From positions 24,567 through 88,566 of the forward strand of contig CAYGVT010000017.1 of NCBI GenBank assembly GCA_964353355.1: a stretch of 64,000 nucleotides of DNA, read 5' to 3'. Shown in pieces: positions 1-64,000 of this stretch; the first letter of the stretch is position 1, and the number at the start of each line of letters is the position of its first letter. Position numbers and translations under genes: made by a program. This DNA comes from an uncultured Thermoplasmata archaeon. GTDB lineage: Archaea; Thermoplasmatota; DTKX01; GCA-020343715. The notes under the pieces were generated by a model. It did not search any database and had not been told where the DNA came from. It saw nothing but the letters and a program-made list of their open reading frames with translations.

Positions 1-447
1 CTGCAGCTCATCATCGCGCTGCTCATCGTGTCGATCGCGATGGGGATCATCTTCGAAGGGCTGCGGGCGTACTCCAAGGCGCAGTCCGAGACAGCGGCCT
101 CGTCCCTCGCGCAGGACATCGAATCCGCGGCCAGGCAGGCCGCGAAGGGCGGCAACCTGACCACCCTGCTCGTGAGGGTGAACCTGGACTCCTCGCGGGT
201 GGACCGTCTGACCTACTTCCGCATAGGGGTCGGCGACAGAAAGGACGGGATCGCCTACAAGGTGGCCAACGACGATGTCGTCCAGAGGTTCGTCGGACGC
301 CCTGTCCTCAGGCTCGTCGACGGCCAGTACGCGGATGGCCCGCTCGAGCTGGGCCAAGGGCGCTCCATCCTCTACGTGAGGCACGTGCTGGACCCCCGGC
401 TCGACCCCCCCGACTTCATAGCCGTCTGGTCCGTCCCGACGGGATGA
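1..447 (+). CDS. hypothetical membrane-anchored protein, 5'-truncated at window edge (N-terminal hydrophobic helix then soluble domain; pilin-like topology)
   Basis: Open frame from nt 1 (LQLIIALLIVSIAMGIIFEG...) to stop at 445-447; G/C-rich third codon positions; convergent with minus-strand gene ending at 450. Confidence 0.4.
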   Translation: MQLIIALLIVSIAMGIIFEGLRAYSKAQSETAASSLAQDIESAARQAAKGGNLTTLLVRVNLDSSRVDRLTYFRIGVGDRKDGIAYKVANDDVVQRFVGRPVLRLVDGQYADGPLELGQGRSILYVRHVLDPRLDPPDFIAVWSVPTG

Positions 448-449
448 CC

Positions 450-1100
450 TCAGCCTGGCCAGCATGCGAGGGAGACCATGAGCCGGAGCCCGGTCCCGGG
501 GGCGTCGCCCGCGAGCGATGCCGGCACATCGTACGTGTAGGAGGACGTGTAGACCTCGCCCTTCGGGAAGGTCCCCTCCCACGTGGGACCACCGACGCCC
601 TCGGACGTGATGAGCATGAACATGCCCATCCCCTCGGAAGGGCCCACCGCGCCCCCCGGGGGCGTCGTGTCGGTGGCCGCCATCGAGTACCCGTGCTCAG
701 GGAGGACCAAGGCGTCGAGGGAGGCCTTAAGCACGGTCCCCAGCCCCGCGTCCGCGGCGGCGGGGGCCCCCTGCCTCCGGAACGCCAGCTCCAGGCCCAG
801 GAGCTCCACCACCTTCTGGTCCCTGACCTGCACGACTTGCTGCGATGGGTCCGTGACCGTGGCATTGGGTACGGTGGACTGCAGCCAGCGCGTCAGGCCC
901 AAGGAGGTGTACCGCAGCCCGTACTCGTCGTTCTGGACGGTCGACCTGGTGCCGGTCGACAGCGTCAGCACCCATGTGCCCAGTATCGCGAGCGTGACCA
1001 CGAGGACCAGGAAGATGGTGTCGATGAGGCTGGACATCGCCCCCCTGTCCGCCATCCTGACGAGCCTGGACCGCCGCATCGGCTCAGACCTCCCAGACAC
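450..1100 (-). CDS. hypothetical protein with single N-terminal TM helix (archaeal pilin-like / class III signal-peptide-like)
   Basis: 216-aa ORF; basic N-terminus followed by hydrophobic stretch SSLIDTIFLVLVVTLAILGTWVL; third codon positions almost all G/C; overlapping plus-strand ORF 583-1773 is low-complexity antisense. Confidence 0.45.
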   Translation of the reverse strand: MSGRSEPMRRSRLVRMADRGAMSSLIDTIFLVLVVTLAILGTWVLTLSTGTRSTVQNDEYGLRYTSLGLTRWLQSTVPNATVTDPSQQVVQVRDQKVVELLGLELAFRRQGAPAAADAGLGTVLKASLDALVLPEHGYSMAATDTTPPGGAVGPSEGMGMFMLITSEGVGGPTWEGTFPKGEVYTSSYTYDVPASLAGDAPGTGLRLMVSLACWPG

Positions 1101-1644
1101 GCACGGTCAGCCTGGCGGCATGGACCTCGTCTATGTCGACGAAGATGTCGACCAACCAGACGAGCGACTGCACCTCGTAGCCGATGTCCCCCGTCCCCAT
1201 GCTGAAGGTGAGGCCATCGTGGCTCGGGTAATCGGTCAGGTCCTGGATGTAAAGCTCCCACCCGAACTCGCCCTCGGTGTGAAGGCTCCGGTTGAAATCG
1301 GCGAAGAGCCCCTCGCCGTCGGTCCCCCCATCCGAACCCCCCTGCTCATAGGAGCCCCTCAGCGCGGCAAGCTTGGCACCGCTGTACAGGCCCTGCTCGC
1401 GGTACATGTCCTCGAGGAGCAGAGGGTGGTTGAGGACGGTGGTCGAGATGGACAGGCAGTCCTCGTACAGGTCCAGCCTCCTGTCGTAGTCTGCCTTGGT
1501 CTCGTACACCCCCGTGAGCGAGACCACGAAGAGGATCACGACCGTCACGACGACTGTGAATGCCAACAGCTCTCCCACTGGGCCCTCGAGCCCCGCATCG
1601 TCGCGCCTAAGACGATGGGCTGGCGCATAGGTACGGATGGCCAT
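1084..1644 (-). CDS. hypothetical protein with N-terminal TM helix (pilin-like), paralogous topology to 450-1100
   Basis: ORF 1084-1743. Internal Met at 1644 (MAIRTYAPAHRLRRDD... then LLAFTVVVTVVILFVVSLTG) is preceded on the minus strand by a TATA-like GGTAATAT element (plus-strand 1671-1678) about 30 nt upstream, so I take the start as 1644. Confidence 0.4.
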   Translation of the reverse strand: MAIRTYAPAHRLRRDDAGLEGPVGELLAFTVVVTVVILFVVSLTGVYETKADYDRRLDLYEDCLSISTTVLNHPLLLEDMYREQGLYSGAKLAALRGSYEQGGSDGGTDGEGLFADFNRSLHTEGEFGWELYIQDLTDYPSHDGLTFSMGTGDIGYEVQSLVWLVDIFVDIDEVHAARLTVRVWEV

Positions 1645-1762
1645 CCAGTGCCTCCAAGGCACTATCCAACATATTACCTTTTTGCTGGCAAGGCCCGGGC
1701 TGGCATCGCCATCCGGCTGGCCGACCTCCAGGGCCGAACACAAAGGATATTAAGCCATAGGG

Positions 1763-1777
1763 CCCTTATATAAAGGG
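1763..1777 (+). promoter_or_regulatory. archaeal TATA box (CCCTTATATAAAGGG, near-palindromic) for the 1813-12465 operon
   Basis: AT-rich TATA-like element about 40 nt upstream of ATG 1813 in an otherwise 68% GC context; similar TTTAWA motifs precede several other genes in the window. Confidence 0.5.
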
Positions 1778-1812
1778 CCTGGCGCTGCATGGCGGGGAGG
1801 GAGTGACTGACG

Positions 1813-3315
1813 ATGGAAGTGAAGGTGCACTACTTCAAACCGACGGGGGATGTCGAGACTATCGACAAGATGGAGGTGGACAGCAAAGAGACCATCCGTG
1901 ACGTCAAGGAGAAGCTCATGATGTACTACGGATTGAGCGACGACCTTGCCGACCCCTACTGTCTGGGGACCCACATGACCCCTTCGCCCCCAGATGAGAC
2001 GATTGTCGGGGACCTCAAGATCAAGTCCGGCGCCATCATGTTCCTGCGCAAGGCCTCCGTGCCCCCGCCACCGCCGCCCGCATCGGCCAAGGGCATGCTC
2101 CTCACGCTGAAGGAGGGTACCTCACGCAAGGTCCTCCTGAGCCGGGACGACGCCGTGCAGCTCGCCGTGGACCACGGGGACCTTGTGCGCCTCTCCGACC
2201 CCGTGAGCGGCATCTCGGTCGTGGGCAAGGTGGAGGTCTCGGACGGACTGACGATAGGGTCCTGCGAGATCGATCAGACCCTCGTCGACTCGATCGGCTC
2301 CTCCGAGGAGATGGAGGTGAGCGTCCAGAAGTTCGACTCGGGCAAGCTGCGCACGGTGTCCGGCATAACGTTCGGCATCAAGCCGATCGGGGGCATGTCG
2401 GACACGGACGCGGTCCTCCTCGTGAGGGAGAAGGAGGAGGCCCTGCTCAGCTTCATGGACAAGTCAATCATCGTGAAGGGCCAGAAGTTCAGGTGGGACG
2501 CGGGGGGGGTGCTGGTCTACATCCTGAACACCCAGCCGCCCCTGGGCCACGACGAGGTCGCGGTGGTATCGAACGAGATCCTCGGCGAGTACAAGTACCA
2601 GGCCTGGGGCGTGGAGCCGAACTTCGACGGCGTCCTGCTCATCGACCTCTCCTTCTCCATGAACACCGAGGACATGCCTGTCCGGAACATGGACCAGGCG
2701 ATCAAGTACCTGGGCTCAGGCTTCGAGGACAACGACACAAAGGCGTTCCTCGGCGGCTTCAAGGACGGGGGGCAGTGCCGCAGGCTCGAGGGCGCCATAC
2801 TCTCGGCCATCATGTACCTGGCGGGCAAGATCGGCCGCGGCAAGGGCGAGCGCGTGGCATTCGTGCTGTTCAGCACCGAGGCCAACTTGATAGACTTCTC
2901 GGGCTCCCCGTTCTACGACGCGACGATGAACAGGGACCTTTCGGGCATCGCCCGCAAGCTCATCACCACCACCAACACGATGGAGATGCTCGGTACCAAC
3001 ATGACCAGCGCCCTCGAGGCGGCCCTCTGGGTGTCAGAGCGCATGGGCCAGAACAAGATGAAGATGATAGTGATCCTCACGGACGGCTACCCGGACGACG
3101 AGGCGAAGGTCCGTGAGTACGTGGAGAAGGTCATCGCGCCCAAGCCGGACATCGTGGTCTTCGGGGCGGGCATCGGCCAAGAGGTCAACCAGGAGTTCAT
3201 GCACGCCATCACCACCTCCACCGGTGGCGAGTTCCTGCAGGTGAAGAGCCTGGACGAGCTCACCGAGTGGTACAGCAACCTCGCCCGGAAGCTCGAGTTC
3301 AAGGGAAGGAGGTAA
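1813..3315 (+). CDS. ubiquitin-like (beta-grasp) domain plus small beta-barrel domain plus von Willebrand factor A (vWA) domain protein
   Basis: 500 aa. N-terminal ~80 aa (MEVKVHYFKPTGDVETIDKMEVDSKETIRDVKEKL...IKSGAIMFLRKA) has a ubiquitin-like beta-beta-alpha pattern followed by a PPPPPP linker. Middle LTLKEGTSRKVLLSRDDAVQLAVDHGDLVRL resembles AbrB/Cdc48-N-type barrels. C-terminal vWA with MIDAS DLSFSMNTED, then MKMIVILTDGYPDD and VVFGAGIG. Confidence 0.8.
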   Translation: MEVKVHYFKPTGDVETIDKMEVDSKETIRDVKEKLMMYYGLSDDLADPYCLGTHMTPSPPDETIVGDLKIKSGAIMFLRKASVPPPPPPASAKGMLLTLKEGTSRKVLLSRDDAVQLAVDHGDLVRLSDPVSGISVVGKVEVSDGLTIGSCEIDQTLVDSIGSSEEMEVSVQKFDSGKLRTVSGITFGIKPIGGMSDTDAVLLVREKEEALLSFMDKSIIVKGQKFRWDAGGVLVYILNTQPPLGHDEVAVVSNEILGEYKYQAWGVEPNFDGVLLIDLSFSMNTEDMPVRNMDQAIKYLGSGFEDNDTKAFLGGFKDGGQCRRLEGAILSAIMYLAGKIGRGKGERVAFVLFSTEANLIDFSGSPFYDATMNRDLSGIARKLITTTNTMEMLGTNMTSALEAALWVSERMGQNKMKMIVILTDGYPDDEAKVREYVEKVIAPKPDIVVFGAGIGQEVNQEFMHAITTSTGGEFLQVKSLDELTEWYSNLARKLEFKGRR

Positions 3316-3319
3316 GGGG

Positions 3320-6300
3320 TTGGCATGGCGGCCCACCCCCGAGCCTGACGAAGAGAGGATGGCCCGCGAGGAGGTCCTGAGGCTCCAGACGGAGCTCAAC
3401 CGGCTGTACCTAGCCGGCCATCCAATCGCTCACTTCGAACGCAGGCTCGATGACCTGAAGGGGGAGATGCGGGGGGACAGGTTCGAGGAGTCCCTCCGAC
3501 GGGCCAGGGAGCTTCTATCGGAGCTGGATGGGTACAAGCGGGCGGTCCTCGCCTCGAGCGCCCTGCTTCTGGAGGTCCGGTCGCTGACGGCCAAGGCCAA
3601 CCTGATCGGCATCGATACCGTGCTGGCGAAGGTCGACGTGGACCGGGCGGAGGCGATGCTCCAGAAGGGAGAGCTGGAGGGTGCCATGGCCCTGGCACGG
3701 CCTCATCTGGTACGGCTCAGGCAGACCGTCTGGGAGTACGAGGTCGCGCGCGATGCGGTGCTGCTCGCCCAGCAGACCATCTCGAGGCTATGGGCGTCCG
3801 GCACCGACGTCTCGGAGCACGAGCGCACCCTCGGGAAGGCCCGCGCGGAGATGAGGAGGAGGGACTACGCCCGCGCGCTCGAGCTGGCCCATGAGGCGAG
3901 CCCGGACAGGTCTGCCGCGGAGACCGAGCGGCAGACCGCGTCGAGGCTCGCGGCAAGCCTACGCGACCTCTTGGGCGTCGCCCAGGGCAAGGGCATCGAC
4001 ACGGCCACGGCCGAGGGGGCCCTGCAGGAAGCGGAATCCCAGCTGGGGCGGGGGATGATGGGCGTCGCCATGAGGCATGCCCAAAGGGGAATAGACGAGC
4101 TGGACCCGCGCATCATGGCCTACGACCATGTGGAGGAGCTGGGCAAGAAGGCGCTCGAGGTGTACTCGACCATCGCCGCGACGGTCGGGCATGGGTCCGG
4201 CGTCGAGGCCGAGCTTGGGAGGCTCAAGCCGCTCCTCGCAGAGGGACGTGCAGAGGAGGCACGGTCACTGGCCACCGAGCTCATCGAGCGGCTCACTGCC
4301 CAGAGGGACGTCGTCGCCTCGTTCTGCGCGCTGCGCGCCCCGACCGTCAGGTACCTTGCCGAGCTCCGCGGGAGCGGGGGCGCGGACGTGGACCGGGCGG
4401 ACGAGCTCATGCGGGATGGTGAAAGGCTCTACGCCTCGTGGGACTTCAACGGCGCGTTGGAACGCCTCAAGTCGGCGAACGACGCACTGCTGGGCGCCCT
4501 CGCGACGCCCCGGGGCATGGACCGCCTGGAGCGGGCCATCGCGCGGGCCCTCGGTGAGGCCTCGAGCGAGAGCCTGCGAACCGAGCTCGCAGGCAGGCTG
4601 GAGGAGGGCCGCCTCGTCAGGGAGCGGTCCGGGCCCAAGGAGGCCTACAGGGCGCTCGAGGAGGTCCGCTCCACCCTGAGGGCGTCCGCGACCGGCGCGA
4701 GGGGCCATGCGGGCACGTCCCTGGAGGAGGGCGAATGGACCGCCGGGGGCCTGCTCGACGAGGGGGGCCAGGGCGCCCTGGGCGGCATCGGCCATGCGTC
4801 CGCGGCAGAGGAGCGGTACGAGCACGAGGCGATGCTCGAGCACGAGCAGGCGATATTGGGCGAGATAGCCAGAATGTCGGCCGACCTCCAGCAGATCGGC
4901 GCGGACCCCGGCATGCTCAAGGAGATCGGCACGGACGTCCGTGACCTCCTGCGGGCCGGCGATGCCATCGGCACCGACCTGCTGTTGATGCATGCCAGGC
5001 GGCTCGCGGCGCCCAACCGCTTCGCCTTCTCGCACGGCGTGGAGATGGAGATGGGACTGGTCTACCGCGACGGGTCCTGGGTGACGGGCGAGCGGGTCAC
5101 CCGGGTCATCTCGGACCTCGTCGAGGAGGGCGTCAAGCTGCTCCGCAGGACCATCGACGAGGGCAAGGTCCCCTCCTACGTGAGCAAGCGGATCGTCGAT
5201 GTCCGGCTGGCCCAGCCGAGCCACCCCAAGAGGGGGAAGGTGGTGGAGGTCGACTACATGGTCGGCGGGCAGCTCGTGACGATAGACGTGCTGGGGAGGG
5301 ACGCGCATGGGTCCGGCACGACGTACATACTGGAGCTCGTGTCCCCGCCGTGCGTGTACGTGGAGGAGCTCCTGTGGTGGCTCCACACGCTCCAGCGCAT
5401 CTCATGCGCCATCTTGGGCGTGAGGCACCCTGACGTCCTCCCCATCTCCGTGGGACTGAACCCTGCCCAGCCCTATTCCGAGTGCATCTCGTTCGGGGAC
5501 CATCACCACATCAAGCTCCCCGACGAGGCGTCGCGCAGGGCCGCCTTCAACATGCTGCGCGCCCATGTGCCGCACCTCATCGCCCTCACCGTGAACTCCC
5601 CGATATACAAAGGCGACGTCCCCGCCATCAGGTGGGACGGTTCGCATCCCATCCAGCTCGGCTCGAGGACGGACCCCCTGTCACTGAGGCTCAGGGAGAA
5701 CATAGGGCAGCTGGGCCCGATCGGGGGCGCCTACATCCCATACCTGCGGGAGGGCGATGGCCAGGACCACTTCACGAGTGCCGTGAGGAAGGCATCGGCG
5801 GCCGACGCCCGGCTCGTGGACATCTACCCCTTCACCCGGTTCGGGACCATCGAGATCAGGTTCTTCGACGCCCAGCTCTCGGTCGTCGACAGGGTCGCCC
5901 TCGCGGTCATCATCCAGTCGCTGTGCGCCTGGGCGGTGCGTCAGATGCGTGAGGGGGGGGAGGGCCCCGAGGTCGACCCCCAGGTCCTGCTCGAGAACAG
6001 GGACAGGGCCATCCAGAAGGGGATGCTGCTGGGGTTCAAGAAGGACAAGACGCTCGCGACGGCGCACCCTGGCTTCGCGAGGCTCTACCAGTCGGAGGGG
6101 GAGGGCGGTGCAAGGAGCGTCCAACGCATACACGACGCGGTCAAGAGGATGTTGGAGAACATCCGCCCCGAGATGGAATCCATCGTCCCCCCCGGTGGCC
6201 TGGGCGGCAGCCTCGACACATACTTGGTCATGGTCCATGGCGGGGACAAGCGCGTGATCCCGCCGCCCATCACGCCCAGCCAATTCCTGGTGTACAAAAC

Positions 6301-7072
6301 GATGATGATGAACAACGACGTCCCCGCGCTGGTGAGGTACATCAGCTCGATCGTCCAGAAGTGCGGGAGGAACTCCAGGTACAACCCCATCGTGGAGGCG
6401 CTGGGGGCGCCAGACCTCTGGTCCTCGGAGGTGCGGCCATCCCAGGCCCCTGGCCAGGGAGGGTTGGGGGTCATGGGAGCCGGCGGACCGGGCGGTACGG
6501 ATGGCGGGGGGGCCGTCCCGACGACGACCGGCGCCTCGCCATCCGGGCCCGACGCGGCATGGTCGCCCAAGGCAGGGGCGGATGGCGACGCCCAACTGCC
6601 CCCGAAGGCACGAGGGACCGCCATCCATCTGGCAGGAGCCCCGTCGCCCGCCGGGCCACCTGCGGGGGCCACGACGGAGACCCCTCCCGAGGTCCAGATG
6701 GCAGGCGCACCCCTCCCTCCCCATGCTGGCCTCTCGACGGATGCACCGGGTCGCAGGGATGGTGGAACGGAACACGGGGGCGGGATGGCAGGGCAGCCCG
6801 TCATGGTCGGCGGAGCCATCGTGGCCCAGGTGGAGGACATACCGGTCCCCACCGACGCGCGCGCGGGGAGCGCGGAACACCCCCTGAGCTGCGGCTCGTG
6901 TCATCACGAGGTCGAGCCAGGCTTCCTCTTCTGCCCTCGCTGCGGGTCGCAACTGACCCCATCGTGCCCCTCATGCGGGAACGCGGCGACGCAATCGGGG
7001 CTCTTCTGCCAGCACTGCGGCCATCCCTTGGGACAGGGGACCACCGTCCAGGCCAGGGGTGAGCAGCGTTGA
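3320..7072 (+). CDS. large multidomain protein: N-terminal alpha-helical/coiled-coil region (~550 aa), GCS2/YbdK-type carboxylate-amine ligase domain, Gly/Pro/Ala-rich linker, C-terminal double zinc ribbon
   Basis: 1250 aa. Residues ~560-950 match YbdK/GCS2 motifs: FSHGVEMEMGLV (vs YbdK LGIELEMQVV), GDHHHIKLPD (vs HVHVGC), HLIALTVNSPIY (vs HFIALSAASPYM), FTRFGTIEIRFFDAQ (vs HFGTVEVRVMDT). C-terminus CGSCHH...FCPRCG...CPSCGN...FCQHCG is a DZR-type zinc ribbon. 4-nt gap to upstream gene. Confidence 0.85.
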   Translation: MAWRPTPEPDEERMAREEVLRLQTELNRLYLAGHPIAHFERRLDDLKGEMRGDRFEESLRRARELLSELDGYKRAVLASSALLLEVRSLTAKANLIGIDTVLAKVDVDRAEAMLQKGELEGAMALARPHLVRLRQTVWEYEVARDAVLLAQQTISRLWASGTDVSEHERTLGKARAEMRRRDYARALELAHEASPDRSAAETERQTASRLAASLRDLLGVAQGKGIDTATAEGALQEAESQLGRGMMGVAMRHAQRGIDELDPRIMAYDHVEELGKKALEVYSTIAATVGHGSGVEAELGRLKPLLAEGRAEEARSLATELIERLTAQRDVVASFCALRAPTVRYLAELRGSGGADVDRADELMRDGERLYASWDFNGALERLKSANDALLGALATPRGMDRLERAIARALGEASSESLRTELAGRLEEGRLVRERSGPKEAYRALEEVRSTLRASATGARGHAGTSLEEGEWTAGGLLDEGGQGALGGIGHASAAEERYEHEAMLEHEQAILGEIARMSADLQQIGADPGMLKEIGTDVRDLLRAGDAIGTDLLLMHARRLAAPNRFAFSHGVEMEMGLVYRDGSWVTGERVTRVISDLVEEGVKLLRRTIDEGKVPSYVSKRIVDVRLAQPSHPKRGKVVEVDYMVGGQLVTIDVLGRDAHGSGTTYILELVSPPCVYVEELLWWLHTLQRISCAILGVRHPDVLPISVGLNPAQPYSECISFGDHHHIKLPDEASRRAAFNMLRAHVPHLIALTVNSPIYKGDVPAIRWDGSHPIQLGSRTDPLSLRLRENIGQLGPIGGAYIPYLREGDGQDHFTSAVRKASAADARLVDIYPFTRFGTIEIRFFDAQLSVVDRVALAVIIQSLCAWAVRQMREGGEGPEVDPQVLLENRDRAIQKGMLLGFKKDKTLATAHPGFARLYQSEGEGGARSVQRIHDAVKRMLENIRPEMESIVPPGGLGGSLDTYLVMVHGGDKRVIPPPITPSQFLVYKTMMMNNDVPALVRYISSIVQKCGRNSRYNPIVEALGAPDLWSSEVRPSQAPGQGGLGVMGAGGPGGTDGGGAVPTTTGASPSGPDAAWSPKAGADGDAQLPPKARGTAIHLAGAPSPAGPPAGATTETPPEVQMAGAPLPPHAGLSTDAPGRRDGGTEHGGGMAGQPVMVGGAIVAQVEDIPVPTDARAGSAEHPLSCGSCHHEVEPGFLFCPRCGSQLTPSCPSCGNAATQSGLFCQHCGHPLGQGTTVQARGEQR

Positions 7073-9579
7073 CGGGCCCGATCATCGATGCCAGGGCGCT
7101 CCTGGGCCTGCTGCGTGCGACCAGCCCCTCAGGCTGCGCGCTCTGCGGTGGAAGTGCACGTGTAGTGTGCACAAGGTGCCGGTCGCGCGTCTGCCCTGAG
7201 TGCGATGCCGGGGCCGATGGCACGGGACGGAAGAAAGGCCGGAGGGGAGGGCGCGGGCCGGCCGTGTGCCTGGCCTGCGCGCTGGAAGGAGGTGACGCCC
7301 CCAACGCCGCCAGGGTCGTGGAGGCACGGCTGTCCGACCTGAACTTGATGGTGAAGGACCTCAAGTCGGGGGGGGGGACGGTCGGGCCGGGCGCGCTGAT
7401 CAGGCCCGCGCATGCCACGCTGCTCCAGCTCGCCTGCCTTGAATCGGTGCTGGGCAGGGAGGGGCTCGAGGCATCCTCCACAGTCCTGAGGCGAGGCCGG
7501 CCGTTCCTCTTGAGGAACCTGGGCCATGCCCTGTCCATCACGGCGGAGGCCGGCCGGCCGACACAATCCAGGGTCGGCGAGCAGCTCGACGCGTACTATG
7601 GCTCGGTAGTTGCCCTGCTGAGAGGTCCGCCCAGGCCCGCTGGGGAGGCCCCTTCCGTCGATGGCGCCGATGGGGACGGGCTATCGTGGGCGCTCGCCAT
7701 CGAGGTGGGGCTGGACAGATTGCGGAGGTACTTCAGCTTCCATCACCTGGACGAGCCAGGGACGACCGTCGATGCCCTCCTCGGACGGGTCTCCAGGAGC
7801 CTGGATGATACGCTCGCCACATCGTCGCCATCGCCTGCCTCGGTCCAGATCGCCGCCATCAGGAAGGTCCTGTTGGAGGTGGATGGGTTTGACGACTACG
7901 ACTCCACGGCGCTGCGGCGATATCTGGACCCCTCCATGGCGGAGACGATCGACGTCCCGGAGATGTCGGCGTTCGTCCGGAGGCTCCTCATCGCCGAGCT
8001 CCTGCTCGCCCTCGCCATCGCCAGGACCGAGGCCGCACCGACCATCCCGGGGAGCGTGAGGGACGACCTGGACACGGACATCGAGAGGCTCGGGACGACG
8101 ATAGGGCGCCTGCTCAGGGCGGCGGACGAGAGGGGGGGTCGGCCCAGCGCGCTGCCCGGCCTCCTCGAACGCGCGCAGTCGGCCACGTTGTCGGCCATGC
8201 GAGCGGCCGTGAGAGCGCGGAGGGCGGCAAGGGCCGGGTCCTATGCTAAGTCGCTCGTGGCGGCGATGCGGGCGATCGTCTGCCTGGAGGGCGTCAGCCT
8301 GCTGCACGAGGCCGCGTTCGGCATGGGCCCCAGGGAGGCCGACATCTGGGACGTGCTCGATGCCTGGACGACCGAGCTCCTCGAGAGCAGCGCCGCCACG
8401 GCCATCGCGGCGCAGGGGGCGCAGGGCGGGCCATGGGACGCAGCGCAGGTCCGTCGCGTCCTTAACGCGACCGATGCCCTGGAGACGAGGTTCGTGGGCA
8501 TGCTCGAGGGTCTGGGCGCCTCATCGAAGGCCGACACCGGGTACATCAGGCCCGCCCACGATCATCTGTGGGGACTGGTCAGATCGATGGTCCTGGCACG
8601 CCTCGCCCCCTCCCCCGACCCCACCGCCCTCATGGGTGTCGTGGGCGGATCCACGGACGACCTCCGCGACCTGCTGGCCCTGAGAAAGGCTCATGGCAGG
8701 CCCCCATCGACCAGGCAGGACGCCTGGTTCGAGGCCAGCCTGGATTCCCTGCGGGCGATGGCCTCCCCGGCCCCCTCCGTCGTGGCCCCCCAGACCCCGG
8801 TGGTCGAGACGGCCGCGGTCCAGGAGGTCGCCGTGGCGGTCCGTCCCGTGCGGCCACCGCCATCCCCGCTCGAGGAGCTGGGCCTCGAGCGCATACTCGG
8901 GGCGTTCGGCGACGCCCCCAGGCTCGTTCGGTGCGGGGGCCTGGGCGCGGGGGGGCTCGTGGCGGTCCTTCTTCCCGGGACGGTGGAGGCGCTCGAGGGG
9001 CTCGAGGGCCGTCTCGGGGGCCGTCTCGGGGGCTCGATATCGATATCTGAAGACCACCTCTCGGCAAGGCTCGTGGCGGTCCCCAGGACGGACGACGTCT
9101 GGGAGGCCAGGGAGCTTGCGCGGGAGGCGTCGCTGCTCCAGATTCTGGCACAGGGCACCCCGGCGGGCGGCCCGGTCACGCTCATCGCCTTCGCATCGCT
9201 CCCTGCGCCTGGAGGGCCGATGGCGATACTCTCGGACACCTGGATCGTCTCGGAGGAGCGCACGGTGAGGCAGTGGGGCCGCCGGGAGGCCCCCGCCTCC
9301 TCCACCGTCTCCGGGCCCATGGACGGCCTGCATGCGGCGCTCTCGAGGGCCGGAGGAGTGACGGTCATCCGGGACGATGGCGGGGCCTACCTGCAGGGAT
9401 GGCTATGGGGCCTCCTGCGCGAGCTGCGGCTCAGGGAGGGCGCGTTGGAGGGAGCGCCCGACGTCCGCGCCGTGCAGCTCGCGGGGAATGCGGCCTTCTA
9501 TCGCTGGCTGTCCGAGGATGGGGCGCGCGATGGCTCCTTTGGAACGACGCTCGATGCCCTCTCACAGGGGGCGGGGTGA
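7069..9579 (+). CDS. hypothetical protein with N-terminal 8-Cys zinc-binding module (4x CxxC) and long Ala/Leu/Arg-rich helical region
   Basis: 836 aa. Starts TTG in a TTGA overlap with the stop of the preceding gene. CALCGGSARVVCTRCRSRVCPECD...VCLAC gives four CxxC pairs (binuclear treble-clef/RING- or B-box-like spacing). No other recognisable motif. Confidence 0.7.
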   Translation: MTGPIIDARALLGLLRATSPSGCALCGGSARVVCTRCRSRVCPECDAGADGTGRKKGRRGGRGPAVCLACALEGGDAPNAARVVEARLSDLNLMVKDLKSGGGTVGPGALIRPAHATLLQLACLESVLGREGLEASSTVLRRGRPFLLRNLGHALSITAEAGRPTQSRVGEQLDAYYGSVVALLRGPPRPAGEAPSVDGADGDGLSWALAIEVGLDRLRRYFSFHHLDEPGTTVDALLGRVSRSLDDTLATSSPSPASVQIAAIRKVLLEVDGFDDYDSTALRRYLDPSMAETIDVPEMSAFVRRLLIAELLLALAIARTEAAPTIPGSVRDDLDTDIERLGTTIGRLLRAADERGGRPSALPGLLERAQSATLSAMRAAVRARRAARAGSYAKSLVAAMRAIVCLEGVSLLHEAAFGMGPREADIWDVLDAWTTELLESSAATAIAAQGAQGGPWDAAQVRRVLNATDALETRFVGMLEGLGASSKADTGYIRPAHDHLWGLVRSMVLARLAPSPDPTALMGVVGGSTDDLRDLLALRKAHGRPPSTRQDAWFEASLDSLRAMASPAPSVVAPQTPVVETAAVQEVAVAVRPVRPPPSPLEELGLERILGAFGDAPRLVRCGGLGAGGLVAVLLPGTVEALEGLEGRLGGRLGGSISISEDHLSARLVAVPRTDDVWEARELAREASLLQILAQGTPAGGPVTLIAFASLPAPGGPMAILSDTWIVSEERTVRQWGRREAPASSTVSGPMDGLHAALSRAGGVTVIRDDGGAYLQGWLWGLLRELRLREGALEGAPDVRAVQLAGNAAFYRWLSEDGARDGSFGTTLDALSQGAG

Positions 9580-9582
9580 CCG

Positions 9583-11157
9583 ATGCTCCGGTTGACAGAC
9601 GACTCTGGCAGGTCGCACGGCTTCCTCGTGGCGGACGTCCACCACCACGTCGGCAGCGAGGGCCAGACGAGGAACCTCAACCCCAAGGAGCCGAACGGCT
9701 CGTACGACTTCTTCAGGGGGGTCCAGTACGGGTCCGAGTCCAAGCCAGGTCTGGCGACCATCCTCAGGGATTCCGACGCCTTCAAGTACCACATCACGGG
9801 GGGGGAGGCGTTCCCCCCTCATCCCATGCTGAGGTGCCTCTCCCTCGCCGACGAGCGGATGGGGAGGGCCTTCGAAGGGAGCTGGGCCATCGACCTGTCC
9901 GTGGCGTTCCCGATGCACGACGACTTCCGCTCCAACGACGTCGTCGAGTACAGGGCCTCCAACAGGCGGCTTGCCAAGGTCGTCGGTGTCCTGCCGAACA
10001 GCCTGAGGTTCATCCCGTGGGGAAGGGTCAACCCGGACGACGGGGCGGTGGCGTGCGAGGAGCTGCACAGGGCCGCCTCAGAGGACGGCATCAGGGGCCT
10101 CAAGCTCCATCCCAAGAGCGAGGGGTTCGACCTCGAGGGGGCGGGGTTCAGGCTGGTCCTGCGCGCGGCGGCGAGGCATGCCCTCCCCGTCATCCTGCAC
10201 ACCGACTGGAAGAGCGACCGCCGCCGCATCGTCGAGGCCGTCGACGACACCATCGTCGCGCTCGCGTCGGAGGGCGACGTGGGGGCGATAGCCGACCTGC
10301 GGGTCATCCTGGGGCACTTCGGGTGGGCCGTGGACCCGGAGATGATAGGCTTCATAGCGCACCCCTGTGTCTACGGTGAGGTCTCCGGGCTGCGCGGCAG
10401 GGGAGCGACGGAGTTCTTCAGGATCGCGAGGGACCACTTCCCCGACCACAGGTGGGACGCCTCGGCCCTCCTTTCGAGGGTCCCAGACCCGTCCAGCGTG
10501 TCCAGGGCGCTCCGCCCGGGGATAGTGGGGGACTGGTCGAGGAAGGTGATGTACGGGTCGGACAACCCCTTCCTCAACCAGAACAACTCCATCGACACCA
10601 TCGGCGCCATCTTGGGCAGGGAGCTCGACCTCACGGCCCTCGAGGTGGCGAACATCCTGGGCCTGAACGCGCTCGCGCTCTTCGCCAACGGCGCCGACGG
10701 GATGGACGGTGGCGGCCGTCCAGCGCCACCGGCGATGACCGTCCCTGGCCAAGTCCCGTTCTCAGGCACCCTGGAGGATGGCGCCCTCTTCCTGGCGGTC
10801 ATGCTGAAGGGCCTGCCCCAGAACATGAGAAGGGTGCGCTTCGTCCCGCTGCTGGCCGCCGAGCCACAGCCCCGGCTGCTGCCCGAGCTGGGGGTGCTGC
10901 ACGTGTCGGGGCGCGAGGAGAGCGGGACCTCGTTGCTCTCGGTCCAGCTGGGGGCCACGGGTCGGATGGGGTTCATGGCAATCGATTGTCCCGCATTCCC
11001 GCCCGCTGCCCTCGGGGACCCCCTGTCCCAGCTCGTCGCCGATGGCCTCGTCGCCGCGGCATCGAGGCAGCCAGGTTGCCAGGCGGCCACGATGGCGGAG
11101 GCGCTCGTGCTGTCACGGTTGGGCACCCGTGGCGGGGAAGAAGCCCAGGAGGATTGA
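9583..11157 (+). CDS. amidohydrolase-2 family (TIM-barrel metal-dependent hydrolase)
   Basis: 524 aa. FLVADVHHHVGSE near N-terminus, GLKLHPKSEG, PVILHTDW, ILGHFGW and MYGSDNPF are spaced as in PF04909-type metal-dependent hydrolases. 4-nt gap from upstream gene. Confidence 0.75.
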   Translation: MLRLTDDSGRSHGFLVADVHHHVGSEGQTRNLNPKEPNGSYDFFRGVQYGSESKPGLATILRDSDAFKYHITGGEAFPPHPMLRCLSLADERMGRAFEGSWAIDLSVAFPMHDDFRSNDVVEYRASNRRLAKVVGVLPNSLRFIPWGRVNPDDGAVACEELHRAASEDGIRGLKLHPKSEGFDLEGAGFRLVLRAAARHALPVILHTDWKSDRRRIVEAVDDTIVALASEGDVGAIADLRVILGHFGWAVDPEMIGFIAHPCVYGEVSGLRGRGATEFFRIARDHFPDHRWDASALLSRVPDPSSVSRALRPGIVGDWSRKVMYGSDNPFLNQNNSIDTIGAILGRELDLTALEVANILGLNALALFANGADGMDGGGRPAPPAMTVPGQVPFSGTLEDGALFLAVMLKGLPQNMRRVRFVPLLAAEPQPRLLPELGVLHVSGREESGTSLLSVQLGATGRMGFMAIDCPAFPPAALGDPLSQLVADGLVAAASRQPGCQAATMAEALVLSRLGTRGGEEAQED

Positions 11158-11160
11158 ACG

Positions 11161-12465
11161 ATGGACCGGACCGCTCTCACCCTCAAGTTCGCTGCAATCG
11201 ATGAATCGAAGATAGCCCTCTCCCCGGCTGACGCTGCGACGCTCGGTGTGGACGTCGGGGACATAGTGAGGGCCATGGACGAGAACTCCATGGAGCTCGG
11301 CGGCGCCAAGGTCGAGGTCAGGGGCGACGTCGAGACGGGCTCGTTCCTGGCCAGCGAGCAGTTCGCCGAGTCGCTCGCCATGGACGAGGGCTATCCGTAC
11401 ACCCTCGAGCGTTACGATGGCGAGATGGACGTGTCGCTCGAGACGGTGATCCTGGACATCACCGAGATGGGCGCCAGGACAGACATGGGGAGGAGCGTCA
11501 CGAGGGGGCATAGCGCGTTCGAGGGCTTCCTCCGTGGCAAGGTCATCAATCGCGGGCTGAAGCTGAGATGGTCCGAGATGGGTGTGAACATCGAGGTCCG
11601 GCAGACGGTCCCGCCCCTGCGGGACAACCAGTACGTCATAGTTGGGGACATCGCCAAGATGGAGCTCTACGCCGTCGGTGTCCCGTTCAACGGCATCCTC
11701 CTCGTGGACGTCAGCAAATCCATGAACGAGACGGACATGGTCGTGGATGACCGCGTCCTGCCCATGCTCAGCAGCCTCCACTACCTGGCGGACAATGCTA
11801 TGCCGGCCATGCACGACTACATCGCCCGCATCGAGAAGAGCGATCGGATACGGAGGATCGACTCGGCGGCCCTGTCGGCGATGCTGTACCTCTCCGAGAA
11901 GGTGGCGAGGGGCCAGGGGGAGAAGACCGCGATCATAACGTACTCGGACCGCGCAGAGCCGCTCTCGTACAGCCTCAGGGAGGGCGATGCCGTGATAGAG
12001 GTCCCATGGTACGACCTCTCCAAGGGCAGCGTGGGGGAGGATGAGAGGCGGGAGGCCGCCGTCGTCATCGGTGATGCGCTGCTGATGCGCATCGAGCGGG
12101 CCGAATCGAAGAACACCAACATGGAGGCGGCGCTCCTGCAGGCCAAGAGCGTGATAGAGATGATGAAGGCCAAGGAGGCCGGGTCCGCTCAGGGCCCTCC
12201 CAAGCCCATCATGGTCGTCTTCCTCACCGACGGCGAGTACAACGTCGGTCGCTCACCTGTGCGGGTGGTCCAGGAGGCCTTCAAGGCCCTCGAGGGGGTC
12301 GTGGTCCACACCGTGGGGATCGGGGGCAGCGTCGACGAGGCGCTCCTGAAGAGGGTCGCCGAGCTCGGGGGGGGGGAGTACTGCAAGGCCCAGAACCTCG
12401 TGGAGCTCGTCGACTTCTACAGCAGGAACGCGAAGCGGTTCGGGACCAGCGCCTTGCTGAGATGA
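11161..12465 (+). CDS. vWA domain protein (paralog of the C-terminal two-thirds of 1813-3315)
   Basis: 434 aa. N-terminal LTLKFAAIDESKIALSPADAATLGVDVGDIVRA matches the barrel module of the first gene. vWA with MIDAS DVSKSMNETD, IMVVFLTDGEYN and VHTVGIGG. 4-nt gap from upstream gene. Confidence 0.8.
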   Translation: MDRTALTLKFAAIDESKIALSPADAATLGVDVGDIVRAMDENSMELGGAKVEVRGDVETGSFLASEQFAESLAMDEGYPYTLERYDGEMDVSLETVILDITEMGARTDMGRSVTRGHSAFEGFLRGKVINRGLKLRWSEMGVNIEVRQTVPPLRDNQYVIVGDIAKMELYAVGVPFNGILLVDVSKSMNETDMVVDDRVLPMLSSLHYLADNAMPAMHDYIARIEKSDRIRRIDSAALSAMLYLSEKVARGQGEKTAIITYSDRAEPLSYSLREGDAVIEVPWYDLSKGSVGEDERREAAVVIGDALLMRIERAESKNTNMEAALLQAKSVIEMMKAKEAGSAQGPPKPIMVVFLTDGEYNVGRSPVRVVQEAFKALEGVVVHTVGIGGSVDEALLKRVAELGGGEYCKAQNLVELVDFYSRNAKRFGTSALLR

Positions 12466-12520
12466 GGGACCCCGGCCCCTACGTTGAGAGGCCTGCGGGG
12501 GCGCGATGACCTGTGAAAGG

Positions 12521-13015
12521 TCACGGCCCTCGCACAGGGATCTGCTTGGTCACGTCGCCACCCATGGTCGATTGGCCCCCCGAGGCCTTGATGGTTATGA
12601 AGGCCCCTTCGCTGCCAGGGAGGTCGAACGTGAGGTCGTCAATCACCGCCTTGCCGTATTTATCGGTCGATGCTGGTATCATTGTGAATCCAGGGCCAGT
12701 GATCTCGACCTTGGCACCATCCACGCCGCTGTTCTTGGTGTCGAGGACCTTCAGTTCCAACTTGATCTTGGCGGGGCTGGTGCTGCACTGATAGAGCGTC
12801 CCGCTCTTCCACTCGGCGTTTTCAATAACCGTGATGGTGACCTCTATCTTGTCTATCTGGTCCTTGCTGATGTTAGAAATAAGGTACGCGATCGTCGCTA
12901 TGACCAGGATGGCCACGATAATGGCTATCAGGAGCGTGATGGCCTCCATGCCCCCGTCCTGGGGCCTGAACCGATGCAAGCGATAACTCCCTCTCCTCAA
13001 CTCGTTCCCCTCCAT
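12521..13015 (-). CDS. small secreted/membrane-anchored beta-rich protein with pilin-like N-terminal TM helix; low-GC gene
   Basis: ORF 164 aa (alternative start Met23 at 12949: MEAITLLIAIIVAILVIATIAYLI). TATA-like GGTATATATAG at 13043-13053 upstream on the minus strand. Local GC about 55% versus 68% surroundings. Confidence 0.6.
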   Translation of the reverse strand: MEGNELRRGSYRLHRFRPQDGGMEAITLLIAIIVAILVIATIAYLISNISKDQIDKIEVTITVIENAEWKSGTLYQCSTSPAKIKLELKVLDTKNSGVDGAKVEITGPGFTMIPASTDKYGKAVIDDLTFDLPGSEGAFITIKASGGQSTMGGDVTKQIPVRGP

Positions 13016-13470
13016 CGAGTGGTCGTGTAATGTTGAAGCAGGGTATATATAGTTTGCCAGGCGATAGAATTTGGCCAGGGTCGAATGGGAGGGCCTCCCT
13101 CATCGAGGGGCCGTCCCTGCGTCCCTGCGTCGAGGATGCGAGCGGGTCGGTCGCACCGGAGGTCGGGGGTCGCCATCGAAAGATGGTGCACATCGAGCAA
13201 GAAGGTCGGTCGAGGTGCTGACCATAGGGGCCGGGTGGAGGGCCGTCACCGATTGCCATGGGGATGGTCATCGGGGGGCGGGTCGCATCCGGGGGCGCGA
13301 AGCACTGACGGGAGACCGAGTCGGCCCCCCCATACCCTTGTCGATGGGAGCAAGAACCTGGGGACCGATCGACTGCACCGCCCCTCTCGCTTGGATTGGC
13401 ATCTGGGGAGGGAACGAAGGATTATATAGTGACCCTTCCTATATTCCAAGGCGGAGGAAAGGTGGATCCC

Positions 13471-14664
13471 ATGTTCTGTGGGGGATGTGGTGCCCAGCTC
13501 GTCGAAACCGCGATGTTCTGCCCGTCTTGCGGTCGCAAGGTCGAACTACAGCCCGTCCAAGGTGGTGCGGCCCCGCCCACGGGCGGCCAGGGCGCGGGAG
13601 CCTCCGGGACCCAGCTCCTCTGGACCCCGCCCCCTCAGCCCCAGCAGGCCGCGCCCCGACCGCCGCCACCACCGCCTCCCGCGGCTCCATGGGGTCAGCC
13701 CATGCCCCCCGTCCAGGCCACGCCGCAGAGCTATGTCCCTGTGAGCCCGGTGCAAGGTCAGGCACCGGCACCCGCATGGGCGCCGGCCTATACCCCGCCC
13801 CCGTACCTCCCGGCGCCGCCCGCCGGGGCCGCAACCACAGCGGCCGGAGGGCCCTCCGGGCTGACATCCAAGGTGAGGGGCCATGCCCGTGGCCTTCCCG
13901 CGTTGGTCAGGGCCTCCACCGCGAACAAGGTCCTGGCGGTGGCGATGGCGATGGGCATCATCGGCGCCCTCCTCCTTCTATTCGGCCCTCTGGGCTCGTA
14001 CAGCTCCAGCACCACCACCAGCTCATCCAACAGACACTACAACGGGTACACGGACACGTACTACTACACCACCGACTACAGCACCTCTTGGAGCGACACG
14101 ACACTCACCATCGCCTCTGCACAGTTCGGTCTGTCTGGCCTCCTTTCAATCATCGCACTGCTGGCCGGTGTCTTCCTGGTGTACAGGTCGATGCTGACCG
14201 ACGACCCCGTTAGCAAGTGGAAGTACCTGCGTCGCGGCTTCCTCCTCCCCATCGTGGCCATAGTGGTCATGTTCGTGACGGGAGCGGCGTTCGCGAGCTG
14301 GGCCGACTCCCAGGAATACGATGAGATCGGTATCGAGGCGGGGCTCGGATGGGGTGTGATATTCAGCATCCTTCAGATGGTACTTGTGCTCGGAGCCTCG
14401 ACCCGTATCCCGAGACCCGCGGATGTGCGTCCGCTCCTCCACCCCGCGATCATGGCCCCCGTGGAGAGGGCCACATCCATGGTGCGCCAGGGGTCGAGGT
14501 CGGCCTTGAACCAGTCCAAGCCCGAGCTGATGGCCCCCCAGGGGATGCAGATGCAGTCAGGCGGTCCGGTCAGCAGCGGTCCAATGGGCGCTCCATACTA
14601 CCCTCCGATTGGCACGGCCCCTCCACCGTACGGGTACCCACCGCAAGGGGGTCCACAGAGGTAG
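13471..14664 (+). CDS. zinc-ribbon domain membrane protein (N-terminal DZR zinc ribbon, Pro-rich linker, multiple TM helices)
   Basis: Start at MFCGGCGAQLVETAMFCPSCGRKV, preceded by GGAGG and a TATA-like ATTATATAG at 13421-13430. Long PPPPPPP linker, then hydrophobic helices (VLAVAMAMGIIGALLLLFG, LSGLLSIIALLAGVFLVY, LLPIVAIVVMFVTGAAFA). Confidence 0.65.
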   Translation: MFCGGCGAQLVETAMFCPSCGRKVELQPVQGGAAPPTGGQGAGASGTQLLWTPPPQPQQAAPRPPPPPPPAAPWGQPMPPVQATPQSYVPVSPVQGQAPAPAWAPAYTPPPYLPAPPAGAATTAAGGPSGLTSKVRGHARGLPALVRASTANKVLAVAMAMGIIGALLLLFGPLGSYSSSTTTSSSNRHYNGYTDTYYYTTDYSTSWSDTTLTIASAQFGLSGLLSIIALLAGVFLVYRSMLTDDPVSKWKYLRRGFLLPIVAIVVMFVTGAAFASWADSQEYDEIGIEAGLGWGVIFSILQMVLVLGASTRIPRPADVRPLLHPAIMAPVERATSMVRQGSRSALNQSKPELMAPQGMQMQSGGPVSSGPMGAPYYPPIGTAPPPYGYPPQGGPQR

Positions 14665-14895
14665 CACGGGATCCGATCGATGCCTGGCGACTCAAGAAAT
14701 AAAGTGGCCCGCCCAAGTCCCGGAGTTGTCTCCCATGTTCTCCACCATAAATGGGAGCGTCGTCTTGTACCCTCTCGAGTCGCAAAGGGGACCGTTGTAG
14801 GAGGCTGACCGGTCAAGTGACGATGGCCGTGCGCCCGAAACCTATTAGTGGACATCCTCCCATCCCCCGGTGCCAGCACTCGGATGGCGATTGAC

Positions 14896-16149
14896 ATGAG
14901 GAAGTGGGCCCTCCCGTCGGCAGTCATCATCCTCTTGGCCATGCCCATGCTCCTGACATGTGCGGCCGATGCCTCACCGGACCCCCTGAACCTCCCCCCG
15001 GAGGTCCTCGGCCGTGCCCCCCTGGACGCCACGCCCGGTGTGGAGTACTACTGGGACATTGACGCCCAGGACCCCGACGGCGACAGGCCCGCGTTCACCC
15101 TCCTCGAGGGGCCCGTGGGCGCGACCCTGAACGGCACCACGGGGGAGCTCAGATGGACGCCGCCCCAGGGGACCGAGCCCATCTCCATCCAGATAGCGTT
15201 CAGCGTGGAGGTCTCGGACGCCACCGACGCCATCTACGTCAACTTCACGGTCCGGTTGCGGTACCCCTCGGACGAACCCCCTGCGATCATCGGGAACCTC
15301 ACGAGGCTCAATGCCAAGGGTGACACCGAAATCGACCTGGGACAATACATGTCCGACCCGGACGACCCCATCACGAACCTCACCTGGCGCATCGAGCAGC
15401 AAGACCAGTCGGGCTTCTCGGCCAAGGTGGTCGGGCGCAAGTTGCTGGTCGCCCTCGAATCCAGCGAGAAGGGCACGGGTTCGTTGACGTTGGTCCTCGA
15501 GGACCCATCGGGCCTCTCCGACCGCAGAGAGGTCGAGGTCGAGTACGACGGGACGATGGACGTCGTGTACGGCGTCATGTGCTGGGTCATCATCATCGTC
15601 ATCGTCGCGCTCATCGTCGCGATGGTCACGCTCAGGCACCGCTCTCGGTCGATGGCGGCAGCGCCTGCGCCCGGTCAGGGAGACAAGACGGTCGGTGGCA
15701 GATGGGTCCCCACGGGCCCTCCGTGCGTGGTCGAGGACGTCCTCGTCGTGTACAGGGACGGACGGCTGATCGGGAGGTACGGCACGGCAGGGCACATGAC
15801 CCAGGACGCCGACCTGATGTCCGGGATGCTCATCGCCGTCCAGGGCCTGGTCCAGGACGGGTTGCACGACGGTGGCGAGCTGGAGAGCATCAAGTACGGC
15901 GACAACATCCTCCTGGTCTCGAGCGGGTCGTTCGTCAACCTCGTGGCCGTCGTCTCCGGGACCCCGGACGACGCCCTCATCGAGGAGATGCGGACGATGG
16001 TCCAACGCATCGAGGAGAGGTACACCGATTCCATCGCCAACTGGACGGGGGACCTCTCGACCTTCTCCGACATGGGCGAGGTGGTGGAGCCCCTGCTCTC
16101 GCGCAATCCTGCAGGCGGGAGCGAGGCCATGGGCGCCGATGCGCACTGA
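14896..16149 (+). CDS. receptor-like single-pass membrane protein: signal peptide, extracellular cadherin-like/He_PIG Ig-like domains, TM helix, cytoplasmic roadblock/LC7-like domain
   Basis: Start MRKWALPSAVIILLAMPMLL (ORF begins at 14848). GVEYYWDIDAQDPDGD...GELRWTPP has He_PIG/dystroglycan-type pattern. TM CWVIIIVIVALIVAMV. Cytoplasmic VVEDVLVVYRDGRLIGRYG...DADLMSGMLIAVQGLVQDGLHDGGELESIKYGDNILLVSSG fits Robl/LC7. Confidence 0.75.
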   Translation: MRKWALPSAVIILLAMPMLLTCAADASPDPLNLPPEVLGRAPLDATPGVEYYWDIDAQDPDGDRPAFTLLEGPVGATLNGTTGELRWTPPQGTEPISIQIAFSVEVSDATDAIYVNFTVRLRYPSDEPPAIIGNLTRLNAKGDTEIDLGQYMSDPDDPITNLTWRIEQQDQSGFSAKVVGRKLLVALESSEKGTGSLTLVLEDPSGLSDRREVEVEYDGTMDVVYGVMCWVIIIVIVALIVAMVTLRHRSRSMAAAPAPGQGDKTVGGRWVPTGPPCVVEDVLVVYRDGRLIGRYGTAGHMTQDADLMSGMLIAVQGLVQDGLHDGGELESIKYGDNILLVSSGSFVNLVAVVSGTPDDALIEEMRTMVQRIEERYTDSIANWTGDLSTFSDMGEVVEPLLSRNPAGGSEAMGADAH

Positions 16150-16404
16150 CCACGGCCCGACGCGTGGCAGGGCCAATCGCGGGACGTGCAGAACGGCCCT
16201 CGTCTCTCAGGCCCTATCCACTGGGGACAATCGCCCAGTGCGCCAGTGTGCCACCGGCCGGTCGTGGCGACGGCACCCCTCGTATGTGGTGGCTCAGGGG
16301 TCTGCGGCATCGATGGTCAGTTCGGAAGGGCCGTCCGGGACCGGCCATCGTAAGGTATTTCAACGTACCTCGCCCAGTATGCCCCCCTTGGAGGGAGGTC
16401 GGGC

Positions 16405-17175
16405 ATGGCATTCTGTTCGTTCTGTGGCACCACGCTCCATCCTGGGGTCGCATTCTGCTATGCATGCGGGGAGAAGGTCCTGCCTCCCCCCCAGGCCGCC
16501 CCCGGGGCACCGCCTCCCCCGCCTGCGCCTGCCGCAGTCCCCCAGCAGCAGACAGTCCCGACGCCCTCCCCGGCTGTCGCTCCTGTTCCCGCACATGGTC
16601 CGCCGTCCCCTCCGAAGGCCCCCCAGGTGCAAAAAGAGGCCCCCTCGGTCGAGCAGGCGCCGCCCCAGGTCGCGGTGGCCAAGGGCACCTGCCCCCGATG
16701 CGGGAAGGAGCTGCGACCAGGGATGGCATTCTGCGTGAGCTGTGGGGCCAAGGTCGACGCCCAACACCCCGCGCCCCCGACCTCCCAGTCCCCGCCCTCG
16801 GCGCCGAAGCCCCCGAAGGCGGAGGAGGCCATGGCGGCTCCCAAGGCGCCCGCTCCTGCGGGTGCGTCCTGCGCAAAGTGCGGCAAGCCGCTCGAACCGC
16901 AGGCGAGGTTCTGCCCGTCCTGTGGCACGGCCGTTGAGGCCAAGCCGGCGACGGCCGCCCCCACGTCACCGGTCCCGACGCCCGCACCGACCCCACAGCC
17001 CGTCCAGCTCCCGGCCCCGACACCGGTCGTGGCAACGGCGCCCGCTTCACAGGCGCCGACCGCACGGATATGCGCGGGATGCGGGAAGCCGCTCCACCCC
17101 CAGGCGGTCTTCTGCATAAGGTGCGGTAGGAAGTCGGAGGTGCCCCCCGTCACCTCGGTGACTGGTTCATCGTGA
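16405..17175 (+). CDS. zinc-ribbon repeat protein (four DZR-type zinc ribbons separated by Pro/Ala-rich linkers)
   Basis: 256 aa. Four copies of CxxCG-x(8-12)-FCxxCG: FCSFCGTTLHPGVAFCYACG, CPRCGKELRPGMAFCVSCG, CAKCGKPLEPQARFCPSCG, CAGCGKPLHPQAVFCIRCG. GGAGG 8 nt upstream of ATG. Confidence 0.7.
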   Translation: MAFCSFCGTTLHPGVAFCYACGEKVLPPPQAAPGAPPPPPAPAAVPQQQTVPTPSPAVAPVPAHGPPSPPKAPQVQKEAPSVEQAPPQVAVAKGTCPRCGKELRPGMAFCVSCGAKVDAQHPAPPTSQSPPSAPKPPKAEEAMAAPKAPAPAGASCAKCGKPLEPQARFCPSCGTAVEAKPATAAPTSPVPTPAPTPQPVQLPAPTPVVATAPASQAPTARICAGCGKPLHPQAVFCIRCGRKSEVPPVTSVTGSS

Positions 17176-17654
17176 AGGAGACGACGGACAAGACCGCGAG
17201 GTCGGTGGACAACTACATGGCCGACGGCGTGGTCTCGCTCGGCATCCGCCCCTTGCGGGACCAGCCGAACGAGTGCCGCAAGGTCGCGCGCATCTCAAAG
17301 CCCAGGGGCACGAAGCGCTCCAACAACATCATGCAGGTCGACAAGGACCGCGAGGGGCTGAGCCTGCTGCCGCTCGAGCAGGAGATCTGCGGGCTCAGTC
17401 CGTGAGGCGGCGGGATGTCCAATCCCATAATGAGTGCAGGGTCTACCTGACGGAATGTCCCTCTGTCTCCAATCGGGCCATTGGGACATATGCACGTCTT
17501 TGTCAGGATGCCCCAAATCCTCAGGCAAATCAATTGACATCGGAAAGCGGTGACCTTGGTGCAGGGAGTGTCTCATTCCACTGGCCATTTCACCAAGTGT
17601 GGGGTTCCCTGAAAACCGTAAAAGACCGTCAAGGCATTCCCCTTATTATATGAC

Positions 17655-17990
17655 CGGAAGGCTTTTTAATACCCTGGGGCCATAGATTCCCGGTAAGGGA
17701 GGGAAGCCCGGGTGAGGAAGTCACTAGTGGTGGGGGTCCTAGCGGTCCTGCTCGCATTGCCAACCTTCGTAGGCCTACCGCATGAGGCCCCCGCGGACGG
17801 TCAGCCTTGGGACGAGGCTCAGGTCGGACCGCGCATCACCGCACCGAATCTGGCCGAGGTCTCCGAGATATTCCGTGGCCTCCAGGGTTTCTTCACCGAG
17901 AACCTCGGCCTGGTCGACAATCCCGAGGTCAGATTCTACGCGCAGGGGGACGCTCTGTCGGTTGGGTTCACGCTCGATGGCCTCATCCTA
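17655..17990 (+). repeat. duplicated promoter plus 5'-CDS module (copy A), ~80-85% nucleotide identity to 26605-26940
   Basis: Aligned by eye: ...TTTTTAATACCCTGGGG...GGTAAGGGAGGGAAGCCCGGGTGAGGAAG...GGTCCTAGCGGTCCTGCTCGC...TTCTACGCGCAGGGGGA... shared with the region upstream of and within gene 26660. Confidence 0.7.
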
Positions 17991-20900
17991 TTGCTGTCAG
18001 ATGACCGCACTTCGGATGGCACCTCGACCGGTGAGGGCCCCTCCGAGACCTACGTTCTCAAGCTGTCGTTCGAGGATGACCGGTCGGTGGAGCCCGTGGG
18101 CTTCCATGCGGTGCCGCACTTGACGAACTCATTCGTCGGCAACGACGCATCGAAGTGGGTGCGCGGGGCCAGGAGTTTCGAGGAGGTGAGGTACGAGGGC
18201 CTGTACGAGGGCATCGACCTCAGGTTCCACTTCAAGGATGGACGCCTGAAATACGACTTCATCCTAGCCTCGTGGGCGGACCCCGGCTCGGTGCGGATGA
18301 GATACGATGGTGCCACCGGGCTCCGTGCGGACCCGGAGACCGGCGACATGTTGGTCTCGACGCCCATGTGCACGCTCAGGGACGAGCGGCCCGTCATCCT
18401 CTGGGAGGCGGCGGGTATGGCAAGGAGCTGCCCTGGCGATTTTGCGCTCGGCGGGAATGGCTCTTGGGGTTTCGCCCTGCCCGAGGGGGTTCCGCGTGGC
18501 GTCCCGATGACCATTGACCCTGGACTGGCATGGTCTACGTTCCTCGGGGGTTCCGGGAGGGATACCCTCTACAGCGTGGCTGTGGATAAAGATGGGTCAG
18601 TATATGCCGTCGGACAGACCGACTCGATCAACTACCCGACCACTTCGGGAGCCTACGACCGCACGCAGAACCAATATAAAGGGCTCGTGACGAAACTGGA
18701 CCCATCGGGCTCAACGATACTGTTCTCCACCTTTTTCGGGGGGACGAACAGCACTGTCCCGGGTGGTAGCACTGTGACCCAGTCCGCTGGAATGACACCC
18801 GATGGGAACCTTGCCCTGGCGAGCATCACATATTGCGATGATTGCCCGACAACGCCGGATGCCATCTACGCGACACATAGGGGTAGAGCAGACATTTACT
18901 TCCTCGTCCTCAATCCACAGGGGAGCGACTTGGTCTATGCCTCATACCTTGGAGGAAGCGATCGGGACGTCGCGCATGACCTCGTCATCGACGATGAAGG
19001 CGCCGTCGTCATCGTGGGCGAGACCAGCTCTCCCGATTGGACGGTCCCGCCCAATACGTACTGCAGCACCTACAATGGCGTCAATGACGTGTTTGTCCTG
19101 AAGTTGAGCCCCACGTACCATGAGATACGAGCGATGACCTACCTCGGTGGGACATCTAACGATATGTCCTACCAGACCGACGTCGATTCCGACCAGAACA
19201 TCGTGGTTACGGGCGGGACATTCTCGACCGACTTTCCAACAACACCGGGTGCCTATTGCACGACCCATGCAGGATACCTCGACAGCTTTCTCACGAAGTT
19301 CGACCCGAATTGCACAAGATTGATCTTCTCCACAATGTACGGGGGGACTGGCCAGGACGATGGCTGCCGTCTCCGTGTGTGCGGTGATGGCAGGATCTGG
19401 GTCGGGGCCGAGACGACCTCCCCGGACTACCCCGTCACTCCTGATGCCCAATACGATAGCTTCTCGGGAGATGTCGATCCTGGCATCTCGGTCTTTGATG
19501 CTACCGGGTCGCGCTTGCTTTATAGCACCTACTTCCCGGGGACGAGATACGAATCGGTCTACGGCTCGGCTATCGATGAGAAGACGAATCAAATCTATTT
19601 CTACACCCGCAGCAGCTCAACCGTGCTGCCAACGACCAAGGGATGCTATTGCCCCGTGTACTCCGGAGGTTCCAATGATTTGCTGGTCGTCGGTTTCAAC
19701 CTCACAACTTACAAGTTCGATTACTGCACGTACATAGGTGGGTCGGGGGTGGATAATGTCGATCTCTCATGGGGCGACACCATGATGGTCGATGATGAGG
19801 GCTATCTCTACCTCGCAGGAACGACTGCCTCCACCGATTTCCCGACGACCGGGCAGGCGGCGACCCGTGCATACGCCGGAGGTACATTCGATGGTTTCGT
19901 CCTCAAGCTCGACCCGAGGCCAATCCAAGACCCGCCGGAAAAACCGACCGGTCTGGTATCGAGGCCTGGCAACAATCAAGTTGAGGTCATGTGGGATAGT
20001 CCGACAGCAGAAAACTACAAGGTTCACAAGTACCAGGTCTTCAGGTCGCCCAGGGACAGGCTGGGGCCAGATGCCATCAAGTGGTTGGTCACAAAGGGAA
20101 CATCATACAAAGACATGACGGTACAGAACGGGAAGACATATTATTACTGGGTCTCGGCCTTCAATAGTGTGGGGGAAGGCGCCCTCGCCGGACCGGTGGA
20201 TGGTCGGCCCATGGGGTCGCCCAGCGCGCCGCAGAACCTCGTCGCGCAGAGCGGAAACGGACGCGTCACGCTCACCTGGACGCCCCCGGCCACCATGAGT
20301 GGCGGGCAACTGCTAGGTTATGTCGTGCTGAAGGGTGGCAACAGCCATGAGCTCGTGCAACATGCCTTGATCGGCGCAGATGATAGGTGGGAGGACACGG
20401 AGGTCGAACTGGGCAAGACCTATTTCTATTCCCTGAAGGCTTTCAATGAGATATTCTCTGGTGAGCAGAGCTCGATTGTCGGTATCAAGGCAAGGGATAG
20501 GGCCTCGGCACCATTGAAGGTTAGTCTGGTGCCCATCGACAGGGGCGCTCTCATCTCATGGCAACCCCCCTTCAGCAATGGGGGCGCCACGATCCTTGGT
20601 TATCACATCCTCAGGGGACCATCCGAGGAATCCATGGAGATTGTCGGGATCACGTCACCATCCGAGCGGTCCCTCCCCAACTATGGTCTGACCAACGGAG
20701 TGGAATACAACTACAGTGTGGCAGCTTTCACCGAGGTGGGCATGGGCTACCCTAGCGAGCCTCTCACGGTCAAGCCAACCGGCACGCCCTCAGAACCACG
20801 CAACTTCATCGCGATGAGAGGCGACGGGTCCGTACGCCTGATATGGGATTCCCCCGCGAACGATGGCGGATGGCCAGTGACGGGTTATAAGGTGTACGCG

Positions 20901-22115
20901 GGGAAGGAAATCCTCGTGGAAATCGAATCGAACCTGAATGCGACGTATTACCTTCACACAGGATTGACGAATGGCGATCCATGGTATTACTCCATTAGCG
21001 CAATGAATAGATTGGGGGCGGGCCCAAAGAGTAACATCTCGTTCGCTGTCCCTCTCGGACAATCGGAAGCTCCCGCTTCATTCATCGTGGAACCGATGAG
21101 GGGTATGGTAAGGCTCTCATGGTATACCCCCCTCGACACAGGAGGGGCACCCCTCTTCGAGTACCGCATCTATCGTGCGATGACGGATTCCCCTTTCGAG
21201 TATCTGAAGGGATTGGCCACCACGGCCCTCAATTATTGGGATTACGAGATCGTCAACGGAAGGACGTACAAGTACTATATCGTCGCGGTGACGGAGATGG
21301 GCGAAGGGCGTTCGACATCCATCGAATCGGCCATCCCATATGGGTCTCCAGGCAGACCATCAGGTCTATTTCTGGAGGCCGGCGACCGCAGAGTGACACT
21401 CCATTGGACCGCTCCGGAGAACGATGGAGGAAGAGCAGTCGAGGGATACAGCATTTTTCGCGGCCTCTCCCCCCAGTCTATGGTGGAACTTCTCAAGGTC
21501 ACGCCACAGGAGACCTACACGGACATGAGCACGGAGCTCACGAACGGAGTCGATTATTACTACAGCATCAGAGCGCTGAATGAGGCGGGCGAAGGACCCG
21601 AATCGGACGTCATGACCGCACGTCCTGCGGGGGTCCCTGGCGTGGTCTCGGATTTCGCTGTCACATCAGAAACGGGAACGATCATACTCACATGGAAACC
21701 GCCGGCCATAGGGGGAGGTCGCTCCGTCATCGGCTACGTGATATACAGGGGCAGGACCATATCGGGGATGGTTGCCTACAGGACCCTCGGTACGGCCCTG
21801 AGCTTCTTGGACCTAGACGTGGAACTGGGCGAAAGCTACTTCTATTCCGTTTCCGCCGTCAATACCGAGGGCGAGGGTGACATTGCCACGCCGAGGCTCA
21901 TCGAGGTACCCCCGAGGATGTCCGGTGGTTGGACCGGAGAATCGGCCCTCTACTGGGTTCTTGTCATTGTGGTGCTCAGTGTCATGACCTTGATGGTCAT
22001 CGTCGTCCTCGTGCGTAACAGGTTCACCCGCCCACCATCACGTCATGGTTCTTCTAAAGAGAAATCGGCCAATCGGACTGGTGGCAAAGCAGATGGTAGG
22101 GGTGGTGGTCGATGA
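17712..22115 (+). CDS. giant secreted surface protein: signal peptide, conserved N-terminal domain, SBBP beta-propeller repeats, ~8 fibronectin type III domains, C-terminal TM anchor
   Basis: 1467 aa, GTG start after GGTAAGGGAGGG. N-terminal domain FTENLGLVDNPEVRFYAQGDALSVGFT. Repeats like DTLYSVAVDKDGSVYAVGQTDSINYPTTSGAYD (SBBP). Repeated FN3 units with LTWTPP/GY motifs. C-terminal TM WVLVIVVLSVMTLMVIVVLV. Confidence 0.85.
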   Translation: MRKSLVVGVLAVLLALPTFVGLPHEAPADGQPWDEAQVGPRITAPNLAEVSEIFRGLQGFFTENLGLVDNPEVRFYAQGDALSVGFTLDGLILLLSDDRTSDGTSTGEGPSETYVLKLSFEDDRSVEPVGFHAVPHLTNSFVGNDASKWVRGARSFEEVRYEGLYEGIDLRFHFKDGRLKYDFILASWADPGSVRMRYDGATGLRADPETGDMLVSTPMCTLRDERPVILWEAAGMARSCPGDFALGGNGSWGFALPEGVPRGVPMTIDPGLAWSTFLGGSGRDTLYSVAVDKDGSVYAVGQTDSINYPTTSGAYDRTQNQYKGLVTKLDPSGSTILFSTFFGGTNSTVPGGSTVTQSAGMTPDGNLALASITYCDDCPTTPDAIYATHRGRADIYFLVLNPQGSDLVYASYLGGSDRDVAHDLVIDDEGAVVIVGETSSPDWTVPPNTYCSTYNGVNDVFVLKLSPTYHEIRAMTYLGGTSNDMSYQTDVDSDQNIVVTGGTFSTDFPTTPGAYCTTHAGYLDSFLTKFDPNCTRLIFSTMYGGTGQDDGCRLRVCGDGRIWVGAETTSPDYPVTPDAQYDSFSGDVDPGISVFDATGSRLLYSTYFPGTRYESVYGSAIDEKTNQIYFYTRSSSTVLPTTKGCYCPVYSGGSNDLLVVGFNLTTYKFDYCTYIGGSGVDNVDLSWGDTMMVDDEGYLYLAGTTASTDFPTTGQAATRAYAGGTFDGFVLKLDPRPIQDPPEKPTGLVSRPGNNQVEVMWDSPTAENYKVHKYQVFRSPRDRLGPDAIKWLVTKGTSYKDMTVQNGKTYYYWVSAFNSVGEGALAGPVDGRPMGSPSAPQNLVAQSGNGRVTLTWTPPATMSGGQLLGYVVLKGGNSHELVQHALIGADDRWEDTEVELGKTYFYSLKAFNEIFSGEQSSIVGIKARDRASAPLKVSLVPIDRGALISWQPPFSNGGATILGYHILRGPSEESMEIVGITSPSERSLPNYGLTNGVEYNYSVAAFTEVGMGYPSEPLTVKPTGTPSEPRNFIAMRGDGSVRLIWDSPANDGGWPVTGYKVYAGKEILVEIESNLNATYYLHTGLTNGDPWYYSISAMNRLGAGPKSNISFAVPLGQSEAPASFIVEPMRGMVRLSWYTPLDTGGAPLFEYRIYRAMTDSPFEYLKGLATTALNYWDYEIVNGRTYKYYIVAVTEMGEGRSTSIESAIPYGSPGRPSGLFLEAGDRRVTLHWTAPENDGGRAVEGYSIFRGLSPQSMVELLKVTPQETYTDMSTELTNGVDYYYSIRALNEAGEGPESDVMTARPAGVPGVVSDFAVTSETGTIILTWKPPAIGGGRSVIGYVIYRGRTISGMVAYRTLGTALSFLDLDVELGESYFYSVSAVNTEGEGDIATPRLIEVPPRMSGGWTGESALYWVLVIVVLSVMTLMVIVVLVRNRFTRPPSRHGSSKEKSANRTGGKADGRGGGR

Positions 22116-25100
22116 TACCGGCGCGTTTGACGGCTCCCCTCATGGCCGTCCTTGTCATCTTGCCCGTCCCATCCGTGCTCCTCCCGGACTTGGGGGAGGA
22201 CCCGGTGGATCTCGGAACTGTCTCGCCACCCCTTTCTATGGACGGCGGGTCATCAAAGGCGTTGGAAGGTTTCCGCAACCTCGATGGGCACTTCATAGAA
22301 AACAAAGGCCAGTTGGACAATGCGGATGTCAGGTACTACGCGTTGGGGGACCCGCTCTCCGTGGGCCTCACGCCTACAGGTTTGATCCTCACGCTGTGCG
22401 GTTCGCCGGACGGGGGCACGACCACAGCGAGTGCCATTCATCCCGAAATGGTCGTGTTCAAGCTCAACTTCTTGGGAACCGCCCCAGTCGAACCCTCCCC
22501 CTGCGCGGTTGCGACGCATCCCACAAACTACTTTATCGGGAACGATGCCTCGAGATGGGTCCAGGGCGCGAGGAGCTATTCAGAGGTTCGCTATAGCGAT
22601 ATCTATCAGGATGTGGATCTCAGGCTCTACTTCAATGAAGGTATGCTGAAGTACGAGTTCCTCGTCGGGACGGATGGTGACCCAAGTTCCATAAGGCTCG
22701 GTTACGAGGGAGTGGACGATGTGAGGGTAGAGGCGCTTACGGGCGACATGCTCGTGCGCACCGCCATCGGCACCATCAGGGATTCAAGGCCCATCATCAC
22801 GTCCACGAGGGGTGAGAGGGAGACACGCATCGATGCCAGCTTCGAGCGCCCCGAAAAGGGGGTCTTCGGCTTCAATGTTCCTCATGATGTCCTCGGTCAA
22901 AGGCCTTTCATCATAGACCCCGGTCTCCGGTTCAGCACATATCTGGGAAGTGCAAAGCGCGATGAGGTGTTCTTCTCCACTGCAATCGATTCCGATGGCA
23001 ACATCATGGTCGGGGGTTACACCGGTTCTAACGATTTTCCCACAACACCAGGTGCGTACAATCGCACATGGAACGCGTACAAGGCCTTCATTGCCAAGTT
23101 CGACCCGACACTCTCGGCCATGTTGTTCTCAACCTTCTACGGGGGAGATGAATCCAATTCATTGTCCGCGACATTCGACTATAGCATTGACGTCCTCAAA
23201 GATGACAGGATCCTCGTGGTAGGGCATACGACCGCGAGCAACTTCCCTGTCACGGATGATGCATTCGAGGAGCACTACCAGGGATTGTCAGATGGATACA
23301 TTGTGGTTTTGAGTGGGGATGGGGGGTCGCTCCTCTATTCCTCTTACTTCGGTGCGGAACAGGACGACGGGGGGTTCTCGACCGCGCTCCTGCAGGATGG
23401 CTCGCTCCTGATCATGGGAGCCACCGCATCATCCGGACTGCCCACCACCCCTGGCGTATTCCAGACGACGAAGTCCAAAGGCACCGATATCTTCCTGGCC
23501 AAGTTCGACAGCTCCCTGAAGCGGCTGGTCTTCTGTACCTACATCGGGGGCTCGGCCGAAGATATGTGCATCTCCGGTGGAACGGTGGGCTGTGACCTAT
23601 ATGGTGACATATACCTGGTCGGTTATACATCCTCAGGTGACTTCCCGACCACCAGCAATGCCTACAGGAGGATACCCCAGGGAAACCTCCCTGACATGTT
23701 CTTCATGAAGCTCACTTATAACGCGAGCCGTCTCCTCTACGGTACTTATCTAGGTGGTGATGGCGAGGATTATCCCGTTTGGCTCCATGTGACACAGATC
23801 GGACAGGCCTACGTCCTTGGTTACACGAATTCCAAGGACTTCCCCGTGACCGTCGATGCCGCCGACACAACACTCGATGGGGCTTGGGACGGCTTTATCC
23901 TGGCGCTTGACCAGTATGGCTATCCCAGATACTGTACACTGTTCGGAGGAGATGGCGATGATTGTATCTATCGTGGGGTTTTTAATCCAGAGAGGGATCT
24001 CATCATATTCGCCGGCGAGACCTCATCAACCGACCTTCCCTGGACGACCGGCTGCTATTGCCCCGTGCTTGCTGGCGGGCATAACAACATCTTCGTTGGG
24101 GGGTTCTCCAGGATATCCTATTCCCTCAGGTATTGTACCTACATGGGTTCCCCGGGTACCAATTCACAAGATTCTTCGACGATACGGCGCCTCTCCCTCA
24201 AACGGGAAGGCGAACTGGTCATGGCGGGGCTCACAAAGTCGACGGACTTCCCCACCACCCGAAGTGCATTCATGAGGGTCGGTTGCGGTCTGAACTGGGA
24301 TGGGTACCTCTTTGTCCTGGACCCGACCCCAGTCCCGCCACCTGTGGCTCCCACAGGATTCAGCGCCCTTGCTGGCGATGCCCATGTGAGACTAGAATGG
24401 GACAGGCACATCAATGAGAGCTATGTCACACTGGGGTACGCGCTCTTCCGCGGGCTCACTCCAGACCAGCTGGACCTCTTGGCCAATACCACCGCAAACA
24501 CCACGTACGAGGATACCAACGTCACCAATGGCAAGCGGTACTATTACGAGGTTAGGGCCATAAACAGCATGGGTGCGGGTGAAGCTGCCGGTCCCTTGGA
24601 GGCAAGGCCCATGGGCATGCTCTCCGAGCCCCAAAACTTGACGGCGAGCACTGGCGAAGGGACCGTCGTCCTTACCTGGGACCCTCCGAGCTCAACTGGC
24701 GGCGTGGAGGTCCTCGGCTACCACATCCACAGAGGTTCATCGGACACCAACCTGATACCACAGGATTCTGTCATCTCGCAGATGAATTTCACGGACACCA
24801 GCGTGCTCCCTGGGACCTATTACTGGTACGCAGTCGTGGCCTACAACGAGCGGGGCAATGGCACCGTGAGCACTCCGTTACAAGTGAAGGCGCTGGGCAG
24901 GGCATCCGCGCCCACGATGCTCAAGGTCAACGCGGGGAACGGATGGGTTGACATCACCTGGGGTCCTCCGGAATCGACGGGAGGAGCACCCATCCTCGGC
25001 TACATGGTCTTCAGGGGACCCTCGCCCGAGGAGATGGCACCTTTGTGCAGCACAAGCCCGCAGGGATTGGGCCACAATGATACGACCGTCGAGGGCGGAG

Positions 25101-26539
25101 TAGTCTACTACTACTGCGTCGTCGCCATGACCGAGCCGGGCGAGGGCCGTCCTACCGAGGTTCTCAGCGCGCGACCCACGGGCGTTCCTGGGCCACCGCA
25201 GGGTCTCGCGCTAAGGGCGGGCGACAAGCAGGTCCGCCTCACATGGACGGGTCCGCTGACCGACCGCGGCATGCCGGTCACGGGTTACAGGGTCTATCTC
25301 GGTGCCGACCCCGACTCGCTCAAGCGCGTGGAGAGCCTCGGCGATGTGCGGGAGTACACACGCAGGGAGCTCGAGAACGGGATCATGTACTACTTCGCGG
25401 TCTCGGCGGTCAACCTCAACGGCGAGGGCCCCAGGTGCGCTGCCATTCCCGCTATACCCCTGGGCGTTCCGGATGCGCCCGTCAACCTGACGGCATCGGT
25501 TGCGGTCGACCAAGTCAGGCTCCGCTGGAACCCACCGCTGGACACCGGGGCCGCTCCATTCCTCGATTATGTCGTCCTGCGGGGGGCCTCAAAGGATGCG
25601 CTCATGCCATTGTTGGCATCCCCCCTAAGGGATGCACGCGAGTATTTGGACACGGACGTGGAACTAGGCGCCACGTACTTCTACAGCGTGCTGGCCATCA
25701 ACCCGTACGGTGCGGAGGGCCCGCGGACGGACTGCGAGGAGGTGCTGGTCGCGGTGCCTCCAGGTGCGATAACCGGCTTGACGGTCGACGCTGGGGATGG
25801 ATGGGTGAACCTGACATGGGCTCCTCCCACCACCACAGGGGGTCTTCCCGTCACTGGCTACATCGTCCTCAAGCGGACCGTGGACGGGGACCTGGCGGAG
25901 GTCGCGTACCCAGGGGAGACCTATCTCAAGGATGTCTACGTGGACAACGGCATCACGTACTTCTACGCGGTACGTGCCATGAACAGGGCCGGGTCAGGGC
26001 CGTACGAGGTCGTGGTGAACGCCACCCCGTGGGGAAGCCCTCCTGCGCCAGAGGGGCTCACCGTCCATCTTCGGGACGGTAAGGCCGTCGTACGGTGGGA
26101 GCCTCCATCGGGACCCTGCGCCCCAATCACAGGGTACGTCCTGATGAGGGGGAACTCCCTCACCATGATGAAAATCGTCGCCGAGTTGGGCTTGGAGACC
26201 GAGTACATTGATTCAAGCATCGAGCCCGGTAAGGTCTATTATTACACAGTGAGGGCGAGAGCCGCGGTTGGTGACGGGACCGAGGCAAAACCTGCGAGAA
26301 TACAAGTACCCGAGGACCTGGGTCTGCTCAAGGTGGCGACAATAGCCATCGGTGTACTTTTCATGGTGCTTGTGATGTTCCTCATCGCGGGATGGCAACG
26401 TGCCAGGACGGTCAGGGCCGACGAGGAACACGAGGGTGAGCATCGAGGGGAACATACGGTGGACGACCAAGGCCCTCCGGAGGATTCATCGGACGCTGAC
26501 CCGGTCGGTGAGGGCACAGACAAGGGTGTGGGGCCTTAG
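22112..26539 (+). CDS. giant secreted surface protein, paralog of 17712-22115 (N-terminal domain, SBBP repeats, ~9 FN3 domains, C-terminal TM anchor plus acidic tail)
   Basis: 1475 aa. ATGA overlap with the stop of the upstream gene. FIENKGQLDNADVRYYALGDPLSVGLT N-terminal domain matches the paralogs. TM IAIGVLFMVLVMFLIAGW followed by acidic tail. Confidence 0.85.
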   Translation: MIPARLTAPLMAVLVILPVPSVLLPDLGEDPVDLGTVSPPLSMDGGSSKALEGFRNLDGHFIENKGQLDNADVRYYALGDPLSVGLTPTGLILTLCGSPDGGTTTASAIHPEMVVFKLNFLGTAPVEPSPCAVATHPTNYFIGNDASRWVQGARSYSEVRYSDIYQDVDLRLYFNEGMLKYEFLVGTDGDPSSIRLGYEGVDDVRVEALTGDMLVRTAIGTIRDSRPIITSTRGERETRIDASFERPEKGVFGFNVPHDVLGQRPFIIDPGLRFSTYLGSAKRDEVFFSTAIDSDGNIMVGGYTGSNDFPTTPGAYNRTWNAYKAFIAKFDPTLSAMLFSTFYGGDESNSLSATFDYSIDVLKDDRILVVGHTTASNFPVTDDAFEEHYQGLSDGYIVVLSGDGGSLLYSSYFGAEQDDGGFSTALLQDGSLLIMGATASSGLPTTPGVFQTTKSKGTDIFLAKFDSSLKRLVFCTYIGGSAEDMCISGGTVGCDLYGDIYLVGYTSSGDFPTTSNAYRRIPQGNLPDMFFMKLTYNASRLLYGTYLGGDGEDYPVWLHVTQIGQAYVLGYTNSKDFPVTVDAADTTLDGAWDGFILALDQYGYPRYCTLFGGDGDDCIYRGVFNPERDLIIFAGETSSTDLPWTTGCYCPVLAGGHNNIFVGGFSRISYSLRYCTYMGSPGTNSQDSSTIRRLSLKREGELVMAGLTKSTDFPTTRSAFMRVGCGLNWDGYLFVLDPTPVPPPVAPTGFSALAGDAHVRLEWDRHINESYVTLGYALFRGLTPDQLDLLANTTANTTYEDTNVTNGKRYYYEVRAINSMGAGEAAGPLEARPMGMLSEPQNLTASTGEGTVVLTWDPPSSTGGVEVLGYHIHRGSSDTNLIPQDSVISQMNFTDTSVLPGTYYWYAVVAYNERGNGTVSTPLQVKALGRASAPTMLKVNAGNGWVDITWGPPESTGGAPILGYMVFRGPSPEEMAPLCSTSPQGLGHNDTTVEGGVVYYYCVVAMTEPGEGRPTEVLSARPTGVPGPPQGLALRAGDKQVRLTWTGPLTDRGMPVTGYRVYLGADPDSLKRVESLGDVREYTRRELENGIMYYFAVSAVNLNGEGPRCAAIPAIPLGVPDAPVNLTASVAVDQVRLRWNPPLDTGAAPFLDYVVLRGASKDALMPLLASPLRDAREYLDTDVELGATYFYSVLAINPYGAEGPRTDCEEVLVAVPPGAITGLTVDAGDGWVNLTWAPPTTTGGLPVTGYIVLKRTVDGDLAEVAYPGETYLKDVYVDNGITYFYAVRAMNRAGSGPYEVVVNATPWGSPPAPEGLTVHLRDGKAVVRWEPPSGPCAPITGYVLMRGNSLTMMKIVAELGLETEYIDSSIEPGKVYYYTVRARAAVGDGTEAKPARIQVPEDLGLLKVATIAIGVLFMVLVMFLIAGWQRARTVRADEEHEGEHRGEHTVDDQGPPEDSSDADPVGEGTDKGVGP

Positions 26540-26604
26540 ATTCGGACGGGGATGTCCTTTATGAATCGTTTAAGACAGCAAAGGTATCCGTTTGTTAAAT
26601 AACC

Positions 26605-26940
26605 GCAAGGTTTTTTTATTCCCCAGGGTCTTGGTTGCTAGGTAAGGGAGGGAAGCCAGGTGAGGAAGACAGTGATGGTGGGGGTTCTAGCGGTCCTGCT
26701 CGCTTTGCCAACTCTCGTGAGCCTGCCGCAAGGTGCCCCTGCAGACGGGCAGTCCTCGGACGGGGCCCGGGTCGTCCCACGCACCACCGCACCAGACCTG
26801 GCCGAGGTGTCCGGGATGTTCCATGGCCTCCCGGGTTTCCTCACCGAGAACCTCGGCCCGGTCGACAACCCCGAGGTCAGGTTCTACGCGCAGGGGGATT
26901 CTCTCTCCGTAGGCCTCCCACGCGACGGGCTCATCATCAC
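26605..26940 (+). repeat. duplicated promoter plus 5'-CDS module (copy B), counterpart of 17655-17990
   Basis: GGTTTTTTTATTCCCCAGGG...GGTAAGGGAGGGAAGCCAGGTGAGGAAG...GGTTCTAGCGGTCCTGCTCGC...TTCTACGCGCAGGGGGA. Confidence 0.7.
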
Positions 26941-29900
26941 CCTCCTCCTCCTGGCATCGAATGGGGCGTCGCCCCCGGACGGGAAGGGCGATGTCCGCGA
27001 AGTCACCGGCGCACCCGCTGGGGGCACCGTACCTGCGGCCTGGTGGGGTGCGGGAACGGATAGCTGCATAGGACCCATGTGGGACCAGAACGGGCTCACG
27101 TTCATGGACGGCACGGGCACCTCGGCCACCACTGGCGATCCCTTCGCCTTCAACCTGACGGTGGAGGGCGGCGATGGGGTGCGGAACGTCCGTGTTGTTC
27201 ACTGGTTCGGTAATCGCACCGCAGAGGCTCGCAACGAATCGATGACAGCGGTCGACATCGACGCGGGTGGTAATGGCACCTATGGCCACGACGGCCTCGT
27301 CGTCCCCTCGGACTCGCTGGCGCCCATCGGCTACTCGTTCGCGGCCATGGCACCGAACGGCACATGGGCCTCCACGCCCCCCAGGTCCATCGAGGTGATC
27401 GACAACGACCTACCCATGTTCGGACAGGACCTCTCGGACGCCGAGATGCTCACGGGCAGGAATGTGCGGCTGGCAACCGAGGTCCAGGACAACATCGGCG
27501 TGGACGAGGTCTGGGTGATGTACAACACAACCCAGCCGCCAGTGTTCCCCTATCCGACGATGGTCGAGGAGAGCCCAGGGGTGTGGAGCTACGACGATAT
27601 CGCCCTCCCCATCGACTCGCTCGCGACATTCCACTACAAGTTCATCGCGATAGACACGAGCGGTGGGGTCCAGCACTCGGCGGAAAAGTCCAAGGTCCCG
27701 ATTGATGTGGTCGCTCCCTCCATCGTTGCCGACCGCACGGGCGAGTGCGTGAAGGGCATAGCCACCAACATCACGGTGGAGGCCGAGGACAACATCGCCG
27801 TCGCATCCGCACACGTCACATACTGGCTCGGCGGGACGATGGTCGGGGACAACCTGACGATGGTTTCCAGGGGGTTGGGCATCTTCAGCATCGGGGTCGA
27901 GGTCCCGCGCCATCCGACGGGGCAGCTCACCTACATCGTCAACGTCACCGACGGCCGGTCATGGGCCACTGGGCCGATGTGGAACAGGACGCCCGTGAAC
28001 AAGCCCCCGGAGGTGCAGGGGCTCCTTGAATGGCGGGTCACCGAGGGCATCTATGACGCCTTCGACCTCTCCACGCGCATCGTCGACCCGAACGACCCCC
28101 TCTCCGCCATCACGGTCACATGCTCCGCGCCCAACATCGACGTGGACGGTCTCGTCCTCCATGCCCGTTACGACGTGCCCATCCCGGACCATCTGTTCGA
28201 CATCAACGTGTCGGACGGGGAGGACGTGACCCGCGCCCAAGTGTGGGTACACATCCTGAAGATGAACGACCCGCCAGTGTTCACCAGCATACCCCCGACG
28301 GGCGGCCAGGTCAACGTGACGTACTCCTACCAGGTCGCATACACCGACGAGGAGCGCGAGGACACCCACACCTTCTCGCTCGCCGCAAGGCCCGATGGCA
28401 TGACGGTGGACGCGAACGGCCTCGTCACCTGGCGGCCCACGCGGACCCAGCACGATTACCAGGAAGTCAGCCTTACGATATCGGACAGCGAGGCGATGGT
28501 CCACCAGAGATGGACAATATTCGTGACCCCCGAGCCCAAGCCCAAGAACCAGGCCCCTGTGTTCAAGGGCTCGCCCCCGAGGGCGGCGCAGGTGGGAACG
28601 GAGTACAGCTGGGACGCCGAGGCGACCGACGCCGATACGGAGGACACGCTCTACTTCCACCTCCTCACGGGCCCGGCCAACTGCTCCTTCGACAACCGTA
28701 CAGGCATGCTCAGATGGACACCTTCGTTCCCCGGGAATAATGTCTCGGTCGACGTGCCCTTCGAGCTCGAGGTCACCGATGGGTACGACCATGTGAGGCT
28801 GCCCTTCGTGGTGAGGGTCAGGAGCCTACAGGACGCACCGCCATCGATCATCGGCACGATGGACGACGTGACCATCACGGGCCCGTGGAGGACGGGGCTC
28901 TCGGAGCACATGAGCGACCCGGACGATTCCGTTGCGAACCTCACGTGGCGCATCGAGGTCAGCGACCCGGAGCTGCTGTCCGCGACAGTGGAGCTCGGGA
29001 AGCTCGTTCTGCGGCCAATGGTAGGTCGCCAGGGGAAGGCGGAGATCGTGCTCTACCTCGAGGACCCTTCGGGTCTCTATGACACCGTGACGTTCGATGT
29101 GCGGGTGGTGGAGGACGGGCCTGCCATCCCGGCGTGGCTTCTCGTGGTCCTCGCCGTCGTGCTCCTATTCATCCTAGCTGGCGGATTGAGCATGAGGCGC
29201 TCCGCCAGGAGGGAGGCCGCGCTCAGGGCGGCCGAGCGCGGCGAGGTCATCGCCGAGGTCGAGGAGGCACCAGCGGCGCGCGCGAAGGGCTCGGCCAAGC
29301 CCTCCTACATCGTAGAGGAGGTCCTCGTCGTCTACCGCGACGGGCGCCTCATCGTGGATTGCGCGCGCGAGGAGTGCCGCACGAAGGACGCCGACCTGAT
29401 GTCGGGCATGCTCATCACCATCCAGGGCATCATCCAAGACGGGCTAGAGCGCGGCGGGGAGCTCGAGAGCATCAAGTACGGCGACAACACCATTGTCATG
29501 GCCTGCGGCGACCACATCAACGTCGCGACCGTCATCTACGGCGAGCCGGACGGCGAGCTGAGGGACAGGGTCGAGAGGATGCTCGCGAGGGTGGAGGGCT
29601 CCTTCGCGGGCGTCATCGAGGAGTGGACGGGCGACCTCGCGGTCTTCAAGGGGATCGACGGGATGGTCGCGCCCATCCTCAAGCCGACGGCCGGGCTCAC
29701 GCGCGCGGACATCCAGAAGACGGGGGCCTACGTCGACGTCACGCTCCTTAGCGCGGTGGACTTCCACCGCGGCTACGTGCGGCTCAAGGTCGCGACGCTC
29801 AACGCGACCAAGGACGTAATCCTGGACGCGGCCGTGGAGGTGCGGTACGACCCGGACATGCTAAGGCTCGAGCGCATCGACCCGTCCACCATCAAGCTCA

Positions 29901-30577
29901 GGGGCGACCGCGCGACGCTAGGCAACGTCAAGCCCGGCGAGAAGAAGACGGTCGCGTTCCTGTTCGACCCGCAGATATGCCAGGAGACGCACATCGACGG
30001 CACGCTCACCTACTACGACACCAAGGGCGAGCTGCAGCGCCTCGAGATGAAGCGCCGCCAGGCCGACGTCGTCTGCCCGATATTCTTCACGAAGGAGCAC
30101 GCCAACACCGCGATGCTGAGGCGGCTCATCAAGGAGAAGCTGGACCAGTCCGACGTGCGCCTGTTCACCTACACCAAGGACCTCTCGCCCGAGGTCGCGC
30201 TGGTCCTCGGCAAGTCCGTCGCGGGCGGGGACAACGTGCAGCTCGTGCGCGAGTTCGTGGTCGAGGGCCCGCCCTTCGAGGCCGAGGTGTGGTACTACGG
30301 CGAGACCAAGGCGAAGGGCTACCAGATGGTCATGCGCCTGTCGGTCCTCGACGAGAAGAAGGCCATCGAGTTCTTCGCGGCCTCGACGGCGATGGAGCCC
30401 GTGACGGGCCTGCTCGCGGAGTTCCGACGGGACCTCGAGCAAATGCTCGAGGAGAAGTACGCGGGGACGGTCAAGGTGCAGACGGTCCGCGACGAGGTGC
30501 TCAAGCGCGAGCTCGAGCTGCGGCAGCTGTTCCTGTTCACGTTCGGGGAGAGGGAGGACCAGGGTCAGGCCGGCTAG
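26660..30577 (+). CDS. large receptor-like surface protein: signal peptide, N-terminal domain shared with the two SBBP/FN3 giants, cadherin-like/He_PIG domains, TM helix, cytoplasmic roadblock/LC7-like domain and ~250-aa C-terminal domain
   Basis: 1305 aa, GTG start. N-terminus MRKTVMVGVLAVLLALPTLVSLP...FLTENLGPVDNPEVRFYAQGDSLSVG. TM WLLVVLAVVLLFILAGGL. Cytoplasmic SYIVEEVLVVYRDGRLIVDC...DADLMSGMLITIQGIIQDGLERGGELESIKYGDNTIVMACG matches 14896-16149. Confidence 0.85.
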   Translation: MRKTVMVGVLAVLLALPTLVSLPQGAPADGQSSDGARVVPRTTAPDLAEVSGMFHGLPGFLTENLGPVDNPEVRFYAQGDSLSVGLPRDGLIITLLLLASNGASPPDGKGDVREVTGAPAGGTVPAAWWGAGTDSCIGPMWDQNGLTFMDGTGTSATTGDPFAFNLTVEGGDGVRNVRVVHWFGNRTAEARNESMTAVDIDAGGNGTYGHDGLVVPSDSLAPIGYSFAAMAPNGTWASTPPRSIEVIDNDLPMFGQDLSDAEMLTGRNVRLATEVQDNIGVDEVWVMYNTTQPPVFPYPTMVEESPGVWSYDDIALPIDSLATFHYKFIAIDTSGGVQHSAEKSKVPIDVVAPSIVADRTGECVKGIATNITVEAEDNIAVASAHVTYWLGGTMVGDNLTMVSRGLGIFSIGVEVPRHPTGQLTYIVNVTDGRSWATGPMWNRTPVNKPPEVQGLLEWRVTEGIYDAFDLSTRIVDPNDPLSAITVTCSAPNIDVDGLVLHARYDVPIPDHLFDINVSDGEDVTRAQVWVHILKMNDPPVFTSIPPTGGQVNVTYSYQVAYTDEEREDTHTFSLAARPDGMTVDANGLVTWRPTRTQHDYQEVSLTISDSEAMVHQRWTIFVTPEPKPKNQAPVFKGSPPRAAQVGTEYSWDAEATDADTEDTLYFHLLTGPANCSFDNRTGMLRWTPSFPGNNVSVDVPFELEVTDGYDHVRLPFVVRVRSLQDAPPSIIGTMDDVTITGPWRTGLSEHMSDPDDSVANLTWRIEVSDPELLSATVELGKLVLRPMVGRQGKAEIVLYLEDPSGLYDTVTFDVRVVEDGPAIPAWLLVVLAVVLLFILAGGLSMRRSARREAALRAAERGEVIAEVEEAPAARAKGSAKPSYIVEEVLVVYRDGRLIVDCAREECRTKDADLMSGMLITIQGIIQDGLERGGELESIKYGDNTIVMACGDHINVATVIYGEPDGELRDRVERMLARVEGSFAGVIEEWTGDLAVFKGIDGMVAPILKPTAGLTRADIQKTGAYVDVTLLSAVDFHRGYVRLKVATLNATKDVILDAAVEVRYDPDMLRLERIDPSTIKLRGDRATLGNVKPGEKKTVAFLFDPQICQETHIDGTLTYYDTKGELQRLEMKRRQADVVCPIFFTKEHANTAMLRRLIKEKLDQSDVRLFTYTKDLSPEVALVLGKSVAGGDNVQLVREFVVEGPPFEAEVWYYGETKAKGYQMVMRLSVLDEKKAIEFFAASTAMEPVTGLLAEFRRDLEQMLEEKYAGTVKVQTVRDEVLKRELELRQLFLFTFGEREDQGQAG

Positions 30578-30732
30578 GGCCAAGGGACGGGCGAAGGGGC
30601 GGAACGAGGTGTCGAGCTCGCGCCGGCTCTAGCAGGAGAACCGCACCAACGCGCCGTGTGACGCCCACGACCAGACGCAATCGTAGCCTTTAAGAACCCC
30701 CCGACCATGCCTTCTCCCGGCGGTGCGTCGCG

Positions 30733-31668
30733 ATGATAGTCACCGAGGGGTTGACGAAGCGCTTCGGCAAGCTCGTCGCCGTCGACGGGCTCGGCATCCA
30801 CGTCCGCGAGGGCGATATCTACGGCTTCCTCGGCCCCAACGGCGCAGGCAAGACGACGACCATCCGCATGCTCGCGACGCTGCTCCGGCCCACGGCCGGC
30901 ACCGCGCGCGTGATGGGGCACGACATCGTCGACGACCCCAACGCCGTCCGGAGGCTCATCGGCTTCATGCCAGAGCGGCCGGGCTTCTACGAGGAGATGC
31001 GCGCGCGGGACCTCCTGCGGTTCTACGGCCGGTTCTACCGCATCCCCCGCGCGCGGCTCGACGCGCGCATCGAGGAGCTCAGCCATCTCGTCGGGCTCGA
31101 GCGGTTCACCGACGCGAGGGTCAAGGGCTACTCGCACGGCATGCGCAAGCGGCTCGCCATCGCGGCCGCGATGCTGCACGAGCCCCGCATCCTCGTCCTC
31201 GACGAGCCCTCGACCGGCCTGGACCCCAAGGGCGTGATGGAGTTCCGCGAGATGCTGCGCGCGCTCCAGGCGCAGGGCTACACCATCTTCCTCTCCTCGC
31301 ACGTGCTGCCCGAGGTCCAGCAGCTGTGCAACCGCGTGGGCATCCTGAGGAGGGGCAAGCTCGTCGCGGAGGACTCCATCGACGCGCTCACCGCGCGCCT
31401 CAAGGCCCGCACCAAGTCCCGCCTGACCGTGCGCGCGTCCGGGGTGACGGACGCGTTGCTCGCATCGTTGCGGGCGGTGCCCGGGGTCGTCTCGGCCGAC
31501 CGCGCCGAGTGGGGCGTGATGGTGCTCGCCGAGCCCTCGGCCGACGTGCCCGCTGACGTGAACGGGGCCCTTGTCAGGGGCGGCGCACGGGTGAGCACCC
31601 TCTTCGCGCAGGAGCCCACGCTCGAGGACGTCTTCCTTGATGTGACCGGAGGTGAGGGCGGTGTCTGA
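30733..31668 (+). CDS. ABC transporter ATP-binding protein (ABC-2/CcmA-like)
   Basis: Walker [10 protein letters not shown], signature [15 protein letters not shown], Walker [14 protein letters not shown]-loop SSHVL. TATA-like CCTTTAAGAA at 30687-30696. Confidence 0.9.
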
Positions 31669-33151
31669 TGCGATGGGGCCATCGGCTGCCTCGCGTGAGG
31701 TCCCTCACACCGCATCACCATCATCGAACGGGTTCATGCTCCACCTCAAGGAGGACCTGTGGGGCGCCTCCGTCATCGCGTGGAGGGAGCTTTGGTCGAA
31801 CCTGAGGTCCGTGAGGACGCTCGTCATGGTGCTCCTGCTAGCGCTCATCTTCCTGGGCGCGTCGTCCGGCTTCTCTAGCCTCTCGCAGGACGAGGGCGGG
31901 ATCGGGGCCGAGGAGTCCTACTCCTACTTAGTCATCGCGATGGACCCGGACGCGCACCTCGACGACCTGGTCGTCCACGTGTACCGAACCCCCACGTTCG
32001 CGCCCGTCGCGGGCCGGAACGTGAGCCTCGCCTACGAGAGCGAGCTCGACCCCAGGTTGACGGACACGACCGACGGGCAGGGCGTCGCCGTGCTGCGGAA
32101 CCTGACGACCGCCGTCCACATCCTGCGCGTGGAGCTGCGGCAGGAGGGCGGCGGTCCCCGCGGCGCCGGGGGGCCGCAGAGCTCCCAGGTCTTCGTCGGG
32201 GGGCAGGACTGGTACCACCCCCTGCTCTACATCGACGTGGGCTCGACCGACCTGGACTCAGACAACTGGGACGACGACATGGTGGCCTGGGTCGTGGACT
32301 CGAACGCCACCCCCGTCGCGGGCGCGGATGTCACGTTGAACGAGGTCATCTCGGCCACCACGGACGCGAGCGGCGTGGCACGGTTCGAGGACGTGAAGGA
32401 GGGAGAGTACAGCGTCAACGCGACGGCGAACGGCCTCCAAGGGCACAGCACCATCGGCCACGAGCCCACGGAGCAGAGGAGCGGCGTGTTCTTCTTCGCG
32501 CTCGAGGGCCCGGACCAGGTGCTCAACCTCGTGGCCCAGATCGCAATCGGGATGCTGGGGCCCATCTACGTCATCGCGATGTGCTTCGACACCATCTCGC
32601 GCGAGAAGCTCTCGGGCTCCATCGACTACCTCGTCTCGAGGCCGATGGGCCGGCGCGCGGTCGTCGCGGGCAAGTGGGCGGGCGTGGTCGCGGCCATCAT
32701 GATGCCCATCATGCTCGTGTCGATGGCGGGCGTGTGGATAATCGCGAGGTCCTCGGACAGGTCGCCGTCGGGCGACGTGGTGGTCGGGTTCCTGGTGTAC
32801 ACGTTCCTGCTCGTCGGCGTGTTCGCGCTCCTGCAGATGCTGTTCTCGACGCTCGCCAAGACCACGGGCACGGCCGTGCTGAGCGGCGTGGGCCTGTGGA
32901 TATTCTTCTTCATGCTCTTCAGCATCATCATCGTGCTCCTGGACGCGTACACCGACCTGAGCAGCGCGGCGCTCCGGAACGCGAGCTACCTGAACCCCGT
33001 GGACCTCTATGCGCTCTCCATGCAGGGTGCCGTCGCGGGGGAGCTCTCGGGCGGCATGCCCACGTGGGCGCCGCCGGTGGCCCTGGTGGTGTGGATGCTC
33101 GTGATGGCGGCGGTGACGACGGAGGTCTTCAGGCGGAGGGCCACCGAGTGA
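31652..33151 (+). CDS. ABC-2 type transporter permease with large extracytoplasmic insert (CarbopepD_reg-like beta-sandwich repeats)
   Basis: Overlaps ATPase stop. N-terminal TM LVMVLLLALIFLGASSG. Insert with TDGQGVAVLRNL and TDASGVARFEDVKEGEYSV motifs. Five C-terminal TM helices. Exact start ambiguous (31652 or a downstream Met). Confidence 0.75.
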   Translation: MRAVSDAMGPSAASREVPHTASPSSNGFMLHLKEDLWGASVIAWRELWSNLRSVRTLVMVLLLALIFLGASSGFSSLSQDEGGIGAEESYSYLVIAMDPDAHLDDLVVHVYRTPTFAPVAGRNVSLAYESELDPRLTDTTDGQGVAVLRNLTTAVHILRVELRQEGGGPRGAGGPQSSQVFVGGQDWYHPLLYIDVGSTDLDSDNWDDDMVAWVVDSNATPVAGADVTLNEVISATTDASGVARFEDVKEGEYSVNATANGLQGHSTIGHEPTEQRSGVFFFALEGPDQVLNLVAQIAIGMLGPIYVIAMCFDTISREKLSGSIDYLVSRPMGRRAVVAGKWAGVVAAIMMPIMLVSMAGVWIIARSSDRSPSGDVVVGFLVYTFLLVGVFALLQMLFSTLAKTTGTAVLSGVGLWIFFFMLFSIIIVLLDAYTDLSSAALRNASYLNPVDLYALSMQGAVAGELSGGMPTWAPPVALVVWMLVMAAVTTEVFRRRATE

Positions 33152-33242
33152 TGCCAGCGCACGCCAGGGGACACCATCCAGCGCATTATCGGGGAAAGCC
33201 TTTATAGAACCCAGGTCATAGTCACCGGGGCCAGGCCAGACC

Positions 33243-36200
33243 ATGGAATCCCCACCCCGGCCGCAAAGGTTCGCGACCGCGCTCGCGGTCCTAGCCATGC
33301 TCGCCCTCCCGAGCATGGCCACCATGCTGGCGGGCACCGACGGGGCCGGCATCGCGTCCGCCTGGGGGCCCCCCGAGGACCCCGTCTACTCCCACCTCCT
33401 GGTCGTGGCCCCGCGCGACTGGCACGACGCCATCGAGCCCCTCATGACGTGGCGCGAGCGCACCTCCAACGCGGAGCCGCACTTCCTGGCGCTGGAGGAC
33501 GCCTACGCGAACGGCACCGGCCTGGACGGCCCGGCGCGCATCAGAGACGCCATCGCAAGGGCGGTCGCGGCCAACGGGCCCCTCAAGGCCCTCCTCCTCG
33601 TGGGCGACGGCGGCGTCGTCCCCGTGCGCCGCGTGTTCGTGGACATCACAGGGTCCGGCGATGCGTCCGACCCCCTCAACCTCAGGTGGACCGACGACTA
33701 CTACGTCGTGGGCGGCGAGCGGACGTGGGACAGGGACGGCGACGGGAACTACGGCGAGGACGGCGAGGTGCTCGAGGAGGTCGCGCAGGCCTACACCTTC
33801 GGCACGCCCCCCGTGGGCCGCATCCCCGCCACGAGCTCGGTGCAGGTGTCCCAGTTCGTCACCAAGTTGCTCGCATACGAGCGCTCCCCGCCCGAGGGCG
33901 ACTGGTACCGCCGGGCGCTGCTGGTCAGCGGCCTCATGGACGTCCCGAACGTGCTGGACAACCCGTACACGCCCGACGTCGACGGCGGGTACGACCCCGC
34001 CTCCGACAACGCCTACGAGTCGCACGAGCTGCTCAGGGCGGCGCTGGGCGGCGGATGGAACGTGACTTGGCTCTACGACTACCCCTACCGCGAGGGCGGG
34101 CGGTGGAACCTCTCCTTGGACACCCTCGACCACGGGCGCCTCGTCGAGGCGTTCGACCGGGGCAACGCGCTCGTCTCCATGAACGCGCACGGCTACACGG
34201 ACGCGACCGGCATCTCGCACTACAACGGCACGGGCGTCACCAACTACTGGTGGGACTGGAGCACCGCCTACGACTGGCGCGACGCTGACCGGGCCGCCAA
34301 CGGCGCCATGCTGCCGTGGGCGTTCATCGCCGCGTGCTACGTGGGCGACGTGTCGCTGCCCGGCGACAGGACCCTCGGGAGGCTCGTGCTCAACCCCGAT
34401 GGCGGTGCCGTGGGCATGGTCGCCGGCAACGGCGAGAACTACAAGGGCGAGTTCGAGTACAACGGCTCGTACGGCAACTGGTGGATCGAGCGCGCGTACT
34501 GGTCGTTCTACCTCGGGGAGTGGGGCGTGAGCGGCCCCGGGGCCGCGCTCGTGGCGACGAAGTCGTCCTACCTCGACATGGTCACGGACGGTGGCGCGCC
34601 TCGCACGCCGCTGCTCGACGCCTACACCGCCGCCGACTACCTCAGCTACAACCTTCTCGGCGACCCGCTCACGAACGTGTGGAGGGACGCGCCCGGTCGC
34701 ATGCGCGTGGAGGCCGTCGAGGACGACGGCCGGCTCTGGGCGGAGTACGGCATCGACGCCGTGAGGCTCCGCATCATCGACGACGCGGGCGCGCCCGTGC
34801 CCTACGCCCTGGTCGATGCGAGGTGGGCAGGTGGCTCTGCACGAGCGAACGGGGGCACCGATGGCTGGTACGGCCTCGATGTCCCCATCGACGCGGGCGA
34901 GCTCGACATCGTCGTGTGGCGGTACGGTCTCGTGCCCGTCGAGCTCAGGGTGCCAAGGCCCGTGACGGCACTCGACATGGAGGTCTCCGAGGTCCGGTGG
35001 TGGACCCCGGACGGCGAGCTGTACGGCCCCCCCGGCTCCAGCGAGACCGTCGACATCACCGCGATCATCGAGTCCCACGGCCGTTACGAGTACAACCAGA
35101 CCCGCGTGCGGTTCCAGGCGAGCTACGAGGGCGGGCCGTCCATCACGCTCGCCCCCGACGCGTGGGTCGGCATCGAGGGCTTCGGCCAGGCCGCCGCGCA
35201 CAAGACGTGGCTGCCCCCACACGCGCCCGGTGGATGGCGCCTGCGGGTCCAGGTCGACCCCGGGGGCATGCCCGATGCCAACGGGTCCAACAACGCAGTG
35301 GAGATGGACCTGTCCGTCAAGGGCCCGCCGCAGTGGGCGGGTATCCCAAGGAACGTCACCATCGACTGCCGCGGCACCCCGGGCGGCACGCTTGCCCTCG
35401 CGCCCTACCTGAAGGACCCGGACACGCCCCTGGACGGGCTGCGCGTGGAGGCGACCGTCATCGGGCTGGCCGCCTTGAAGGTGCGGCTCGACGTGGGCCC
35501 TGGCCTGTCGCTCAATCTCAACCCACTGCCAGGTGCACCTGGCTCATTCGAAATGCGCCTGGAGGTCACGGACGGGACCTACAACGCGTCAACAATCTTG
35601 CACGTCCGGCTCCTGAGGGACACACCATCGGTGAGGCTCGTCTCCCCGGGTCCCGTCGAGGTGCACGTCGGCGCGACCGCGAGCGGCGCGGTGCGCATCG
35701 AGCCCGTCGACGGGGGCGACGCCTCGGGCGTCTCGCTCATCGCCGAGGGGGGGCCCCAGGGCCTCCTACTGGACCCGTTCACGGGCGCGTTCACGTTCAC
35801 GCCCGCCGTCGCGGGCGAGAACATCATGACGGTACGGGCGGTCTACGACCCGGGCGACGGCAACGCGACGGTCGCCATCGCGAGCACGACCCTGGTCCTA
35901 CGCGCCACGAGCGCGACGGACCTGCCGCCAGGGCCCGTCGGCTGGACCCGGGTGCGGGCGGCCGCGGGCTCGACGGCCACGGTGCGGTTGCAGGCTGTCG
36001 ACCCCGAGGACGGCGTGGTGACCTTCGCGCTCGCGGCCCCTGGCGGTCCGCTGCGCCCGACCGTCTCCGCGGATGGCCTCGTCACGCTTGACCTGGCCGA
36101 CGCTGACACTGGTGACTACACGTTGGAGCTCGTGCTGTCCGACGGCAACAGGAGCGTGACCGTGCCCCTCGAGGTGGAGGTCACCCCGGCCCCCGGTGGG

Positions 36201-36317
36201 GCCGGCGGCACGGGCTACGGGCCCTACCTGGTGCTGGGCGCGGTGGCCTTCCTGGTGGCCGCGGTCGTGTGGCGCGCGCGTACGCTGCGGCGCGGGCGCG
36301 CCCCATCCAAACCGTAA
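33243..36317 (+). CDS. secreted peptidase C25 (gingipain-like cysteine peptidase) with C-terminal Ig-like domains and TM anchor
   Basis: Signal peptide ALAVLAMLALPSMA. C25 motifs HLLVVAPRDW, LLLVGDGGVVPV, PPVGRIPATSSVQVSQFVTKLLAYE, catalytic His context SMNAHGYTD and Cys context FIAACYVGD. C-terminal TM LVLGAVAFLVAAVVW plus basic tail. TATA-like CCTTTATAGAACCC at 33199-33212. Confidence 0.8.
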   Translation: MESPPRPQRFATALAVLAMLALPSMATMLAGTDGAGIASAWGPPEDPVYSHLLVVAPRDWHDAIEPLMTWRERTSNAEPHFLALEDAYANGTGLDGPARIRDAIARAVAANGPLKALLLVGDGGVVPVRRVFVDITGSGDASDPLNLRWTDDYYVVGGERTWDRDGDGNYGEDGEVLEEVAQAYTFGTPPVGRIPATSSVQVSQFVTKLLAYERSPPEGDWYRRALLVSGLMDVPNVLDNPYTPDVDGGYDPASDNAYESHELLRAALGGGWNVTWLYDYPYREGGRWNLSLDTLDHGRLVEAFDRGNALVSMNAHGYTDATGISHYNGTGVTNYWWDWSTAYDWRDADRAANGAMLPWAFIAACYVGDVSLPGDRTLGRLVLNPDGGAVGMVAGNGENYKGEFEYNGSYGNWWIERAYWSFYLGEWGVSGPGAALVATKSSYLDMVTDGGAPRTPLLDAYTAADYLSYNLLGDPLTNVWRDAPGRMRVEAVEDDGRLWAEYGIDAVRLRIIDDAGAPVPYALVDARWAGGSARANGGTDGWYGLDVPIDAGELDIVVWRYGLVPVELRVPRPVTALDMEVSEVRWWTPDGELYGPPGSSETVDITAIIESHGRYEYNQTRVRFQASYEGGPSITLAPDAWVGIEGFGQAAAHKTWLPPHAPGGWRLRVQVDPGGMPDANGSNNAVEMDLSVKGPPQWAGIPRNVTIDCRGTPGGTLALAPYLKDPDTPLDGLRVEATVIGLAALKVRLDVGPGLSLNLNPLPGAPGSFEMRLEVTDGTYNASTILHVRLLRDTPSVRLVSPGPVEVHVGATASGAVRIEPVDGGDASGVSLIAEGGPQGLLLDPFTGAFTFTPAVAGENIMTVRAVYDPGDGNATVAIASTTLVLRATSATDLPPGPVGWTRVRAAAGSTATVRLQAVDPEDGVVTFALAAPGGPLRPTVSADGLVTLDLADADTGDYTLELVLSDGNRSVTVPLEVEVTPAPGGAGGTGYGPYLVLGAVAFLVAAVVWRARTLRRGRAPSKP

Positions 36318-36325
36318 AATCGGCC

Positions 36326-37300
36326 ATGCGCGGTATCCCCGCCGTGCCACGGGACAGGGAGAGCGTGCTCGACCCACGCAACCTCGCGATGGTGATGGCC
36401 ACCGTCATCATCTGGGCGTGCACGTTCCCGCTCATCACGCTCGCCCTCCGGGACCTGCCGCCCCTCACGCTCGCCGCCTTCCGGTTCGCGCTCGCATGCC
36501 CGATGTTCCTGGCGGTGCTCGCGTGGACCCAGGGCGGGTTCGGCGCTCTGCGCAGGCTCACGCGCAGGCAGTGGGGGCTCATCACCCTGTGGGCCCTCCT
36601 GTCCACGACGATTTCGAACATCACGCAGAACATCGGCATGCAGTGGACGTCCGCCTCCGTTAGCTCGGTGCTGCAGTCCTCGGGCCCCGTCCTGGGCATG
36701 TTCCTCGCCATCCTGTTCCTGGGCGAGCGCTACACGCACTTCAAGCTCCTGGGCGGCGTGCTCGCGACCGTGGGCACCGTCGGCATCGCGCTCGACATCG
36801 AGGGCGGGTTCCATGGCTCCACGGTCGTGGGCAACGTGCTGGTCCTGGGCTCGGAGCTGAGCTACATCCTCGCGGGGGTCGTGGGCAAGTACCTGCTGCG
36901 CGAGGTGGACCCCGTCACGCTCATGGCGGCGGCCTTCCCCATCGCGACCGCGCCCCTGGTGGCGGGCGCGCTGCTCGAATCGCCGGCCGCGGCCGTGGCC
37001 GCGGCCTCGGCGGGGACTTGGGGAATAGTGCTCTTCATGGCGACCATGCCCACGACGGTGGCGATGCTGCTGTGGTACGTCGTCCTCGACCGCGTGGAGT
37101 ACTCGCGCATCATCTACTTCATCTACCTCATCCCGGTCGTCGCCATCGTGGCCTCCTGGGCGCTGCTCGGGGAGGTCCTCACGCCGCTGCAGGCCCTCTT
37201 CACCGCGCTGGTCATCTCGGGGGTCCTCTCGGCGCAGAGGCGGGGGAAGGAACGGGTGGCGGTCGTCGGCACGGCCGGGGCACCTGCGCGCCCGGGATAG
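36326..37300 (+). CDS. EamA/DMT family transporter
   Basis: ~10 TM helices and two EamA-like halves (IIWACTFPLITLAL..., LVLGSELSYILAGVVGKYLL). ATG at 36326 is the first after upstream stop at 36315-36317. Confidence 0.8.
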   Translation: MRGIPAVPRDRESVLDPRNLAMVMATVIIWACTFPLITLALRDLPPLTLAAFRFALACPMFLAVLAWTQGGFGALRRLTRRQWGLITLWALLSTTISNITQNIGMQWTSASVSSVLQSSGPVLGMFLAILFLGERYTHFKLLGGVLATVGTVGIALDIEGGFHGSTVVGNVLVLGSELSYILAGVVGKYLLREVDPVTLMAAAFPIATAPLVAGALLESPAAAVAAASAGTWGIVLFMATMPTTVAMLLWYVVLDRVEYSRIIYFIYLIPVVAIVASWALLGEVLTPLQALFTALVISGVLSAQRRGKERVAVVGTAGAPARPG

Positions 37301-37348
37301 CCCGGGCCGATGGGGCGGGGACGGCCCGGGGTGGGGGCGCCGGGCGCA

Positions 37349-38656
37349 TCAGTCCCGTATCTCGATGGTGGCGAGCAGGAACGCCGCGAGCGCGATGAAG
37401 CCCCCCGTCACGGCGAGCACCGCCCACCAGCCGTAGGAGACGGCGACCACGCCGCCGATGGCGCCCCCGACGACGATGCCGACGCCCACGACGGCGTTGT
37501 AGGCGCCGATGACCTCGCCGTGGATGGATTCGGGCGCGAGGCGCGTGACGGTGGTCGTGCCCGCGACGGCGATGATGGCGTACATCGCCCCCGCGAGGCC
37601 GTTGAGGCACGCCGCGAGGACGAACGCGAGCCTGTCGCGGCCGACGTCGGCCGCGAGCAGCGCCAGCCCGAACGCCATGAAGATGAGGATTCGCAGCACC
37701 CAGGCGCCCAGCTGAGCGCGCTGGTTGCCGATGCGCTCGACCTCGCGGCCCGCCCAGGTGTAGAGCGCCGCGGCCATGACGGAGGACGCGAGGTAGACCA
37801 CGAAGATGCCAGAATCGCTCAGGCCCATGCCCTCGGAAAGCATCACGGGGAACGGCGTGTAGAACACGAGGAACCCCGCGAACACCAGGAACGAGGCGAC
37901 GAGGTAGAGGTCGAGAGTCCCGCTCCAGCTCGGGCCCGACCTGCGGGCGTGGCGGATCTGGCCAGGCCTCGAGTAGAACTGCGACGGGAGGAACCGCGGG
38001 CGCTCGAGGTAGGTCGAGTGCATGTGCAGCACCTCCTTCTGGAACCACCTGTGGTCGAACCTGAAGCTGGGCTCGTGCAGCCAGCGCGCCGACATCGCCA
38101 ACGACACCGCGAAGAGGCCGGCGCACACGCCCATGAGGATGCGCATGGCCATGTCGAGGCCGATGTCGAGGCTGGGCACGAATGCGAAGTAGACCGCGCC
38201 CAGCACGGTGCCGGCCACCCAGCCGACGCCGTTGACCTTGGTGAAGTAGCCGATGGCGCGCGTGCGCTGGGCCTTGGGGGTGCCCTCGAGGATGAGGATG
38301 GTAGAGGTCGGGACCGTAGCGGCTATGAAGAACCCCGCTGCGAGGTTCGCGGCCACGAACGTGGAGAACGTGGGCGCGGCGGCCATGGCCGCGTAGCAGA
38401 CCACCTCGCCCGCCTTTCCCCAGAGCAGCGGCGCGCGGGCCCTCTTCGTGCGGTCGACGTATGCCCCCCACAGGACGTAGGCCGGCACGGTCGAGATGGT
38501 GGCGGCGATGGCCGTGATGGTGACCTCGGCGACGCCCCCGCCGAGCACCTTGATGACGAACAGCGGCACGAGGGCGGAGCTCGCCCCCATCGCCATCTTG
38601 CTTATGAAGAACGCCCAGTACCACTTGGTGGCATGGGCGTGCGACGTGTTCGTCAT
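37349..38656 (-). CDS. MFS transporter
   Basis: 12 predicted TM helices. MFS motif [19 protein letters not shown] take the start as [17 protein letters not shown] (ORF extends to 38728). Confidence 0.8.
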
Positions 38657-38728
38657 CCCGAGCGCATCCCGCGCCCCGGAACGTTTTTCGCTCGTTAATC
38701 CTTTGCCTCGCGCTCGCAGGGCGCCCAC

Positions 38729-39412
38729 TCACCCCTCTGGCACGATGCGCCCCTCGCGCAGCCGCACCGCGCGGTCGGCGATGCGCCTCGCCCTGGCGTC
38801 GTGCGTGACGATGAGGAGAGTCGCACCCCGCTCGCGGTTGGCCTCGGCGAGGGTGGCGAGCACCTCCGCGGCCGTGGCCTCGTCGAGGTTCCCCGTGGGC
38901 TCGTCGGCGACCACGAGCTCCGGCCCCTTGACGAGCGCGCGCGCGATGGCGACGCGCTGCTGCTCGCCGCCCGAGAGCTGGTGCGGGAACCTCCCCTCCT
39001 TGCCCGCGAGCCCGACGCGCGCGAGCGCGGCGTTCGCCGCGGTGCCGGGGTCGGTGCGCCCCAGCAGCTCCAGCGCGACGCCCACGTTCTCGAGCGCGGT
39101 GAGCGTCGGCAGGAGGTTGAAGAACTGGAAGACGTAGCCCACGTGCTCGCGCCTGTAGCCGGTGAGCGCGGCGTCGTCGAGCGCGCCCAGGTCGCGGCCG
39201 CCCACCGTGACCTTGCCCGTGTCCGGCCGGTCGATGCCGGCGGCGAGGTTGAGCAGCGTCGTCTTGCCCGAGCCCGATGGCCCGAGGACGGCGAGCACCT
39301 CGCCCCTCCCCACATCGAGGTCGACGCCCCTGAGCACAGGCACGACGACCTCCCCCGCGAGGTAGGACTTGCCCACGTTCCCGAACACCACCGCGGCCAC
39401 GGCATGGGTCAT
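38729..39412 (-). CDS. ABC transporter ATP-binding protein (LolD/MacB/FtsE-like)
   Basis: Walker [11 protein letters not shown]-loop, signature [15 protein letters not shown], Walker [13 protein letters not shown]. No FtsX-type permease adjacent. Confidence 0.85.
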
Positions 39413-39448
39413 GCGCGCCGCGCCATTTCAAGCTTCCCCAGTCATACC

Positions 39449-39489
39449 GGGGGCGGGGGGGGAGTGGGTGGGTGGGTGGGTGGGTGGGT
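39449..39489 (+). repeat. G-tract / (GGGT)n microsatellite (GGGGGCGGGGGGGGAGTGGGTGGGTGGGTGGGTGGGTGGGTC)
   Basis: Directly visible simple repeat between convergently oriented same-strand genes (MFS2 stop / ABC start on minus strand). Potential G-quadruplex on plus strand, (CCCA)n in the minus-strand transcript. Confidence 0.9.
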
Positions 39490-40808
39490 CACCTGAACCT
39501 CAGGTGCAGTAGGATGGCCACCGACACGACCGTTAGGACGCCTGTGGTGAACGCGACCGCGTAGTAGCCCGCGGCGGCCGCGATGGCGCCTCCCAGGAAG
39601 CCGCCCAAAATCATGCCCACGCCGATGATGGCGTTGTAGGCCCCGACCGCCTCGCCGCGGATGTACTCGGGAGCCAGGTCCGTGGCCGTGGTCGTGCCCG
39701 CGACGCTCACGACGGAGTAGAACACGCCCGTCGACGCGTTGAGCGCGAGCACGGCCGCGAACGCGAGCGTCGCGTGGCCCCACGCCATGAGCACGAGCGC
39801 CACCGCGAAGGCGGGGAAGATGACGGCGCGCGCGCCCCACGCGATGAGCTGCGCCTCGCGGTTGCCGAGCCGGTCCACCTCGCGGCCCGCCCAGGCGTAC
39901 ATCGCGGCGGCGGTGAGCGAGCCCACGAGGTAGACGACGAAGATGCTGGCGCTGTCGAGCCCGATCTCGTGCGAGAGCATCACCGGGAACGGCACGTAGA
40001 AGACCTGGATGCCCGCGAAGAGGATGAACGAGGACACGAGGTACAAGTCGAGCTCCCGCCCCCAGCCGGGGAAGAGCCGCCGGGCCTTGCGGATGATGCG
40101 GGGGTTGAACACGTAGAGCATCACGGAGGGCACGTGGCGCGCCCGCTCGAACATCCACGAGCGCATGGCGATGGCGTCATGGAAGAACCACCTGCGCTCG
40201 AGGCGGGCCTCGGGCTCCTCGATCCACGACTGCGAGAGCGCCCACGAGGCCGCGCTCATGGCCGCGCACAGGAGGAGCGACACGCGCATGGCTAATCCGA
40301 TGGGCATGAACATCGGCGCGAGGGCGAAGAAGGCCGTGCCGAGGGCCATGCCGGTCATCCAGCCGAGCCCCGAGACCTTGGTGAAGAGGCCAATGGCCTC
40401 GCCCCACCGCTCCTTGGGCGTGTGCTCCATGATGAGCATCGTGGACGAGGGGACCGTCGCGGCGAGGAAGAAGCCGTAGATGAGCTGGGCCACCACGAAC
40501 GCGAACAGGTCCGGCGCGAGCGCCATGATGCCGAGCGCCAGCGTCGTGAGTGCCATGCCCATGACGATGGGCTGCTTGCGCGTGCGCTGCTTGTCGGTGT
40601 ACTCGCCCCAGAGCATGAACCCGGGGACGGTCGCGACCGACGCGGCCACGGTCGCGAGCGTGACGGCCCCCACGCCTAGGCCGAAGACCTCCAGGACGAA
40701 GAGCGGTATCATGGGCGAGCTCATGCCGCCGGCGATCTTGCTGGGAAGGAACGCATAGTACCAGCGCTCTCCGCCGCCGCGGCGCACGATCTCCTGAGCG
40801 ATGCCCAT
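39489..40808 (-). CDS. MFS transporter (paralog of 37349-38656)
   Basis: WYYAFLPSKIAGGMSSPMIPLFVLEVFG..., motif GEYTDKQRTRKQPIVMG. Parallel sequence to the first MFS throughout. Confidence 0.8.
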   Translation of the reverse strand: MGIAQEIVRRGGGERWYYAFLPSKIAGGMSSPMIPLFVLEVFGLGVGAVTLATVAASVATVPGFMLWGEYTDKQRTRKQPIVMGMALTTLALGIMALAPDLFAFVVAQLIYGFFLAATVPSSTMLIMEHTPKERWGEAIGLFTKVSGLGWMTGMALGTAFFALAPMFMPIGLAMRVSLLLCAAMSAASWALSQSWIEEPEARLERRWFFHDAIAMRSWMFERARHVPSVMLYVFNPRIIRKARRLFPGWGRELDLYLVSSFILFAGIQVFYVPFPVMLSHEIGLDSASIFVVYLVGSLTAAAMYAWAGREVDRLGNREAQLIAWGARAVIFPAFAVALVLMAWGHATLAFAAVLALNASTGVFYSVVSVAGTTTATDLAPEYIRGEAVGAYNAIIGVGMILGGFLGGAIAAAAGYYAVAFTTGVLTVVSVAILLHLRFR

Positions 40809-40926
40809 GTCGAGTCGGCCGGAAGGCGCATGGGCGATTTAAGGGATTGCATTGGCCCGCGCATGGTCGGGCACTGCGTCTACCGTCGCAGCGCGCCCGG
40901 ACGCCGACCGCTTGCGCGCGGTGCGC

Positions 40927-41220
40927 CTAGGCGCCCTTGGTGCCCGCGGGCAGGAGCTGGGTGGCGCGCAGGGCATCGACGTCGGGCGCCTTGCCGCCGC
41001 GCAGCAGCAGCATCACGCTCTCCACGTCGCGCGGGTCCTTGAGGAAGGGCTTGACGCTCCTCACAAGGTACTCGCAGTCCCTCCGCGAGAGGCAATCGGG
41101 CCTCTTGTCAAACCCCGCAAGGAGGATGTCGACGATGGCCTCCCCCTTGTAGAAGCTCCTCCCAAGGGCTCCATGTAGGTAGTCGATTACAGCTTGGGGC
41201 TCCATGCAGAGGGACAACAT
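40927..41220 (-). CDS. hypothetical small protein
   Basis: 97-aa ORF, GC3-rich, transcribed divergently from the trmI promoter region. No recognisable motif. Confidence 0.45.
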   Translation of the reverse strand: MLSLCMEPQAVIDYLHGALGRSFYKGEAIVDILLAGFDKRPDCLSRRDCEYLVRSVKPFLKDPRDVESVMLLLRGGKAPDVDALRATQLLPAGTKGA

Positions 41221-41275
41221 ATTCCCATATATATTACCATATTTACGAGATTATTGCGGTTAATTATCACAGCCT
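41221..41275. promoter_or_regulatory. AT-rich bidirectional promoter region (CCATATATATTACC / TTAATTAT TATA-like elements)
   Basis: 55-nt AT-rich island in a 68% GC genome between divergent genes 40927-41220 (-) and 41282-42145 (+). Confidence 0.5.
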
Positions 41276-41281
41276 GGGAAG

Positions 41282-42145
41282 ATGGCAAGGCCAGGGGTCA
41301 TCTCAGCGGATGTCGGGCCACCCCTGCGAAGGCCTCCCTCCCAGGCAAGCGCTTATAATATCCCCCCGCCCTACACGAGGCCCGTGAACCTCCAGAGGGA
41401 CGAGGTGGTGGCGCTCATCGACCCCAAGGGCCGGCGTCACCTGGTCCGGCTGACGGGGGGCCCCGAGGCAGTCCAGAGGCTAGGGGTGGTTGACACCGCC
41501 CAGCTGGAGGGCATGGGCGAGGGGGCCACGTTCAAGGTTGGGTCGGTAGCGCTGACGGTCGTGCGCCCCACGCACCTGGACCTCGTGAGCGCGATGGAGC
41601 GCAGGTCGCAGATCGTGCTACCGCGCGACGCGGCCCTCATCGCGCTTTATGCGGACGTGAAGTGCGGGGACCTCGTGGTCGAGGCCGGCGCGGGCTCGGG
41701 GGCCCTGAGCCTCTACCTGCTCCGGCTGCTCAGGCCCGAGGGGAGGCTCGTGAGCTACGAGCTGCGCGAGGACCACGCGGCCATCGCGCGCGCCAACGTG
41801 GAGCGCGCGGGCCTCTCGCGGTGGCACACGCTGCGCCTGGCGGACGTGTGCGCGGGCATCGAGGAGCGCGAGGTGGACGCGGTCGTGCTGGACATGGGCG
41901 AGCCCTGGAACGCCGTGCCTGCGGCCACGGCCGCGCTGCGGCCGGGCGGCCGCATCGTCTCCTACTCGCCCACCATCGGCCAGGTCGAGCGCACCCACGC
42001 CGCGATGCGGGCTGCGCGCATGTCCGAGGTGCGCACGCTCGAGACGCTCGAGCGCGAGCTCGTCGTGGGGCCCCAGGGAACGCGCCCCTCCTTCGAGATG
42101 CTGGGCCACACGGGCTACCTCACCTCGGCGCGCAAGCTCGCGTGA
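41282..42145 (+). CDS. trmI: tRNA (adenine57/58-N1)-methyltransferase TrmI (Gcd14 family)
   Basis: SAM-binding VVEAGAGSGALSLYLL, GRLVSYELREDHAAIARANV, VDAVVLDMGEPWNAVPAATAALRPGGRIVSYSPTIGQV. N-terminal ~30 aa may be shorter in reality. Confidence 0.8.
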   Translation: MARPGVISADVGPPLRRPPSQASAYNIPPPYTRPVNLQRDEVVALIDPKGRRHLVRLTGGPEAVQRLGVVDTAQLEGMGEGATFKVGSVALTVVRPTHLDLVSAMERRSQIVLPRDAALIALYADVKCGDLVVEAGAGSGALSLYLLRLLRPEGRLVSYELREDHAAIARANVERAGLSRWHTLRLADVCAGIEEREVDAVVLDMGEPWNAVPAATAALRPGGRIVSYSPTIGQVERTHAAMRAARMSEVRTLETLERELVVGPQGTRPSFEMLGHTGYLTSARKLA

Positions 42146-42199
42146 TGTGACTTGAGGCCCCTGATGGACCTCCACGGTGGGACCGTGGCGCCTCAGACC

Positions 42200-43312
42200 T
42201 CAGTGCCGCGCGTTGGGGCGCCATAGGTTGCCCTTGCGGGCGGTCACGCGGTCGCGGATGTTGCGGAAGGCGACCGAGCCCACGACGGCCATCACGACGC
42301 CCGCCACGATGCTCGCCCAGGCGATGGCGTCGTTCTGGTCGAAGGCGGGGCCCTCGGAGAGCAGCGAGCCGATGACGTAGGTCGAGCCCCAGATGATGAG
42401 GCCCAGCGCGAGCGTGGCCAGGCTCTGGGAGACGATGGACCACTGGATGCGGCGGCGCAGCAGGAACGCGTCGAGGAATCCGAACAGCGTGTTGATGAGC
42501 GCTGCCACGACCGCGAACCACACGAACCACCCGAGGAACACCAGCGCGCCCTCCCAGGGCTTGACCCAGCCCTCGGCGCTCGCGGTGTGGTCGAACGAGT
42601 AGACCGCGCCCACGAGCACGACCACGAACGCGACCATCTTTCCGAAGAACGATATCTGCGAGGTGACGATGGACACCTTGGTGCGAGAGTACCAGTCGGA
42701 CGCCAGCTCGCCCGCGTTCACGAAATAGAGGAACAGGTAGATGCCGAACGCGAGTCCGATGGCGTACTTGGCCCACTGGCCGTAGTCCGTGAAGGCAAAG
42801 AGCGTGTAGACGATCAAGATGAGCGAGATGGGCACGAAGATGCGTCGGCCGAGGTCCTCCTCCTCGAACGCGCGACGGAGCACGTAGTAGGTCGACTCGG
42901 CCGTCTCGGACTGCTTGACGATGACGCGCTGCACGTGGTCGACAGGGATGCGGGACTGGATGATGGGCAGGACCTGTTCGTCCTCGGCCCCGTCGGACAC
43001 CACGACCGCGCTCTTGGGGTGGTGGTCCTTGAGGAACGCCTCCACGCTCTTGCCCAGGGCCAGGTCCGACCTGTAGCCCACGTAGGTGTCGCCGAGGAGC
43101 GTGACGATCTCCACGTCGCGGCCGGCCGCCTTGAGCTCGTCGTACATCTTCAAGGCGGCGAAGAGCGCGTTCATGTCGCTCTCCTCGGGGTCCTTGAGGC
43201 CCATGGCCACCGCGGCCTTGAGGTTCTCGCGGCGGCCCACGATGGGGCCGACTACCCCGAGCTTCTCACCGAAATCGTTGTCCCTGTCGATGCAGAAGAT
43301 GACGGTTTCCAC
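42200..43312 (-). CDS. DUF373 family archaeal membrane protein
   Basis: METVIFCIDRDNDFG N-terminus typical of DUF373. Soluble N-domain then 6-7 TM helices. TATA-like CCTAAAATAGG (minus) at 43343-43353. Confidence 0.8.
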   Translation of the reverse strand: METVIFCIDRDNDFGEKLGVVGPIVGRRENLKAAVAMGLKDPEESDMNALFAALKMYDELKAAGRDVEIVTLLGDTYVGYRSDLALGKSVEAFLKDHHPKSAVVVSDGAEDEQVLPIIQSRIPVDHVQRVIVKQSETAESTYYVLRRAFEEEDLGRRIFVPISLILIVYTLFAFTDYGQWAKYAIGLAFGIYLFLYFVNAGELASDWYSRTKVSIVTSQISFFGKMVAFVVVLVGAVYSFDHTASAEGWVKPWEGALVFLGWFVWFAVVAALINTLFGFLDAFLLRRRIQWSIVSQSLATLALGLIIWGSTYVIGSLLSEGPAFDQNDAIAWASIVAGVVMAVVGSVAFRNIRDRVTARKGNLWRPNARH

Positions 43313-43359
43313 TCGTGACCCTGTGTGCGTGATGCGCCCCTCCCCTATTTTAGGATTCC

Positions 43360-43660
43360 TCCATGTACCGCGCGGAGGAGACCCGGACTCCGGCGTACGC
43401 CGAAATGGACGGGGTCTCCCAGGGCGACGGGCGAGGGGGCTGCGGGAGCGGCCGGGGCGCGACCGTGCGTCGCGACCGGCGTGCGACCGTGAGCGCGGCC
43501 GCGGTGTCCCTGGCGCGCGGTCATGCCCTCGGGCAGTACTCGCGGAGCAAGGACAACCTTAAATACGAGAAGGCTCTTACGCTCTTTCCCGTGACCCAGG
43601 GGTCCCCATCTGGACCCATGGAAAGTCCCATGGTGGACGCCGGGTCGCCGGACGCTCCGG
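43360..43660. ncRNA. candidate structured non-coding RNA in a 357-nt GC-rich spacer (SRP/7S RNA or RNase P RNA are the obvious candidates; unresolved)
   Basis: No GC3-consistent ORF. Spacer is far longer than other intergenic regions here. Contains GGAAAGUCC (RNase P P4-like) at 43612-43620 and GGAGCAAGGA (SRP helix-8-like) at 43537-43546, plus many complementary GC-rich segments. Strand and identity not established. Confidence 0.3.
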
Positions 43661-43669
43661 AGGCGTTCC

Positions 43670-44125
43670 ATGACAACGGTATACGACGTGCCGCCGAGGA
43701 AGCTGATAGACCTGACGGCGACCAAGCTCAAGGAGATGAAGGAGATCGCGCCCCCGCCGTGGGTCGACCAGGTCAAGACGGGCCTGCATCGGGAGACGCA
43801 ACCAATCCAGCCCGACTGGTGGCACACCCGCGCGGCGGCCGTGCTCCGGAAGGTCTACGTGAAGGGCCCCATCGGGACCGAGCGGCTCTCGGCCGAGTTC
43901 GGCGGCTCGCAGGACAGATTGGTGAAGCCCAACGTGGCCACGAAGGGCTCCAGGGCCATCGTCCGCGAGGCGCTCCAGCAGCTGGAGGCGGCCGGCCTCG
44001 TGCAGGCCGACAAGAACCGCGGTCGAGTGATCACGCCGAAAGGCCAGAAGATGCTCGACGGCCTCGCCCGCGAGGTCATGAAGGAGCTCGCCAGCAAGGA
44101 GCCCGAGCTCGGGAAGTACTACTGA
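43670..44125 (+). CDS. rps19e: 30S ribosomal protein S19e
   Basis: [24 protein letters not shown]...[19 protein letters not shown]...[13 protein letters not shown] matches the S19e family. Confidence 0.9.
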
Positions 44126-44187
44126 GCGCGGATGCGCGAGGATGCACGGGAAGAGGACCGGTTGGAGGGCGCGCGGGAGGTGAGGGC

Positions 44188-44526
44188 ATGGGCGGCGACC
44201 AGGACATGGAGCTGGACGAGATACGCAGGCGCAAGCTCCTGGAGCTGCAGAAGCAGCAGGACTACCAGTCCCAGGCCCAGCAGCGCGCCGAGGTCATGGA
44301 GGCCCAGCGCCAGAACATCATGCGCGGCATCCTCACGCCGGAGGCCCGAGAGCGGCTCGGGCGCGTGAAGATGGCCTACCCGGACGTGGCCGGGCAGGTC
44401 GAGGACCAGCTCATCATGCTCGCGCAGAGCGGCCGGCTCAACAGGGTGATAGACGATGAGACGCTCCGGGACCTCCTGGCGCGCCTCGTCCCGCAGAAGC
44501 GGGACATCAAGATCCAGAGGAAGTGA
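44188..44526 (+). CDS. DNA-binding protein, PDCD5/TFAR19-like (COG2118)
   Basis: 112 aa. [12 protein letters not shown]...[47 protein letters not shown]. Conserved position between S19e and L39e. The long upstream ORF extension 43363-44187 is spurious. Confidence 0.8.
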
Positions 44527-44530
44527 ACCG

Positions 44531-44686
44531 ATGGCAAGGCACAAGCCCCTCGCCAAGAAGATCAGGCTCGGCAAGGCGACGAAGAGCAACCGCCGCGTGC
44601 CCGCATGGATAATGATGAGGACCAACCGCCAGTTCCAGCGCCACCCCAAGAGGCACCAGTGGCGCAGGAGCAAGCTGCAGCGATGA
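44531..44686 (+). CDS. rpl39e: 50S ribosomal protein L39e
   Basis: [51 protein letters not shown] (51 aa) is typical of L39e. Confidence 0.85.
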
Positions 44687-44723
44687 GCCCCGAGGGGCCC
44701 ATCGCATCAAAGGAGGTTTCAAC

Positions 44724-45002
44724 TTGGCTGAGGAATCACGCATATACGTAATACCCCTCGGGCGCGTCCACGGCGTGCCGCACACCAAGCGCTCGCCGTA
44801 CGCCATGAAGATCATCAGGCACTTCGTGGAGCGCCACATGAAGGTCGAGCCGGACGAGGAGATCGTCATCTCGCCCCTCGTCAACGAGGCCATCTGGGCC
44901 CGTGGCATCCAGAAGCCCCCACCCCGCATCCGGGTGAAGGTCTCGCGCCACGAGACCAAGGAGGGCAACCTCGTCGACGTGCAGCTCCCCGATGAGGAGT
45001 GA
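44724..45002 (+). CDS. rpl31e: 50S ribosomal protein L31e
   Basis: YVIPLGRV...RSPYAMKIIRHFVERHMK...IRVKVSR matches L31e. Confidence 0.9.
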   Translation: MAEESRIYVIPLGRVHGVPHTKRSPYAMKIIRHFVERHMKVEPDEEIVISPLVNEAIWARGIQKPPPRIRVKVSRHETKEGNLVDVQLPDEE

Positions 45003-45020
45003 GCGGGGCGAGGCGATAGC

Positions 45021-45683
45021 TTGGGAGTCAGGCAGCTCGATATCGGCGGCAATCCCTACGTCGGCGTGAGGTGCGCCGCCTCGGAGACCCTCTGCCTGGC
45101 CCCCATGGACGCGACGGAGGCCGAGCTGCGCGCCATCGGCGAGGCGCTCGGCATCGAGGTCGTGCGCACGACCGTGGGCGGCACCAACCTCGTGGGCACC
45201 ATGGTCGCGCTCAACTCGCGGGGCGCGGTCGTCGGCGACATCGCCAACGAGGGCGAGCTGGCCCCCCTGCGCGCGCGCAGGAGGGTCCTCGTGCTCGAGG
45301 GCCGCCTCAACTGCGCGGGCAACCTCATCCTCACCAACGACGAGCACGCGCTCCTGCACCCGCGCATCGGCAAGGACCTGGGCGAGCGCATCGCCGAGGC
45401 GCTCGGTGTGACGGTCGAGCGCGGCGACATCGCGGGCATGGGCGTCGTCGGCTCGGTCGCGACCGCCACGAACCGGGGCGTGCTCGTGCACCCCAAGGTC
45501 ACGAAGGAGGAGCTCGAGCTCCTCCGCTCGTTCTTCGCGCTGCCGGTCGACATCGGCACGCTCAACTACGGCTCGCCGATGATCGGCGCGTGCGCGGTCG
45601 CCAACTCGAAGGGCTCGGTCACCGGCACCCCATCGACCGGCATAGAGCTGGGCCGGCTCGAGGACGCGCTGGGCCTCTTCTGA
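45021..45683 (+). CDS. eif6: translation initiation factor 6 (aIF6/eIF6)
   Basis: Pentameric repeat pattern: NPYVGVRCAASETLCLAP, GTNLVGTMVALNSRGAVVGD, NLILTNDEHALLHP, GMGVVGSVATATNRGVLVHP, SPMIGACAVANSKGSVTG. Confidence 0.9.
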   Translation: MGVRQLDIGGNPYVGVRCAASETLCLAPMDATEAELRAIGEALGIEVVRTTVGGTNLVGTMVALNSRGAVVGDIANEGELAPLRARRRVLVLEGRLNCAGNLILTNDEHALLHPRIGKDLGERIAEALGVTVERGDIAGMGVVGSVATATNRGVLVHPKVTKEELELLRSFFALPVDIGTLNYGSPMIGACAVANSKGSVTGTPSTGIELGRLEDALGLF

Positions 45684-45730
45684 GCGCACGGGGGCGACCC
45701 CCGCACCTCACGCCATCGGAGGGCGACCGA

Positions 45731-45741
45731 AGGCTTTTTCC
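45731..45741 (+). terminator. oligo-T tract (AGGCTTTTTCC) downstream of eif6
   Basis: Archaeal terminators are oligo-T. Lies 48 nt after the eif6 stop. Confidence 0.3.
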
Positions 45742-45763
45742 ACGCGGGCGCCCTCAACGGGCC

Positions 45764-46633
45764 GTGCAGCTCCTCGTGCTGGGCTCGGGACAGGACTGCG
45801 GCGTGCCGCACATCGGCTGCCGCTGCCGCAACTGCGAGGGCGCGAGGCGCGACCCTGCCCTGGCCCGCACGGGGCCGAGCGCCGCGCTCGTCGACGGGGC
45901 GGGGGGCATCGCATGGCTCATAGACGCCTCCCCCGACCTGCCGAGGCAGCTTTTGGCGCTGCAGGACGCCCTCGGAGCCCGCGTTGACGGGGCCGGCAGC
46001 AGCAGCCCCCGCTTCCCCGTGAAGGGCGTGCTGCTCACGCACGCCCACGTCGGGCACTACTGGGGGCTCGGGTACCTGGGCAGGGAGGGACTCATGGTGC
46101 GCGAGCTGCCGGTGTACGGCACCTCGCGGATGGTGGGGTTCCTGACGGCGAACAGGCCCTTCCGTGACCTTGTCGAGTGGGGCGTGCTCCGCCCCATCGT
46201 GGTCGCGCCGTCCGCGCCCGTGGAGCTCGCGCCCGGCCTCGTCGCGGTGCCTGAGCCGGTCCCCCACCGCGACGACCTCACCGACACGGTCGCCTGGGCC
46301 GTCGAGGGGCCGCGCGCGCGGGCGCTCTACATGCCCGACATCGACGAGCTCGACGGCCGGGCAGAGGGGCTCGTCGGGGCCGCGGACATCGCCCTCGTCG
46401 ACGGGACCTTCTACAGGGACGGCGAGCTCCCGCCCGACGGCCGGAAGGTGCCCCACCCGCCAGTGGAGGCGTCCCTCGGGCGCCTGGAGCGCGCGCGCAT
46501 CGGGGGCACGCGCGTCATCTACACGCACATCAACCACACGAATCCCCTGTGCGACCCCAGCTCGCCCGAGTCCGCGGAGGTGCGGCGGCGGGGCATGGGC
46601 GTGGCCCGGGACGGGATGGCGCTTCGGCTGTGA
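45764..46633 (+). CDS. PqqB-like metallo-beta-lactamase-fold protein
   Basis: GTG start. LLVLGSGQDCGVPHIGCRCRNC resembles the PqqB N-terminus (LGSAAGGGFPQWNCxCxNC), plus THAHVGHYWGL and TRVIYTHINHTNP. The upstream part of the 520-aa ORF overlaps eif6 in another frame and is rejected. Confidence 0.7.
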   Translation: MQLLVLGSGQDCGVPHIGCRCRNCEGARRDPALARTGPSAALVDGAGGIAWLIDASPDLPRQLLALQDALGARVDGAGSSSPRFPVKGVLLTHAHVGHYWGLGYLGREGLMVRELPVYGTSRMVGFLTANRPFRDLVEWGVLRPIVVAPSAPVELAPGLVAVPEPVPHRDDLTDTVAWAVEGPRARALYMPDIDELDGRAEGLVGAADIALVDGTFYRDGELPPDGRKVPHPPVEASLGRLERARIGGTRVIYTHINHTNPLCDPSSPESAEVRRRGMGVARDGMALRL

Positions 46634-46654
46634 GCGGGCCTTGCGGTCGCCGCA

Positions 46655-47356
46655 TCAGTGGGCGAAGACCCAGACGAGCAGATCATCCTCGAGGTCCGAC
46701 GCGGTGAACTCCACCTCGGACCCGACGCGCACGATGCAGTTCGGGTCCTCGATGACGCTCAGGAACGGCTGCAGGTTGTTGATGGAGAGCGAGAGCCCGC
46801 CGACGCGGTAGTGCATCGGCACCGCGACCTTGGGATGGACCGCCTTCACGACCCGCCAGGCCGCAGGCGCGTCGATGGTGAAGATTCCACCGATGGGGAC
46901 GAACAGCACGTCCACGGGGCCGATGTCGCGCAGCACGTCCTCGCCGAGCTCGTGCCCGAGGTCGCCCAGGTGGCAGAACCGCACGCCGCCGAGCTCGAAC
47001 ACGAACGCGGTGTTCCGGCCGCGGCTCTCGCCCCTGATGGCGTCGTGGAACGTGGGGACGGCCCTCGCGGAGAAGCGGCCGTCGGGCGTCCTGCCCGACT
47101 CGCGGAGCACGACGGTCGAGCCGGGCTTCTCGACGACGCGCGAGGCCGCGTGGTCGAAGTGGTCGTGCGACACGAGCACGACGTCCGCCCGCACCTTGGG
47201 CGCCGGGATGCCGAGGCTCTTGCCGTCGTGCGGGTCCGTGACGACGACGAGGTCATCGGTGGTCACCTCGAAGCACGAGTGGCCGTGCCATCTCAGGTGC
47301 AACGTATCCAACGTCTCCCTCCCAGGGGGAACCGAGGGATGGGCATGCCCGTTCAA
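46655..47356 (-). CDS. MBL-fold metal-dependent hydrolase (COG2220-like)
   Basis: LHLRWHGHSCFEV, DVVLVSHDHFDHA, FCHLGDLGH. Confidence 0.75.
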   Translation of the reverse strand: MNGHAHPSVPPGRETLDTLHLRWHGHSCFEVTTDDLVVVTDPHDGKSLGIPAPKVRADVVLVSHDHFDHAASRVVEKPGSTVVLRESGRTPDGRFSARAVPTFHDAIRGESRGRNTAFVFELGGVRFCHLGDLGHELGEDVLRDIGPVDVLFVPIGGIFTIDAPAAWRVVKAVHPKVAVPMHYRVGGLSLSINNLQPFLSVIEDPNCIVRVGSEVEFTASDLEDDLLVWVFAH

Positions 47357-47602
47357 AAGGATTTTGATTGAGCGATTGCGACGGGAGGGCGCGCCGACGA
47401 GCGCGGCGCGAGGTCGACGCGGTCCCCGTGGCGCGCCCCGGCGCGCGACGGCGCCGCGGCGCGACCCGGAATCGCCTCGACGGGAAACGGGGGTTTTATC
47501 GAGATATCGGCCGCGCGCGATTTAAGTTCGGGACGATAATGAAATGTATGGCCCAGAAAACGAATTTTTCTCACGTTCTCGTACGCAGGCCCGCGTGGGG
47601 AC

Positions 47603-47615
47603 ATTTTTAAATATC
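47603..47615 (+). promoter_or_regulatory. archaeal TATA box (CATTTTTAAATAT) for pdaD; likely leaderless transcript
   Basis: About 25 nt upstream of ATG 47637 in an AT-rich patch. Confidence 0.55.
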
Positions 47616-47636
47616 GAGAACTATTATTCTCCCTCC

Positions 47637-48119
47637 ATGGAGCAGTTCGTAGTTCCGAAAAATTTCTTCGTCACCGCGGGCGTCGCGCAGGACGGAGCTT
47701 CCGAGCTCAACGCCTTCGACATCGCCCTCAAGGACGCGGGCATCACCCAGTGCAACCTAGTCAATGTCTCATCCATCCTGCCAGCGGAATGCGCGGAGAT
47801 CCCTCCGCTCACCATCCCTGCCGGCGCCATCACCTACTGCGTGATGGCGAAGATGGCCGGCACCTCGGGCGAGCACATCGGGTGCGGCATCGGCTGGGCC
47901 TGGGGCACGACCCCGGAGGGCGGCAAGTACGGCATCGTCGCCGAGCACCACGGCTACTGCGACGAGGAGTACACGGTGAAGAAGCTGCTCATCAAGATGA
48001 AGCGGATGGCAGAGGTCCGGAAGCTCACGCTCACCGAGACCAAGACCTGCATCCGCTCGCTCGAGGTCAAGGAGAGCAAGTACGGGTGCGTCGTTACCGC
48101 GCTGGTCTACACGAACTGA
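47637..48119 (+). CDS. pdaD: pyruvoyl-dependent arginine decarboxylase
   Basis: VPKNFFVTAGVAQDGASELNAFDIALKDAGITQCNLVNVSSILP is the PdaD signature, including the serinolysis-site context VSSILP. Confidence 0.85.
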   Translation: MEQFVVPKNFFVTAGVAQDGASELNAFDIALKDAGITQCNLVNVSSILPAECAEIPPLTIPAGAITYCVMAKMAGTSGEHIGCGIGWAWGTTPEGGKYGIVAEHHGYCDEEYTVKKLLIKMKRMAEVRKLTLTETKTCIRSLEVKESKYGCVVTALVYTN

Positions 48120-48163
48120 CCCATCGCCCCTGACCCCGGGCCCCTGAGCGCATCGCCAACGAG

Positions 48164-50152
48164 CTAGCCCGGGCCATCCCCGCGCGGCGGAGGCCCGAAG
48201 AACCGCGTCGCGTCAAGCGCGACGTCCTGCGACGGCAGGAGCTCGGGCACGATGTCGCGGAACTGGGCCGCGCGCGAGTCGAGCACGACCCCCACGCCAC
48301 GGTCGGTCGGGGTGCGTATGAGCCGGCCGAGCGACTGCATGAGCTTCCGGGTGGTCGGGGCCTTCACGGCGTACTCCCAGCCCTTGCCGAACCTCACCTC
48401 GTAGTAGTGGCGCATCGCCTTCTGGCGAGCGGTGGGCTTGGGGTAGGGGATGCCCACGACGACCGCGAGCTCGAGCGCCTCCCCCGGGAAGTCGAGCCCC
48501 TCCGACACGCGCCCGCCCACGACCGCGAGGAGGCAGCTGCCCTCGCCCTTGGGCGTGCGGAAGTCGTCGAGCATGCCCTCGAGGTCGGCCGTGGGCATGC
48601 CGCGCTCCTCGTCGTAGATGCGATGGCCCAGCCTGCCCGCGACACCGTCGCGGATGAACCGAGTCTTGAGGGCGAAGCTCGGGAAGAACACGACCGTGTT
48701 CCTCCCCACCGCGTTCGCGACCGCGACCGTGCGGTCCTCTATGCGGCCCACGAGGCCGGGGTCGCGCTGCACGTCCTCGAACCGCGTCGTGAGGTCCTGG
48801 GCGAACATGAGCGCGCGGTTGCCGGGGGGGAACGGCGAGGGCAGCGCGAGCTGGCGCGTCGCCTCCGGCAGCCCGATCGACGACACGTACTCGTCGAGCG
48901 GGCGCAGCGTGCCCGACATGTGCACGCTCGCGGCCACCTCGTGCAGCACTGAGCACGCGCGCGCGGGGTCCATGCAGTATCCCTCGAGCCAAGCCTCGCG
49001 CGGCTCGCCCTGCCTCTGGGGCGGCGGGCTCGCGACGAGCTTGACGTACTCCTCCGCGTCGAGCTCCATGAAGGCCGCGACGAAGTCGCCGGCGTGGAGC
49101 AGGTAGCTGCGGCCGAGGCGGCCGAGCTTGCGCCTCTGCTCCTTGACTATCTCCCCGAGTGTCACGCAGTTGCGCGCCGCGAGCTGGACCTTCGTGGAGG
49201 TGAGGTGGAACCGGCCCATGAGCTCGGAGGAGAACGCGTCGGGCGGGATGAGCCCGTCCTCGTCCACGACGTACTCGTCCGAGAGGTCCTGCAGGATGGT
49301 CTCGAGCCCCTTGAGCAGCTCGTCGAGCGGGAGGCCGTCGACGACCTCGGGGTCCTTGAGCTCCACGGCGCACTCCTTGCGCGCCCGCTTGAGCGTCTCC
49401 ACCGTGAGCGCCAGCGACGCGAGCTCGCGCGCGTAGTCGGGCAGGTTGTGCGCCTCGTCGACGATGACGACGAGGTCGCGCTCGTGGCATCCCATCCAGT
49501 CGAGCAGCATCCGGCGCGCGAAGGGGCTGAACAGGTAGATGTAGGGCGCCGTGACGACCTTGGCCTCCTTGAGCAGCTCCTTGGCCACCTCGTGCGCGCA
49601 GATGCCGCGCTCGCGGCAGTGGGCGATGAGCTCGGGCGCGGTGGGGAGCGCCTCGTGGGCCCACGCGACCGTGCGGGGCAGCTCCCACTCGAGCAGCCGC
49701 GCGTAGTGGGGGCAGGCGAGGGGGTCCTCCGCGCCCGCGTCGCGCGTGCGCGCCTTGCGGTCGGCGCACAGGCGCGAGAGCTCCTCCGAGGTGGCCGAGG
49801 CCAAGTCGGGGTCGCCCATCGCGAGGAAGCACATGTTGGCGCGGCCCTGGATGCCCGCGCCGAAGGTGCCGGGGCGGCGCCGCGCGAGCTGCCGCAGCTC
49901 GAGCATCACCTGCCGCTGCTGCGCGTTGGTGCGCGTGAGGTAGAGCACGCGCAGAGCGTCGTCGCCGAGGGTGGCCGCGAGCGCGCCCGCGAGCGCGCAG
50001 ACGGTCTTGCCGGTACCCGTGGGCGACTCGACCACCAGGTGGCCCCGTTCGACGGCCGCGTCGCGGACGGCGTCGGCAAGCTCGAGCTGGTGGGGCCTGG
50101 GCTCGTAGGGGAAGAGCTCCCCCGCCGCCAAGGGGGGCGTCGGCTCGCTCAC
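48164..50152 (-). CDS. Rad3/XPD-family ATP-dependent DNA helicase (FeS-cluster helicase)
   Basis: Walker A SPTGTGKT, DEAH box VIVDEAHNL, Cys cluster (NMCF...RLCAD...LACPHY...IAHC) for the 4Fe-4S domain, C-terminal helicase motifs (VVFFPSF, GRLIRTPTDRGVGVVLD). Confidence 0.85.
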   Translation of the reverse strand: MSEPTPPLAAGELFPYEPRPHQLELADAVRDAAVERGHLVVESPTGTGKTVCALAGALAATLGDDALRVLYLTRTNAQQRQVMLELRQLARRRPGTFGAGIQGRANMCFLAMGDPDLASATSEELSRLCADRKARTRDAGAEDPLACPHYARLLEWELPRTVAWAHEALPTAPELIAHCRERGICAHEVAKELLKEAKVVTAPYIYLFSPFARRMLLDWMGCHERDLVVIVDEAHNLPDYARELASLALTVETLKRARKECAVELKDPEVVDGLPLDELLKGLETILQDLSDEYVVDEDGLIPPDAFSSELMGRFHLTSTKVQLAARNCVTLGEIVKEQRRKLGRLGRSYLLHAGDFVAAFMELDAEEYVKLVASPPPQRQGEPREAWLEGYCMDPARACSVLHEVAASVHMSGTLRPLDEYVSSIGLPEATRQLALPSPFPPGNRALMFAQDLTTRFEDVQRDPGLVGRIEDRTVAVANAVGRNTVVFFPSFALKTRFIRDGVAGRLGHRIYDEERGMPTADLEGMLDDFRTPKGEGSCLLAVVGGRVSEGLDFPGEALELAVVVGIPYPKPTARQKAMRHYYEVRFGKGWEYAVKAPTTRKLMQSLGRLIRTPTDRGVGVVLDSRAAQFRDIVPELLPSQDVALDATRFFGPPPRGDGPG

Positions 50153-50234
50153 GTGGGGGCGGAGCGCGCGCCCCCCCCAATAGGGTTCGCCCTGGGGGTG
50201 AGCGAAAGTGGGAACGCGGGCCGCGCACGGCGGC

Positions 50235-50720
50235 TCAGCGGTTGGACCAGAGGTCCTCGGGGATCTCGTCGTAGACCGACGAGAGCTCCTCGTCGGTGCA
50301 GCGCTCGAGCTCGCACTCCTTGACGAGCTCGTCGATGCGGTCCTTGCGGAACAGCCAGTAGTGGATGCGCCACTCGCGGCCGTCGTAGAGGGTGGTCTCC
50401 TCGCGCTCGGTGACGAGCAGCCCGAGGTCCTCGAGCATGTAGAACGCGTCGCGGTCCTCCGGCTCGAGGATGTTGTCGATGATGGTGTCGTTGTAGCCGA
50501 AGAAGTTCATCACGTGGGTGGCCATCTGCTTGGCCGCCTCCGGCTTCAGGTCCTGCCGGTCGATGGACTTCATGATTGCCTTCGATAGCTGGTCAATCGT
50601 GAGGACGTTCGCGTCCTCCGGCTTGACAGCGATTCCAACCATGCGCACATACTCCAGTAGGGGCTCGGGCCCCTGTCGGTACGGAATAGAGAAGGGAAGC
50701 CCTATATAAACATGTCGCAT
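50235..50720 (-). CDS. hypothetical acidic protein
   Basis: 161-aa ORF, GC3-rich, no recognisable motif. Confidence 0.5.
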   Translation of the reverse strand: MRHVYIGLPFSIPYRQGPEPLLEYVRMVGIAVKPEDANVLTIDQLSKAIMKSIDRQDLKPEAAKQMATHVMNFFGYNDTIIDNILEPEDRDAFYMLEDLGLLVTEREETTLYDGREWRIHYWLFRKDRIDELVKECELERCTDEELSSVYDEIPEDLWSNR

Positions 50721-50948
50721 GACCCTTTCGTCGAGGCTAAACCCCGCGCGCGACCCTGGTCTCCCTTCTGGCAGACGGCGAACGCCGACGCGCCACCGAG
50801 CCAGGCTCCGGGGGCACCCCTACACGGCATGTCATGGTGCGGCACGACCTCCGGTACCCGTGGCCGCGACCACCCACATGCGCCCGCGCGCGCGGGCGCG
50901 CGCGCGGGGAAGGTTCATATACCGCCCTTTCCCTCGGGGGCGCGGGGG

Positions 50949-52310
50949 GTAACTGCCGCGTACATCGGCTTGGACGACACGGACTCGCTCAAGGGCGGGT
51001 GCACGACCCACGCGGCCTTCCAGCTGGCCCTCGAGCTCCGCCGCAGGCTCGGGCTCGCCCTCATCGAGCACCCCCGACTCGTGCGCCTCAACCCGACCAA
51101 TCCCTGGAAGACGCGCGGCAACGCCGCGCTCGCGCTGCGAGTCGGGCGCCCCATGGGGGTGCCCAAGTCAATCGGCGCGTGGCGCGGCTCGCGCATCGAG
51201 ATGTACCCCAAGGGCGAGGACGTGCCCCCGAGCGAGGAGGCGCTCGACCTGGCCTGGTCCGTCGTCGGTGCGCTCACATGGCCCGAGGGCGACCGCACCA
51301 ACCCAGGCATCGTCGTCATGGACCGGCCGGGCCCTGAGGCTTGGTACCGCGAGGCGCTCCACACGCTTCTGGAGGTGGCGCCCGTCGAGGCGCGCCTGAG
51401 GGAGGCTCGCGCGCTCGTGCGCGGCGCCGGGAGCCGGCGTGGCATCATCGGCGCATCGGCGGCCATCGCGTGGCCGTGCGAGCCGCACACCTGGGAGCTG
51501 CTCGCCTACCGCCCCAAGTCGAGGTGGGGCACCTCGCGCGAGGTCGACCCCGCGTCGGTGCTGGAGATGCAGCGCGCCTTCCCGAGCACCTTCGACAGCT
51601 ACGACGAGGAGAACGGGGAACCGACGATGGTCCCGTCGAGCCCCTGCCCGATCCTCTTCGGCATCCGCGGCATCGAGCCCCGGGACCTGCCGCGCGCGAT
51701 GACCAAGGTCCGGTCCGAGCCGGCCGAGGGCTGGGCCGTGTTCCGCACCAACCAGGGCACGGACGACCACATTGTCCCCAAGCCCCTGGGCGAGGCGCGC
51801 GCGCACGAGAGCGTGGCCGTCGTGGGCGTGGTCGCGGTCCAGCCCCGCACCATCAGGGGCGGGCATGTGCTGCTCGCGCTCGAGGACGGCGATGCGCGGC
51901 TCGACGTCGCGGCCTACGAGCCCACGAAGCGGTTCCGCGCCACCGTGCGCGCGCTGCGCCCCGGCGACCGCGTGGTCGCGTGCGGCAGCGTGCGCGACTC
52001 GCCCCCGACCGTCAACCTGGAGATGCTCCGTGTGCTGTCGATGGGCTCGGCCTCCGAGCACGTGAAGGTCGGCAACCCCAAGTGCCCCGAGTGCGGCAAG
52101 GCGATGAAGTCCGCGGGCAAGGGCGCGGGCTTCAGGTGCGCGCGGTGCGGCACGAAGGCGTCCGCGAGGGCGGGGATGTACGAGGACAGGCCGCGCGCCT
52201 TGGCACCGGGCTGGTACGAGGTCCCCACGGACGCGCGGCGGCACCTGGCACGTCCCCTCAGGCTTGGCGTGCGGCCCGAGCTGGACGAGTGGGCGCTCAG
52301 GCAGGCGTGA
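50949..52310 (+). CDS. tiaS: tRNA(Ile2) 2-agmatinylcytidine synthetase TiaS
   Basis: YIGLDDTDSLKGGCTTHAAF matches the TiaS N-terminus (IGIDDTDS..GMCTTY). C-terminal zinc ribbon CPECGKAMKSAGKGAGFRCARCG. Start codon unresolved: no ATG/GTG near 50949 (in-frame TTG at 50970, ATG at 50829 inside a GC-rich spacer). Confidence 0.75.
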   Translation, partial: VTAAYIGLDDTDSLKGGCTTHAAFQLALELRRRLGLALIEHPRLVRLNPTNPWKTRGNAALALRVGRPMGVPKSIGAWRGSRIEMYPKGEDVPPSEEALDLAWSVVGALTWPEGDRTNPGIVVMDRPGPEAWYREALHTLLEVAPVEARLREARALVRGAGSRRGIIGASAAIAWPCEPHTWELLAYRPKSRWGTSREVDPASVLEMQRAFPSTFDSYDEENGEPTMVPSSPCPILFGIRGIEPRDLPRAMTKVRSEPAEGWAVFRTNQGTDDHIVPKPLGEARAHESVAVVGVVAVQPRTIRGGHVLLALEDGDARLDVAAYEPTKRFRATVRALRPGDRVVACGSVRDSPPTVNLEMLRVLSMGSASEHVKVGNPKCPECGKAMKSAGKGAGFRCARCGTKASARAGMYEDRPRALAPGWYEVPTDARRHLARPLRLGVRPELDEWALRQA

Positions 52311-52346
52311 AATCCGCGGCCGGGCGGGGCGGCCGGGGGCCGCGCC

Positions 52347-53210
52347 CTACGCCACGTTGAGGCCCAGGGCGAGCAGGAGCAGCGCGGCGCCGACGACGAT
52401 GTTGAGGGCCGCGAAGGAGGTCTGGCCGGCCGGGGGCCCGTCCCCGATGGCCCTGATGATGGCGCGCTCCACGTCGCTGTCGAACCGCTGCACTCCCGCC
52501 CTGCGGAACCTAACGACCGCGAAGCGGAGCGGCCTGTAGTACACGACCTGGACGATGCCCTCGATGCCAGGCACGCTGAACATGGACACACGGCGGGCGC
52601 CGTCGCCGCCCGCATCGAACGTGAAGGACAGCTTCCGGGCGCTAAGGGTCTCCCTGATGGCGTCGAGCAGGCCGTAGCGCTCCACGTTGACCACCTGCAG
52701 GTCACCGAGCAGGAATTCCCACGAGATGACGAACGCGAGCCAGACGCTGATCCCCAGGGCTATGATCGGTCCGGGCAGCCCGCCCACACCTCCCTGGAAG
52801 AGGTCGGGGCCGAGGAGGAGCACTAGGAACACAATCGAGAATGGGATGAGGTAGTATGTCGAGCGCAACGCGACGGGCCTCGGGCTGAACACGATGGCGC
52901 CGAGGACCACGAAGGTAAGGCCCGCGACGAGCAACGACCCCACGGCCGCGTCCAAGAGCGTTCGCCCCCTGGCGAGCCGTATATAGTGTACGTCCAGTGG
53001 TAAAAACCTTTCGATGGATTCCCGGTCTGGCCGGGTCGTGCGGGGCGTGCAGGGCCGTGCGAGAGGGTTATTAACCGGTGCCCCATTCACCCCCCCGGGT
53101 GCGTCAAATGAAGGCCCTCGTGGTGTACTACTCCCGAACGGGCAGGACAAAGCGCGTGGCCGAGGAGCTCTCCCGGAAGCTCGGCTGCGACATCGAGGCC
53201 ATCGTCCCAA
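52347..53210 (-). CDS. hypothetical integral membrane protein (true start probably internal; N-terminal ~80 aa Arg/Pro-rich and unlikely translated)
   Basis: C-terminal two-thirds contain 4-5 hydrophobic helices (LLVAGLTFVVLGAIVF, LIPFSIVFLVLLLG, IIALGISVWLAFVISW, LNIVVGAALLLLALGL). Confidence 0.45.
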   Translation of the reverse strand: MGRWPRCRSRASGRAPRPRALSCPFGSSTPRGPSFDAPGGVNGAPVNNPLARPCTPRTTRPDRESIERFLPLDVHYIRLARGRTLLDAAVGSLLVAGLTFVVLGAIVFSPRPVALRSTYYLIPFSIVFLVLLLGPDLFQGGVGGLPGPIIALGISVWLAFVISWEFLLGDLQVVNVERYGLLDAIRETLSARKLSFTFDAGGDGARRVSMFSVPGIEGIVQVVYYRPLRFAVVRFRRAGVQRFDSDVERAIIRAIGDGPPAGQTSFAALNIVVGAALLLLALGLNVA

Positions 53211-53587
53211 AGGACAGCTACCGGTACGTCACGGGATGGCTCAAGGCGGGCCGGAACGCCATGAAGGGGAGCACGGTCGAGCTCGAGCCCGTCAGGAGCG
53301 ACCTGGACAGCTACGATGTGGTCGTCGTCGGGACGCCTATCTGGGGAAGCACCATGTCCGTTCCCGTCAGGTCCTTCATCGCGAAGGAGGGCCGCGGCAT
53401 GAGGAGGGCCGCTTTCTTCATCACCTCCGGGGGCGAGAAGCGGGACGCGGCCTTCAAGGCCATGGAGGATGCGTACGGCCGGCCGCCGCTGGCCAGGCTC
53501 GGCCTCCGGTCGCGCGAGGTGGGAAAGGGCGAATCCACGGCTAGGGTCGACGCGTTCGTCGAGGAGATCAGGAAGGCCGTGGCATAG
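53108..53587 (+). CDS. flavodoxin-family protein
   Basis: MKALVVYYSRTGRTKRVAEEL and YDVVVVGTPIWGSTMS (FMN-binding loops). Confidence 0.8.
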   Translation: MKALVVYYSRTGRTKRVAEELSRKLGCDIEAIVPKDSYRYVTGWLKAGRNAMKGSTVELEPVRSDLDSYDVVVVGTPIWGSTMSVPVRSFIAKEGRGMRRAAFFITSGGEKRDAAFKAMEDAYGRPPLARLGLRSREVGKGESTARVDAFVEEIRKAVA

Positions 53588-53638
53588 CACGCCTGGCGAC
53601 GCAAACCCTTTTTGCGAGCGGCCACTGTAGGGGAGAGG

Positions 53639-54592
53639 ATGGAGTCCCCCGACGTCCTGCAGGCAGCGGGCCGAGGCGGCTCGTTGCGCGATTGGCTCGC
53701 CGAGCTCCGGGCCCCGTTCCTATCGGCCTCGGTCGTGCCCGTCGCGGTGGGCGCCGCGGTCGCGTGGTGGCAGCTCCGCTCCCTGGACTGGGCGCTGCTG
53801 GCCCTGACGCTTCTCGGGGTTGCGCTCCTGCACCTCGGCGCCAACGTCACCAACGACTACTGGGACTTCCTGAGGGGCACGGACGTCATCAACCGCTCCC
53901 GCACGCCGTTCTCGGGCGGCTCGGGCCTGCTCACCGAGGGGCGGTTGCGCCCGCGCGCTGTGCTGAGGGCGGGCCTCGCCCTCCTCTGTGCCGGGGCGGC
54001 CGTCGGGCTCTACCTCGCGTCGACCGCTGGCGGGCTGTGGTGGGCCGTGGTGCTCATGGGCGCCGTGGGCGTGGGCGGGGGATACTTCTACACCGCGCCG
54101 CCGCTCTCGCTCTCGGCGCGCGGCGTGGGCGAGCTGGTCATAGGGGCGGCGTTCGGCGTGCTCGCCGTCACGGGCACCTACCTCGTGCAGGCGCACGCCG
54201 TCACGACGGCCGCGCTCGCGGCCTCGGTGCCCGTCTCGCTGTGGGTGGTGGCCGTCATCTGGGCCAACCAGGTGCCCGACGCGGAGGCGGACGGCCGCAC
54301 GGGCAAGCGCACGCTCGTCGTCAGGCTGGGGGCGCCCAGGTCCATAGCGGTGCTCGCGGTCCTGCTCGGGCTCGCCCCGGGCGTGGTCGCGGCCGCGGCC
54401 CTCGCGGGCGTCCTCCCCGGCATGGTCCTGCTCGCGCTGCCCGTCGCCCTCCCGACCGCGGCCGCGGTGGCGGTGGCGGCCCGCAGTCGCGGCGTCGTGC
54501 CCGGCTACGTGGGCGCGCAGGCCTGGACGGTCCTCACGCACATCGTGGGCGGCGCGCTGCTCGTCGCGGGGCTGGTGCTGGCGGGCGCGTAG
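53639..54592 (+). CDS. UbiA-family prenyltransferase, MenA-like (1,4-dihydroxy-2-naphthoate polyprenyltransferase-like)
   Basis: NDYWDFLRGTD matches the MenA-type NDxxDxxxGxD motif. 8-9 TM helices. GGGAGAGG 5 nt upstream of ATG 53639 (alternative TTG at 53612). Confidence 0.75.
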   Translation: MESPDVLQAAGRGGSLRDWLAELRAPFLSASVVPVAVGAAVAWWQLRSLDWALLALTLLGVALLHLGANVTNDYWDFLRGTDVINRSRTPFSGGSGLLTEGRLRPRAVLRAGLALLCAGAAVGLYLASTAGGLWWAVVLMGAVGVGGGYFYTAPPLSLSARGVGELVIGAAFGVLAVTGTYLVQAHAVTTAALAASVPVSLWVVAVIWANQVPDAEADGRTGKRTLVVRLGAPRSIAVLAVLLGLAPGVVAAAALAGVLPGMVLLALPVALPTAAAVAVAARSRGVVPGYVGAQAWTVLTHIVGGALLVAGLVLAGA

Positions 54593-54704
54593 GGATGGCC
54601 GCCGTAAGCGGGCCCCAGTGCCCTGGTCCCGTCGCTGGCCCCCGCCCCATCATCCCCGACCATCCCCCAAACCTCAAATACGGCGAGGCCCCCTTGCCGC
54701 GAGC

Positions 54705-55688
54705 ATGCGGACCCGTGCGCCCCTGGCGGTCATCCTTGCCCTCGCGCTGGCGATGCCCATGGCGGGCTGCCTCGTCGAGGAGGAGCAGCCCGACCGAGAC
54801 GGGCCGCCGCCCGTGCACGAGGGCACGACCGAGGGGCTGCGGCTGCCCGACGTGGCCTTCACCAACCACACCGGCCAGGCGAGGACCCTCAGGGCCATCG
54901 AGGCCGACATCACCATCCTGCACGTGGACTCGCCGTACAACTGGAGCTTCATGCCGCAGTACACCCAGCTCAAGTGGGTGCGTCGCGCGCTCCCCGGCAC
55001 GACCGTCGCAGCGGTCACGCTCTCGGTCGACTCGCGCTCGACGGTCGCGTCGATGGCAGCGATGCGCGCCGAGGCGGGCGCGGACTGGGACCTCGGCGTG
55101 CCCCAGGGGGACCTGAACTACACGCTCTCGCTGCGGCTGTTCCCGACGGTGTTCGTCCTGGACCGCGACAGAGTCGTGCTCGAGAGGTCCGATGAGCCGC
55201 TCGGCGAGGGGCGAATCCTCAAGACCATCCGCGCCAGGCTGGGGCTGCCACCCCCCGCCACAGAGGGCCCCGTGGTCGGCGGGCGCGCGCCCGACCTGGT
55301 CTTCAGGGACATCGACGGGCAGGAGGGTTCGGTGTCGGGCCTTCGCGGGAGGGTCGTGCTCATCGACGTGTGGCAGATCCAGTGCCCTTGGTGCATCGAG
55401 CAGTTCGTGGTCCTCCGGGACCTCCAGGCCAACTACTCGGCGCGGGGGCTTGCCATCCTCTCCCCGGACGTGGTCTACTGGGAGACGGACGAGGAGGTCC
55501 GCACCGTGGCCGCGGCCAACAACGCGACTTGGACCCTCCTGGTGGACGGCGACAACGTCCAGTCGCGCTTCCAGGTGCTCCGGGTGCCCACCCTCTTCCT
55601 CGTCGACCGCGAGGGCGTCGTCAGGTGGACCCACGAGGGCTACGCGCCCCTCTCGACCCTTGCCCAAGAGGTCGAAAAGTTGATATAG
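54705..55688 (+). CDS. thioredoxin-like (TlpA/redoxin) lipoprotein with two thioredoxin-fold domains
   Basis: Signal peptide plus lipobox LALAMPMAGC. Second domain has CPWC active site (VLIDVWQIQCPWCIEQ). First domain redoxin-like without CxxC. Confidence 0.75.
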   Translation: MRTRAPLAVILALALAMPMAGCLVEEEQPDRDGPPPVHEGTTEGLRLPDVAFTNHTGQARTLRAIEADITILHVDSPYNWSFMPQYTQLKWVRRALPGTTVAAVTLSVDSRSTVASMAAMRAEAGADWDLGVPQGDLNYTLSLRLFPTVFVLDRDRVVLERSDEPLGEGRILKTIRARLGLPPPATEGPVVGGRAPDLVFRDIDGQEGSVSGLRGRVVLIDVWQIQCPWCIEQFVVLRDLQANYSARGLAILSPDVVYWETDEEVRTVAAANNATWTLLVDGDNVQSRFQVLRVPTLFLVDREGVVRWTHEGYAPLSTLAQEVEKLI

Positions 55689-55715
55689 GGCAGGGCGCAT
55701 CACGCCGGACGCAAA

Positions 55716-55848
55716 GGAGTGGTATGACGGTCATAGCTGCGGGGTTCACCCGGTCCCATTCCGAACCCGGTAGTTAAGCCCGCATACGTTCCTGCCTGTA
55801 CTGAGGTGCTCGCGCCCTCGGGAACACAGGAAAGCTGTCAACCACTCC
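55716..55848 (+). rRNA. rrf: 5S ribosomal RNA
   Basis: GGUCCCAUUCCGAACCCGGUAGUUAAGCCCGC core matches the universal 5S loop B/helix III consensus. Termini GGAGUGGU...ACCACUCC form helix I. No 16S/23S within +/-8 kb. Confidence 0.7.
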
Positions 55849-55948
55849 GCGCACCTCTTCTCCCTGGACGACCCCTCCAGCGCCGGCCATCATGGCCATG
55901 CGTGGGGACGGTGGACACCCCGACGGCACGGGACGGCCTTGGTGCGCC

Positions 55949-56437
55949 TCACGCGTCCGGGGCATCCTCCGGGCAGGCGCGCGCCGCGCGCAGCACTTCC
56001 AAGGTGGCGCGCACGGAGAGCAGGAACTCGCGCGCGGTGTCGACGTCGAGCACCGGCACCCAGCAGATGCGCGCGTCGCCCTCGGGCGCAGCCGCCTGGA
56101 TGCGCTGCGACATCGCGGCCGACACGTCCCTGTGGCCAAGGAGGGGCTTGAGGTTCCGATCCTGGACGATCAGCGCGCCCAGCACGCCCTTCTCGCTCGG
56201 CACGAGGAAGGCCACGTCCGCATCGCCGCAAGAGTAGAGCCAGGACCATCGCCAGCCCCTGTCGGACCAGGCGACCGCCTCGCGCACGCGCGGCATGGTG
56301 CGCAACCCGTCCTGCAGCGCGGCCCATACCTGGCGATGGGGGACCGGCAGCCGCCTTCGTGGCGAGTCGGGGGCGGGCTCCTCATCCTCGGCGGTGTACG
56401 GGTTCGCCGCCAAGTAGTCGTCCGGCATCTCTGGCAT
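55949..56437 (-). CDS. hypothetical protein
   Basis: 162-aa ORF with GC3 bias, acidic N-terminus, no recognisable motif. Confidence 0.45.
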   Translation of the reverse strand: MPEMPDDYLAANPYTAEDEEPAPDSPRRRLPVPHRQVWAALQDGLRTMPRVREAVAWSDRGWRWSWLYSCGDADVAFLVPSEKGVLGALIVQDRNLKPLLGHRDVSAAMSQRIQAAAPEGDARICWVPVLDVDTAREFLLSVRATLEVLRAARACPEDAPDA

Positions 56438-56458
56438 CCGACGTCCTCCGGCCGGGGC

Positions 56459-56698
56459 TCAGTGGCCCCAGCTCAGGCGGTCGAGCTTCCGGTCCTCCCT
56501 CGTGGCCTTCTTGTACTCCTTGTAGTGCTCCTTGCACAGCCGGACCCTGCGGGGGTCCTTGCCCTTGAACTCGAGGCTGGGCACCGCGCCGTGGACCGCC
56601 TCGGCGCTGATGCTGCGCTTGACCGGCAGATTGCACCCTCTGACGGAGCACTTCTCCGGGTCGTCCGCCTCGGCCTTCTTACGGAAAAGCTCGACCAT
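56459..56698 (-). CDS. small basic Cys-containing hypothetical protein
   Basis: 79 aa. CSVRGCN...CKEH. TATA-like CCTATTTATC on the minus strand ~30 nt upstream. Confidence 0.5.
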   Translation of the reverse strand: MVELFRKKAEADDPEKCSVRGCNLPVKRSISAEAVHGAVPSLEFKGKDPRRVRLCKEHYKEYKKATREDRKLDRLSWGH

Positions 56699-56825
56699 AA
56701 GGTTCCCTGGGCGGTTCGTATCGTGAGGGGTCGATAAATAGGTTTTCCCGCCTCAGGGACTTGGCAGGCCTGAAAGGGATGCCTGCCCGTCACTGGTACA
56801 TGGTGGGAGCTGCCTGGGATGCCCG

Positions 56826-58160
56826 TCAGAGGCCGCCCCGCAAGAACGCGAGGTCGGTGCCCAGCGAGGCCGCGTGGACGACGAGGACCGCCACGACTGC
56901 GTAGGTGAGCAGCCGGTGGAGCCGCCGGTTGGGCAGCCCCAGCACCTTGCCGTCCAGGAGCGCGGGCCTGGCACCCGTGACCGTCAGCAGCGCGATGGAC
57001 GCGAGCAGGGCCGAGCCCGTCGCGATGCCCCCGAGGGTCTCACCGTAGGGACCGAGCCACAGCATCGTCCAGTGAGTGACGAGGACGGGGACCGTGAGGT
57101 AGGATGAGGTGCAGTGGAGGCGCCCCCGCCTGGGCAGCCCCCTGACATGGCCGCTCGCGAGGATGGAGGTCACAAGCAGGGCGGCGGAGACGAACCCCAG
57201 GTAGCGCCCGCTCGCGAGCGCGTCCTCCCAGCCAGACGCGCTGCCGCCGTCCCTCCGCGCGCCGTAGACGAGCTCGTCGCCGACCACGATGGGCACCCTC
57301 TCGTCGAACTCGAACGCCTCGGCCTCCTCTTCACCGCTAGAGTGGGTGTGCTCGCAGGTGCCCGACACCAGGACCGCGACGCCGTTGGGCCCCCTCTGCG
57401 AGGCCAGCATCGTGAACTCCATGGCGACCGAGCCGCCCTGCTCCAGGTCGGGCCCCACGAGCATGGCCGTTCCCGCGCCGTAGGCCACATCGAGCGACAG
57501 CGTGAAGGTCGCGCGCCGCACCCCCCGGGTGTGGTCCACGACGACCTGGTAGTCGCCGATGCCGCCCGTGGCGATGGCCCCGGCGTCGAGCTCGAGGGTC
57601 TTGTCCGTCCCCGCGCCCGGGGCCGACCAGGTGCCTCCGTCCGGGCCGGTGACGGTCAGGCCGAGCTCGTCCACGAGACCGCCGCTCCCGTCGAGGACGA
57701 ACCGCGCCTCCTGGGCCCCGGCCTGGACGGCCAGCGTGAACGTGGCGGAGCCGCGGAGGCCGAGCGTGCCCTGCTCCTCGCGCTGCTGGACCTGGGGGCC
57801 GCTGGTCTCGACCGACATCCCGGCGGGGTCGTCGACCGTGAGCACCGCGGTGGGCGCGACGACGGTGTGCGTCCCCGGGTTCGTGACGGTGACCCGCAGG
57901 GCGAACTCCTCGTCGACGGGGGCCTCAGTGGGAGCCTCCACGGAGTAGGTGAAGGGGACGAAGCCCTCGTGGCACTCGACGCACTGGACGCGTGCCGGGG
58001 GGTCGTCGGGGGGCGAGGCGGATAGGACCGTGAGGCCGAGGAGCGCGACGGCGAGCAGGACGGCGAGGAGGGCGATGGACCCGCGGGGGGCACGGCCTGG
58101 CAATGCCCTGCGGTCGACCATGGATGCCTCGTTTCCAGTCTGGTGCATTCCAGGGGCCAT
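56826..58160 (-). CDS. membrane protein with N-terminal signal anchor, CxxCH heme-binding motif, extracellular beta-rich domain and C-terminal His-containing 4-TM bundle
   Basis: ...LLAVLLAVALLGLTVLSASPPDDPPARVQCVECHEG. C-terminal helices with conserved His (LASGHVRGL, VLVTHWTMLW, LVVHAASL). Confidence 0.65.
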   Translation of the reverse strand: MAPGMHQTGNEASMVDRRALPGRAPRGSIALLAVLLAVALLGLTVLSASPPDDPPARVQCVECHEGFVPFTYSVEAPTEAPVDEEFALRVTVTNPGTHTVVAPTAVLTVDDPAGMSVETSGPQVQQREEQGTLGLRGSATFTLAVQAGAQEARFVLDGSGGLVDELGLTVTGPDGGTWSAPGAGTDKTLELDAGAIATGGIGDYQVVVDHTRGVRRATFTLSLDVAYGAGTAMLVGPDLEQGGSVAMEFTMLASQRGPNGVAVLVSGTCEHTHSSGEEEAEAFEFDERVPIVVGDELVYGARRDGGSASGWEDALASGRYLGFVSAALLVTSILASGHVRGLPRRGRLHCTSSYLTVPVLVTHWTMLWLGPYGETLGGIATGSALLASIALLTVTGARPALLDGKVLGLPNRRLHRLLTYAVVAVLVVHAASLGTDLAFLRGGL

Positions 58161-58232
58161 TCCCCCGAGGCATAAAAACGTTTTGCGCGAATCGGGGGGC
58201 GCGTCACCTTGGATGATGGCGCTATGTCGGGC

Positions 58233-59054
58233 CTACTTCGCACCCAGGCTCGTGGGGTGCAGCGTCTCGTAGATCTCCGTCCCGCTCGTGATGAGCGCGT
58301 CGACGAGCGGGATGGCCTTCTCCTTCTGCTTGCGCTGGAAGTGCGTCTCGACGCGGCCGAGCTTCTTGCGCAGGTCGTTCGCGACGGGCGCGAACTTGCC
58401 CACCTCCGGCAGCGCGCCCACGATGAGCTCGGCGAGCAGCTTGCGCTCGTCGATGCGGTCGTGGTTGCGGTACCGCAGGTTGTTGTAGAACGTCCAGAGC
58501 TCGTCGCTATCCACCGGGCGGCGCTTGTCCGCCATCGCCGCCAGGTCGCGCCCCGCGCCGTTGGCCGTGGCCATCGCGCGGTCCCAGTTGAATCGGGTGA
58601 CGGGGAACGAGTCGAGCGGGCGCCACCGGAGCTTCTCGAACAGCAGGTACAGGGGCTTGAGGGCCTCGACGAGCCCGTTGCCCGACCCGCCTGCCACCGC
58701 GATGGCCAGCGCGGGCATGCCGGCGGTCCTCCCCTTGCCCAGCTCGACCCTCAGCTTGCGGGCCAGGACCGCGCGCGTGCACGAGGTGATGTCCGACCAG
58801 TAGACCGGCGAGCCGATGACGACGGCGTCGGACGCGTCGAGCATCTCCGCGACCTTCGGGAAGTCGTCCGCGGGCCCACCGTCGTCGCCGGGGGCCGCCA
58901 TCCTGGTGCAGTCCTGGCAGCCCCCGAGGTCGAAGTCCGCGAGCTGGACCAGCTCGACCTCGGCGCCCTGCTCCTCCGCCCCCAGCAGCGCCTCCCTCAC
59001 GATGGCGGCCGTACGTCCATCACGGTGAGGGCTCCCCACGAACCCGCGGATCAT
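58233..59054 (-). CDS. NADPH-dependent FMN reductase-like / iron-sulfur flavoprotein family
   Basis: MIRGFVGSPHRDGRTAAIVREALLGAEEQGAEVELVQLADF...DAVVIGSPVYWSDITS. The upstream 130-aa extension of ORF 58233-59444 is low complexity and rejected. Confidence 0.7.
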   Translation of the reverse strand: MIRGFVGSPHRDGRTAAIVREALLGAEEQGAEVELVQLADFDLGGCQDCTRMAAPGDDGGPADDFPKVAEMLDASDAVVIGSPVYWSDITSCTRAVLARKLRVELGKGRTAGMPALAIAVAGGSGNGLVEALKPLYLLFEKLRWRPLDSFPVTRFNWDRAMATANGAGRDLAAMADKRRPVDSDELWTFYNNLRYRNHDRIDERKLLAELIVGALPEVGKFAPVANDLRKKLGRVETHFQRKQKEKAIPLVDALITSGTEIYETLHPTSLGAK

Positions 59055-59196
59055 GGTCGATGCGATGGGGCTCGGGCGTATATAAGCTACCCGCATCCAC
59101 CCAAGCTGCATCCGGAGGCTCCCTGGCCACATTCGCCCACCCCTGGGGAGCAACCTTGATATATGGCACCCCACTACCTCAAGCAGGCGGACGGCA

Positions 59197-61299
<2,103 letters not shown>

Positions 61300-61300
61300 C

Positions 61301-64000
<2,700 letters not shown>

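Follow-up and report, generated by a model that had tools for sequence, protein, structure and literature searches.

Within the 64,000-nucleotide stretch of Thermoplasmata DNA analysed here (the window), five co-directional genes occupy positions 1813–12465, together with an upstream TATA-like element. The genes, delimited by ORF reading, and their recognizable parts are:

1760–1779, forward strand: near-palindromic TATA-like element GGGCCCTTATATAAAGGGCC, read from the sequence, 40–47 nt upstream of the gene 1 ATG
1813–3315, forward strand: gene 1 (500 amino acids, ATG start)
1813–2052, forward strand: gene 1 residues 1–80, candidate beta-grasp (ubiquitin-like) domain (hhalign, weak Pfam matches, AF2 strand order)
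2095–2607, forward strand: gene 1 residues ~95–265, Cdc48/NSF/PEX1/Ufd1-type N-domain (double-psi barrel and beta-clam)
2620–3303, forward strand: gene 1 residues ~270–497, vWA domain with complete MIDAS
3320–7072, forward strand: gene 2 (1250 amino acids, TTG start)
3320–5026, forward strand: gene 2 residues 1–569, alpha-helical and fast-evolving by identity comparison, of no known family
5027–6349, forward strand: gene 2 residues 570–1010, carboxylate-amine ligase domain (TIGR02050, invariant columns, PDB profile)
6875–7039, forward strand: gene 2 residues 1186–1240, double zinc ribbon (Pfam DZR, 8.3e-8; Zn_Ribbon_1, 3.6e-7)
7069–9579, forward strand: gene 3 (836 amino acids, TTG start)
7135–7278, forward strand: gene 3 residues 23–70, CxxC-x7-CxxC-x4-CxxC-x21-CxxC zinc finger (cysteines invariant in three homologues)
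9583–11157, forward strand: gene 4 (524 amino acids)
11161–12465, forward strand: gene 5 (434 amino acids)

The genes are separated by spacers of 4 nt (3316–3319), 3 nt (9580–9582) and 3 nt (11158–11160), and genes 2 and 3 overlap by 4 nt (TTGA, 7069–7072); re-reading of the ORFs returned the positions, gaps and overlap exactly as given in the original prediction. All internal starts (genes 2–5) are preceded by a GGAGG-like, Shine–Dalgarno-like motif 5–13 nt upstream (for gene 2, GGAGG lies 8 nt upstream of the TTG start), and the same five-gene operon is present in two relatives (loci L089 and L090, in which genes 1, 4 and 5 as well as the ligase domain are 56–72% identical at the protein level). 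Judged by this spacing, these motifs and this retention, the five genes are a single operon, as had been proposed. The element GGGCCCTTATATAAAGGGCC is a putative promoter element of the operon, and a TTTATAA element lies at a comparable distance upstream of the gene 1 homologues in both relatives. The genes on either side of the operon run in the opposite direction, and their products are pilin-like proteins with a membrane anchor.

Gene 2 encodes, in order, a helical N-region, a GCS2/YbdK-type ligase, a low-complexity linker and the double zinc ribbon. The signature GhExE/ELxTPP/HxH/NSP/ExRxxD, which defines carboxylate-amine ligases, is complete in the ligase domain (G573, E575, E577, E672, H728, H730, N759-S760-P761, R790, E845, R847 and D850); across 24 homologues these positions are either invariant or conserved to at least 90%. 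When a profile of the domain was compared with PDB sequences, YbdK (1r8g/1tt4) was the sole match, with three motif blocks aligned; the original assignment to the GCS2/YbdK ligases is upheld by this alignment and by the intact signature. Scores against family models were 1e-15 and 57.9 bits for NCBIfam TIGR02050 (curated cut-off, 176.4) and 19.9 bits for Pfam GCS2 (PF04107), just short of the cut-off of 21; both lie under the curated cut-offs, and we therefore rejected gene 2 as a YbdK equivalog. On the sequence evidence, the domain is a divergent, separate GCS2/YbdK-type subfamily. YbdK/GCS2 enzymes (PF04107, TIGR02050; 1r8g, 1tt4) are its closest sequence relatives and have all catalytic motifs in common with it, but the operon ligase differs by an insert of ~95 amino acids behind strand 1 and by a helical C-terminal part of greater length. 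Its family, with Asgard and Thermoplasmatota members, is a clade of its own with 30–35% identity to the gene 2 ligase domain; the family's proteins range from 469 to 2786 amino acids, with the ligase embedded among domains that are exclusively non-catalytic (helical region, zinc ribbon, HhH and SAP, membrane anchor). The helical N-region of gene 2 (about 565–569 residues) is lineage-specific and fast-evolving by sequence comparison: it is kept from residue 1 onward in L089 and L090 at 37% identity (versus 68% for the ligase domain) and had no match in 80 other loci.

Gene 4 encodes a TIM-barrel metal hydrolase (barrel at approximately residues 12–370) with a variable C-terminal extension, and matches Pfam Amidohydro_2 (PF04909) with 62.4 bits (8e-17; cut-off, 26.4). 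The predicted metal site is of the ACMSD type and is conserved across 68 family members, with D18, H20, H22, H176, H245 and D327 each retained in at least 97% of them. The closest solved structure is that of the LigW decarboxylase (E = 5e-4). As far as profile and residue conservation can tell, gene 4 is a divergent Amidohydro_2 enzyme with an intact metal site.

Genes 1 and 5 encode paralogous vWA proteins. In gene 1, a candidate ubiquitin-like domain is followed by a proline-rich linker, a Cdc48-type N-domain and a vWA domain with MIDAS; gene 5 lacks the ubiquitin-like head and aligns with residues 97–494 of gene 1 at 29% identity (E = 1e-36). Both match Pfam VWA (PF00092; cut-off, 23.8), with 42.8 bits (8.6e-11) for gene 1 and 31.2 bits (3.3e-7) for gene 5. 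The MIDAS residues of gene 1 (D278-x-S280-x-S282, T395 and D424) are invariant in nine homologues, and the MIDAS columns of gene 5 are likewise invariant. Homologues of gene 1 were found at 43–68% identity. The double-psi beta-barrel plus beta-clam, the two-subdomain fold that marks Cdc48/NSF-type N-domains, was found in the vWA proteins; the Pfam scan gave no sequence-level CDC48_N match in them, and gene 5 has a weak match to Molydop_binding, itself a double-psi barrel. The vWA assignments made earlier for both proteins are borne out by Pfam, and the MIDAS noted in gene 1 by residue conservation, whereas their Cdc48/NSF/Ufd1-type N-domain had been overlooked.

Assignment of gene 1 residues 1–80 to the beta-grasp fold is supported, short of proven, and the five domain calls made earlier were otherwise reproduced. 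Comparison with ubiquitin-family domains of related clusters (hhalign) gave a probability of 82% (E = 1.1e-5), and the weak Pfam matches are all to beta-grasp families (RA_2, ubiquitin and YukD), that to ubiquitin (PF00240; E = 0.07) being under the cut-off. The AF2 model has the order beta-beta-alpha-beta-beta-beta, but at low pLDDT (36–59).

The gene 3 product consists of an eight-cysteine zinc finger, a helical region and a C-terminal domain. All eight cysteines (C23, C26, C34, C37, C42, C45, C67 and C70) are invariant in three homologues, and the spacing of the first six is B-box-like (Pfam zf-B_box, E = 0.049; 14.3 bits versus a cut-off of 24.1). A single-sequence structure model of the N terminus was unusable (pLDDT 41). 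Identity to the counterparts in L089 and L090 is 27–35%; no homologue was found among the 1.84 billion representatives searched, and no relation to the protein X family of Asgard clusters (see below) was found. By these comparisons, gene 3 is a lineage-specific, fast-evolving orphan.

In 69 of 83 independent Asgard and Thermoplasmatota loci, the ligase gene has the Amidohydro_2 gene as its neighbour, at a distance of no more than 300 nt in 43, and this neighbourhood persists despite differences between lineages in gene order and strand; in six loci the hydrolase was absent although 6.8 kb or more of sequence was available downstream. Clusters comprise five genes in Asgard archaea and five to six in Thermoplasmatota, and occur in the genomes of well over a hundred species. 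The vWA–Cdc48N proteins accompany the two enzymes in Thermoplasmatota and Helarchaeota clusters. Most Asgard clusters encode neither a vWA protein nor a ubiquitin fold, so this scaffold is not universal; in its place are an unrelated protein X, a protein with a coiled coil and, next to them, a cis-prenyltransferase, the last located 100–270 nt upstream of the X–ligase–hydrolase trio in 52–53 of 59 Asgard loci and missing from Helarchaeota-type and Thermoplasmata clusters. Judged by this census, the ligase and the hydrolase alone are the conserved core of the cluster. The synteny that had been predicted is present, with vWA and ubiquitin-family partners in some lineages; of the proposed five-gene system, the two enzymes stand as a core, whereas gene 3 and the gene 2 N terminus are lineage-specific. 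We found no publication that describes the cluster, which is common to Asgard archaea and Thermoplasmatota and is apparently undescribed.

Because related Thermoplasmata clusters encode relatives of the gene 1 N terminus, the ubiquitin fold appears to be a recurrent partner of the enzymes. In three Thermoplasmata clusters, two ubiquitin-family proteins occur as free-standing gene products, one of which (locus L015) matches Pfam PF00240 with 33.1 bits (cut-off, 25.4); the 70-amino-acid C-terminal domain of these proteins also occurs in the ligase N-region. Known systems offer precedents for such partnerships: the p97/Cdc48 N-domain is a docking site for UBX and ubiquitin-fold adaptors, the Ufd1 UT3 domain binds ubiquitin, and the UBL domains of Rsa4 and Ytm1 are ligands of the MIDAS domain of Rea1/Midasin. 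In contrast to Cdc48/p97/VAT, NSF, PEX1 and Ufd1 UT3, the N-domain here is joined to vWA/MIDAS rather than to AAA+ rings. As in Rea1/Midasin, a vWA domain with a MIDAS occurs together with a ubiquitin-like domain that could be its metal-mediated ligand, but the operon has neither the AAA+ motor nor the ribosome-biogenesis context. Like vWA–MoxR chaperone or ternary systems, it places an intact-MIDAS vWA protein inside an enzyme operon, but an adjacent MoxR-type AAA+ ATPase is absent. The vWA fold also matches ArnB (23% identity), Ssl1 and Tfb4 at the fold level, and zinc ribbons or fingers are encoded by neighbouring genes (2 and 3), recalling ArnA/ArnB, TFIIH p44/p34 (Ssl1/Tfb4) and the Sec23/24 trunk; here, in contrast, the zinc modules are on the ligase and the orphan, not on an FHA or vWA protein, there is no kinase or phosphatase context, and the relation is at fold level only.

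We tentatively favour, at somewhat less than even confidence, a model in which ligase and hydrolase write and erase a modification on a protein carboxylate, scaffolded by vWA–Cdc48N receptors and ubiquitin-fold adaptors. The operon would be a lineage-specific, elaborated form of the conserved two-enzyme module. From the chemistry of its family, we infer that the gene 2 ligase would use ATP to activate a carboxylate as acyl-phosphate and form an amide with an amine; gene 4 may cleave or process the same type of bond, making the two a candidate writer–eraser pair, with a protein or protein-bound group as the proposed substrate. Genes 1 and 5 would form a recognition scaffold that brings targets to the enzymes, and their Cdc48-type N-domains and MIDAS vWA domains would bind ubiquitin folds (fused in gene 1 here, free-standing in sister clusters), whereas lineage-specific recognition of targets or partners could fall to gene 3 and, within gene 2, to the helical N-region and the zinc ribbon. 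Several points argue against a writer–eraser role on proteins: to our knowledge, small molecules are the substrates of every characterized YbdK/GCS2 or Amidohydro_2 enzyme and no member is known for protein substrates, the clusters yielded no candidate tag and no conserved acceptor or donor terminus, six loci lack the hydrolase, and the scaffold is missing from most Asgard clusters.

The main rival is small-molecule or glycolipid metabolism, a serious but rather unlikely possibility, in which the ligase product would be an amide, of the gamma-glutamyl type or another, whose carboxylate might belong to a glycan or to a polyprenyl- or dolichol-linked compound, the acid would be supplied or recycled by the Amidohydro_2 enzyme (by lactone hydrolysis, decarboxylation or deamidation), and the vWA and ubiquitin-fold proteins would merely regulate or localize the enzymes. 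The characterized relatives are metabolic: gamma-glutamyl:cysteine ligase activity of YbdK is cited in PMC2588565, and LigW is the nearest solved relative of the hydrolase. The upstream cis-prenyltransferase and the majority of Asgard clusters without vWA or ubiquitin fold also fit; however, the prenyltransferase link, which does not extend to clusters of Thermoplasmata or of the Helarchaeota type, may reflect inherited synteny. No transporter or additional biosynthetic gene is conserved within the cluster, and the repeated recruitment of vWA/MIDAS, Cdc48-N, ubiquitin-fold, zinc-ribbon, HhH/SAP and long helical modules would be rare for a metabolic pair.

Close to the tagging or peptide-ligation cycle of the original prediction, true conjugation of the gene 1 product by the GCS2 ligase, with removal by the amidohydrolase as in Pup–PafA–Dop, would account for a ubiquitin fold, a ligase and a hydrolase being co-encoded; PafA, thought to stem from a GCS2 precursor or carboxylate-amine ligases, sets an example of a protein ligase of GCS2 origin (PMC2588565). 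As in pupylation of Actinobacteria (PafA, Dop and Pup), the gene of an ATP-dependent GS/GCS2-superfamily ligase is accompanied by that of an enzyme potentially able to reverse its bond, and E1 and E2 are absent. The operon ligase, however, is YbdK-like without a Pup_ligase match; Dop is paralogous to PafA, but the hydrolase here has an unrelated fold, the Amidohydro_2 TIM barrel. No Pup, PafA, small GGQ/GGE-ending ORF, proteasome or Mpa gene was found in the window flanks or related loci, and the tight packing leaves no space for a small conserved Pup-like ORF. Every ubiquitin fold in the clusters is N-terminal and followed by the vWA module or the 70-amino-acid domain shared with the ligase, so these folds look like interaction modules rather than tags. 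The C termini of the proteins differ (KGRR, SSKN, LEEN, CKKR and DGKM), with no conserved Gly-Gly, Glu or Gln. With most Asgard clusters also devoid of the fold, a conjugated ubiquitin-fold tag is unlikely on the sequence features available, and we regard Pup-like conjugation of gene 1 as improbable. The lack of canonical machinery noted earlier was confirmed: scans with Pfam and NCBIfam, covering the five proteins and ten ORFs in the flanks, detected no E1 (ThiF/UBA), E2 (UBC) or JAB/MPN, and there is no MoxR or other AAA+ ATPase within the operon or flanks.

There is similarly little to commend a role in conflict or defence, or an ArnA/ArnB-like regulatory one, in which gene 3 and the gene 2 N-region would be sensors, the vWA proteins signalling scaffolds and the neighbouring pilus-like genes a possible target of control: PADLOC-DB 2.0 returned no defence-system match (one spurious match only, E = 0.028), the module occurs once per locus examined in Asgard genomes, beside housekeeping genes, the pilus neighbourhood is not kept around clusters of other lineages, and a ligase and a hydrolase with intact active sites would have no role. 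Chance juxtaposition of unrelated genes is highly improbable, being contradicted by the synteny census (ligase and hydrolase paired in 69 of 83 loci, spanning two phyla), the translational-coupling spacing and the retention of the operon in relatives.

Taken further, the writer–eraser model suggests a new E1/E2-free protein modification in Asgard archaea and Thermoplasmatota, in which a YbdK-type amidoligase would write an amide or isopeptide mark, a TIM-barrel amidohydrolase would erase it, and Cdc48-N/vWA receptors and ubiquitin-fold adaptors would provide targeting; we consider this extended version speculative and rather doubtful. If true, it would be a third protein-tagging logic next to ubiquitylation and pupylation. 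Action of the enzyme pair on proteins would mean a new reversible protein marking in archaea, independent of E1 and E2, in the lineages closest to eukaryotes. Recognition of ubiquitin folds by two modules of eukaryotic style, Cdc48/Ufd1-type N-domains and vWA/MIDAS, would then operate in a non-proteasomal context and without AAA+ unfoldases, in archaeal relatives of the ancestor of eukaryotes, and would bear on the assembly of ubiquitin-recognition parts before eukaryogenesis. Even if the pair is metabolic, the cluster is widespread, lacks an assigned function, and includes three families that have no Pfam model: protein X, gene 3 and the 70-amino-acid domain common to the ubiquitin-fold proteins and the ligase.

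The five open reading frames (ORFs) of the operon were all found on the plus strand where the original prediction had placed them, and every domain that it had assigned was reproduced by Pfam and NCBIfam, the ubiquitin-like head of gene 1 and the zinc finger of gene 3 by weak Pfam matches below the cut-offs.

Genes of the operon and its borders
450–1743, minus strand: left flank, coding for small protein(s) with a pilin-type N-terminal hydrophobic membrane anchor
1760–1779, upstream of gene 1: near-palindrome GGGCCCTTATATAAAGGGCC, read from the sequence
1813–3315, plus strand: gene 1, ORF for a Cdc48N–vWA protein with a probable ubiquitin-like head
3320–7072, plus strand: gene 2, ORF with a TTG start, YbdK/GCS2-type ligase protein (1,250 aa)
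7069–9579, plus strand: gene 3, ORF with a TTG start, zinc-finger protein (836 aa)
9583–11157, plus strand: gene 4, ORF for a predicted Amidohydro_2 hydrolase
11161–12465, plus strand: gene 5, ORF for a Cdc48N–vWA protein
12521–13084, minus strand: flanking gene, small protein with the same type of anchor

A gap of 4 nt separates genes 1 and 2 (GGAAGGAGGTAAGGGGTTG), genes 2 and 3 overlap by TTGA at 7069–7072 (GCAGCGTTGACG), and gaps of 3 nt lie between genes 3 and 4 (GGGGTGACCGATG) and genes 4 and 5 (AGGAGGATTGAACGATG). Ahead of every internal start, within the preceding gene, lies a purine-rich Shine–Dalgarno-like motif, as is typical of translationally coupled genes. Relatives in which amino acid conservation begins at residue 1 support the TTG starts of genes 2 and 3; the conserved residues include eight invariant cysteines of gene 3 that lie upstream of an alternative later start chosen in one gene call. 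A TTTATAA element occurs at a similar upstream distance in two relatives. In L089 and L090 (two relatives with the same five-gene operon), counterparts of the pilin-like flanking genes adjoin T2SSE/T2SSF-type assembly genes, and the flanking genes are thus assigned to a separate, type-IV-pilus-like locus that the operon borders or interrupts. L089 also carries a second GCS2-containing gene (1,168 aa; 21229–21509, minus strand, running off the locus), convergent with and immediately after the operon; no such second copy was found in the window.

The ligase domain (gene 2 residues 570–1010) is a divergent YbdK/GCS2 relative that scores under the curated cut-offs of Pfam and NCBIfam. Its signature is complete in a block-by-block alignment with YbdK—GhExE (G573, E575 and E577), E672, H728/H730, N759-S760-P761, R790 and E845-x-R847-xx-D850—and invariant or nearly so across 24 homologues, so that the catalytic residues on which a GCS2 assignment turns are in place. 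The GhExE motif is the hallmark of carboxylate–amine ligases, a superfamily from which the Pup ligase PafA probably also arose; in the chemistry of this family, ATP is used to turn a carboxylate into an acyl-phosphate, which then reacts with an amine to give an amide (PMC2588565). The metal site of Amidohydro_2 is present in gene 4 (H20, H22, H176, H245 and D327), and its residues are shared by no fewer than 97% of 68 family members; the nearest solved relative of gene 4, the decarboxylase LigW, matches with an E value of only 5e-4. We predict that gene 4 encodes an active-looking metal hydrolase.

Homologues were sought with the ligase domain alone, because low-complexity words of the whole 1,250-aa protein swamped the candidates. 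The search returned 51 proteins (25–35% identity), the named ones nearly all from Asgard metagenome-assembled genomes (MAGs) and one labelled Bathyarchaeota, and a GTDB scan with one genome per species gave 149 ligase relatives; the best 80 of these 149 loci belong to Asgard lineages, with Thermoplasmata/Thermoplasmatota as top matches (MAG taxon names as deposited). A census by iterative profile searches over all ORFs of the loci, in which E values are inflated by profile inclusion and key links were confirmed with pairwise values, distinguished four architectures.

Architectures of the ligase cluster
(a) Most Asgard loci, co-directional: cis-prenyltransferase, protein X, ligase, hydrolase, coiled-coil protein
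(b) Helarchaeota-type, co-directional: vWA–Cdc48N protein, short X, ligase, hydrolase
(c) Thermoplasmata loci L011, L015 and L020, across both strands: hydrolase and two ubiquitin-fold proteins (all reverse), ligase (forward), vWA–Cdc48N protein (reverse)
(d) Window, L089 and L090, co-directional: Ubl–Cdc48N–vWA protein, long ligase, gene 3, hydrolase, Cdc48N–vWA protein

Of 83 independent loci, 69 have the hydrolase next to the ligase, 43 with a distance of up to 300 nt and 66 with both genes on one strand, which bears out the conserved synteny looked for in the gene-neighbourhood check. Eight of the other 14 are cut by contig ends, which leaves only six loci without the hydrolase, where the downstream sequence extends for 6.8 kb or more. 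In architecture (c), the ligases have an N-terminal membrane helix, and the module borders were set where genes begin to differ between L011 and L015. Protein X (560–650 aa, no Pfam family) has an Ig-like N terminus, a helical middle and an alpha/beta C terminus; profiles from Pfam and the PDB gave weak Ig-like and TPR hints only, and a relationship to the vWA family was rejected by hhalign.

The cis-prenyltransferase (Pfam Prenyltransf, UPPS-like) lies 100–270 nt upstream of X–ligase–hydrolase, in the same direction, in 52–53 (L006, L007, L013 to L087) of the 59 Asgard loci with enough upstream sequence, and is absent from Helarchaeota-type and Thermoplasmata clusters; it may reflect a polyprenyl/dolichol functional link or old synteny. 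The coiled-coil protein (approximately 350 aa) follows the hydrolase in 39 Asgard loci, mostly after 90–250 nt (for example, L006:14866–15912), and the Asgard cluster therefore has at least five genes. A different protein of approximately 227 aa replaces it in six loci, directly behind the hydrolase in four. In one Thermoplasmata MAG (L009:1021–9381), a 2,786-aa ligase-domain protein also carries the DNA-binding modules helix–hairpin–helix and SAP, and adjoins a divergent vWA gene; no hydrolase was found within 9 kb of this fusion.

Genes 1 and 5 encode paralogues (29% identity, E = 1e-36) with an invariant MIDAS, the metal site of vWA. An AF2 model of the gene 1 product (mean pLDDT 61) was confident at residues 95–265 (pLDDT 70–87) and of low confidence elsewhere, in the ubiquitin-like and vWA parts, because the alignment had five rows only. 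Almost all of its top 50 PDB matches by Foldseek were NSF, p97/VCP, Cdc48 or AFG2 chains (E from 5e-11; the KICSTOR–GATOR1 complex ranked third), and from these model-based matches we assign to both vWA proteins a two-subdomain Cdc48-type N-domain, which the original prediction had overlooked. In Cdc48/p97 and Ufd1, the ligands of this N-domain are UBX, ubiquitin-like domains and ubiquitin. The contacts proposed here have precedents in the binding of UBX by Cdc48-N, of ubiquitin by Ufd1 and of UBL by Rea1-MIDAS. A further gene 1 homologue (43% identity; 8986–10599) occurs on the 12-kb contig of a Thermoplasmatota MAG (L091) with no adjoining ligase, two genes downstream of a 2,234-aa AglB/STT3 oligosaccharyltransferase fusion (281–6985).

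Ubiquitin folds are clearest in architecture (c), in which two proteins of 154–168 aa start with a ubiquitin-family domain (Pfam ubiquitin, 33.1 bits against a cut-off of 25.4; the paralogue matches Rad60-SLD).

Small ubiquitin-fold proteins of architecture (c)
L015:8090–9062, minus strand
L011:4039–4993, minus strand
L020:1965–2922, minus strand

The C-terminal domain of these proteins, approximately 70 aa long, is found again in the ligases of the same loci, immediately before the ligase domain (BLASTP, 4e-7), which suggests homotypic pairing between the two. This domain, with the motif W-L-x-x-N-I-G-L-D and no Pfam model, lies at ligase residues of about 180–250 and was not found in the proteins of the window. 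The N terminus of gene 1, aligned with three homologues, matches the architecture (c) ubiquitin domains (hhalign probability 82%, E = 1e-5, 62 columns); its Pfam matches are weak but all to beta-grasp families, and its predicted secondary structure is beta-beta-alpha-beta-beta-beta, in a low-confidence region of the model. The ubiquitin-like head proposed originally is thus accepted as probable. Without exception the fold stands at the N terminus with further domains after it and the C termini of the proteins are not conserved, and no ubiquitin fold was detected in Asgard loci at E values up to 1 with an HMM from both sets. By this distribution, the fold behaves as an interaction domain rather than a tag whose C terminus is free.

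Gene 3 begins with CxxC-x7-CxxC-x4-CxxC-x21-CxxC, invariant in three homologues; the first six cysteines have B-box-like spacing, with an insignificant Pfam match. Searched exhaustively with HMMER, a set of 1.84 billion representative proteins yielded only gene 3 itself, BLASTP gave no match to the gene 2 N-region, and kinship with Asgard protein X was rejected (profile comparison probability, 0.1%). Its single-sequence AF2 model (pLDDT 41) was left out of the fold search. Identity between the window and L089/L090 is 66–72% for genes 1 and 5 and the ligase domain, 56% for gene 4, 37% for the gene 2 N-region and 27–35% for gene 3. The last two, rapidly diverging helical and zinc-finger regions, stand out as candidate determinants of specificity.

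The ligase and hydrolase would act as a pair, one writing and the other erasing or processing a mark on a carboxylate or amine carried by a protein, a reading to which we give a little less than an even chance. It is favoured because vWA/MIDAS, Cdc48-type N-domains, ubiquitin folds, zinc ribbons and long helical regions are repeatedly recruited, ligase fusions involve non-catalytic domains only, and the ubiquitin-fold proteins and ligase have a domain in common. The main rival is small-molecule or glycolipid chemistry, which we consider rather unlikely; the characterized relatives are all metabolic, and the cis-prenyltransferase accompanies the Asgard clusters (52–53 of 59 loci). That the ubiquitin-fold protein is itself directly conjugated, at odds with its behaviour as an interaction domain, seems quite improbable, and equally little weight falls on a defence or ArnAB-like regulatory role, the PADLOC scan having led to rejection of a defence-system assignment. 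Chance juxtaposition of genes that keep such synteny is scarcely credible.

Among known systems, we ruled out pupylation (no PafA/Dop-type proteins, Pup or proteasome context), a canonical ubiquitin-like system (no E1, E2, JAB or C-terminal GG), a vWA–MoxR system (Pfam/NCBIfam scans) and any catalogued defence system (PADLOC); Klebsiella CfmP, an ATP-grasp enzyme, was set aside as a comparison. In its logic the proposed protein-directed pair would come closest to PafA/Dop, but its ligase is of YbdK type, its hydrolase has an unrelated fold, and the ubiquitin-recognition modules beside it are eukaryote-style. No published description of the cluster was found in the full text of open-access papers. 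We rate it as belonging among amidoligase-based modification modules; the further reading, on which archaea close to the root of the eukaryotes would have a third logic for tagging proteins, is doubtful.

Elsewhere in the window, TiaS and the 5S rRNA gene confirm its archaeal origin; together with the nearest named homologues, these markers point to Thermoplasmatota as the probable phylum.

Other features of the window
13396–14664: 422-aa ORF downstream of the operon, N-terminal zinc ribbon (Zn_Ribbon_1, 7e-6) like that at the gene 2 C terminus in type
17712–30577: three very large ORFs (1,467, 1,475 and 1,305 aa) with fn3, DUF7948, SBBP beta-propeller and He_PIG/Ig domains
33243–36317: Peptidase_C25 (gingipain-like) protein, 1,024 aa
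50712–52310: TiaS, archaeal tRNA-agmatidine synthetase
55723–55843: 5S rRNA gene

The first two of the three large ORFs fall within a stretch whose G+C content is markedly lower, at 56–59% against 65–71% elsewhere in the window, and given this lower G+C the encoded proteins are possibly horizontally acquired surface proteins.

Follow-up and report, generated by a model that had tools for sequence, protein, structure and literature searches.

Among the described systems, the one closest to the locus reported here is the archaellum module of Sulfolobus acidocaldarius, in which the cytoplasmic vWA proteins ArnB and ArnE (PDB 8S05, 5A8J) form a paralogous pair that has partners with zinc-ribbon and FHA domains, and whose function is linked to a type IV filament. 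The zinc-ribbon domain of ArnA is a binding partner of ArnB, whose MIDAS is intact; besides the vWA, ArnB has an inserted CnaA-like beta-sandwich and, at its C-terminus, a helical bundle that is phosphorylated, and it has neither a Cdc48-type N-domain nor a ubiquitin-like (Ubl) domain (PMC6509490, PMC12852372). A regulatory role of vWA proteins in archaeal type IV pili (T4P) has also been predicted before (PMC4858521).

Other described systems share single domains with this locus. The N-domain of Cdc48, p97, and VAT and the UT3 domain of Ufd1 consist of a double-psi beta-barrel and a beta-clam, and in Cdc48, p97, and VAT the N-domain is followed by the AAA+ domains D1 and D2. The p97 N-domain binds UBX and Ufd1 UT3 binds ubiquitin; in eukaryotes, the module takes UBX, UBL, and ubiquitin folds, and the second (beta-clam) half of the p97 module forms half of the UBX-binding cleft. 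YukD/EsaB and the N-terminal Ubl of EccD, which belong to type VII (WXG100) secretion, are non-conjugated beta-grasp adaptors in an ATPase-driven machine. As cited in PMC6509490, the MIDAS of midasin (Rea1) grips the UBL of Ytm1/Rsa4 via an acidic residue. Midasin is thus a precedent for a MIDAS-bearing vWA-like domain that holds a Ubl, although it belongs to a eukaryotic AAA+ machine for ribosome assembly and has no sequence kinship to the protein described below beyond the folds. Finally, a vWA domain stands in a ubiquitin-related setting, together with UIMs, in Rpn10/S5a, and in a multi-protein-assembly setting in the vWA-MoxR ternary systems.

We analyzed a stretch of 64,000 nucleotides from a Thermoplasmatota archaeon (the window) and describe five of its genes, A to E, whose features are collected in Table 1. 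The intergenic spacing of A-B-C-D-E is 4, -4, 3, and 3 nt in the ORF list, the start of gene C overlapping the stop of gene B by 4 nt, which indicates a tight operon. A and E are its outer genes, with B, C, and D between them, and the gene order is kept in relatives whose A is 66-68% identical. Since no signal peptide or transmembrane segment is found in either sequence, A and E are predicted to be cytoplasmic.

Table 1. Features of operon A-E and of the adjacent small genes (residue numbers refer to the protein named; nucleotide positions refer to the window).
Feature	Residues	Position (nt)	Strand	Basis or remark
Gene A: Ubl - Pro linker - Cdc48-type N-domain - vWA	500 aa	1813..3315	+	ORF, ATG start
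A, predicted Ubl beta-grasp domain	1-81	1813..2055	+	AF2, Foldseek, sequence profile
A, flexible linker	82-94 (S82; PPPPPP = 84-89)	2056..2094	+	Read from sequence
A, double-psi beta-barrel (Cdc48/VAT N-domain, Nn subdomain)	~95-177	2095..2343	+	Profile, Pfam, hhalign
A, second subdomain, probably Nc beta-clam of Cdc48 N-domain	~178-270	2344..2622	+	hhalign collinearity
A, vWA	271-500	2623..3315	+	Pfam VWA, MIDAS conservation
A, predicted MIDAS	D278-x-S280-x-S282 (DLSFS), T395, D424	2644-2658 (DLSFS)	+	Sequence
Gene B: YbdK/GCS2-type carboxylate-amine ligase with zinc ribbons (probable)	1250 aa	3320..7072	+	
B, helical part	N-terminal ~550 aa			
B, YbdK/GCS2-type ligase core	~575-905	~5042-6034	+	
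B, low-complexity linker				Between ligase core and double zinc ribbon
B, double zinc ribbon	1187-1237	6878-7030	+	Pfam DZR
Gene C: N-terminal Cys4 zinc-ribbon-like motif + helical protein	836 aa	7069..9579	+	Unassigned to any family
Gene D: Amidohydro_2 metal-dependent hydrolase	524 aa	9583..11157	+	
Gene E: Cdc48-type N-domain + vWA, without Ubl	434 aa	11161..12465	+	ORF
E, N-domain	1-180	within 11161..12465	+	BLASTP to A
E, vWA	181-434	within 11161..12465	+	Pfam VWA
E, predicted MIDAS	D183-x-S185-x-S187 (DVSKS), T319, D357	11707-11721 (DVSKS)	+	Sequence
Small protein, putatively pilin-like		28-447	+	Short charged leader + one N-terminal hydrophobic helix
Small protein, putatively pilin-like		450-1100	-	Short charged leader + one N-terminal hydrophobic helix
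Small protein, putatively pilin-like		1084-1743	-	Short charged leader + one N-terminal hydrophobic helix
Fourth small protein, putatively pilin-like, downstream of operon		12521..13015	-	N-terminus ...RPQDGGMEAITLLIAIIVAILVIATIAYL, leader + hydrophobic helix

The initial annotation had proposed that the first ~80 residues of A are ubiquitin-like, with strand, strand, helix, and terminal strand in this order, and that a poly-Pro linker follows. The AF2 model of residues 1-89, which was built on an 8-sequence alignment (pLDDT 89.9, pTM 0.79), agrees with this pattern: it shows beta-strands at residues 2-8, 14-21, 49-52, and 75-80, a helix at 28-39, and a short helix at 65-68. Foldseek returned 231 PDB matches to the model at E<=1e-3, the best 50 of which were all NEDD8, ISG15, ubiquitin, or Ubl domains, with a probability of 1.0, TM up to 0.79, and rmsd of 2.4-2.9 A; in the structural alignments, the identity to ubiquitin and NEDD8 was 20-26%. 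The profile of the eight Ubl sequences gave 316 matches among PDB sequences, and the best 60 were all ubiquitin, ubiquitin-derived binders, or UBL/RA beta-grasp domains. A designed ubiquitin variant was matched at E=3.9e-8, and mono-ubiquitin at E of about 2e-3 to 5e-3, with profile positions 12-77 aligned to ubiquitin residues 7-69. The region is kept in every one of the four orthologues, even where overall identity is as low as 43%, and is therefore a genuine domain rather than an accidental extension. On this model, residues 1-81 of A are a true beta-grasp ubiquitin-like domain. Its sequence is without the UBX-type "FPR" loop, and a protein homologue search with the Ubl alignment gave no match. 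The six prolines of the linker were also found as annotated; linker length varies (~40 aa and acidic in the family member P0004), and S82, which comes after a basic motif, is invariant in 8/8 homologues.

An earlier AF2 model of residues 1-89, based on only 4 sequences, had a pLDDT of 66.9, and Foldseek gave no ubiquitin-like match to it, the best matches being GAF and OSR1-CCT with TM<=0.36. The missing match was due to the poor quality of that model and was cured by four more distant homologues. On its own, the 4-sequence model would have argued against a Ubl fold.

The "small barrel" that the initial annotation placed after the linker can now be refined. The best PDB matches to the family profile were all double-psi beta-barrel (DPBB) folds, including the Cdc48 DPBB (7dg9, E=0.0077). 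Pfam CDC48_N was matched by 8 of the 74 family members, at best with 3.8e-7 and short of the gathering score, and Pfam Molydop_binding by 16. When compared by hhalign with approximate versions of the VCP, Cdc48, and VAT N-domain sequences, whose errors could only lower the score, the first half alone reached a probability of 93.5% (E=2.4e-7), against 0.3% for a reversed-sequence control, and the whole module was collinear with VCP 34-185 (94.9%, E=4.1e-8), whereas the second half alone gave a weak match (P=0.017, probability 2.6%). The profile of this second subdomain had no significant match among PDB sequences. These comparisons suggest that the middle module of A is a Cdc48/VAT-type N-domain, of which the double-psi barrel is well supported and the second half weakly. 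In A, the vWA comes directly after the N-domain, in the place of D1/D2, and Pfam found no AAA match there. Thus, A shares a domain with the Cdc48/VAT/p97 AAA+ family, here combined with a tethered Ubl, but is not a member of that family. The other large ORFs that were scanned with Pfam did not include a Cdc48 gene.

The vWA domains of A and E were both above the gathering cutoff of Pfam VWA (PF00092; 42.8 bits with E=8.6e-11 for A, 31.2 bits for E, cutoff 23.8), and the DLSFS and DVSKS motifs were present as the initial annotation had read them. The completeness of the two sites was a point to be checked, and DxSxS, T, and D were present in both. Orthologues of gene A have identities of 68, 66, and 43%. 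The five MIDAS positions of A do not vary among the four orthologues and paralogue E, and across 31 family members each is either invariant or conserved to at least 90%; the MIDAS of E is invariant among its close relatives (gene E orthologues, 72-40% identity). Both sites are complete in sequence and are predicted metal sites. BLASTP aligned A residues 97-494 with E 6-427 at 29% identity (E=1e-39) and found no counterpart in E of the first ~95 residues of A, which bears out the description of E as a barrel-plus-vWA paralogue without the Ubl.

The best PDB matches of the A vWA profile, PTMP1 (2e-14), ArnB (8s05, 5.8e-13), and ArnE/vWA2 (5a8j, 1e-10), make ArnB and ArnE the closest solved archaeal vWA proteins by profile, with a match limited to the generic vWA core. 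A and E resemble them in being a pair of archaeal vWA paralogues, predicted to be cytoplasmic, with an intact MIDAS and an extra beta-rich domain. The zinc-ribbon and FHA partners of ArnB and ArnE may also have a parallel, for which the candidates are the zinc-ribbon proteins B and C in the operon, and a Ubl-FHA protein (P0054) and a Ubl-zinc-ribbon protein (locus L008) among the relatives. However, the vWA of A runs up to the C-terminus, residue 500, so that there is no space left for the additional ArnB domains, and A falls outside the ArnB subfamily (arCOG02900). Moreover, arnA and arnB are reported to lie outside T4P or archaellum loci and never to occur within T4P loci (PMC4858521), whereas operon A-E is embedded in a pilus-like locus. 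As far as this analogy reaches, it is one of function, not of family membership.

The type IV pilus-like character of the surroundings comes from two sources. T2SSE ATPase and T2SSF-like platform genes are located just upstream, outside the window, as seen in the related loci L003, L004, and L006, and T2SSE and T2SSF are also present in L008. In the window, four small proteins next to the operon appear pilin-like by their leader and hydrophobic helix; the three within 28..1743 had no Pfam match. In two other related loci, the contigs are short and without T2SSE: L001, which has an A-type gene with Ubl, has AglB/STT3 and CARDB proteins as neighbours, and L010 has flotillin/NfeD. The pilus link is therefore recurrent, not universal.

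Taken together, we tentatively favor the explanation, with a rough probability of 0.4, that A and E are a pair of cytoplasmic non-enzymatic adaptors for the surrounding type IV pilus-like machine and a functional analogue of ArnA/ArnB. Each MIDAS would clamp an acidic residue of a partner, and this partner could be the pilus ATPase or one of the zinc-ribbon proteins B and C. The N-domain may dock the Ubl in cis, resulting in auto-inhibition; alternatively, the Ubl of A may dock in trans on the N-domain of the Ubl-less E, so that A and E assemble head to tail. Formation of the complex would then be switched by the Pro-rich tether. In the most speculative step, B and D might place an amide-linked mark on some component of the system and take it off again. 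Several observations weigh against this explanation: the second half of the N-domain is weakly matched, the Ubl lacks an "FPR" loop, the pilus link is not universal, B and C were seen only in the clade of the studied locus, and ArnA/ArnB differ in their accessory domains and their gene context.

The enzymes of the operon offer another explanation. In the alignment with YbdK (1r8g), B keeps FGDHHHI, NSPIY, and FGTIEIRFFD, and it also carries the GVEMEM and ILELVSPPC motifs of YbdK/GCS2. B matches NCBIfam TIGR02050 with E=1e-15 at 57.9 bits (curated cutoff 176) and Pfam GCS2 at 19.9 bits (cutoff 21), suggesting that it is a divergent member or relative of the YbdK/GCS2 carboxylate-amine ligases, a superfamily that includes both PafA and Dop (PMC2588565). 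D matches Pfam Amidohydro_2 (PF04909, E=8e-17) and, in the PDB, the LigW-type 4inf (E=5e-4). C has only weak, sub-threshold zinc-finger matches in Pfam and no relative in NCBIfam or the PDB; its orthologue in L003 shows 28-37% identity. A and E could accordingly be substrate adaptors or regulators of an enzyme pair, in which B ligates by PafA-like chemistry and D performs a Dop-like reversal; the mark would be an amide or isopeptide, and the pilus genes would be targets or mere neighbours. We regard this as unlikely, if by no means far-fetched. Besides the ligase motifs, B has large regions suited to interaction (the ~550-aa helical part and the double zinc ribbon), A-B-C-D-E are translationally packed and conserved, B adjoins A in L003, L004, and L006, and in L008/L009, a divergent locus, a D homologue (31% identity) is directly upstream of the E-type vWA gene. 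However, no B homologue is visible in L008 or L010, though the A/E pair persists there. Furthermore, the scores of B fall far short of the curated cutoffs of the family, and the Amidohydro_2 relatives of known structure act on small molecules, as decarboxylases or hydrolases.

The enzyme and adaptor readings could be combined, although we see this as a long shot. The operon would then be a hitherto unrecognized, E1/E2-free archaeal protein-marking system. Parts of the filament machine would receive an amide or isopeptide mark, which the ATP-dependent GCS2-type ligase B, with PafA-like chemistry guided by its helical and zinc-ribbon regions, writes and D erases, while A and E serve as reader and adaptor via a Ubl-N-domain contact ancestral to UBX-p97.

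The Ubl also brings to mind the proteasome and Cdc48 (VAT) shuttle factors, such as Rad23, Ddi, and Rpn10. In such a role, a degradation machine would be the docking site of the Ubl, and a client would be held by the N-domain and vWA. The Ubl model superposes on shuttle-factor UBLs (Ddi2 UBL, TM 0.71), the RAD23 UBL is among the Ubl profile matches, the fold of Rpn10 is a vWA, and Thermoplasmatota possess VAT and 20S proteasomes. Nevertheless, we consider the role improbable: no proteasome, VAT, or PAN gene was found in the studied or related loci, UIM and UBA motifs are absent, and the conserved neighbours are pilus genes. The Rpn10-like receptor logic of the initial annotation is not borne out by this context.

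Nor did its second analogy, to bacterial vWA-based conflict systems, find support, and an anti-virus role of the vWA-MoxR ternary or Ubl-conjugation defence type is very improbable. Both vWA and Ubl domains occur in prokaryotic conflict systems (PMC7159879), and the family is rare and patchy, with domain architectures that vary among members. However, Pfam and NCBIfam found no MoxR AAA+, STAND, VMAP, caspase, nuclease, or other effector domain in the operon, PADLOC matched 0/5 operon proteins, there are no mobile-element or phage neighbours, and gene order is stable at 66-68% identity; in the related loci, too, no MoxR, no third component (VMAP, iSTAND, FtsH), and no effectors were found.

That the Ubl is a conjugatable modifier, detached from the N-terminal end of A and then joined to target proteins in the manner of SAMP, Urm1, or the bacterial Ubl type, is already largely refuted by sequence and hardly credible, since, despite its ubiquitin-like fold, its 20-26% identity to ubiquitin and NEDD8, and a ligase-type enzyme within the operon, the Ubl is N-terminal and runs into RKAS-VPPPPPP, Gly-Gly follows the last strand in 0/8 homologues, Pfam and NCBIfam found no E1/ThiF (MoeB), E2, RING, or JAB gene in the operon and its flanks, and relatives carry the same Ubl fused to FHA, zinc-ribbon, or vWA modules, which is what one would expect if it were an adaptor. 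By sequence, the Ubl of A is thus an internal tethered domain and not a conjugatable tag. With no Gly-Gly end, no E1/E2/JAB, and no MoxR, the operon is neither a conjugation system nor a known defence system.

The distribution of the family is in keeping with the view of the initial annotation that this architecture is non-standard for archaea. We found 68 representatives of the N-domain plus vWA family among 1.84 billion, and Ubl-bearing members are a handful among billions of sequences. Of two GTDB scans for related loci, one gave none and another gave one locus, and a JGI metagenome scan gave six loci with no new gene context. One A-type and one E-type paralogue occur together in three divergent loci (the studied clade, L008/L009, and L010), and a crude NJ tree shows a deep A/E split. 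In L008/L009, the gene string is E-type, a separate Ubl-zinc-ribbon gene, T2SSE, T2SSF-like, and A-type without Ubl, while in L010 the E-type and A-type genes are adjacent. In L010, the 81-aa product encoded upstream of the E-type gene was a candidate for a free Ubl, but it is not a Ubl.

The Ubl itself is found in several settings. It is fused to N-domain-vWA in P0001-4 and P0011, directly to vWA in P0066, to FHA in P0054, and to a zinc ribbon in L008, in a gene of 262 aa that adjoins the E-type gene. P0073 has a second, independent ubiquitin-family domain at its C-terminus. In relatives, the Ubl matches Pfam YukD, DUF2604, and UBL_AVO1; the P0011 Ubl is above the YukD gathering score (29.6 vs 27 bits), and P0066 matches YukD at 1.5e-4. 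Gene A itself gives no YukD match, and its context differs from that of YukD/EsaB/EccD in being archaeal and that of a type IV filament. These varied fusions and adjacencies look like a Rosetta-stone pattern, and the Ubl is a lineage-specific addition to the N-domain-vWA family.

Our analysis defines a very small, unannotated family of N-domain plus vWA proteins, occurring as A/E pairs in uncultured Thermoplasmatota and currently labeled only "vWA domain-containing protein"; its practical value is modest for now. The ubiquitin-p97-proteasome network of eukaryotes has Ubl/UBX, the Cdc48 N-domain, and the Rpn10-type vWA among its adaptor modules, and here modules of these three types are found on one archaeal polypeptide, without an ATPase or conjugation enzyme, beside the genes of a pilus machine. 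Docking of the tethered Ubl on the N-domain (or the MIDAS), if it occurs, would be a simple prokaryotic precedent for UBX-p97 (or UBL-midasin) recognition as a pure assembly switch. It would also add to ArnA/ArnB a second, structurally different case in which a type IV filament of archaea is controlled through vWA proteins.

Both open reading frames of the initial annotation, genes A and E, are present, and their paralogy was borne out by BLASTP (29% identity, E=1e-39, A residues 97-494 against E 6-427); the first ~95 residues of A, with the ubiquitin-like (Ubl) domain, have no counterpart in E. Each protein matches Pfam VWA above the gathering score and carries a complete MIDAS metal-site motif (D278-x-S280-x-S282, T395 and D424 in A; D183-x-S185-x-S187, T319 and D357 in E), whose residues do not vary among close relatives and, in a set of 31 diverse family members, are either invariant or conserved to at least 90%. 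Only four close relatives of A (100, 68, 66 and 43% identity) were found among 5.8 billion proteins; each has retained the N-terminal domain of ~85 residues, and one is annotated as coming from a Candidatus Thermoplasmatota MAG.

Features of the window and of two related contigs
Feature	Coordinates	Strand	Length (aa)	Content
Small protein	28-447
Small protein	450-1100
Small protein	1084-1743
Gene A	1813-3315	+	500	Ubl, Pro linker, N-domain, vWA
Ser82 of A	2056-2058	+		Right after last Ubl strand
Gene B	3320-7072	+	1250	Helical N-terminal ~550 aa; divergent YbdK/GCS2 carboxylate-amine ligase core; C-terminal double zinc ribbon
Gene C	7069-9579	+	836	Cys4 zinc-ribbon-like motif at start
Gene D	9583-11157	+		Amidohydro_2 enzyme
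Gene E	11161-12465	+	434	N-domain, vWA
Small protein	12521-13015
Zinc-ribbon protein	13396-14664	+	422	N-terminal Zn_Ribbon_1 (7e-6), long Pro/Gln-rich region, several predicted TM helices
Tandem paralogue 1	17712-22115		~1470	DUF7948, SBBP beta-propeller repeat, 3-4 fibronectin type III domains
Tandem paralogue 2	22112-26539		~1470	As paralogue 1
Ig-domain protein	26660-30577			He_PIG
Peptidase_C25	33243-36317		1024	Gingipain-like
TiaS	50712-52310	+		TiaS_FLD 1e-36, TCKD 6e-33, zinc ribbon
Small Ubl protein	L008:11319-12107	+	262	Ubl, Pro-rich linker, then a short C-terminal domain, conserved but without family assignment; also a Cys4 zinc ribbon
Second large protein	L003:21229-21509, off locus end	-	1168	Weak GCS2 match

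The beta-grasp fold proposed for the N-terminus of A was confirmed with a deeper alignment. An initial AF2 model from four orthologues only was mediocre (pLDDT 66.9) and had no ubiquitin-like Foldseek match. A HMMER search with a profile of A residues 1-275 against 1.84 billion cluster representatives retrieved just 68 proteins at E<=1e-3, four of which (P0011, P0054, P0066, P0070) contain distant copies of the domain; these and the four orthologues formed an 8-sequence alignment. Its profile matched 316 PDB sequences, the best 60 being all ubiquitin, ubiquitin-derived binders or UBL/RA beta-grasp domains: mono-ubiquitin at E~2e-3 to 5e-3 (profile positions 12-77 against ubiquitin residues 7-69), a designed ubiquitin variant at 3.9e-8, the RAD23 UBL at 5.5e-3 and the RASSF5 RA domain at 1.2e-3. 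The AF2 model from this alignment (pLDDT 89.9, pTM 0.79) has the predicted order beta 2-8, beta 14-21, helix 28-39, beta 49-52, short helix 65-68, beta 75-80. Foldseek returned 231 PDB matches to it at E<=1e-3; the best 50 were all NEDD8, ISG15, ubiquitin, SUMO2, Hub1 or Ddi2-UBL (probability 1.0, TM up to 0.79, rmsd 2.4-2.9 A, 20-26% identity), in agreement with the profile and the model. Pfam assigned YukD to P0011 (29.6 bits, above the gathering score), YukD and DUF2604 to P0066, UBL_AVO1 to P0054 and, weakly, Rad60-SLD to P0070.

Because Ser82 and a six-proline stretch directly follow the domain, and none of the homologues in the 8-sequence alignment has a Gly-Gly past the last Ubl strand, the Ubl of A is, judged from sequence, a tethered domain and not a conjugatable tag. 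Ser82, invariant in 8 of 8 homologues and preceded by basic residues (RKAS, RRAS, RKSK, RKSR, RRSE), may be a phosphorylation site. P0054 combines the Ubl with an FHA phosphopeptide-binding domain, and P0066 carries it directly on a vWA without an N-domain.

The module after the linker had been described as a small barrel; the barrel stands, and PDB profile, Pfam and hhalign comparisons refine the module to a Cdc48/VAT-type N-domain. A 9-sequence profile of A residues 94-275 matched only double-psi beta-barrels in the PDB (Cdc48 DPBB 7dg9, E=0.0077; designed DPBBs; molybdopterin-binding barrels of DMSO-reductase-type enzymes), and among 74 family sequences Pfam found Molydop_binding in 16 and CDC48_N in 8 (best 3.8e-7). 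Local hhalign of a 60-sequence family alignment against the N-domains of human VCP, yeast Cdc48 and Thermoplasma VAT aligned the whole module (94.9% probability, E=4.1e-8, 144 columns) collinearly with VCP residues 34-185, i.e. both subdomains; reversed-sequence controls gave <=0.3%. The barrel half on its own scored 93.5% (E=2.4e-7). The second half alone was weak (P=0.017), though placed on the correct Nc region, and had no PDB sequence match in the profile search. We consider the barrel established by these sequence comparisons, and a beta-clam as the second half probable.

A 14-sequence vWA profile matched, in order, mussel PTMP1 (2e-14), BatA-like vWA 4rck (3.8e-13), ArnB of the ArnA/ArnB complex 8S05 (5.8e-13; PMC12852372) and ArnE/vWA2 5A8J (1e-10), with ITIH, TRAP, integrin I-domains and TFIIH p34 below. 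This is a MIDAS vWA of generic type, and among solved archaeal structures the Arn proteins are its nearest relatives. A belongs to both the Ubl fold class and the MIDAS-vWA class and shares its N-domain with Cdc48 ATPases, yet is not one; it lies outside the ArnB subfamily because its accessory domains differ, and is not a vWA-MoxR system. Our literature search found no paper joining CDC48_N with a vWA, and database names for these proteins go no further than "vWA domain-containing" or "hypothetical protein", where a name is given at all.

The N-domain+vWA family is tiny: besides the 68 cluster representatives, it was found in one GTDB species representative (Thermoplasmatota PL23a_bin.128), and JGI metagenomes (241 million records) gave six loci. 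In a crude NJ tree, the E-type clade is separate from a larger group containing the A-type proteins; Ubl-bearing proteins form a single small sub-branch with Ubl-less neighbours, so the fusion was gained recently and is specific to this lineage. Three divergent loci each hold an A-type gene together with an E-type gene: the window clade, L008/L009 (Amidohydro_2, E-type, the 262-aa Ubl+zinc-ribbon protein, two unknown genes, T2SSE, T2SSF-like, A-type without Ubl) and L010 (NfeD, flotillin, E-type, A-type). On L008 the Ubl+zinc-ribbon gene lies between those for the E-type protein and the pilus ATPase, and its product shows homology to the window Ubl (E=3.5e-7); the Ubl thus accompanies the vWA pair either as a fusion or as a neighbouring gene. 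P0070 is a similar small protein of Ubl, Pro-rich linker and the same C-terminal domain. P0073 adds a C-terminal ubiquitin-family domain to the N-domain+vWA core (residues ~497-557; PF00240 3.1e-5, TUG-UBL1 7.5e-4) and ends ...PASTAGT, without GG; it is a second, independent Ubl fusion. On L001 (GCA_040753035.1), the genes upstream of the 43%-identical Ubl-bearing orthologue P0004 encode an AglB/STT3 oligosaccharyltransferase fusion of 2234 aa, a CARDB protein and a protein of 217 aa, and no T2SSE is visible within the 12-kb contig.

Genes A to E are spaced by 4, -4, 3 and 3 nt, and their order is kept on contigs whose A is 66-68% identical, where the genes ahead of the operon encode a giant surface protein, the T2SSE ATPase, a membrane protein resembling T2SSF, and small proteins. 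B matched TIGR02050 at E=1e-15, below the curated cutoff; its motifs FGDHHHI, NSPIY and FGTIEIRFFD aligned with YbdK 1r8g, and GVEMEM and ILELVSPPC were recognized by sequence reading. BLASTP of B against the window ORFs returned B alone, so a second B-like copy is not seen in the window; on L003, the contig of the 68%-identical relative, the second large protein is convergent just past the E-type gene. C has no known family in Pfam, NCBIfam or PDB. By inspection the four small flanking proteins look pilin-like, since all of them have a short leader with charged residues and a single hydrophobic helix at the N-terminus. A further zinc-ribbon protein adjoins the operon. Beyond it, the domains of the 17712-36317 genes suggest a block of large surface proteins; GC content at 18-24 kb is 0.56-0.59 against 0.65-0.72 elsewhere, which may reflect foreign origin or compositional bias of repeats. 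The presence of an archaeal marker, TiaS (tRNA(Ile2) agmatidine synthetase), is consistent with placement in the Thermoplasmatota.

A carries a flexible, non-conjugatable Ubl, the two paralogue types are conserved as a pair, and the operon is embedded in a type IV filament locus. A and E are cytoplasmic paralogues that combine an N-domain of a protein-binding type with a MIDAS vWA of the ligand-gripping kind. In p97 the N-domain recognizes UBX and UBL folds, the homologous Ufd1 domain binds ubiquitin, and midasin uses its MIDAS to hold the UBL domains of Ytm1 and Rsa4. These precedents suggest that an N-domain or a MIDAS has the tethered Ubl as its own ligand, either in cis, where the Ubl would auto-inhibit, or in trans, where it would link A to E. 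We propose, at a probability of roughly 40%, that A and E form an adaptor/scaffold complex for the type IV filament machine, with a logic comparable to ArnA/ArnB. In that module the vWA protein ArnB, whose ligand is the zinc-ribbon domain of ArnA, controls components of the archaellum (PMC6509490, PMC12852372), and vWA proteins have been predicted to regulate archaeal T4P (PMC4858521).

Ligase B and hydrolase D could conceivably add and remove an amide mark, a weakly supported step because B is absent from the other loci keeping the A/E pair; an explanation centred on the enzymes is unlikely. Pfam and NCBIfam scans of the operon found no MoxR, E1, E2 or JAB genes, and we give little weight to conjugation or proteasome shuttling; a defence role is similarly improbable, as no PADLOC model matched any of the five operon proteins.

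Gene A brings familiar domains together in an arrangement that is new and suggestive, within a very rare archaeal family. With the function inferred throughout, this architecture is striking for the study of the origins of ubiquitin-system adaptors and of archaeal surface-filament control.

Follow-up and report, generated by a model that had tools for sequence, protein, structure and literature searches.

A YbdK-type ligase with a helical rod and zinc ribbon, encoded with an amidohydrolase and VWA-domain proteins: a candidate reversible modification system in archaea

A 64,000-nucleotide stretch of DNA from an uncultured Thermoplasmata archaeon (the window) encodes a ligase of the YbdK/GCS2 type embedded in a much larger protein, and genes orthologous to three of its operon partners accompany related ligases in distant archaeal lineages. 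Because the ligase travels with an amidohydrolase and with VWA-domain proteins, a reversible modification system is suggested. The explanation we favor, at a probability of roughly 0.45, is that the ligase would be the writer and the amidohydrolase the eraser, with the rod as scaffold, the zinc ribbon docking on VWA proteins, and a substrate that is probably protein-bound.

The ligase gene and its operon

The ligase open reading frame is a real coding gene and not a chance reading frame in a genome of 68% GC, as is confirmed by its GC3 (0.88 overall; 0.89 in the N-domain, 0.93 in the core, and 0.78 in the linker and zinc ribbon), a GGAGGT Shine-Dalgarno-like motif 7 nt 5' of the TTG start, calls of the identical protein on three public contigs, and homologs with the same layout. 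Its position and length are exactly those of the initial annotation (Table 1). It is the second of five tightly packed genes spanning 1813–12465 in the order VWA-1, ligase, the zinc-module protein p836, Amidohydro_2, and VWA-2. From 3315 to 12465, no gap or overlap between neighboring genes exceeds 4 nt, and the only sizeable gap before 12465 is the 70 bp between the operon and the divergent gene at 1084–1743 (−). These junctions, together with a TATA-like box and Shine-Dalgarno-like motifs, argue for a real operon; its five genes are translationally coupled, and we infer that the TATA-like box is the promoter.

Table 1. Operon features and ligase segments in the window
Feature	Position	Strand	Basis or remark
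TATA-like box CTTATATAAAG	1765..1775	+	Read from sequence; ~43 nt 5' of the first operon gene, followed by a GGAGG-rich leader
Gene 1, VWA-1, 500 aa	1813..3315	+	Pfam VWA E 8.6e-11
Gene 2, ligase, 1250 aa	3320..7072	+	ORF call, profile and fold matches
Ligase residues 1–460, rod of tandem antiparallel three-helix bundles	3320..4699	+	AF2
Ligase residues 461–492, Gly-rich disordered hinge	4700..4795	+	pLDDT, composition
Ligase residues 493–563, last three-helix unit, directly 5' of the catalytic core	4796..5008	+	AF2
Ligase residues 564–1030, YbdK/GCS2-type ATP-dependent carboxylate-amine ligase core (predicted)	5009..6409	+	Foldseek, profiles
Ligase residues 1031–1187, Gly/Ala/Pro-rich non-conserved flexible linker	6410..6880	+	Composition, alignment
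Ligase residues 1188–1237, double zinc ribbon, four CxxC pairs	6881..7030	+	Pfam DZR
Gene 3, p836	7069..9579	+	ORF; 4-nt overlap with the end of the ligase ORF
Gene 4, Amidohydro_2 metal-dependent hydrolase, 524 aa	9583..11157	+	Pfam E 8e-17
Gene 5, VWA-2, 434 aa	11161..12465	+	Pfam VWA E 3.3e-7

A predicted competent core in an outlying subfamily

Profile and fold searches place the core, at about residues 560–1030, inside the GCS2/glutamine-synthetase-like superfamily, in line with the initial annotation. Foldseek gives the catalytic domain a YbdK-type fold (E 1e-11, TMt 0.77), and the family profile finds YbdK in the PDB at E 4.9e-10 in three collinear blocks. TIGR02050 matches at E 1e-15 with 57.9 bits against a cut-off of 176.4, and Pfam GCS2 at E 5e-4 with 19.9 bits against a cut-off of 21; the close homolog P0011 passes the Pfam model at 27.5 bits. 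By these profiles the ligase is an outlying subfamily of GCS2/YbdK, to which its relationship is significant although the curated PF04107 and TIGR02050 scores are not reached. The four YbdK peptides named in the initial annotation are all present in PDB 1r8g and are collinear with the window protein; in the alignment of the two, FTLGIELEMQVV pairs with FSHGVEMEMGLV, HVHVG with HHHIK, FIALSAASPYM with LIALTVNSPIY, and FGTVEVRVMDT with FGTIEIRFFDA.

Residues E575, E577, E672, H728, H730, E845, R847, and D850, which align to YbdK motifs and are common to the canonical YbdK-like matches, are kept in at least 90% of ~98 family representatives and, with R790, are the intact active-site residues of the window protein. 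The motifs FxHGxExE, ILExxxPPC, GD/EHHH, PHLIAL(S/T)xNSP, and YPFTxxGTIExRxFD are likewise all present. On these residues and the modeled fold, the core is predicted to be a catalytically competent ATP-dependent carboxylate-amine ligase, retaining the metal- and ATP-binding residues whose loss the initial annotation had named as the mark of a pseudo-enzyme. The activity that its family suggests, joining a gamma-glutamyl carboxylate to the amine of cysteine, is putative. Other residues are invariant only within the family (Y646, D661, P676-P677-C678, H729, H752, and N794, with H728–H730 forming HHH), and the AF2 model has, as compared with YbdK, ~50 additional beta-hairpin residues after the first strand and before the ELxxPPC motif.

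The subfamily is large, distinct, found almost only in archaea, and apparently undescribed. It comprises ~100 clusters at 50% identity (100 representatives at E<1e-30), nearly all from Asgard archaea, Thermoplasmatota, and Aenigmatarchaeota, and the window protein matches its profile with 682 bits (E 3e-200). There are 189 loci in species genomes, and the best 80 of the 189 are nearly all Asgard or Thermoplasmatota. Representatives range from 425 to 3804 aa, some with 2000–3300 aa of the helical repeats that make up the rod, and ORFs at 82 loci have a median length of 1141 aa; the architecture that had been called unusual is so relative to the canonical 370-aa YbdK, but large multidomain proteins are the norm in the subfamily to which it belongs. 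Three other metagenomic ligases (P0011/L088, P0012/L087, and L090; 45–49% identity) have the full layout and the same neighbors, but flanking genes of the four loci are 66–69% identical, and their shared synteny may partly reflect kinship.

Compared with YbdK/GCS2 proteins (E. coli YbdK, 1r8g; the Salmonella homolog, 1tt4; PF04107, TIGR02050), the window ligase is only ~16–21% identical and carries its own invariant Y646, D661, PPC, HHH, H752, and N794. YbdK is a stand-alone single-domain protein of ~370 aa, whereas the window ligase has 1250 aa with four additional segments, including the fused rod and zinc ribbon, and differs also in its conserved amidohydrolase and VWA partners and its almost exclusively archaeal distribution.

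Rod, linker, and zinc ribbon

The N-domain is rich in Ala, Leu, Arg, and Glu (15, 14, 13, and 12%) and is all helical in the AF2 model, as had been anticipated. The N-terminal rod (residues 1–460 and 493–563; pLDDT 88.8) is modeled as about seven three-helix bundles. Residues 1–460, with pLDDT mostly 85–95, are entirely helical, with ~40-aa helices alternating with ~15-aa helices; they give a weak internal repeat signal (hhalign E 6e-5) and are homologous in P0011 (E 1e-83) and P0012 (E 1e-74). The hinge at 461–492 (pLDDT 35–41, 33% Gly) varies in length among homologs (alignment A3), and the unit that follows it (helices 493–525, 531–545, and 549–563; pLDDT 85–95) is conserved in P0011 and P0012. 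The predicted model is like spectrin-like rods (EzrA, 4uy3; Ebh/Embp, 2dgj and 6gv5; archaeal AF1782/DUF357, 2oo2) in its consecutive antiparallel three-helix bundles and long continuous joining helices; the rod has no Pfam or PDB sequence match and no detectable sequence relationship to these proteins. The same helical repeats recur in the giant family members, up to more than 10 times, and are also encoded by stand-alone neighbor genes (L105_456, E 1e-16; L104_666, E 8e-15), matches to be read with the high bias scores of iterated searches using helical, compositionally biased repeats. They would thereby be part of the system, and the repeat family appears specific to it.

The 157-residue linker at 1031–1187 (20% Gly, 17% Ala, 15% Pro) has the composition that had been described for a disordered segment, and its identity among clade members is 24–25%, with many gaps, against 65–67% in the core. 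The zinc ribbon described at the C-terminus is borne out by four CxxC pairs (CGSC, CPRC, CPSC, and CQHC) and by Pfam DZR, which exceeds its gathering score (32.7 versus 27.3 bits, E 8.3e-8) over residues 1191–1234 with the whole model covered; its eight Cys are invariant in the window protein, P0011, and P0012, and Pfam calls DZR in both homologs too. Within the clade, identity is 65–67% in the core, 32–37% in the rod, 39–41% in the DZR, and 23–27% in p836, a slow core and fast periphery that fit interaction modules around a conserved enzyme.

The earlier suggestion that these parts tether the enzyme to a partner agrees with the helical repeats and VWA partners recurring across the family and with a precedent in Sulfolobus: in the ArnA/ArnB co-crystal, the ArnA zinc ribbon, carried on a long disordered linker, binds the archaeal VWA protein ArnB (PMC12852372). 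The window locus shares with ArnA/ArnB (8s05) a MIDAS-bearing VWA protein, a zinc ribbon on a flexible linker, and type-IV-pilus-like genes nearby, but the window zinc ribbon is a double one and sits on an enzyme instead of an FHA domain; its docking would be by analogy. ArnB has a split beta-sandwich where the window VWA proteins carry a Cdc48-N-like N-domain, and the window system has no kinase or phosphatase.

The partner genes

VWA-1 consists of an N-terminal region of ~90 aa, a Pro-rich linker, a Cdc48-N-like barrel (~94–230), and a VWA domain whose MIDAS (D278-x-S-x-S, T395, D424) is invariant in 14 orthologs. Its low-confidence model (pLDDT 62) resembles a p97/Cdc48 N-domain followed by an alpha/beta domain, and its Foldseek matches, indicative only, are to p97/Cdc48 N-D1, p97N alone (TMt 0.57), DEPDC5, and ArnB (8s05; E 1.6e-7 by fold, with a weak sequence match at E 0.0012). 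The N-terminal ~90 aa, disordered in the model at 38–93, are a possible ubiquitin-like extension (Pfam E 0.1, hhalign E 0.002). VWA-2, a Cdc48-N-like barrel plus VWA, is a paralog of VWA-1 (28% identity in alignment A4, 32% in A5) with separate orthologs in L105 (E 1.6e-57) and L104 (E 8.8e-51). The third gene product, p836, has an N-terminal 8-Cys zinc module, a ~500-aa helical region, and a C-terminal part; it matches the B-box weakly (E 0.005), and its homologs, 23–27% identical with the Cys pattern kept, are restricted to positions downstream of the three other ligases of this architecture. The amidohydrolase has conserved D18-x-H20-x-H22, H176, H245, and D327. With the MIDAS and the HxH/H/H/D residues invariant, these partners look functional.

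Ligase, amidohydrolase, and Cdc48-N-like/VWA proteins co-occur in distant archaeal lineages, in differing orders and orientations, and window genes 4, 1, and 5 are orthologous to the Amidohydro_2 and VWA partners found there. Amidohydrolase orthologs (26–31% identical) lie 0.3–4.4 kb from the ligase in seven lineages (Jord-, Frey-, Loki/Prometh-, Hermod-, and Heimdall-archaea, Thermoplasmatota, and Aenigmatarchaeota) and in the giant-ligase locus L105. VWA-1 orthologs adjoin the ligase in many lineages, and VWA orthologs are adjacent to it, in varying order and strand, in Thermoplasmatota, Aenigmatarchaeota, Jord, Frey, the window clade, and L105. The module is not universal, since in Thorarchaeota, the largest group, an amidohydrolase is within 10 kb of the ligase in 0 of 35 cases and the VWA gene is ~9 kb away.

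In five Thermoplasmatota/Aenigmatarchaeota loci, two small ubiquitin-family proteins (Pfam ubiquitin E 1e-10) are encoded between the amidohydrolase and the ligase, whose N-extension there contains a domain homologous to the small proteins' C-domain (hhalign E 1.2e-5). The ubiquitin-like proteins are clear only in this subgroup, with no counterpart detectable among Thor, Loki, or Jord ligase neighbors, and their C-termini have neither Gly-Gly nor a conserved terminal residue.

A proposed writer and eraser, and the alternatives

If the ligase, amidohydrolase, and VWA proteins form one functional module, then the ligase would activate a carboxylate by way of an acyl-phosphate, as enzymes throughout its superfamily do, and join it to an amine, and the amidohydrolase would hydrolyze the amide so made, completing a writer/eraser pair. 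The rod would serve as spacer or scaffold, and the ligase zinc ribbon and the p836 zinc module may find their docking sites on the VWA proteins, as in the binding of ArnA's zinc ribbon to ArnB. The substrate, which we infer only from gene context, would most likely be a group carried by a protein or peptide that the VWA/Cdc48-N-like adaptors hold, and not a free metabolite, comparable to the action of PafA/Dop on Pup. The window ligase is not itself a member of the PafA/Dop family (4bjr, 9cku, 7oxv; PF03136), being much closer to YbdK and GCL, and no Pup-like or proteasome/Mpa genes are found among the operon or flanking genes scanned. The PafA/Dop eraser is a paralog of the ligase, whereas the putative eraser here is an unrelated TIM-barrel amidohydrolase; PafA/Dop act on the protein Pup, whereas protein modification by the window ligase is a proposal. 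Against the writer/eraser explanation, besides the module not being universal, the closest solved relatives, YbdK and GCL, act on small molecules, and metabolite pathways just as typically contain a ligase/amidohydrolase pair.

A possible, though doubtful, alternative is a small-molecule enzyme whose product is a free metabolite with an amide bond (a dipeptide, or a gamma-glutamyl- or other acyl-amine), with the amidohydrolase making or degrading a related compound and the rod, zinc ribbon, and VWA proteins only localizing or regulating it. Across lineages, however, the ligase neighborhoods show no further conserved genes for biosynthesis or transport; the partners that are conserved are modules for protein interaction (VWA/MIDAS, Cdc48-N-like, ubiquitin-like), rods of up to 3300 residues fused in some members are hard to explain for a soluble metabolic enzyme, and the invariant Y646, D661, P676-P677-C678, H729, H752, and N794 distinguish the pocket from that of YbdK. 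Very improbable is the more ordinary synthesis of a low-molecular-weight thiol, gamma-glutamylcysteine, by a GCS2-type GshA with decorative extensions. The haloarchaeal gamma-glutamylcysteine ligase is a GCS2-family enzyme, one homolog here is annotated as a "glutamate-cysteine ligase family protein," and NCBIfam glutamate-cysteine ligase models match at E 1e-14 to 1e-5, but those matches reach 25–54 bits against cut-offs of 332–437, canonical YbdK-like proteins are ~27–30% identical over less than half of the core, and the subfamily is set apart by invariant residues and partners of its own. A pseudo-enzyme, its ligase fold surviving only for structure or binding, is scarcely credible: known-family profiles do match weakly, with Pfam GCS2 just below threshold, but the window protein retains all metal- and phosphate-binding positions, each of them conserved in at least 90% of the family, and no other part of the protein is as conserved as the core (65–67% versus 24–41% elsewhere).

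The neighborhood of the operon brings up a special case of the writer/eraser explanation, in which the module would regulate the adjacent type-IV-pilus/archaellum-like locus with VWA protein and zinc ribbon acting like ArnB and ArnA and ligase and amidohydrolase replacing the kinase/phosphatase switch. Pilin-like genes are on both operon flanks (450–1079 (−), 1084–1743 (−), and 12521–13015 (−)), a T2SSE-type ATPase and a 640-aa protein are encoded just upstream in L001 and L090, a pilin-like small protein lies beside the module in L105, and VWA-1 matches ArnB by sequence and by fold; ArnA, which binds ArnB by its zinc ribbon, controls archaellum expression (PMC12852372). We nevertheless regard this as improbable, as pilus genes were seen beside the module in the window clade alone, which is highly syntenic overall, and perhaps in L105, with none noted next to it in the Loki, Thor, Jord/Frey, or Thermoplasmatota loci, and no FHA domain, kinase, or phosphatase is present.

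Returning to the writer and eraser, its furthest-reaching form, which we consider unlikely, is that Asgard archaea and Thermoplasmatota have an unrecognized ATP-driven protein-modification system, similar to pupylation in mechanism and independent in origin. If so, the rod and the zinc-ribbon/VWA docking would position a YbdK-type ligase that joins a protein carboxylate to the amine of a target held by Cdc48-N-like/VWA and ubiquitin-like adaptors, and the TIM-barrel amidohydrolase would take the mark off. The Cdc48-N-like and VWA adaptor would then correspond, on the prokaryotic side, to the N-terminal half of DEPDC5/Iml1 in eukaryotes.

The ligase gene and its setting in the window

The ligase ORF, which starts at a TTG with a GGAGGT motif 7 nt ahead of it and specifies 1250 residues, is a coding gene and not a chance ORF. 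Long chance ORFs are common at the GC content of the window (61-73%); here GC3 reaches 0.88 over the whole gene, with 0.93 for the core and 0.78 for the low-complexity tail, three public contigs carry the identical called protein, and the complete domain layout is common to homologs at 45-49% identity. The gene is the second of five on the same strand, separated by gaps or overlaps of no more than 4 nt, with a TATA-like box upstream of the first, followed by a GGAGG leader (see table). The window is archaeal, since it encodes TiaS, the tRNA-Ile2 agmatidine synthetase. It also holds a single 5S rRNA gene, and no further rRNA and no tRNA was found in the 64 kb.

Small pilin-like proteins with an N-terminal hydrophobic helix surround the operon, and the genes immediately upstream of it encode an ATPase of the T2SSE family together with a 640-aa protein, an arrangement that is kept in L090, the locus of one of the closest homologs; together these make up a type-IV-pilus or archaellum-like locus. 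Elsewhere in the window lie genes for three probable surface proteins. Two are tandem paralogs of ~1470 aa that combine DUF7948 and SBBP beta-propeller repeats with several fibronectin-III domains, and after them comes a protein of 1305 aa that bears He_PIG Ig domains. Next to a 1024-aa homolog of gingipain-type peptidase C25 is an ABC-2-type permease into which a CarboxypepD_reg-like domain is inserted.

Coordinates of the features discussed in the text
Feature	Contig	Position	Strand
Pilin-like protein	window	28-447	+
Pilin-like protein	window	450-1079	-
Pilin-like protein	window	1084-1743	-
Gene 1, VWA-1	window	1813-3315	+
Gene 2, ligase	window	3320-7072	+
Gene 3, p836	window	7069-9579	+
p836 N-terminus with Cys module	window	7069-7300	
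Gene 4, Amidohydro_2	window	9583-11157	+
Gene 5, VWA-2	window	11161-12465	+
Pilin-like protein	window	12521-13015	-
~1470-aa paralog	window	17712-22115	
~1470-aa paralog	window	22112-26539	
He_PIG protein	window	26660-30577	
ABC-2-type permease	window	31652-33151	
Peptidase C25 homolog	window	33243-36317	
TiaS	window	50712-52310	
5S rRNA gene	window	55723-55843	
T2SSE-family ATPase and 640-aa protein	L001	2285-6618	
Giant ligase P0041	L105	10001-18223	
Giant ligase P0027	L104	3214-9912	
Ubiquitin-like pair	L068	2448-3388	-
Ubiquitin-like pair	L033	1968-2922	-
Ubiquitin-like pair	L041	1277-2285	-
Ubiquitin-like pair	L051	1183-2227	-
Ubiquitin-like pair	L027	18-995	-

An intact catalytic core of the YbdK/GCS2 fold

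In fold and active site the core is related to YbdK/GCS2, but in its relation to curated profile thresholds, its size, its family-specific residues, its partners, and its distribution the protein falls outside the characterized family. Pfam GCS2 scores 19.9 bits on the core against a cut-off of 21, and TIGR02050 matches with an E value of 1e-15, yet at one third of its trusted score. When a profile of the window core and four Asgard homologs was searched against PDB structures, it matched E. coli YbdK (1r8g; E 4.9e-10) in three collinear blocks, and these are exactly the YbdK peptides that the initial annotation had named. An AlphaFold2 model of residues 1-1040, built on an alignment of 51 sequences (mean pLDDT 88.8, pTM 0.80), superposes on solved structures over residues 564-1030.

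The metal-binding Glu and His and the phosphate-binding Arg residues are kept in the window ligase (E575, E577, E672, H728, H730, E845, R847, and D850), and at least 90% of ~98 family representatives share them. The initial annotation would have given up its assignment if profile searches had placed the core outside the GCS2/glutamine-synthetase-like superfamily or had revealed the loss of metal- or ATP-binding residues. Profile and fold searches make the core a member of this superfamily, and the residues are present both in the window protein and across the family, so neither objection holds and a pseudo-enzyme is very unlikely. Because its GS/GCS-type active site is intact, the ligase is expected to activate a carboxylate at the expense of ATP and to form an amide, and we put the probability that the window protein is an active ligase of the YbdK/GCS2 fold at roughly 0.85.

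Accessory domains and distribution of the family

N-terminal to the core, AlphaFold2 predicts with high confidence that helices of ~40 residues alternate with helices of ~15 residues (residues 11-460 and 493-563), broken by a Gly-rich hinge (461-492). The model suggests a spectrin-like rod, for which no sequence relative was found in Pfam or PDB. The core is followed by 157 unconserved residues rich in Gly, Ala, and Pro and then by the double zinc ribbon, which had been noted from the sequence and is borne out by a Pfam match above the gathering score; the segment compositions noted with it likewise agree with those we computed. This layout of rod, core, linker, and zinc ribbon is common to P0011 (1239 aa), P0012 (1251 aa), and the protein of L090 (1274 aa), the closest homologs, which with the window protein form what we call the window clade. 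Identity within this clade is 65-67% in the core, 32-37% in the rod, 39-41% in the zinc ribbon, and ~25% in the linker, and all eight zinc-ribbon Cys are invariant. Beyond the clade the closest cores are ~41% identical, the nearest named homolog being P0015 at 40-41%, which makes an affinity of the window to Thermoplasmatota possible.

A full-length word-indexed search returned the window protein alone, but it is not an orphan, because a core-only query, a core-profile search, and contig scans revealed a family. The core profile found 742 matches among 1.84 billion cluster representatives, and the 100 with E<1e-30 are a distinct subfamily of proteins of 425-3804 aa. These ~100 sequence clusters form a coherent ligase family that is almost exclusively archaeal, in a lineage sampling dominated by Thorarchaeota. 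Scanning a single genome for each prokaryotic species, with the window genome outside the representatives matched, gave 189 loci; of the best 80, almost all are Asgard (Jord-, Frey-, Thor-, Loki/Prometh-, Hermod-, and Heimdallarchaea), the others being a few Thermoplasmatota and a single Aenigmatarchaeota. Public annotations call the relatives "hypothetical protein" or at best "glutamate-cysteine ligase family protein," and our full-text literature search turned up nothing that describes this subfamily or its partner module.

Across lineages the core is constant and the accessory domains differ. Asgard ligases (median ORF 1141 aa) mostly carry ~700 residues C-terminal to the core, with weak Ig-like matches. 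Thermoplasmatota ligases have an extension in front of the core that combines a TM helix with a small alpha/beta domain; this extension was considered as a counterpart of the window rod and rejected (hhalign E 0.84). Seven giant ligases of 2232-3804 aa (P0027, P0038, P0040, P0041, P0052, P0054, and P0059) have the core near the C-terminus, and in all but P0054 the preceding region, up to ~2800 residues long, was shown to consist of many copies of the three-helix repeat of the window rod. This repeat also occurs in separate genes adjoining two giant ligases. Iterative searches of this kind, with helical repeats as queries, are easily misled by biased composition. P0038 also contains a helix-hairpin-helix domain.

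Conserved gene partners of the ligase

The ligase is recurrently linked to an intact metal-dependent amidohydrolase and to MIDAS-VWA/Cdc48-N-like proteins. Amidohydrolase orthologs, 26-31% identical and with invariant metal ligands (HxH/H/H/D), are encoded 0.3-4.4 kb away from the ligase gene in Jord-, Frey-, Loki/Prometh- (11/17), Hermod-, and Heimdallarchaea, Thermoplasmatota, and Aenigmatarchaeota, and one is present in the giant-ligase locus L105; gene order and orientation vary among these lineages. This linkage has its limits. No amidohydrolase was found near the ligase in Thorarchaeota, where a downstream 579-aa protein was considered for this role and rejected. Within the window clade, synteny reaches beyond the module to the upstream type-IV-pilus-like ATPase and pilin-like genes.

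The VWA proteins fall into two orthologous groups with invariant MIDAS residues, both of which are represented in the window and in L105. They adjoin the ligase in Thermoplasmatota, Aenigmatarchaeota, Jord-, and Freyarchaeota and lie ~9 kb away in Thorarchaeota, and orthologs were found in seven loci (L013, L027, L033, L041, L051, L068, and L105). VWA-1 of the window, which has 90 extra N-terminal residues, was modeled with AF2 from two sequences at low confidence (pLDDT 62). The extra residues were considered as a possible ubiquitin-like domain; ubiquitin matched them at E 0.1 in Pfam and E 0.002 in hhalign, and the model is disordered at residues 38-93. The best PDB fold match of this low-confidence model is DEPDC5/Iml1 of GATOR1/SEACIT (E 1e-10, ~420-465 aligned columns), with p97/Cdc48 N-D1, the isolated p97 N-domain, and ArnB also matched and p97 N-D1 and ArnB ranking below DEPDC5/Iml1. 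These matches fit a Cdc48-N-like domain followed by a VWA domain, an order that VWA-1 and VWA-2 would share, and judging from the model, the VWA proteins could represent a prokaryotic equivalent of the N-terminal half of DEPDC5 that is widespread in Asgard archaea.

Five Thermoplasmatota and Aenigmatarchaeota loci encode, between amidohydrolase and ligase, two paralogous small proteins of the ubiquitin family (Pfam E 1e-10). Each has 140-180 aa, in which a ubiquitin-family domain at the N-terminus is joined to a small C-terminal domain bearing a W-L-x-x-N-I-G motif; they lack a Gly-Gly end, and some have acidic C-terminal tails. The C-terminal domain is related to the part of the same-locus ligase N-extension that accompanies the TM helix. 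For the conserved neighbor families of Thor, Loki, and Jord loci (clusters 1, 4, 8, 12, 14, 20, and 21), no relationship was found with the rod, with p836, or with the ubiquitin-like proteins.

The p836 gene is limited to the window clade and overlaps the ligase gene by 4 nt; its conserved N-terminal 8-Cys module (C-x2-C-x7-C-x2-C-x4-C-x2-C...C-x2-C) directly follows the zinc ribbon of the ligase. Searches of PDB and Pfam gave nothing but a weak B-box-like match to this module, and no homology was seen between p836 and the ligase rod, the C-terminal extensions, or any neighbor outside the window clade.

Protein-borne or small-molecule substrate

Ligase, amidohydrolase, and VWA proteins are likely to form one functional module. 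In such an assembly of proteins the ligase would act as a writer and the amidohydrolase as an eraser, the rod could serve as spacer or scaffold, and both the double zinc ribbon of the ligase and the p836 zinc module might dock onto the two VWA proteins. ArnA offers a parallel: it docks onto ArnB, a VWA protein, through a zinc ribbon tethered by a long disordered linker (PMC12852372), and the ligase zinc ribbon likewise sits on a long flexible linker. An anti-phage defense role was considered and rejected; none of the five operon proteins had a match in PADLOC.

What the ligase would modify is the point on which readings diverge. The types of partner, the ubiquitin-like proteins of Thermoplasmatota, and the precedent of PafA/Dop, which act on a protein-borne substrate in the same superfamily (PMC2588565), point toward a protein-borne substrate, and we tentatively entertain a macromolecular one, at somewhat less than even odds. 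The window ligase is itself not a member of PafA/Dop, and that it makes a small-molecule product is a serious rival explanation.

Implications

The enzyme fold and its chemistry are already known, and what is new is the conserved multi-protein setting: multidomain to giant ligase architectures unlike those of any characterized GCS2 enzyme, and a recurring set of partners comprising the amidohydrolase, MIDAS-VWA/Cdc48-N-like proteins, and ubiquitin-like proteins. If the ligase and amidohydrolase modify proteins, they would represent a second, independent route to reversible protein tagging built on the glutamine-synthetase-like fold, and this tagging system would belong to the closest archaeal relatives of eukaryotes, in which ubiquitin-like and Cdc48 systems attract evolutionary interest. 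If the substrate is instead a small molecule, the family would represent a new ligase specificity and an unusual scaffolding of a metabolic enzyme.

Follow-up and report, generated by a model that had tools for sequence, protein, structure and literature searches.

Which domain do two archaeal surface proteins carry beneath the membrane, and is a small GTPase its partner? Longin and Roadblock domains are universal membrane platforms for small-GTPase regulation, and the initial annotation of the 64,000 nucleotides of DNA analysed here (the window) had read a Roadblock/LC7 domain directly after the transmembrane (TM) helix of two single-pass proteins, and from it a surface signal passed to a GTPase. 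Both open reading frames (14896–16149 and 26660–30577, here p1 and p2) are confirmed, and the peptide strings quoted for them are found in the two proteins.

Two paralogous type-I membrane proteins

p1 (14896–16149, + strand, as are all features below; GC3 of 0.90, coding-typical for the genome) is a 417-aa type-I membrane protein that, read from the ATG at 14896, is the same as the NCBI-called protein P0003 (417 aa). It consists, in order, of a signal peptide, an Ig-like ectodomain, a TM helix, a longin-type domain, and a 10-aa tail. The signal-peptide-like N-terminus (MRKWALPSAVIILLAMPMLLTCAA, 14896–14967) is putative, coming from a hydrophobicity scan rather than a dedicated cleavage-site tool. 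The ectodomain (residues 44–119, 15025–15252) passes the Pfam cut-offs of both Big_9 (E = 5.5e-7) and He_PIG (E = 1.5e-5); its earlier description as cadherin-like is loosely right, with Cadherin_4 or Cadherin_5 found in some relatives. The TM helix (residues ∼223–246, 15562–15633; Kyte-Doolittle maximum of 3.16) is followed by RHRSRS, and the cytoplasmic longin-type domain (residues 275–407, 15718–16116) is supported by a family HMM match, an AF2 model, and Foldseek.

p2 (26660–30577; GC3 of 0.89) is a 1305-aa type-I membrane protein in which a signal peptide and a large, Ig-rich ectodomain precede the TM helix, the longin-type domain, and an appendage-like tail. Its He_PIG/Big_9 Ig-like domains occupy residues 538–612 and ∼626–717 (28271–28810; Pfam He_PIG E = 4.4e-12, two stretches), the second of which pairs with the p1 ectodomain in the BLASTP alignment. 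The TM helix (residues ∼823–845, 29126–29194), called from hydrophobicity and flanking charge, is followed by RRSARR, and the cytoplasmic longin-type domain spans residues 881–1013 (29300–29698; HMM E = 8e-48, AF2). By sequence comparison, p1 and p2 are paralogues (BLASTP 39% identity over 388 aa, E = 2e-72, far above chance), and the likeness extends to the membrane-proximal ectodomain (p1 28–217 versus p2 626–815).

TM helices and topology were assigned from hydrophobicity, flanking charge, and sequon counts. In the hydrophobicity scan each protein has a signal-like hydrophobic N-terminal segment and a single internal TM helix, after which comes an Arg/Lys-rich stretch (LRHRSRS in p1, MRRSARR in p2). 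Because the TM flanks of p1 are acidic on the N-side and basic on the C-side, its C-terminus is placed inside, in agreement with the cytoplasmic location originally claimed; p2 has 16 N-glycosylation sequons in its ectodomain versus 1 in its cytoplasmic part. The segment common to both proteins is conserved and C-terminal of the TM helix, as described, but it is ∼133 aa long rather than ∼110 aa and begins 28–35 aa past the helix rather than directly.

A longin-type order of elements

AF2 models of the domain (pLDDT 84–87) display the element order β-β-α-β-β-β-α in both p1 and p2. In the p1 model (pLDDT 84, pTM 0.77), DSSP assigns strands at 12–20 and 25–30, a helix at 39–56, strands at 64–68, 71–77, and 81–88, a helix at 93–109, and short C-terminal helices; in the p2 model the same order covers residues 15–113, with block pLDDT mostly 85–95 and ∼61–73 over residues 41–70. 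Longin and Roadblock domains share one superfold and lie a circular permutation apart, with the order β-β-α-β-β-β-α(α) in longins versus α-β-β-α-β-β-β in Roadblock (PMC3747258). The order in the p1 and p2 models is that of longins, a five-stranded sheet that starts at strand β1, and the N-terminal helix of the Roadblock order is not seen in either model. The gap between the TM helix and β1 is just 4–9 aa in many relatives.

A Foldseek search of the PDB with the predicted structure gave 34 matches at E≤1e-3, and among the matches listed all belong to the longin or the Roadblock/MglB/LAMTOR class. The best matches to the predicted query are the longin domains of VAMP7 and AP2 σ2 (TM 0.57–0.62), including VAMP7 4afi, 4b93, and 2vx8 (TMq 0.57–0.60) and AP2 σ2 6owt_S (TM 0.58/0.62); TRAPP 7b6d_E gave TM 0.56/0.60. 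Taken together, the VAMP7, AP σ, ζ-COP, and TRAPP longins align with TM 0.55–0.62 and an rmsd of 3.1–3.7 Å over 123–142 columns, above the TM≥0.5 that marks longin similarity, whereas MglB, Roadblock, and LAMTOR rank after the longins (TM 0.33–0.46 for MglB/Roadblock). At the sequence level, no longin family was matched above threshold in Pfam among 52 members, and the only weak matches that recur are Robl_LC7 (9/52 at E≤1, best E = 7e-4) and Fuz_longin_1 (5/52, best E = 7.5e-3). PDB sequence searches with the domain, as a single sequence and as profiles A1 and A3, returned nothing significant; marginal matches to MotA (E ∼0.05) were set aside.

By the models, the domain has the longin/Roadblock superfold with its elements ordered as in longins. 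The initial Roadblock/LC7 assignment is correct in part, in that the structural class holds; however, p1 scores 12.3 bits against Robl_LC7 (E = 0.14, cut-off 23) and p2 has no match, so that the domain is not a member of that Pfam family, and both its element order and its better fit are those of longins.

An archaeal family with a bacterial branch

A word-indexed homology search found just 2 and 9 relatives, and an exhaustive profile search was needed to recover the domain family: 4,409 representatives pass E≤1e-3, and 1,485 pass the stricter E≤1e-10. This large family of membrane proteins, of which p1 and p2 are members, is newly defined here; it is mostly archaeal and uncurated, comprises thousands of sequence clusters, and has no model for the domain in Pfam or NCBIfam. 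A profile search of the genome contigs found one locus. In most of the best 150 members with a detectable TM helix the domain lies 5–60 aa past the last helix, and among these 150 a TM helix never follows it. By architecture, 152 sequences include 77 longin-Ig-platform, 32 longin-only, 20 longin-Ig, and 21 two-longin proteins; the p1-type members (32/152) keep the longin domain without any appendage, and in p2-type members a helical linker joins the longin-type domain to the appendage-like region. The ectodomains are diverse, with 64 Pfam families across 32 members (among them PKD, fn3, He_PIG, cadherin-like, FG-GAP, NosD, and LVIVD). In the family layout, one TM helix links a constant cytoplasmic module to an adhesin-like ectodomain that varies greatly, and our searches of the literature turned up no account of such a surface-protein architecture.

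Residues common to the archaeal and bacterial branches cluster in three places: the β1-β2 hairpin, helix α1 (D..ML.A.Q), and an aromatic-x-Gly motif. In LD/RD platforms, α1 contributes to the dimer interface and is found on the face that binds the GTPase (PMC3747258). Some family members have two longin domains in tandem, and elsewhere two adjacent genes each encode a longin domain that has diverged from the other, in line with the rule that LD/RD domains work as pairs.

The cytoplasmic tail of p2 continues beyond the longin-type domain with an Ig-like β-sandwich (residues 1027–1136, 29738–30067; AF2 strands at model residues 159–268, pLDDT ∼90–97), an α/β platform subdomain of order α-β-α-β-β-β-β-α (residues 1150–1267, 30107–30460; model residues 282–399), and a C-terminal helical hairpin (residues 1279–1301, 30494–30562; AF2 helices at model residues 411–419 and 423–433). 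Sandwich and platform are, in that order, the two halves of the appendage-like region, with pLDDT mostly >90. An appendage is defined as an Ig-like β-sandwich followed by a TBP-like α/β platform (PMC11188069), and the AF2 model of the p2 tail displays this arrangement. The structures that Foldseek matched to the tail include at least 12 appendages of adaptins or COPI, with E values of 3.6e-9 to 2.4e-7, led by a COPI appendage (9qpq_H, 3.6e-9), the AP2 α-ear (1e-8), the β2-ear (6e-8), and the γ-COP ear (1pzd, 2.4e-7); despite these E values, TM scores to solved appendages are low (0.19–0.37) and the rmsd is high. No appendage Pfam family matches the tail, only Cohesin and HYDIN Ig at E ∼0.1. 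A μ-homology domain (AP μ, E ∼3e-7) is the less likely reading, because the C-terminal subdomain is α/β and the ears score better. The initial annotation mentions neither this ∼290-aa adaptin-appendage-like tail nor how very large the family is.

The bacterial branch supplies a GTPase. All 120 Terriglobales “OmpA family” proteins (P0171–P0290) match the archaeal HMM with E values of 1e-23 to 1e-33 over its full length (positions 2–129), and the domain finishes ∼5–8 aa ahead of the TM helix; the OmpA domain itself is present in P0171–P0290 and in the protein of locus L001. Neighbouring genes encode a Ras/Arf-like GTPase, a ∼200–256-aa coiled-coil protein, and a histidine kinase or GGDEF protein, a neighbourhood that holds in two gene orders (L001, L031, L032), with the rup GTPase, coiled-coil, and kinase/GGDEF genes present in L001, L027, L031, and L032. 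HMMs for the Ig, platform, and linker parts of the p2 tail match none of these operon partners (coiled-coil protein, histidine kinase, GGDEF protein, GTPase). These loci are the published neighbourhood of Group 1 Rup GTPases, whose membrane protein was described as a conserved domain whose function was “unknown”, followed by a TM helix and OmpA (PMC4316618; Wuichet & Sogaard-Andersen 2015). From the identical gene neighbourhood, rather than from shared accessions, we infer that this “unknown” domain is the longin-type domain, which thereby gains a fold and a likely role. Since bacterial homologues sit in the Rup neighbourhood, always with a Ras-like GTPase gene alongside, the link to a small GTPase is real for this branch.

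The archaeal loci gave no such partner. Pfam, phmmer with a small-GTPase seed, and a relaxed six-frame scan for P-loop and NKxD motifs all found no GTPase in the 64-kb window, as the initial annotation had stated. Within ∼10 kb of 22 close archaeal relatives there is no small GTPase, Roadblock protein, or other conserved partner, gene clustering across the 22 loci included, and the same holds near four divergent archaeal members, for 26 archaeal loci altogether, and throughout the 64-kb window. An MglA-type association is likewise absent from the window and the 26 loci (the bacterial neighbour is the Ras/Arf-like Rup), and the best 150 family members contain no GTPase fusion. The proposed GTPase link thus stands for the bacterial branch of the family but has no GTPase beside the archaeal loci, and for archaea outside-in signalling to a GTPase is something that we infer.

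Candidate roles beneath the membrane

We favor, at a probability of about 0.55, the explanation that these are archaeal surface proteins whose longin-type module serves as a membrane platform, with a GTPase as its most plausible partner. By analogy with other longin/Roadblock systems, the domain would pair with itself or with a paralogue (p1 with p2, for example), and the pair would make a platform right beneath the membrane. The conserved face of helix α1 could then dock a partner from the cytoplasm, for which a small Ras-superfamily GTPase is the most plausible candidate, and the appendage-like tail may be another hub, recruiting additional proteins, so that a ligand bound by the ectodomain outside (a surface, polymer, or cell) would be coupled to recruitment, clustering, or sorting machinery within. 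Many longin domains, such as those of SNAREs and the AP σ and μ subunits, are not GTPase regulators. We counted against the GTPase step that the best structural matches are of this SNARE/AP type.

A GTPase-independent adaptor or anchor is possible, in which the longin domain would only dimerise or oligomerise and the tail would tie the protein to sorting, vesicle-budding (ESCRT-type), or scaffold proteins. Such a protein would be an adaptor built into its cargo, like AP σ/μ longins with ears, or like the “Meth_adaptin” GOLD-TM-appendage proteins. The closest structures (VAMP7/AP σ longins and adaptin/COPI ears) and the absence of a GTPase near every archaeal member examined speak for it, and precedent comes from archaeal appendage-like proteins tied to ESCRT loci, one of them TM-linked, and from Asgard fusions of longin and appendage (PMC11188069). 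However, Pfam found no Vps4, ESCRT-III, SPFH, or GOLD genes in the window, the 22 related loci have no conserved partner, the 32/152 members without an appendage still retain the longin domain, and in the bacterial branch the tie to a GTPase is firm.

A genuine Roadblock/LC7 (MglB-like) domain, serving as the GAP/GEF platform of an MglA/Arf-like GTPase whose gene lies elsewhere in the genome, is unlikely. Robl_LC7 is indeed the commonest weak Pfam match, covering profile positions 15–89 and 14–58 of 91 in P0011 and P0029 (E ∼0.03), and Foldseek aligns MglB, Streptomyces Roadblock, LAMTOR, and Thorarchaeota Roadblock at 18–23% identity; yet every Robl_LC7 match stays under the Pfam gathering score, the defining N-terminal helix is missing, just 4–9 residues lie between the TM helix and β1 in many relatives, the TM scores fall below those to longins, and the bacterial partner is Rup/Ras-like rather than MglA. 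Far less probable still is a PAS-, GAF-, or profilin-like sensor of a cytoplasmic small molecule. Sensory roles are common among α/β sandwich folds of this size. Profilin also shares a common core with Roadblock (PMC10933270). The best 50 Foldseek matches nevertheless contain no PAS, GAF, or profilin structure, on which ground a PAS/GAF sensor was dropped; no PAS, GAF, or profilin Pfam match recurs among the 52 members, and no enzymatic output domain is fused downstream.

In this family, giant archaeal surface proteins that vary greatly outside all end in one and the same domain within the cytoplasm, in many cases with an adaptin-appendage-like region after it. This offers a handle both on how archaeal adhesin-like proteins signal to the cytoplasm and on the age of the longin, GTPase, and appendage pairing at membranes. 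To our knowledge, longin-order domains outside Asgard archaea are regarded as essentially eukaryotic. Prokaryotes have been stated to have none (PMC3747258). A bolder and rather doubtful proposal is that the family is a prokaryotic, membrane-integrated counterpart of coat-adaptor building blocks, with longin and appendage-like modules mounted on cargo-like surface proteins that signal or sort via a small GTPase. If true, membrane-tethered longin-GTPase platforms and the longin-appendage pairing would be older than eukaryotes and extend well beyond Asgard archaea, and these proteins would rely on a small GTPase for outside-in signalling or for sorting driven by cargo. The archaeon here comes without evidence of Asgard affiliation.

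Known systems resemble p1 and p2 in parts. In the models, the domain has the fold and element order of eukaryotic longins (VAMP7, AP σ/μ N-terminal domains, ζ-COP, TRAPPC2/C4, Mon1-Ccz1, Fuzzy-Inturned); it differs in being prokaryotic and without above-threshold sequence membership, and it comes right behind the TM helix of a type-I protein; in longin SNAREs, which are tail-anchored, the longin domain is N-terminal. MglB and Roadblock/LC7 proteins (PF03259) share the superfold, and the bacterial homologues of the p1/p2 domain likewise have a GTPase partner, but MglB/Roadblock proteins are soluble and have the N-terminal helix, whereas the p1/p2 domain is membrane-tethered, lacks the helix, and scores below the gathering cut-off. 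The Group 1 Rup membrane protein carries a homologous cytoplasmic domain within a few residues of one TM helix, placed before the helix rather than after it, and its outside part is a peptidoglycan-binding OmpA domain versus the Ig-rich, adhesin-like array of p1 and p2, neither of which has an OmpA match in Pfam; the GTPase, coiled-coil, and kinase/GGDEF genes of the Rup loci are absent from the window and the archaeal loci examined.

The predicted p2 tail resembles adaptin/COPI ears in its Ig-like β-sandwich and subsequent TBP-like platform. Its archaeal comparators are Meth_adaptin (GOLD-TM-appendage) and the Asgard proteins that combine longin, appendage, and Vps28-C (Makarova et al. 2024, PMC11188069), with which it shares a position on the cytoplasmic side of a TM linker and a longin domain in the same protein. 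p2 differs from the appendage systems in having no sequence match, solenoid trunk, hinge, Vps28-C, or nearby ESCRT genes, and in that, unlike theirs, its appendage-like region is attached to a giant variable ectodomain; homology and convergence are both possible. Integrins and cadherins are analogous in architecture only, with a variable ligand-binding ectodomain, one TM helix, and a conserved adaptor-recruiting tail; their cytoplasmic parts are not homologous to the p1/p2 module, and the likeness extends to FG-GAP and cadherin-like repeats in some family members.

Paralogy and membrane topology of p1 and p2

The window is archaeal, encoding S19e, aIF6, TiaS, XPD and DUF373 proteins, and has a GC content of 67%. 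On its forward strand lie the genes of two membrane proteins, p1 (14896-16149, an ORF of 417 aa from its ATG, whose product matches the NCBI-called protein P0003 exactly) and p2 (26660-30577, an ORF of 1305 aa). Both ORFs, which the initial annotation had singled out for a shared transmembrane (TM) helix and post-TM segment, are real and are paralogues (BLASTP, 39% identity over 388 aa, E=2e-72), with similarity that spans the membrane-proximal ectodomain, the TM helix and ~133 aa beyond it. Each has a signal-peptide-like N-terminus and a single internal TM helix (residues ~223-246 in p1, ~823-845 in p2), and the ectodomains match the Ig-like Pfam families He_PIG and Big_9 above threshold. The TM flanks are acidic outside and Arg/Lys-rich inside, and N-glycosylation sequons are concentrated N-terminal to the helix (16 before versus 1 after in p2, 4 versus 1 in p1); these features indicate an N-out, C-in topology for both proteins.

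A widespread longin-type domain behind variable ectodomains

We modeled the post-TM region with AlphaFold2 without templates, obtaining a pLDDT of 84 and a pTM of 0.77 for the p1 domain and a pLDDT of 87 for the p2 cytoplasmic region. Both models display the element order b-b-a-b-b-b-a followed by short helices, which is, as modeled, the longin order; Roadblock is a circular permutant of longin, a-b-b-a-b-b-b-a (PMC3747258). Since strand b1 follows the TM helix after a gap of just 4-9 residues in many relatives, the domain cannot have a conserved N-terminal helix. Foldseek returned 34 PDB matches at E<=1e-3, and those listed were all of longin or Roadblock class. Longins fit best (VAMP7, AP2 sigma2, AP1 sigma3, zeta-COP and TRAPP subunits; TM 0.55-0.62, rmsd 3.1-3.7 Å), with MglB, a Streptomyces Roadblock, LAMTOR and a Thorarchaeota Roadblock behind them at similar E-values (TM 0.33-0.46, 18-23% identity). 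The models therefore place the domain in the longin/Roadblock superfold, with longin topology.

The initial reading of the segment as Roadblock/LC7 thus holds at the level of the superfold, a group that some authors name the "Roadblock/LC7 superfamily" as a whole (bioRxiv 2020.10.19.343400), but not as membership in PF03259, which we rejected: Pfam Robl_LC7 recovers the isolated p1 segment at 12.3 bits, below the cut-off of 23, and does not match the p2 segment, and the topology is that of a longin. Among 52 diverse members, the only weak Pfam matches to recur were Robl_LC7 (9/52, best E=7e-4) and Fuz_longin_1 (5/52); other families appeared once each. Searches of the PDB with the domain, by sequence and by profile, found nothing, and neither Pfam nor NCBIfam holds a model of it.

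An exhaustive profile search recovered 4,409 cluster representatives at E<=1e-3 (1,485 at E<=1e-10), and by this profile evidence the p1/p2 segment is a bona fide, widespread domain. Among the best 150 representatives, it lies 5-60 aa past the last TM helix in most members with a detectable TM helix and is never followed by one. Using HMMs cut from the p2 model, we classified 152 sequences. Just over half (77/152) share the p2 architecture, in which the longin domain is followed by an appendage-like tail of an Ig-like β-sandwich and an α/β platform; 32 have the longin domain only, as in p1, 20 have longin-Ig, and 21 carry two longin domains, among them multipass-TM proteins with the copies directly in tandem and TM-less proteins with the copies ~505 aa apart. 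TM-less archaeal members combine 2-3 copies at this spacing with CARDB and DUF5915, and a FEN1 (XPG) gene adjoins both sampled loci of the TM-less and multipass tandem architectures. Representatives of these architectures are P0006, P0054 (locus L028, 25-3720) and P0059 (locus L003, 266-1993). Ectodomain diversity is extreme: 32 members together contain 64 Pfam families, including PKD, fn3, Big_9, He_PIG, cadherin-like, FG-GAP, NosD and LVIVD. Such a "variable outside, constant inside" pattern is expected of a receptor/adhesin superfamily.

A bacterial GTPase module and the archaeal neighborhoods

A profile search of genome contigs gave a sole match, in an Acidobacteriaceae MAG (locus L001). 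In the 537-aa protein encoded there, the domain spans residues 160-295 and is followed by a TM helix (~300-324) and then an OmpA domain. A 4-nt overlap joins the gene of this protein to that of a 167-aa Ras-family GTPase (Pfam Ras, E=1.2e-26); the flanking genes encode a coiled-coil protein (upstream) and a hybrid histidine kinase (downstream). All 120 listed Terriglobales relatives, Granulicella sibirica among them, align with the archaeal HMM along its entire length (E 1e-23 to 1e-33). The Granulicella gene order is coiled-coil, domain protein, GTPase, kinase; that of a 48%-identical relative is GTPase, GGDEF, ~200-aa protein, domain protein. Linkage kept despite rearrangement argues for functional coupling of domain protein and GTPase. 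The complete module of Terriglobales (L001 6714-11597; L031 4358-9035; L032 2792-6587) comprises a coiled-coil protein, the longin-TM-OmpA protein, a Ras-like GTPase and a histidine kinase or GGDEF protein, and exactly matches the Group 1 Rup GTPase neighborhood of Wuichet and Søgaard-Andersen; public records call its membrane protein merely "OmpA family protein". An OmpA domain resides in the periplasm, which necessarily puts the bacterial longin-type domain in the cytoplasm and lends independent support to the topology deduced for p1 and p2; like the flank charges and sequons, this supports the cytoplasmic placement first proposed. Residues conserved across both branches fall in the b1-b2 hairpin, on helix α1 (D..ML.A.Q) and in an aromatic-x-Gly motif after α2. 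In longin- and Roadblock-domain platforms, α1 forms part of the dimer interface and sits on the GTPase-binding face (PMC3747258).

Both the fold class and its association with GTPases are already known, as are appendage-like domains in archaea. Our literature search found no description of this very large longin-type family, of juxtamembrane longin placement behind giant variable ectodomains, or of the probable identity of the domain with the "unknown" Rup-partner domain.

The window encodes no GTPase, as initially noted, its only P-loops being those of ABC ATPases, UvrB and UvrA. Neither phmmer nor a motif search found a small GTPase near 22 close archaeal relatives (flanks up to 10 kb) or 4 divergent members, and clustering of the archaeal neighborhoods yielded no other conserved partner gene. 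The recurrent neighbors are other giant surface proteins. At six loci (L009, L010, L011, L012, L015 and L021) two longin-bearing family genes are adjacent; the paired domains are divergent in five (45-54% identical) and 81% identical in L021, and the downstream members in L009-L011 cluster with p2. Such pairs may be conserved heterodimer partners.

Beyond what the analysis shows, namely the topology and fold class, the family, its homology with the Rup-module protein and the appendage-like architecture, we propose that the longin domain pairs with itself or with a paralogue. The occurrence of tandem copies and adjacent gene pairs in the family, and of two copies in the window, fits this proposal. 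The pair would form an under-membrane platform on which a partner from the cytoplasm docks; a small GTPase, as in bacteria, is the most plausible candidate. Additional proteins would be recruited by the appendage-like tail. Chief among the alternatives is a role as adaptor or anchor independent of any GTPase, in keeping with the GTPase-free archaeal neighborhoods and with the coat and sorting contexts in which the best-matching structures (SNARE and AP sigma longins, ears) act. Asgard fusions of longin and appendage are documented, as are archaeal appendage-like proteins with links to ESCRT loci (PMC11188069); the window, however, has no ESCRT genes. The missing operonic GTPases are weak negative evidence, because Asgard GTPases, too, are as a rule encoded outside the operons of Roadblock or longin genes (PMC10933270).

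Other genes in the window

All remaining features are on the forward strand. Two surface proteins of ~1,470 aa (17712-22115 and 22112-26539; DUF7948, SBBP, fn3) have a signal peptide, a C-terminal TM helix and a tail of only 29-44 aa. Their 35-37% identity over ~1,400 aa to members bearing the longin-appendage module makes them "tail-less" paralogues. Their deviating composition (GC 58-59%, GC3 ~0.71, versus GC3 ~0.9 in neighboring genes) suggests recent acquisition.

Zinc-ribbon proteins, which accompany archaeal appendage-like proteins (PMC11188069), are encoded at 13396-14664 and 16405-17175, flanking p1, and at 3320-7072. One of them combines an N-terminal Zn ribbon with a Pro-rich region and four TM helices; a second strings together about four Zn ribbons on Pro-rich linkers, and a third, of 1,250 aa, carries a double Zn ribbon at its C-terminus. 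Two VWA-domain proteins (1813-3315 and 11161-12465) bracket a co-directional block (3320-11157) encoding 1,250-aa and 836-aa proteins without Pfam matches and an amidohydrolase, which may form a separate uncharacterised system. An ABC-2 transporter pair (30733-33151), whose permease contains a CarboxypepD_reg or Big_1 Ig-like domain as an insertion, is followed immediately downstream by a 1,024-aa C25 (gingipain-like) peptidase (33243-36317). The 5S rRNA gene at 55723-55843 stands alone, with no adjacent 16S or 23S gene, and bacterial-type uvrB and then uvrA occupy 59197-64000, with uvrA extending past the window end.
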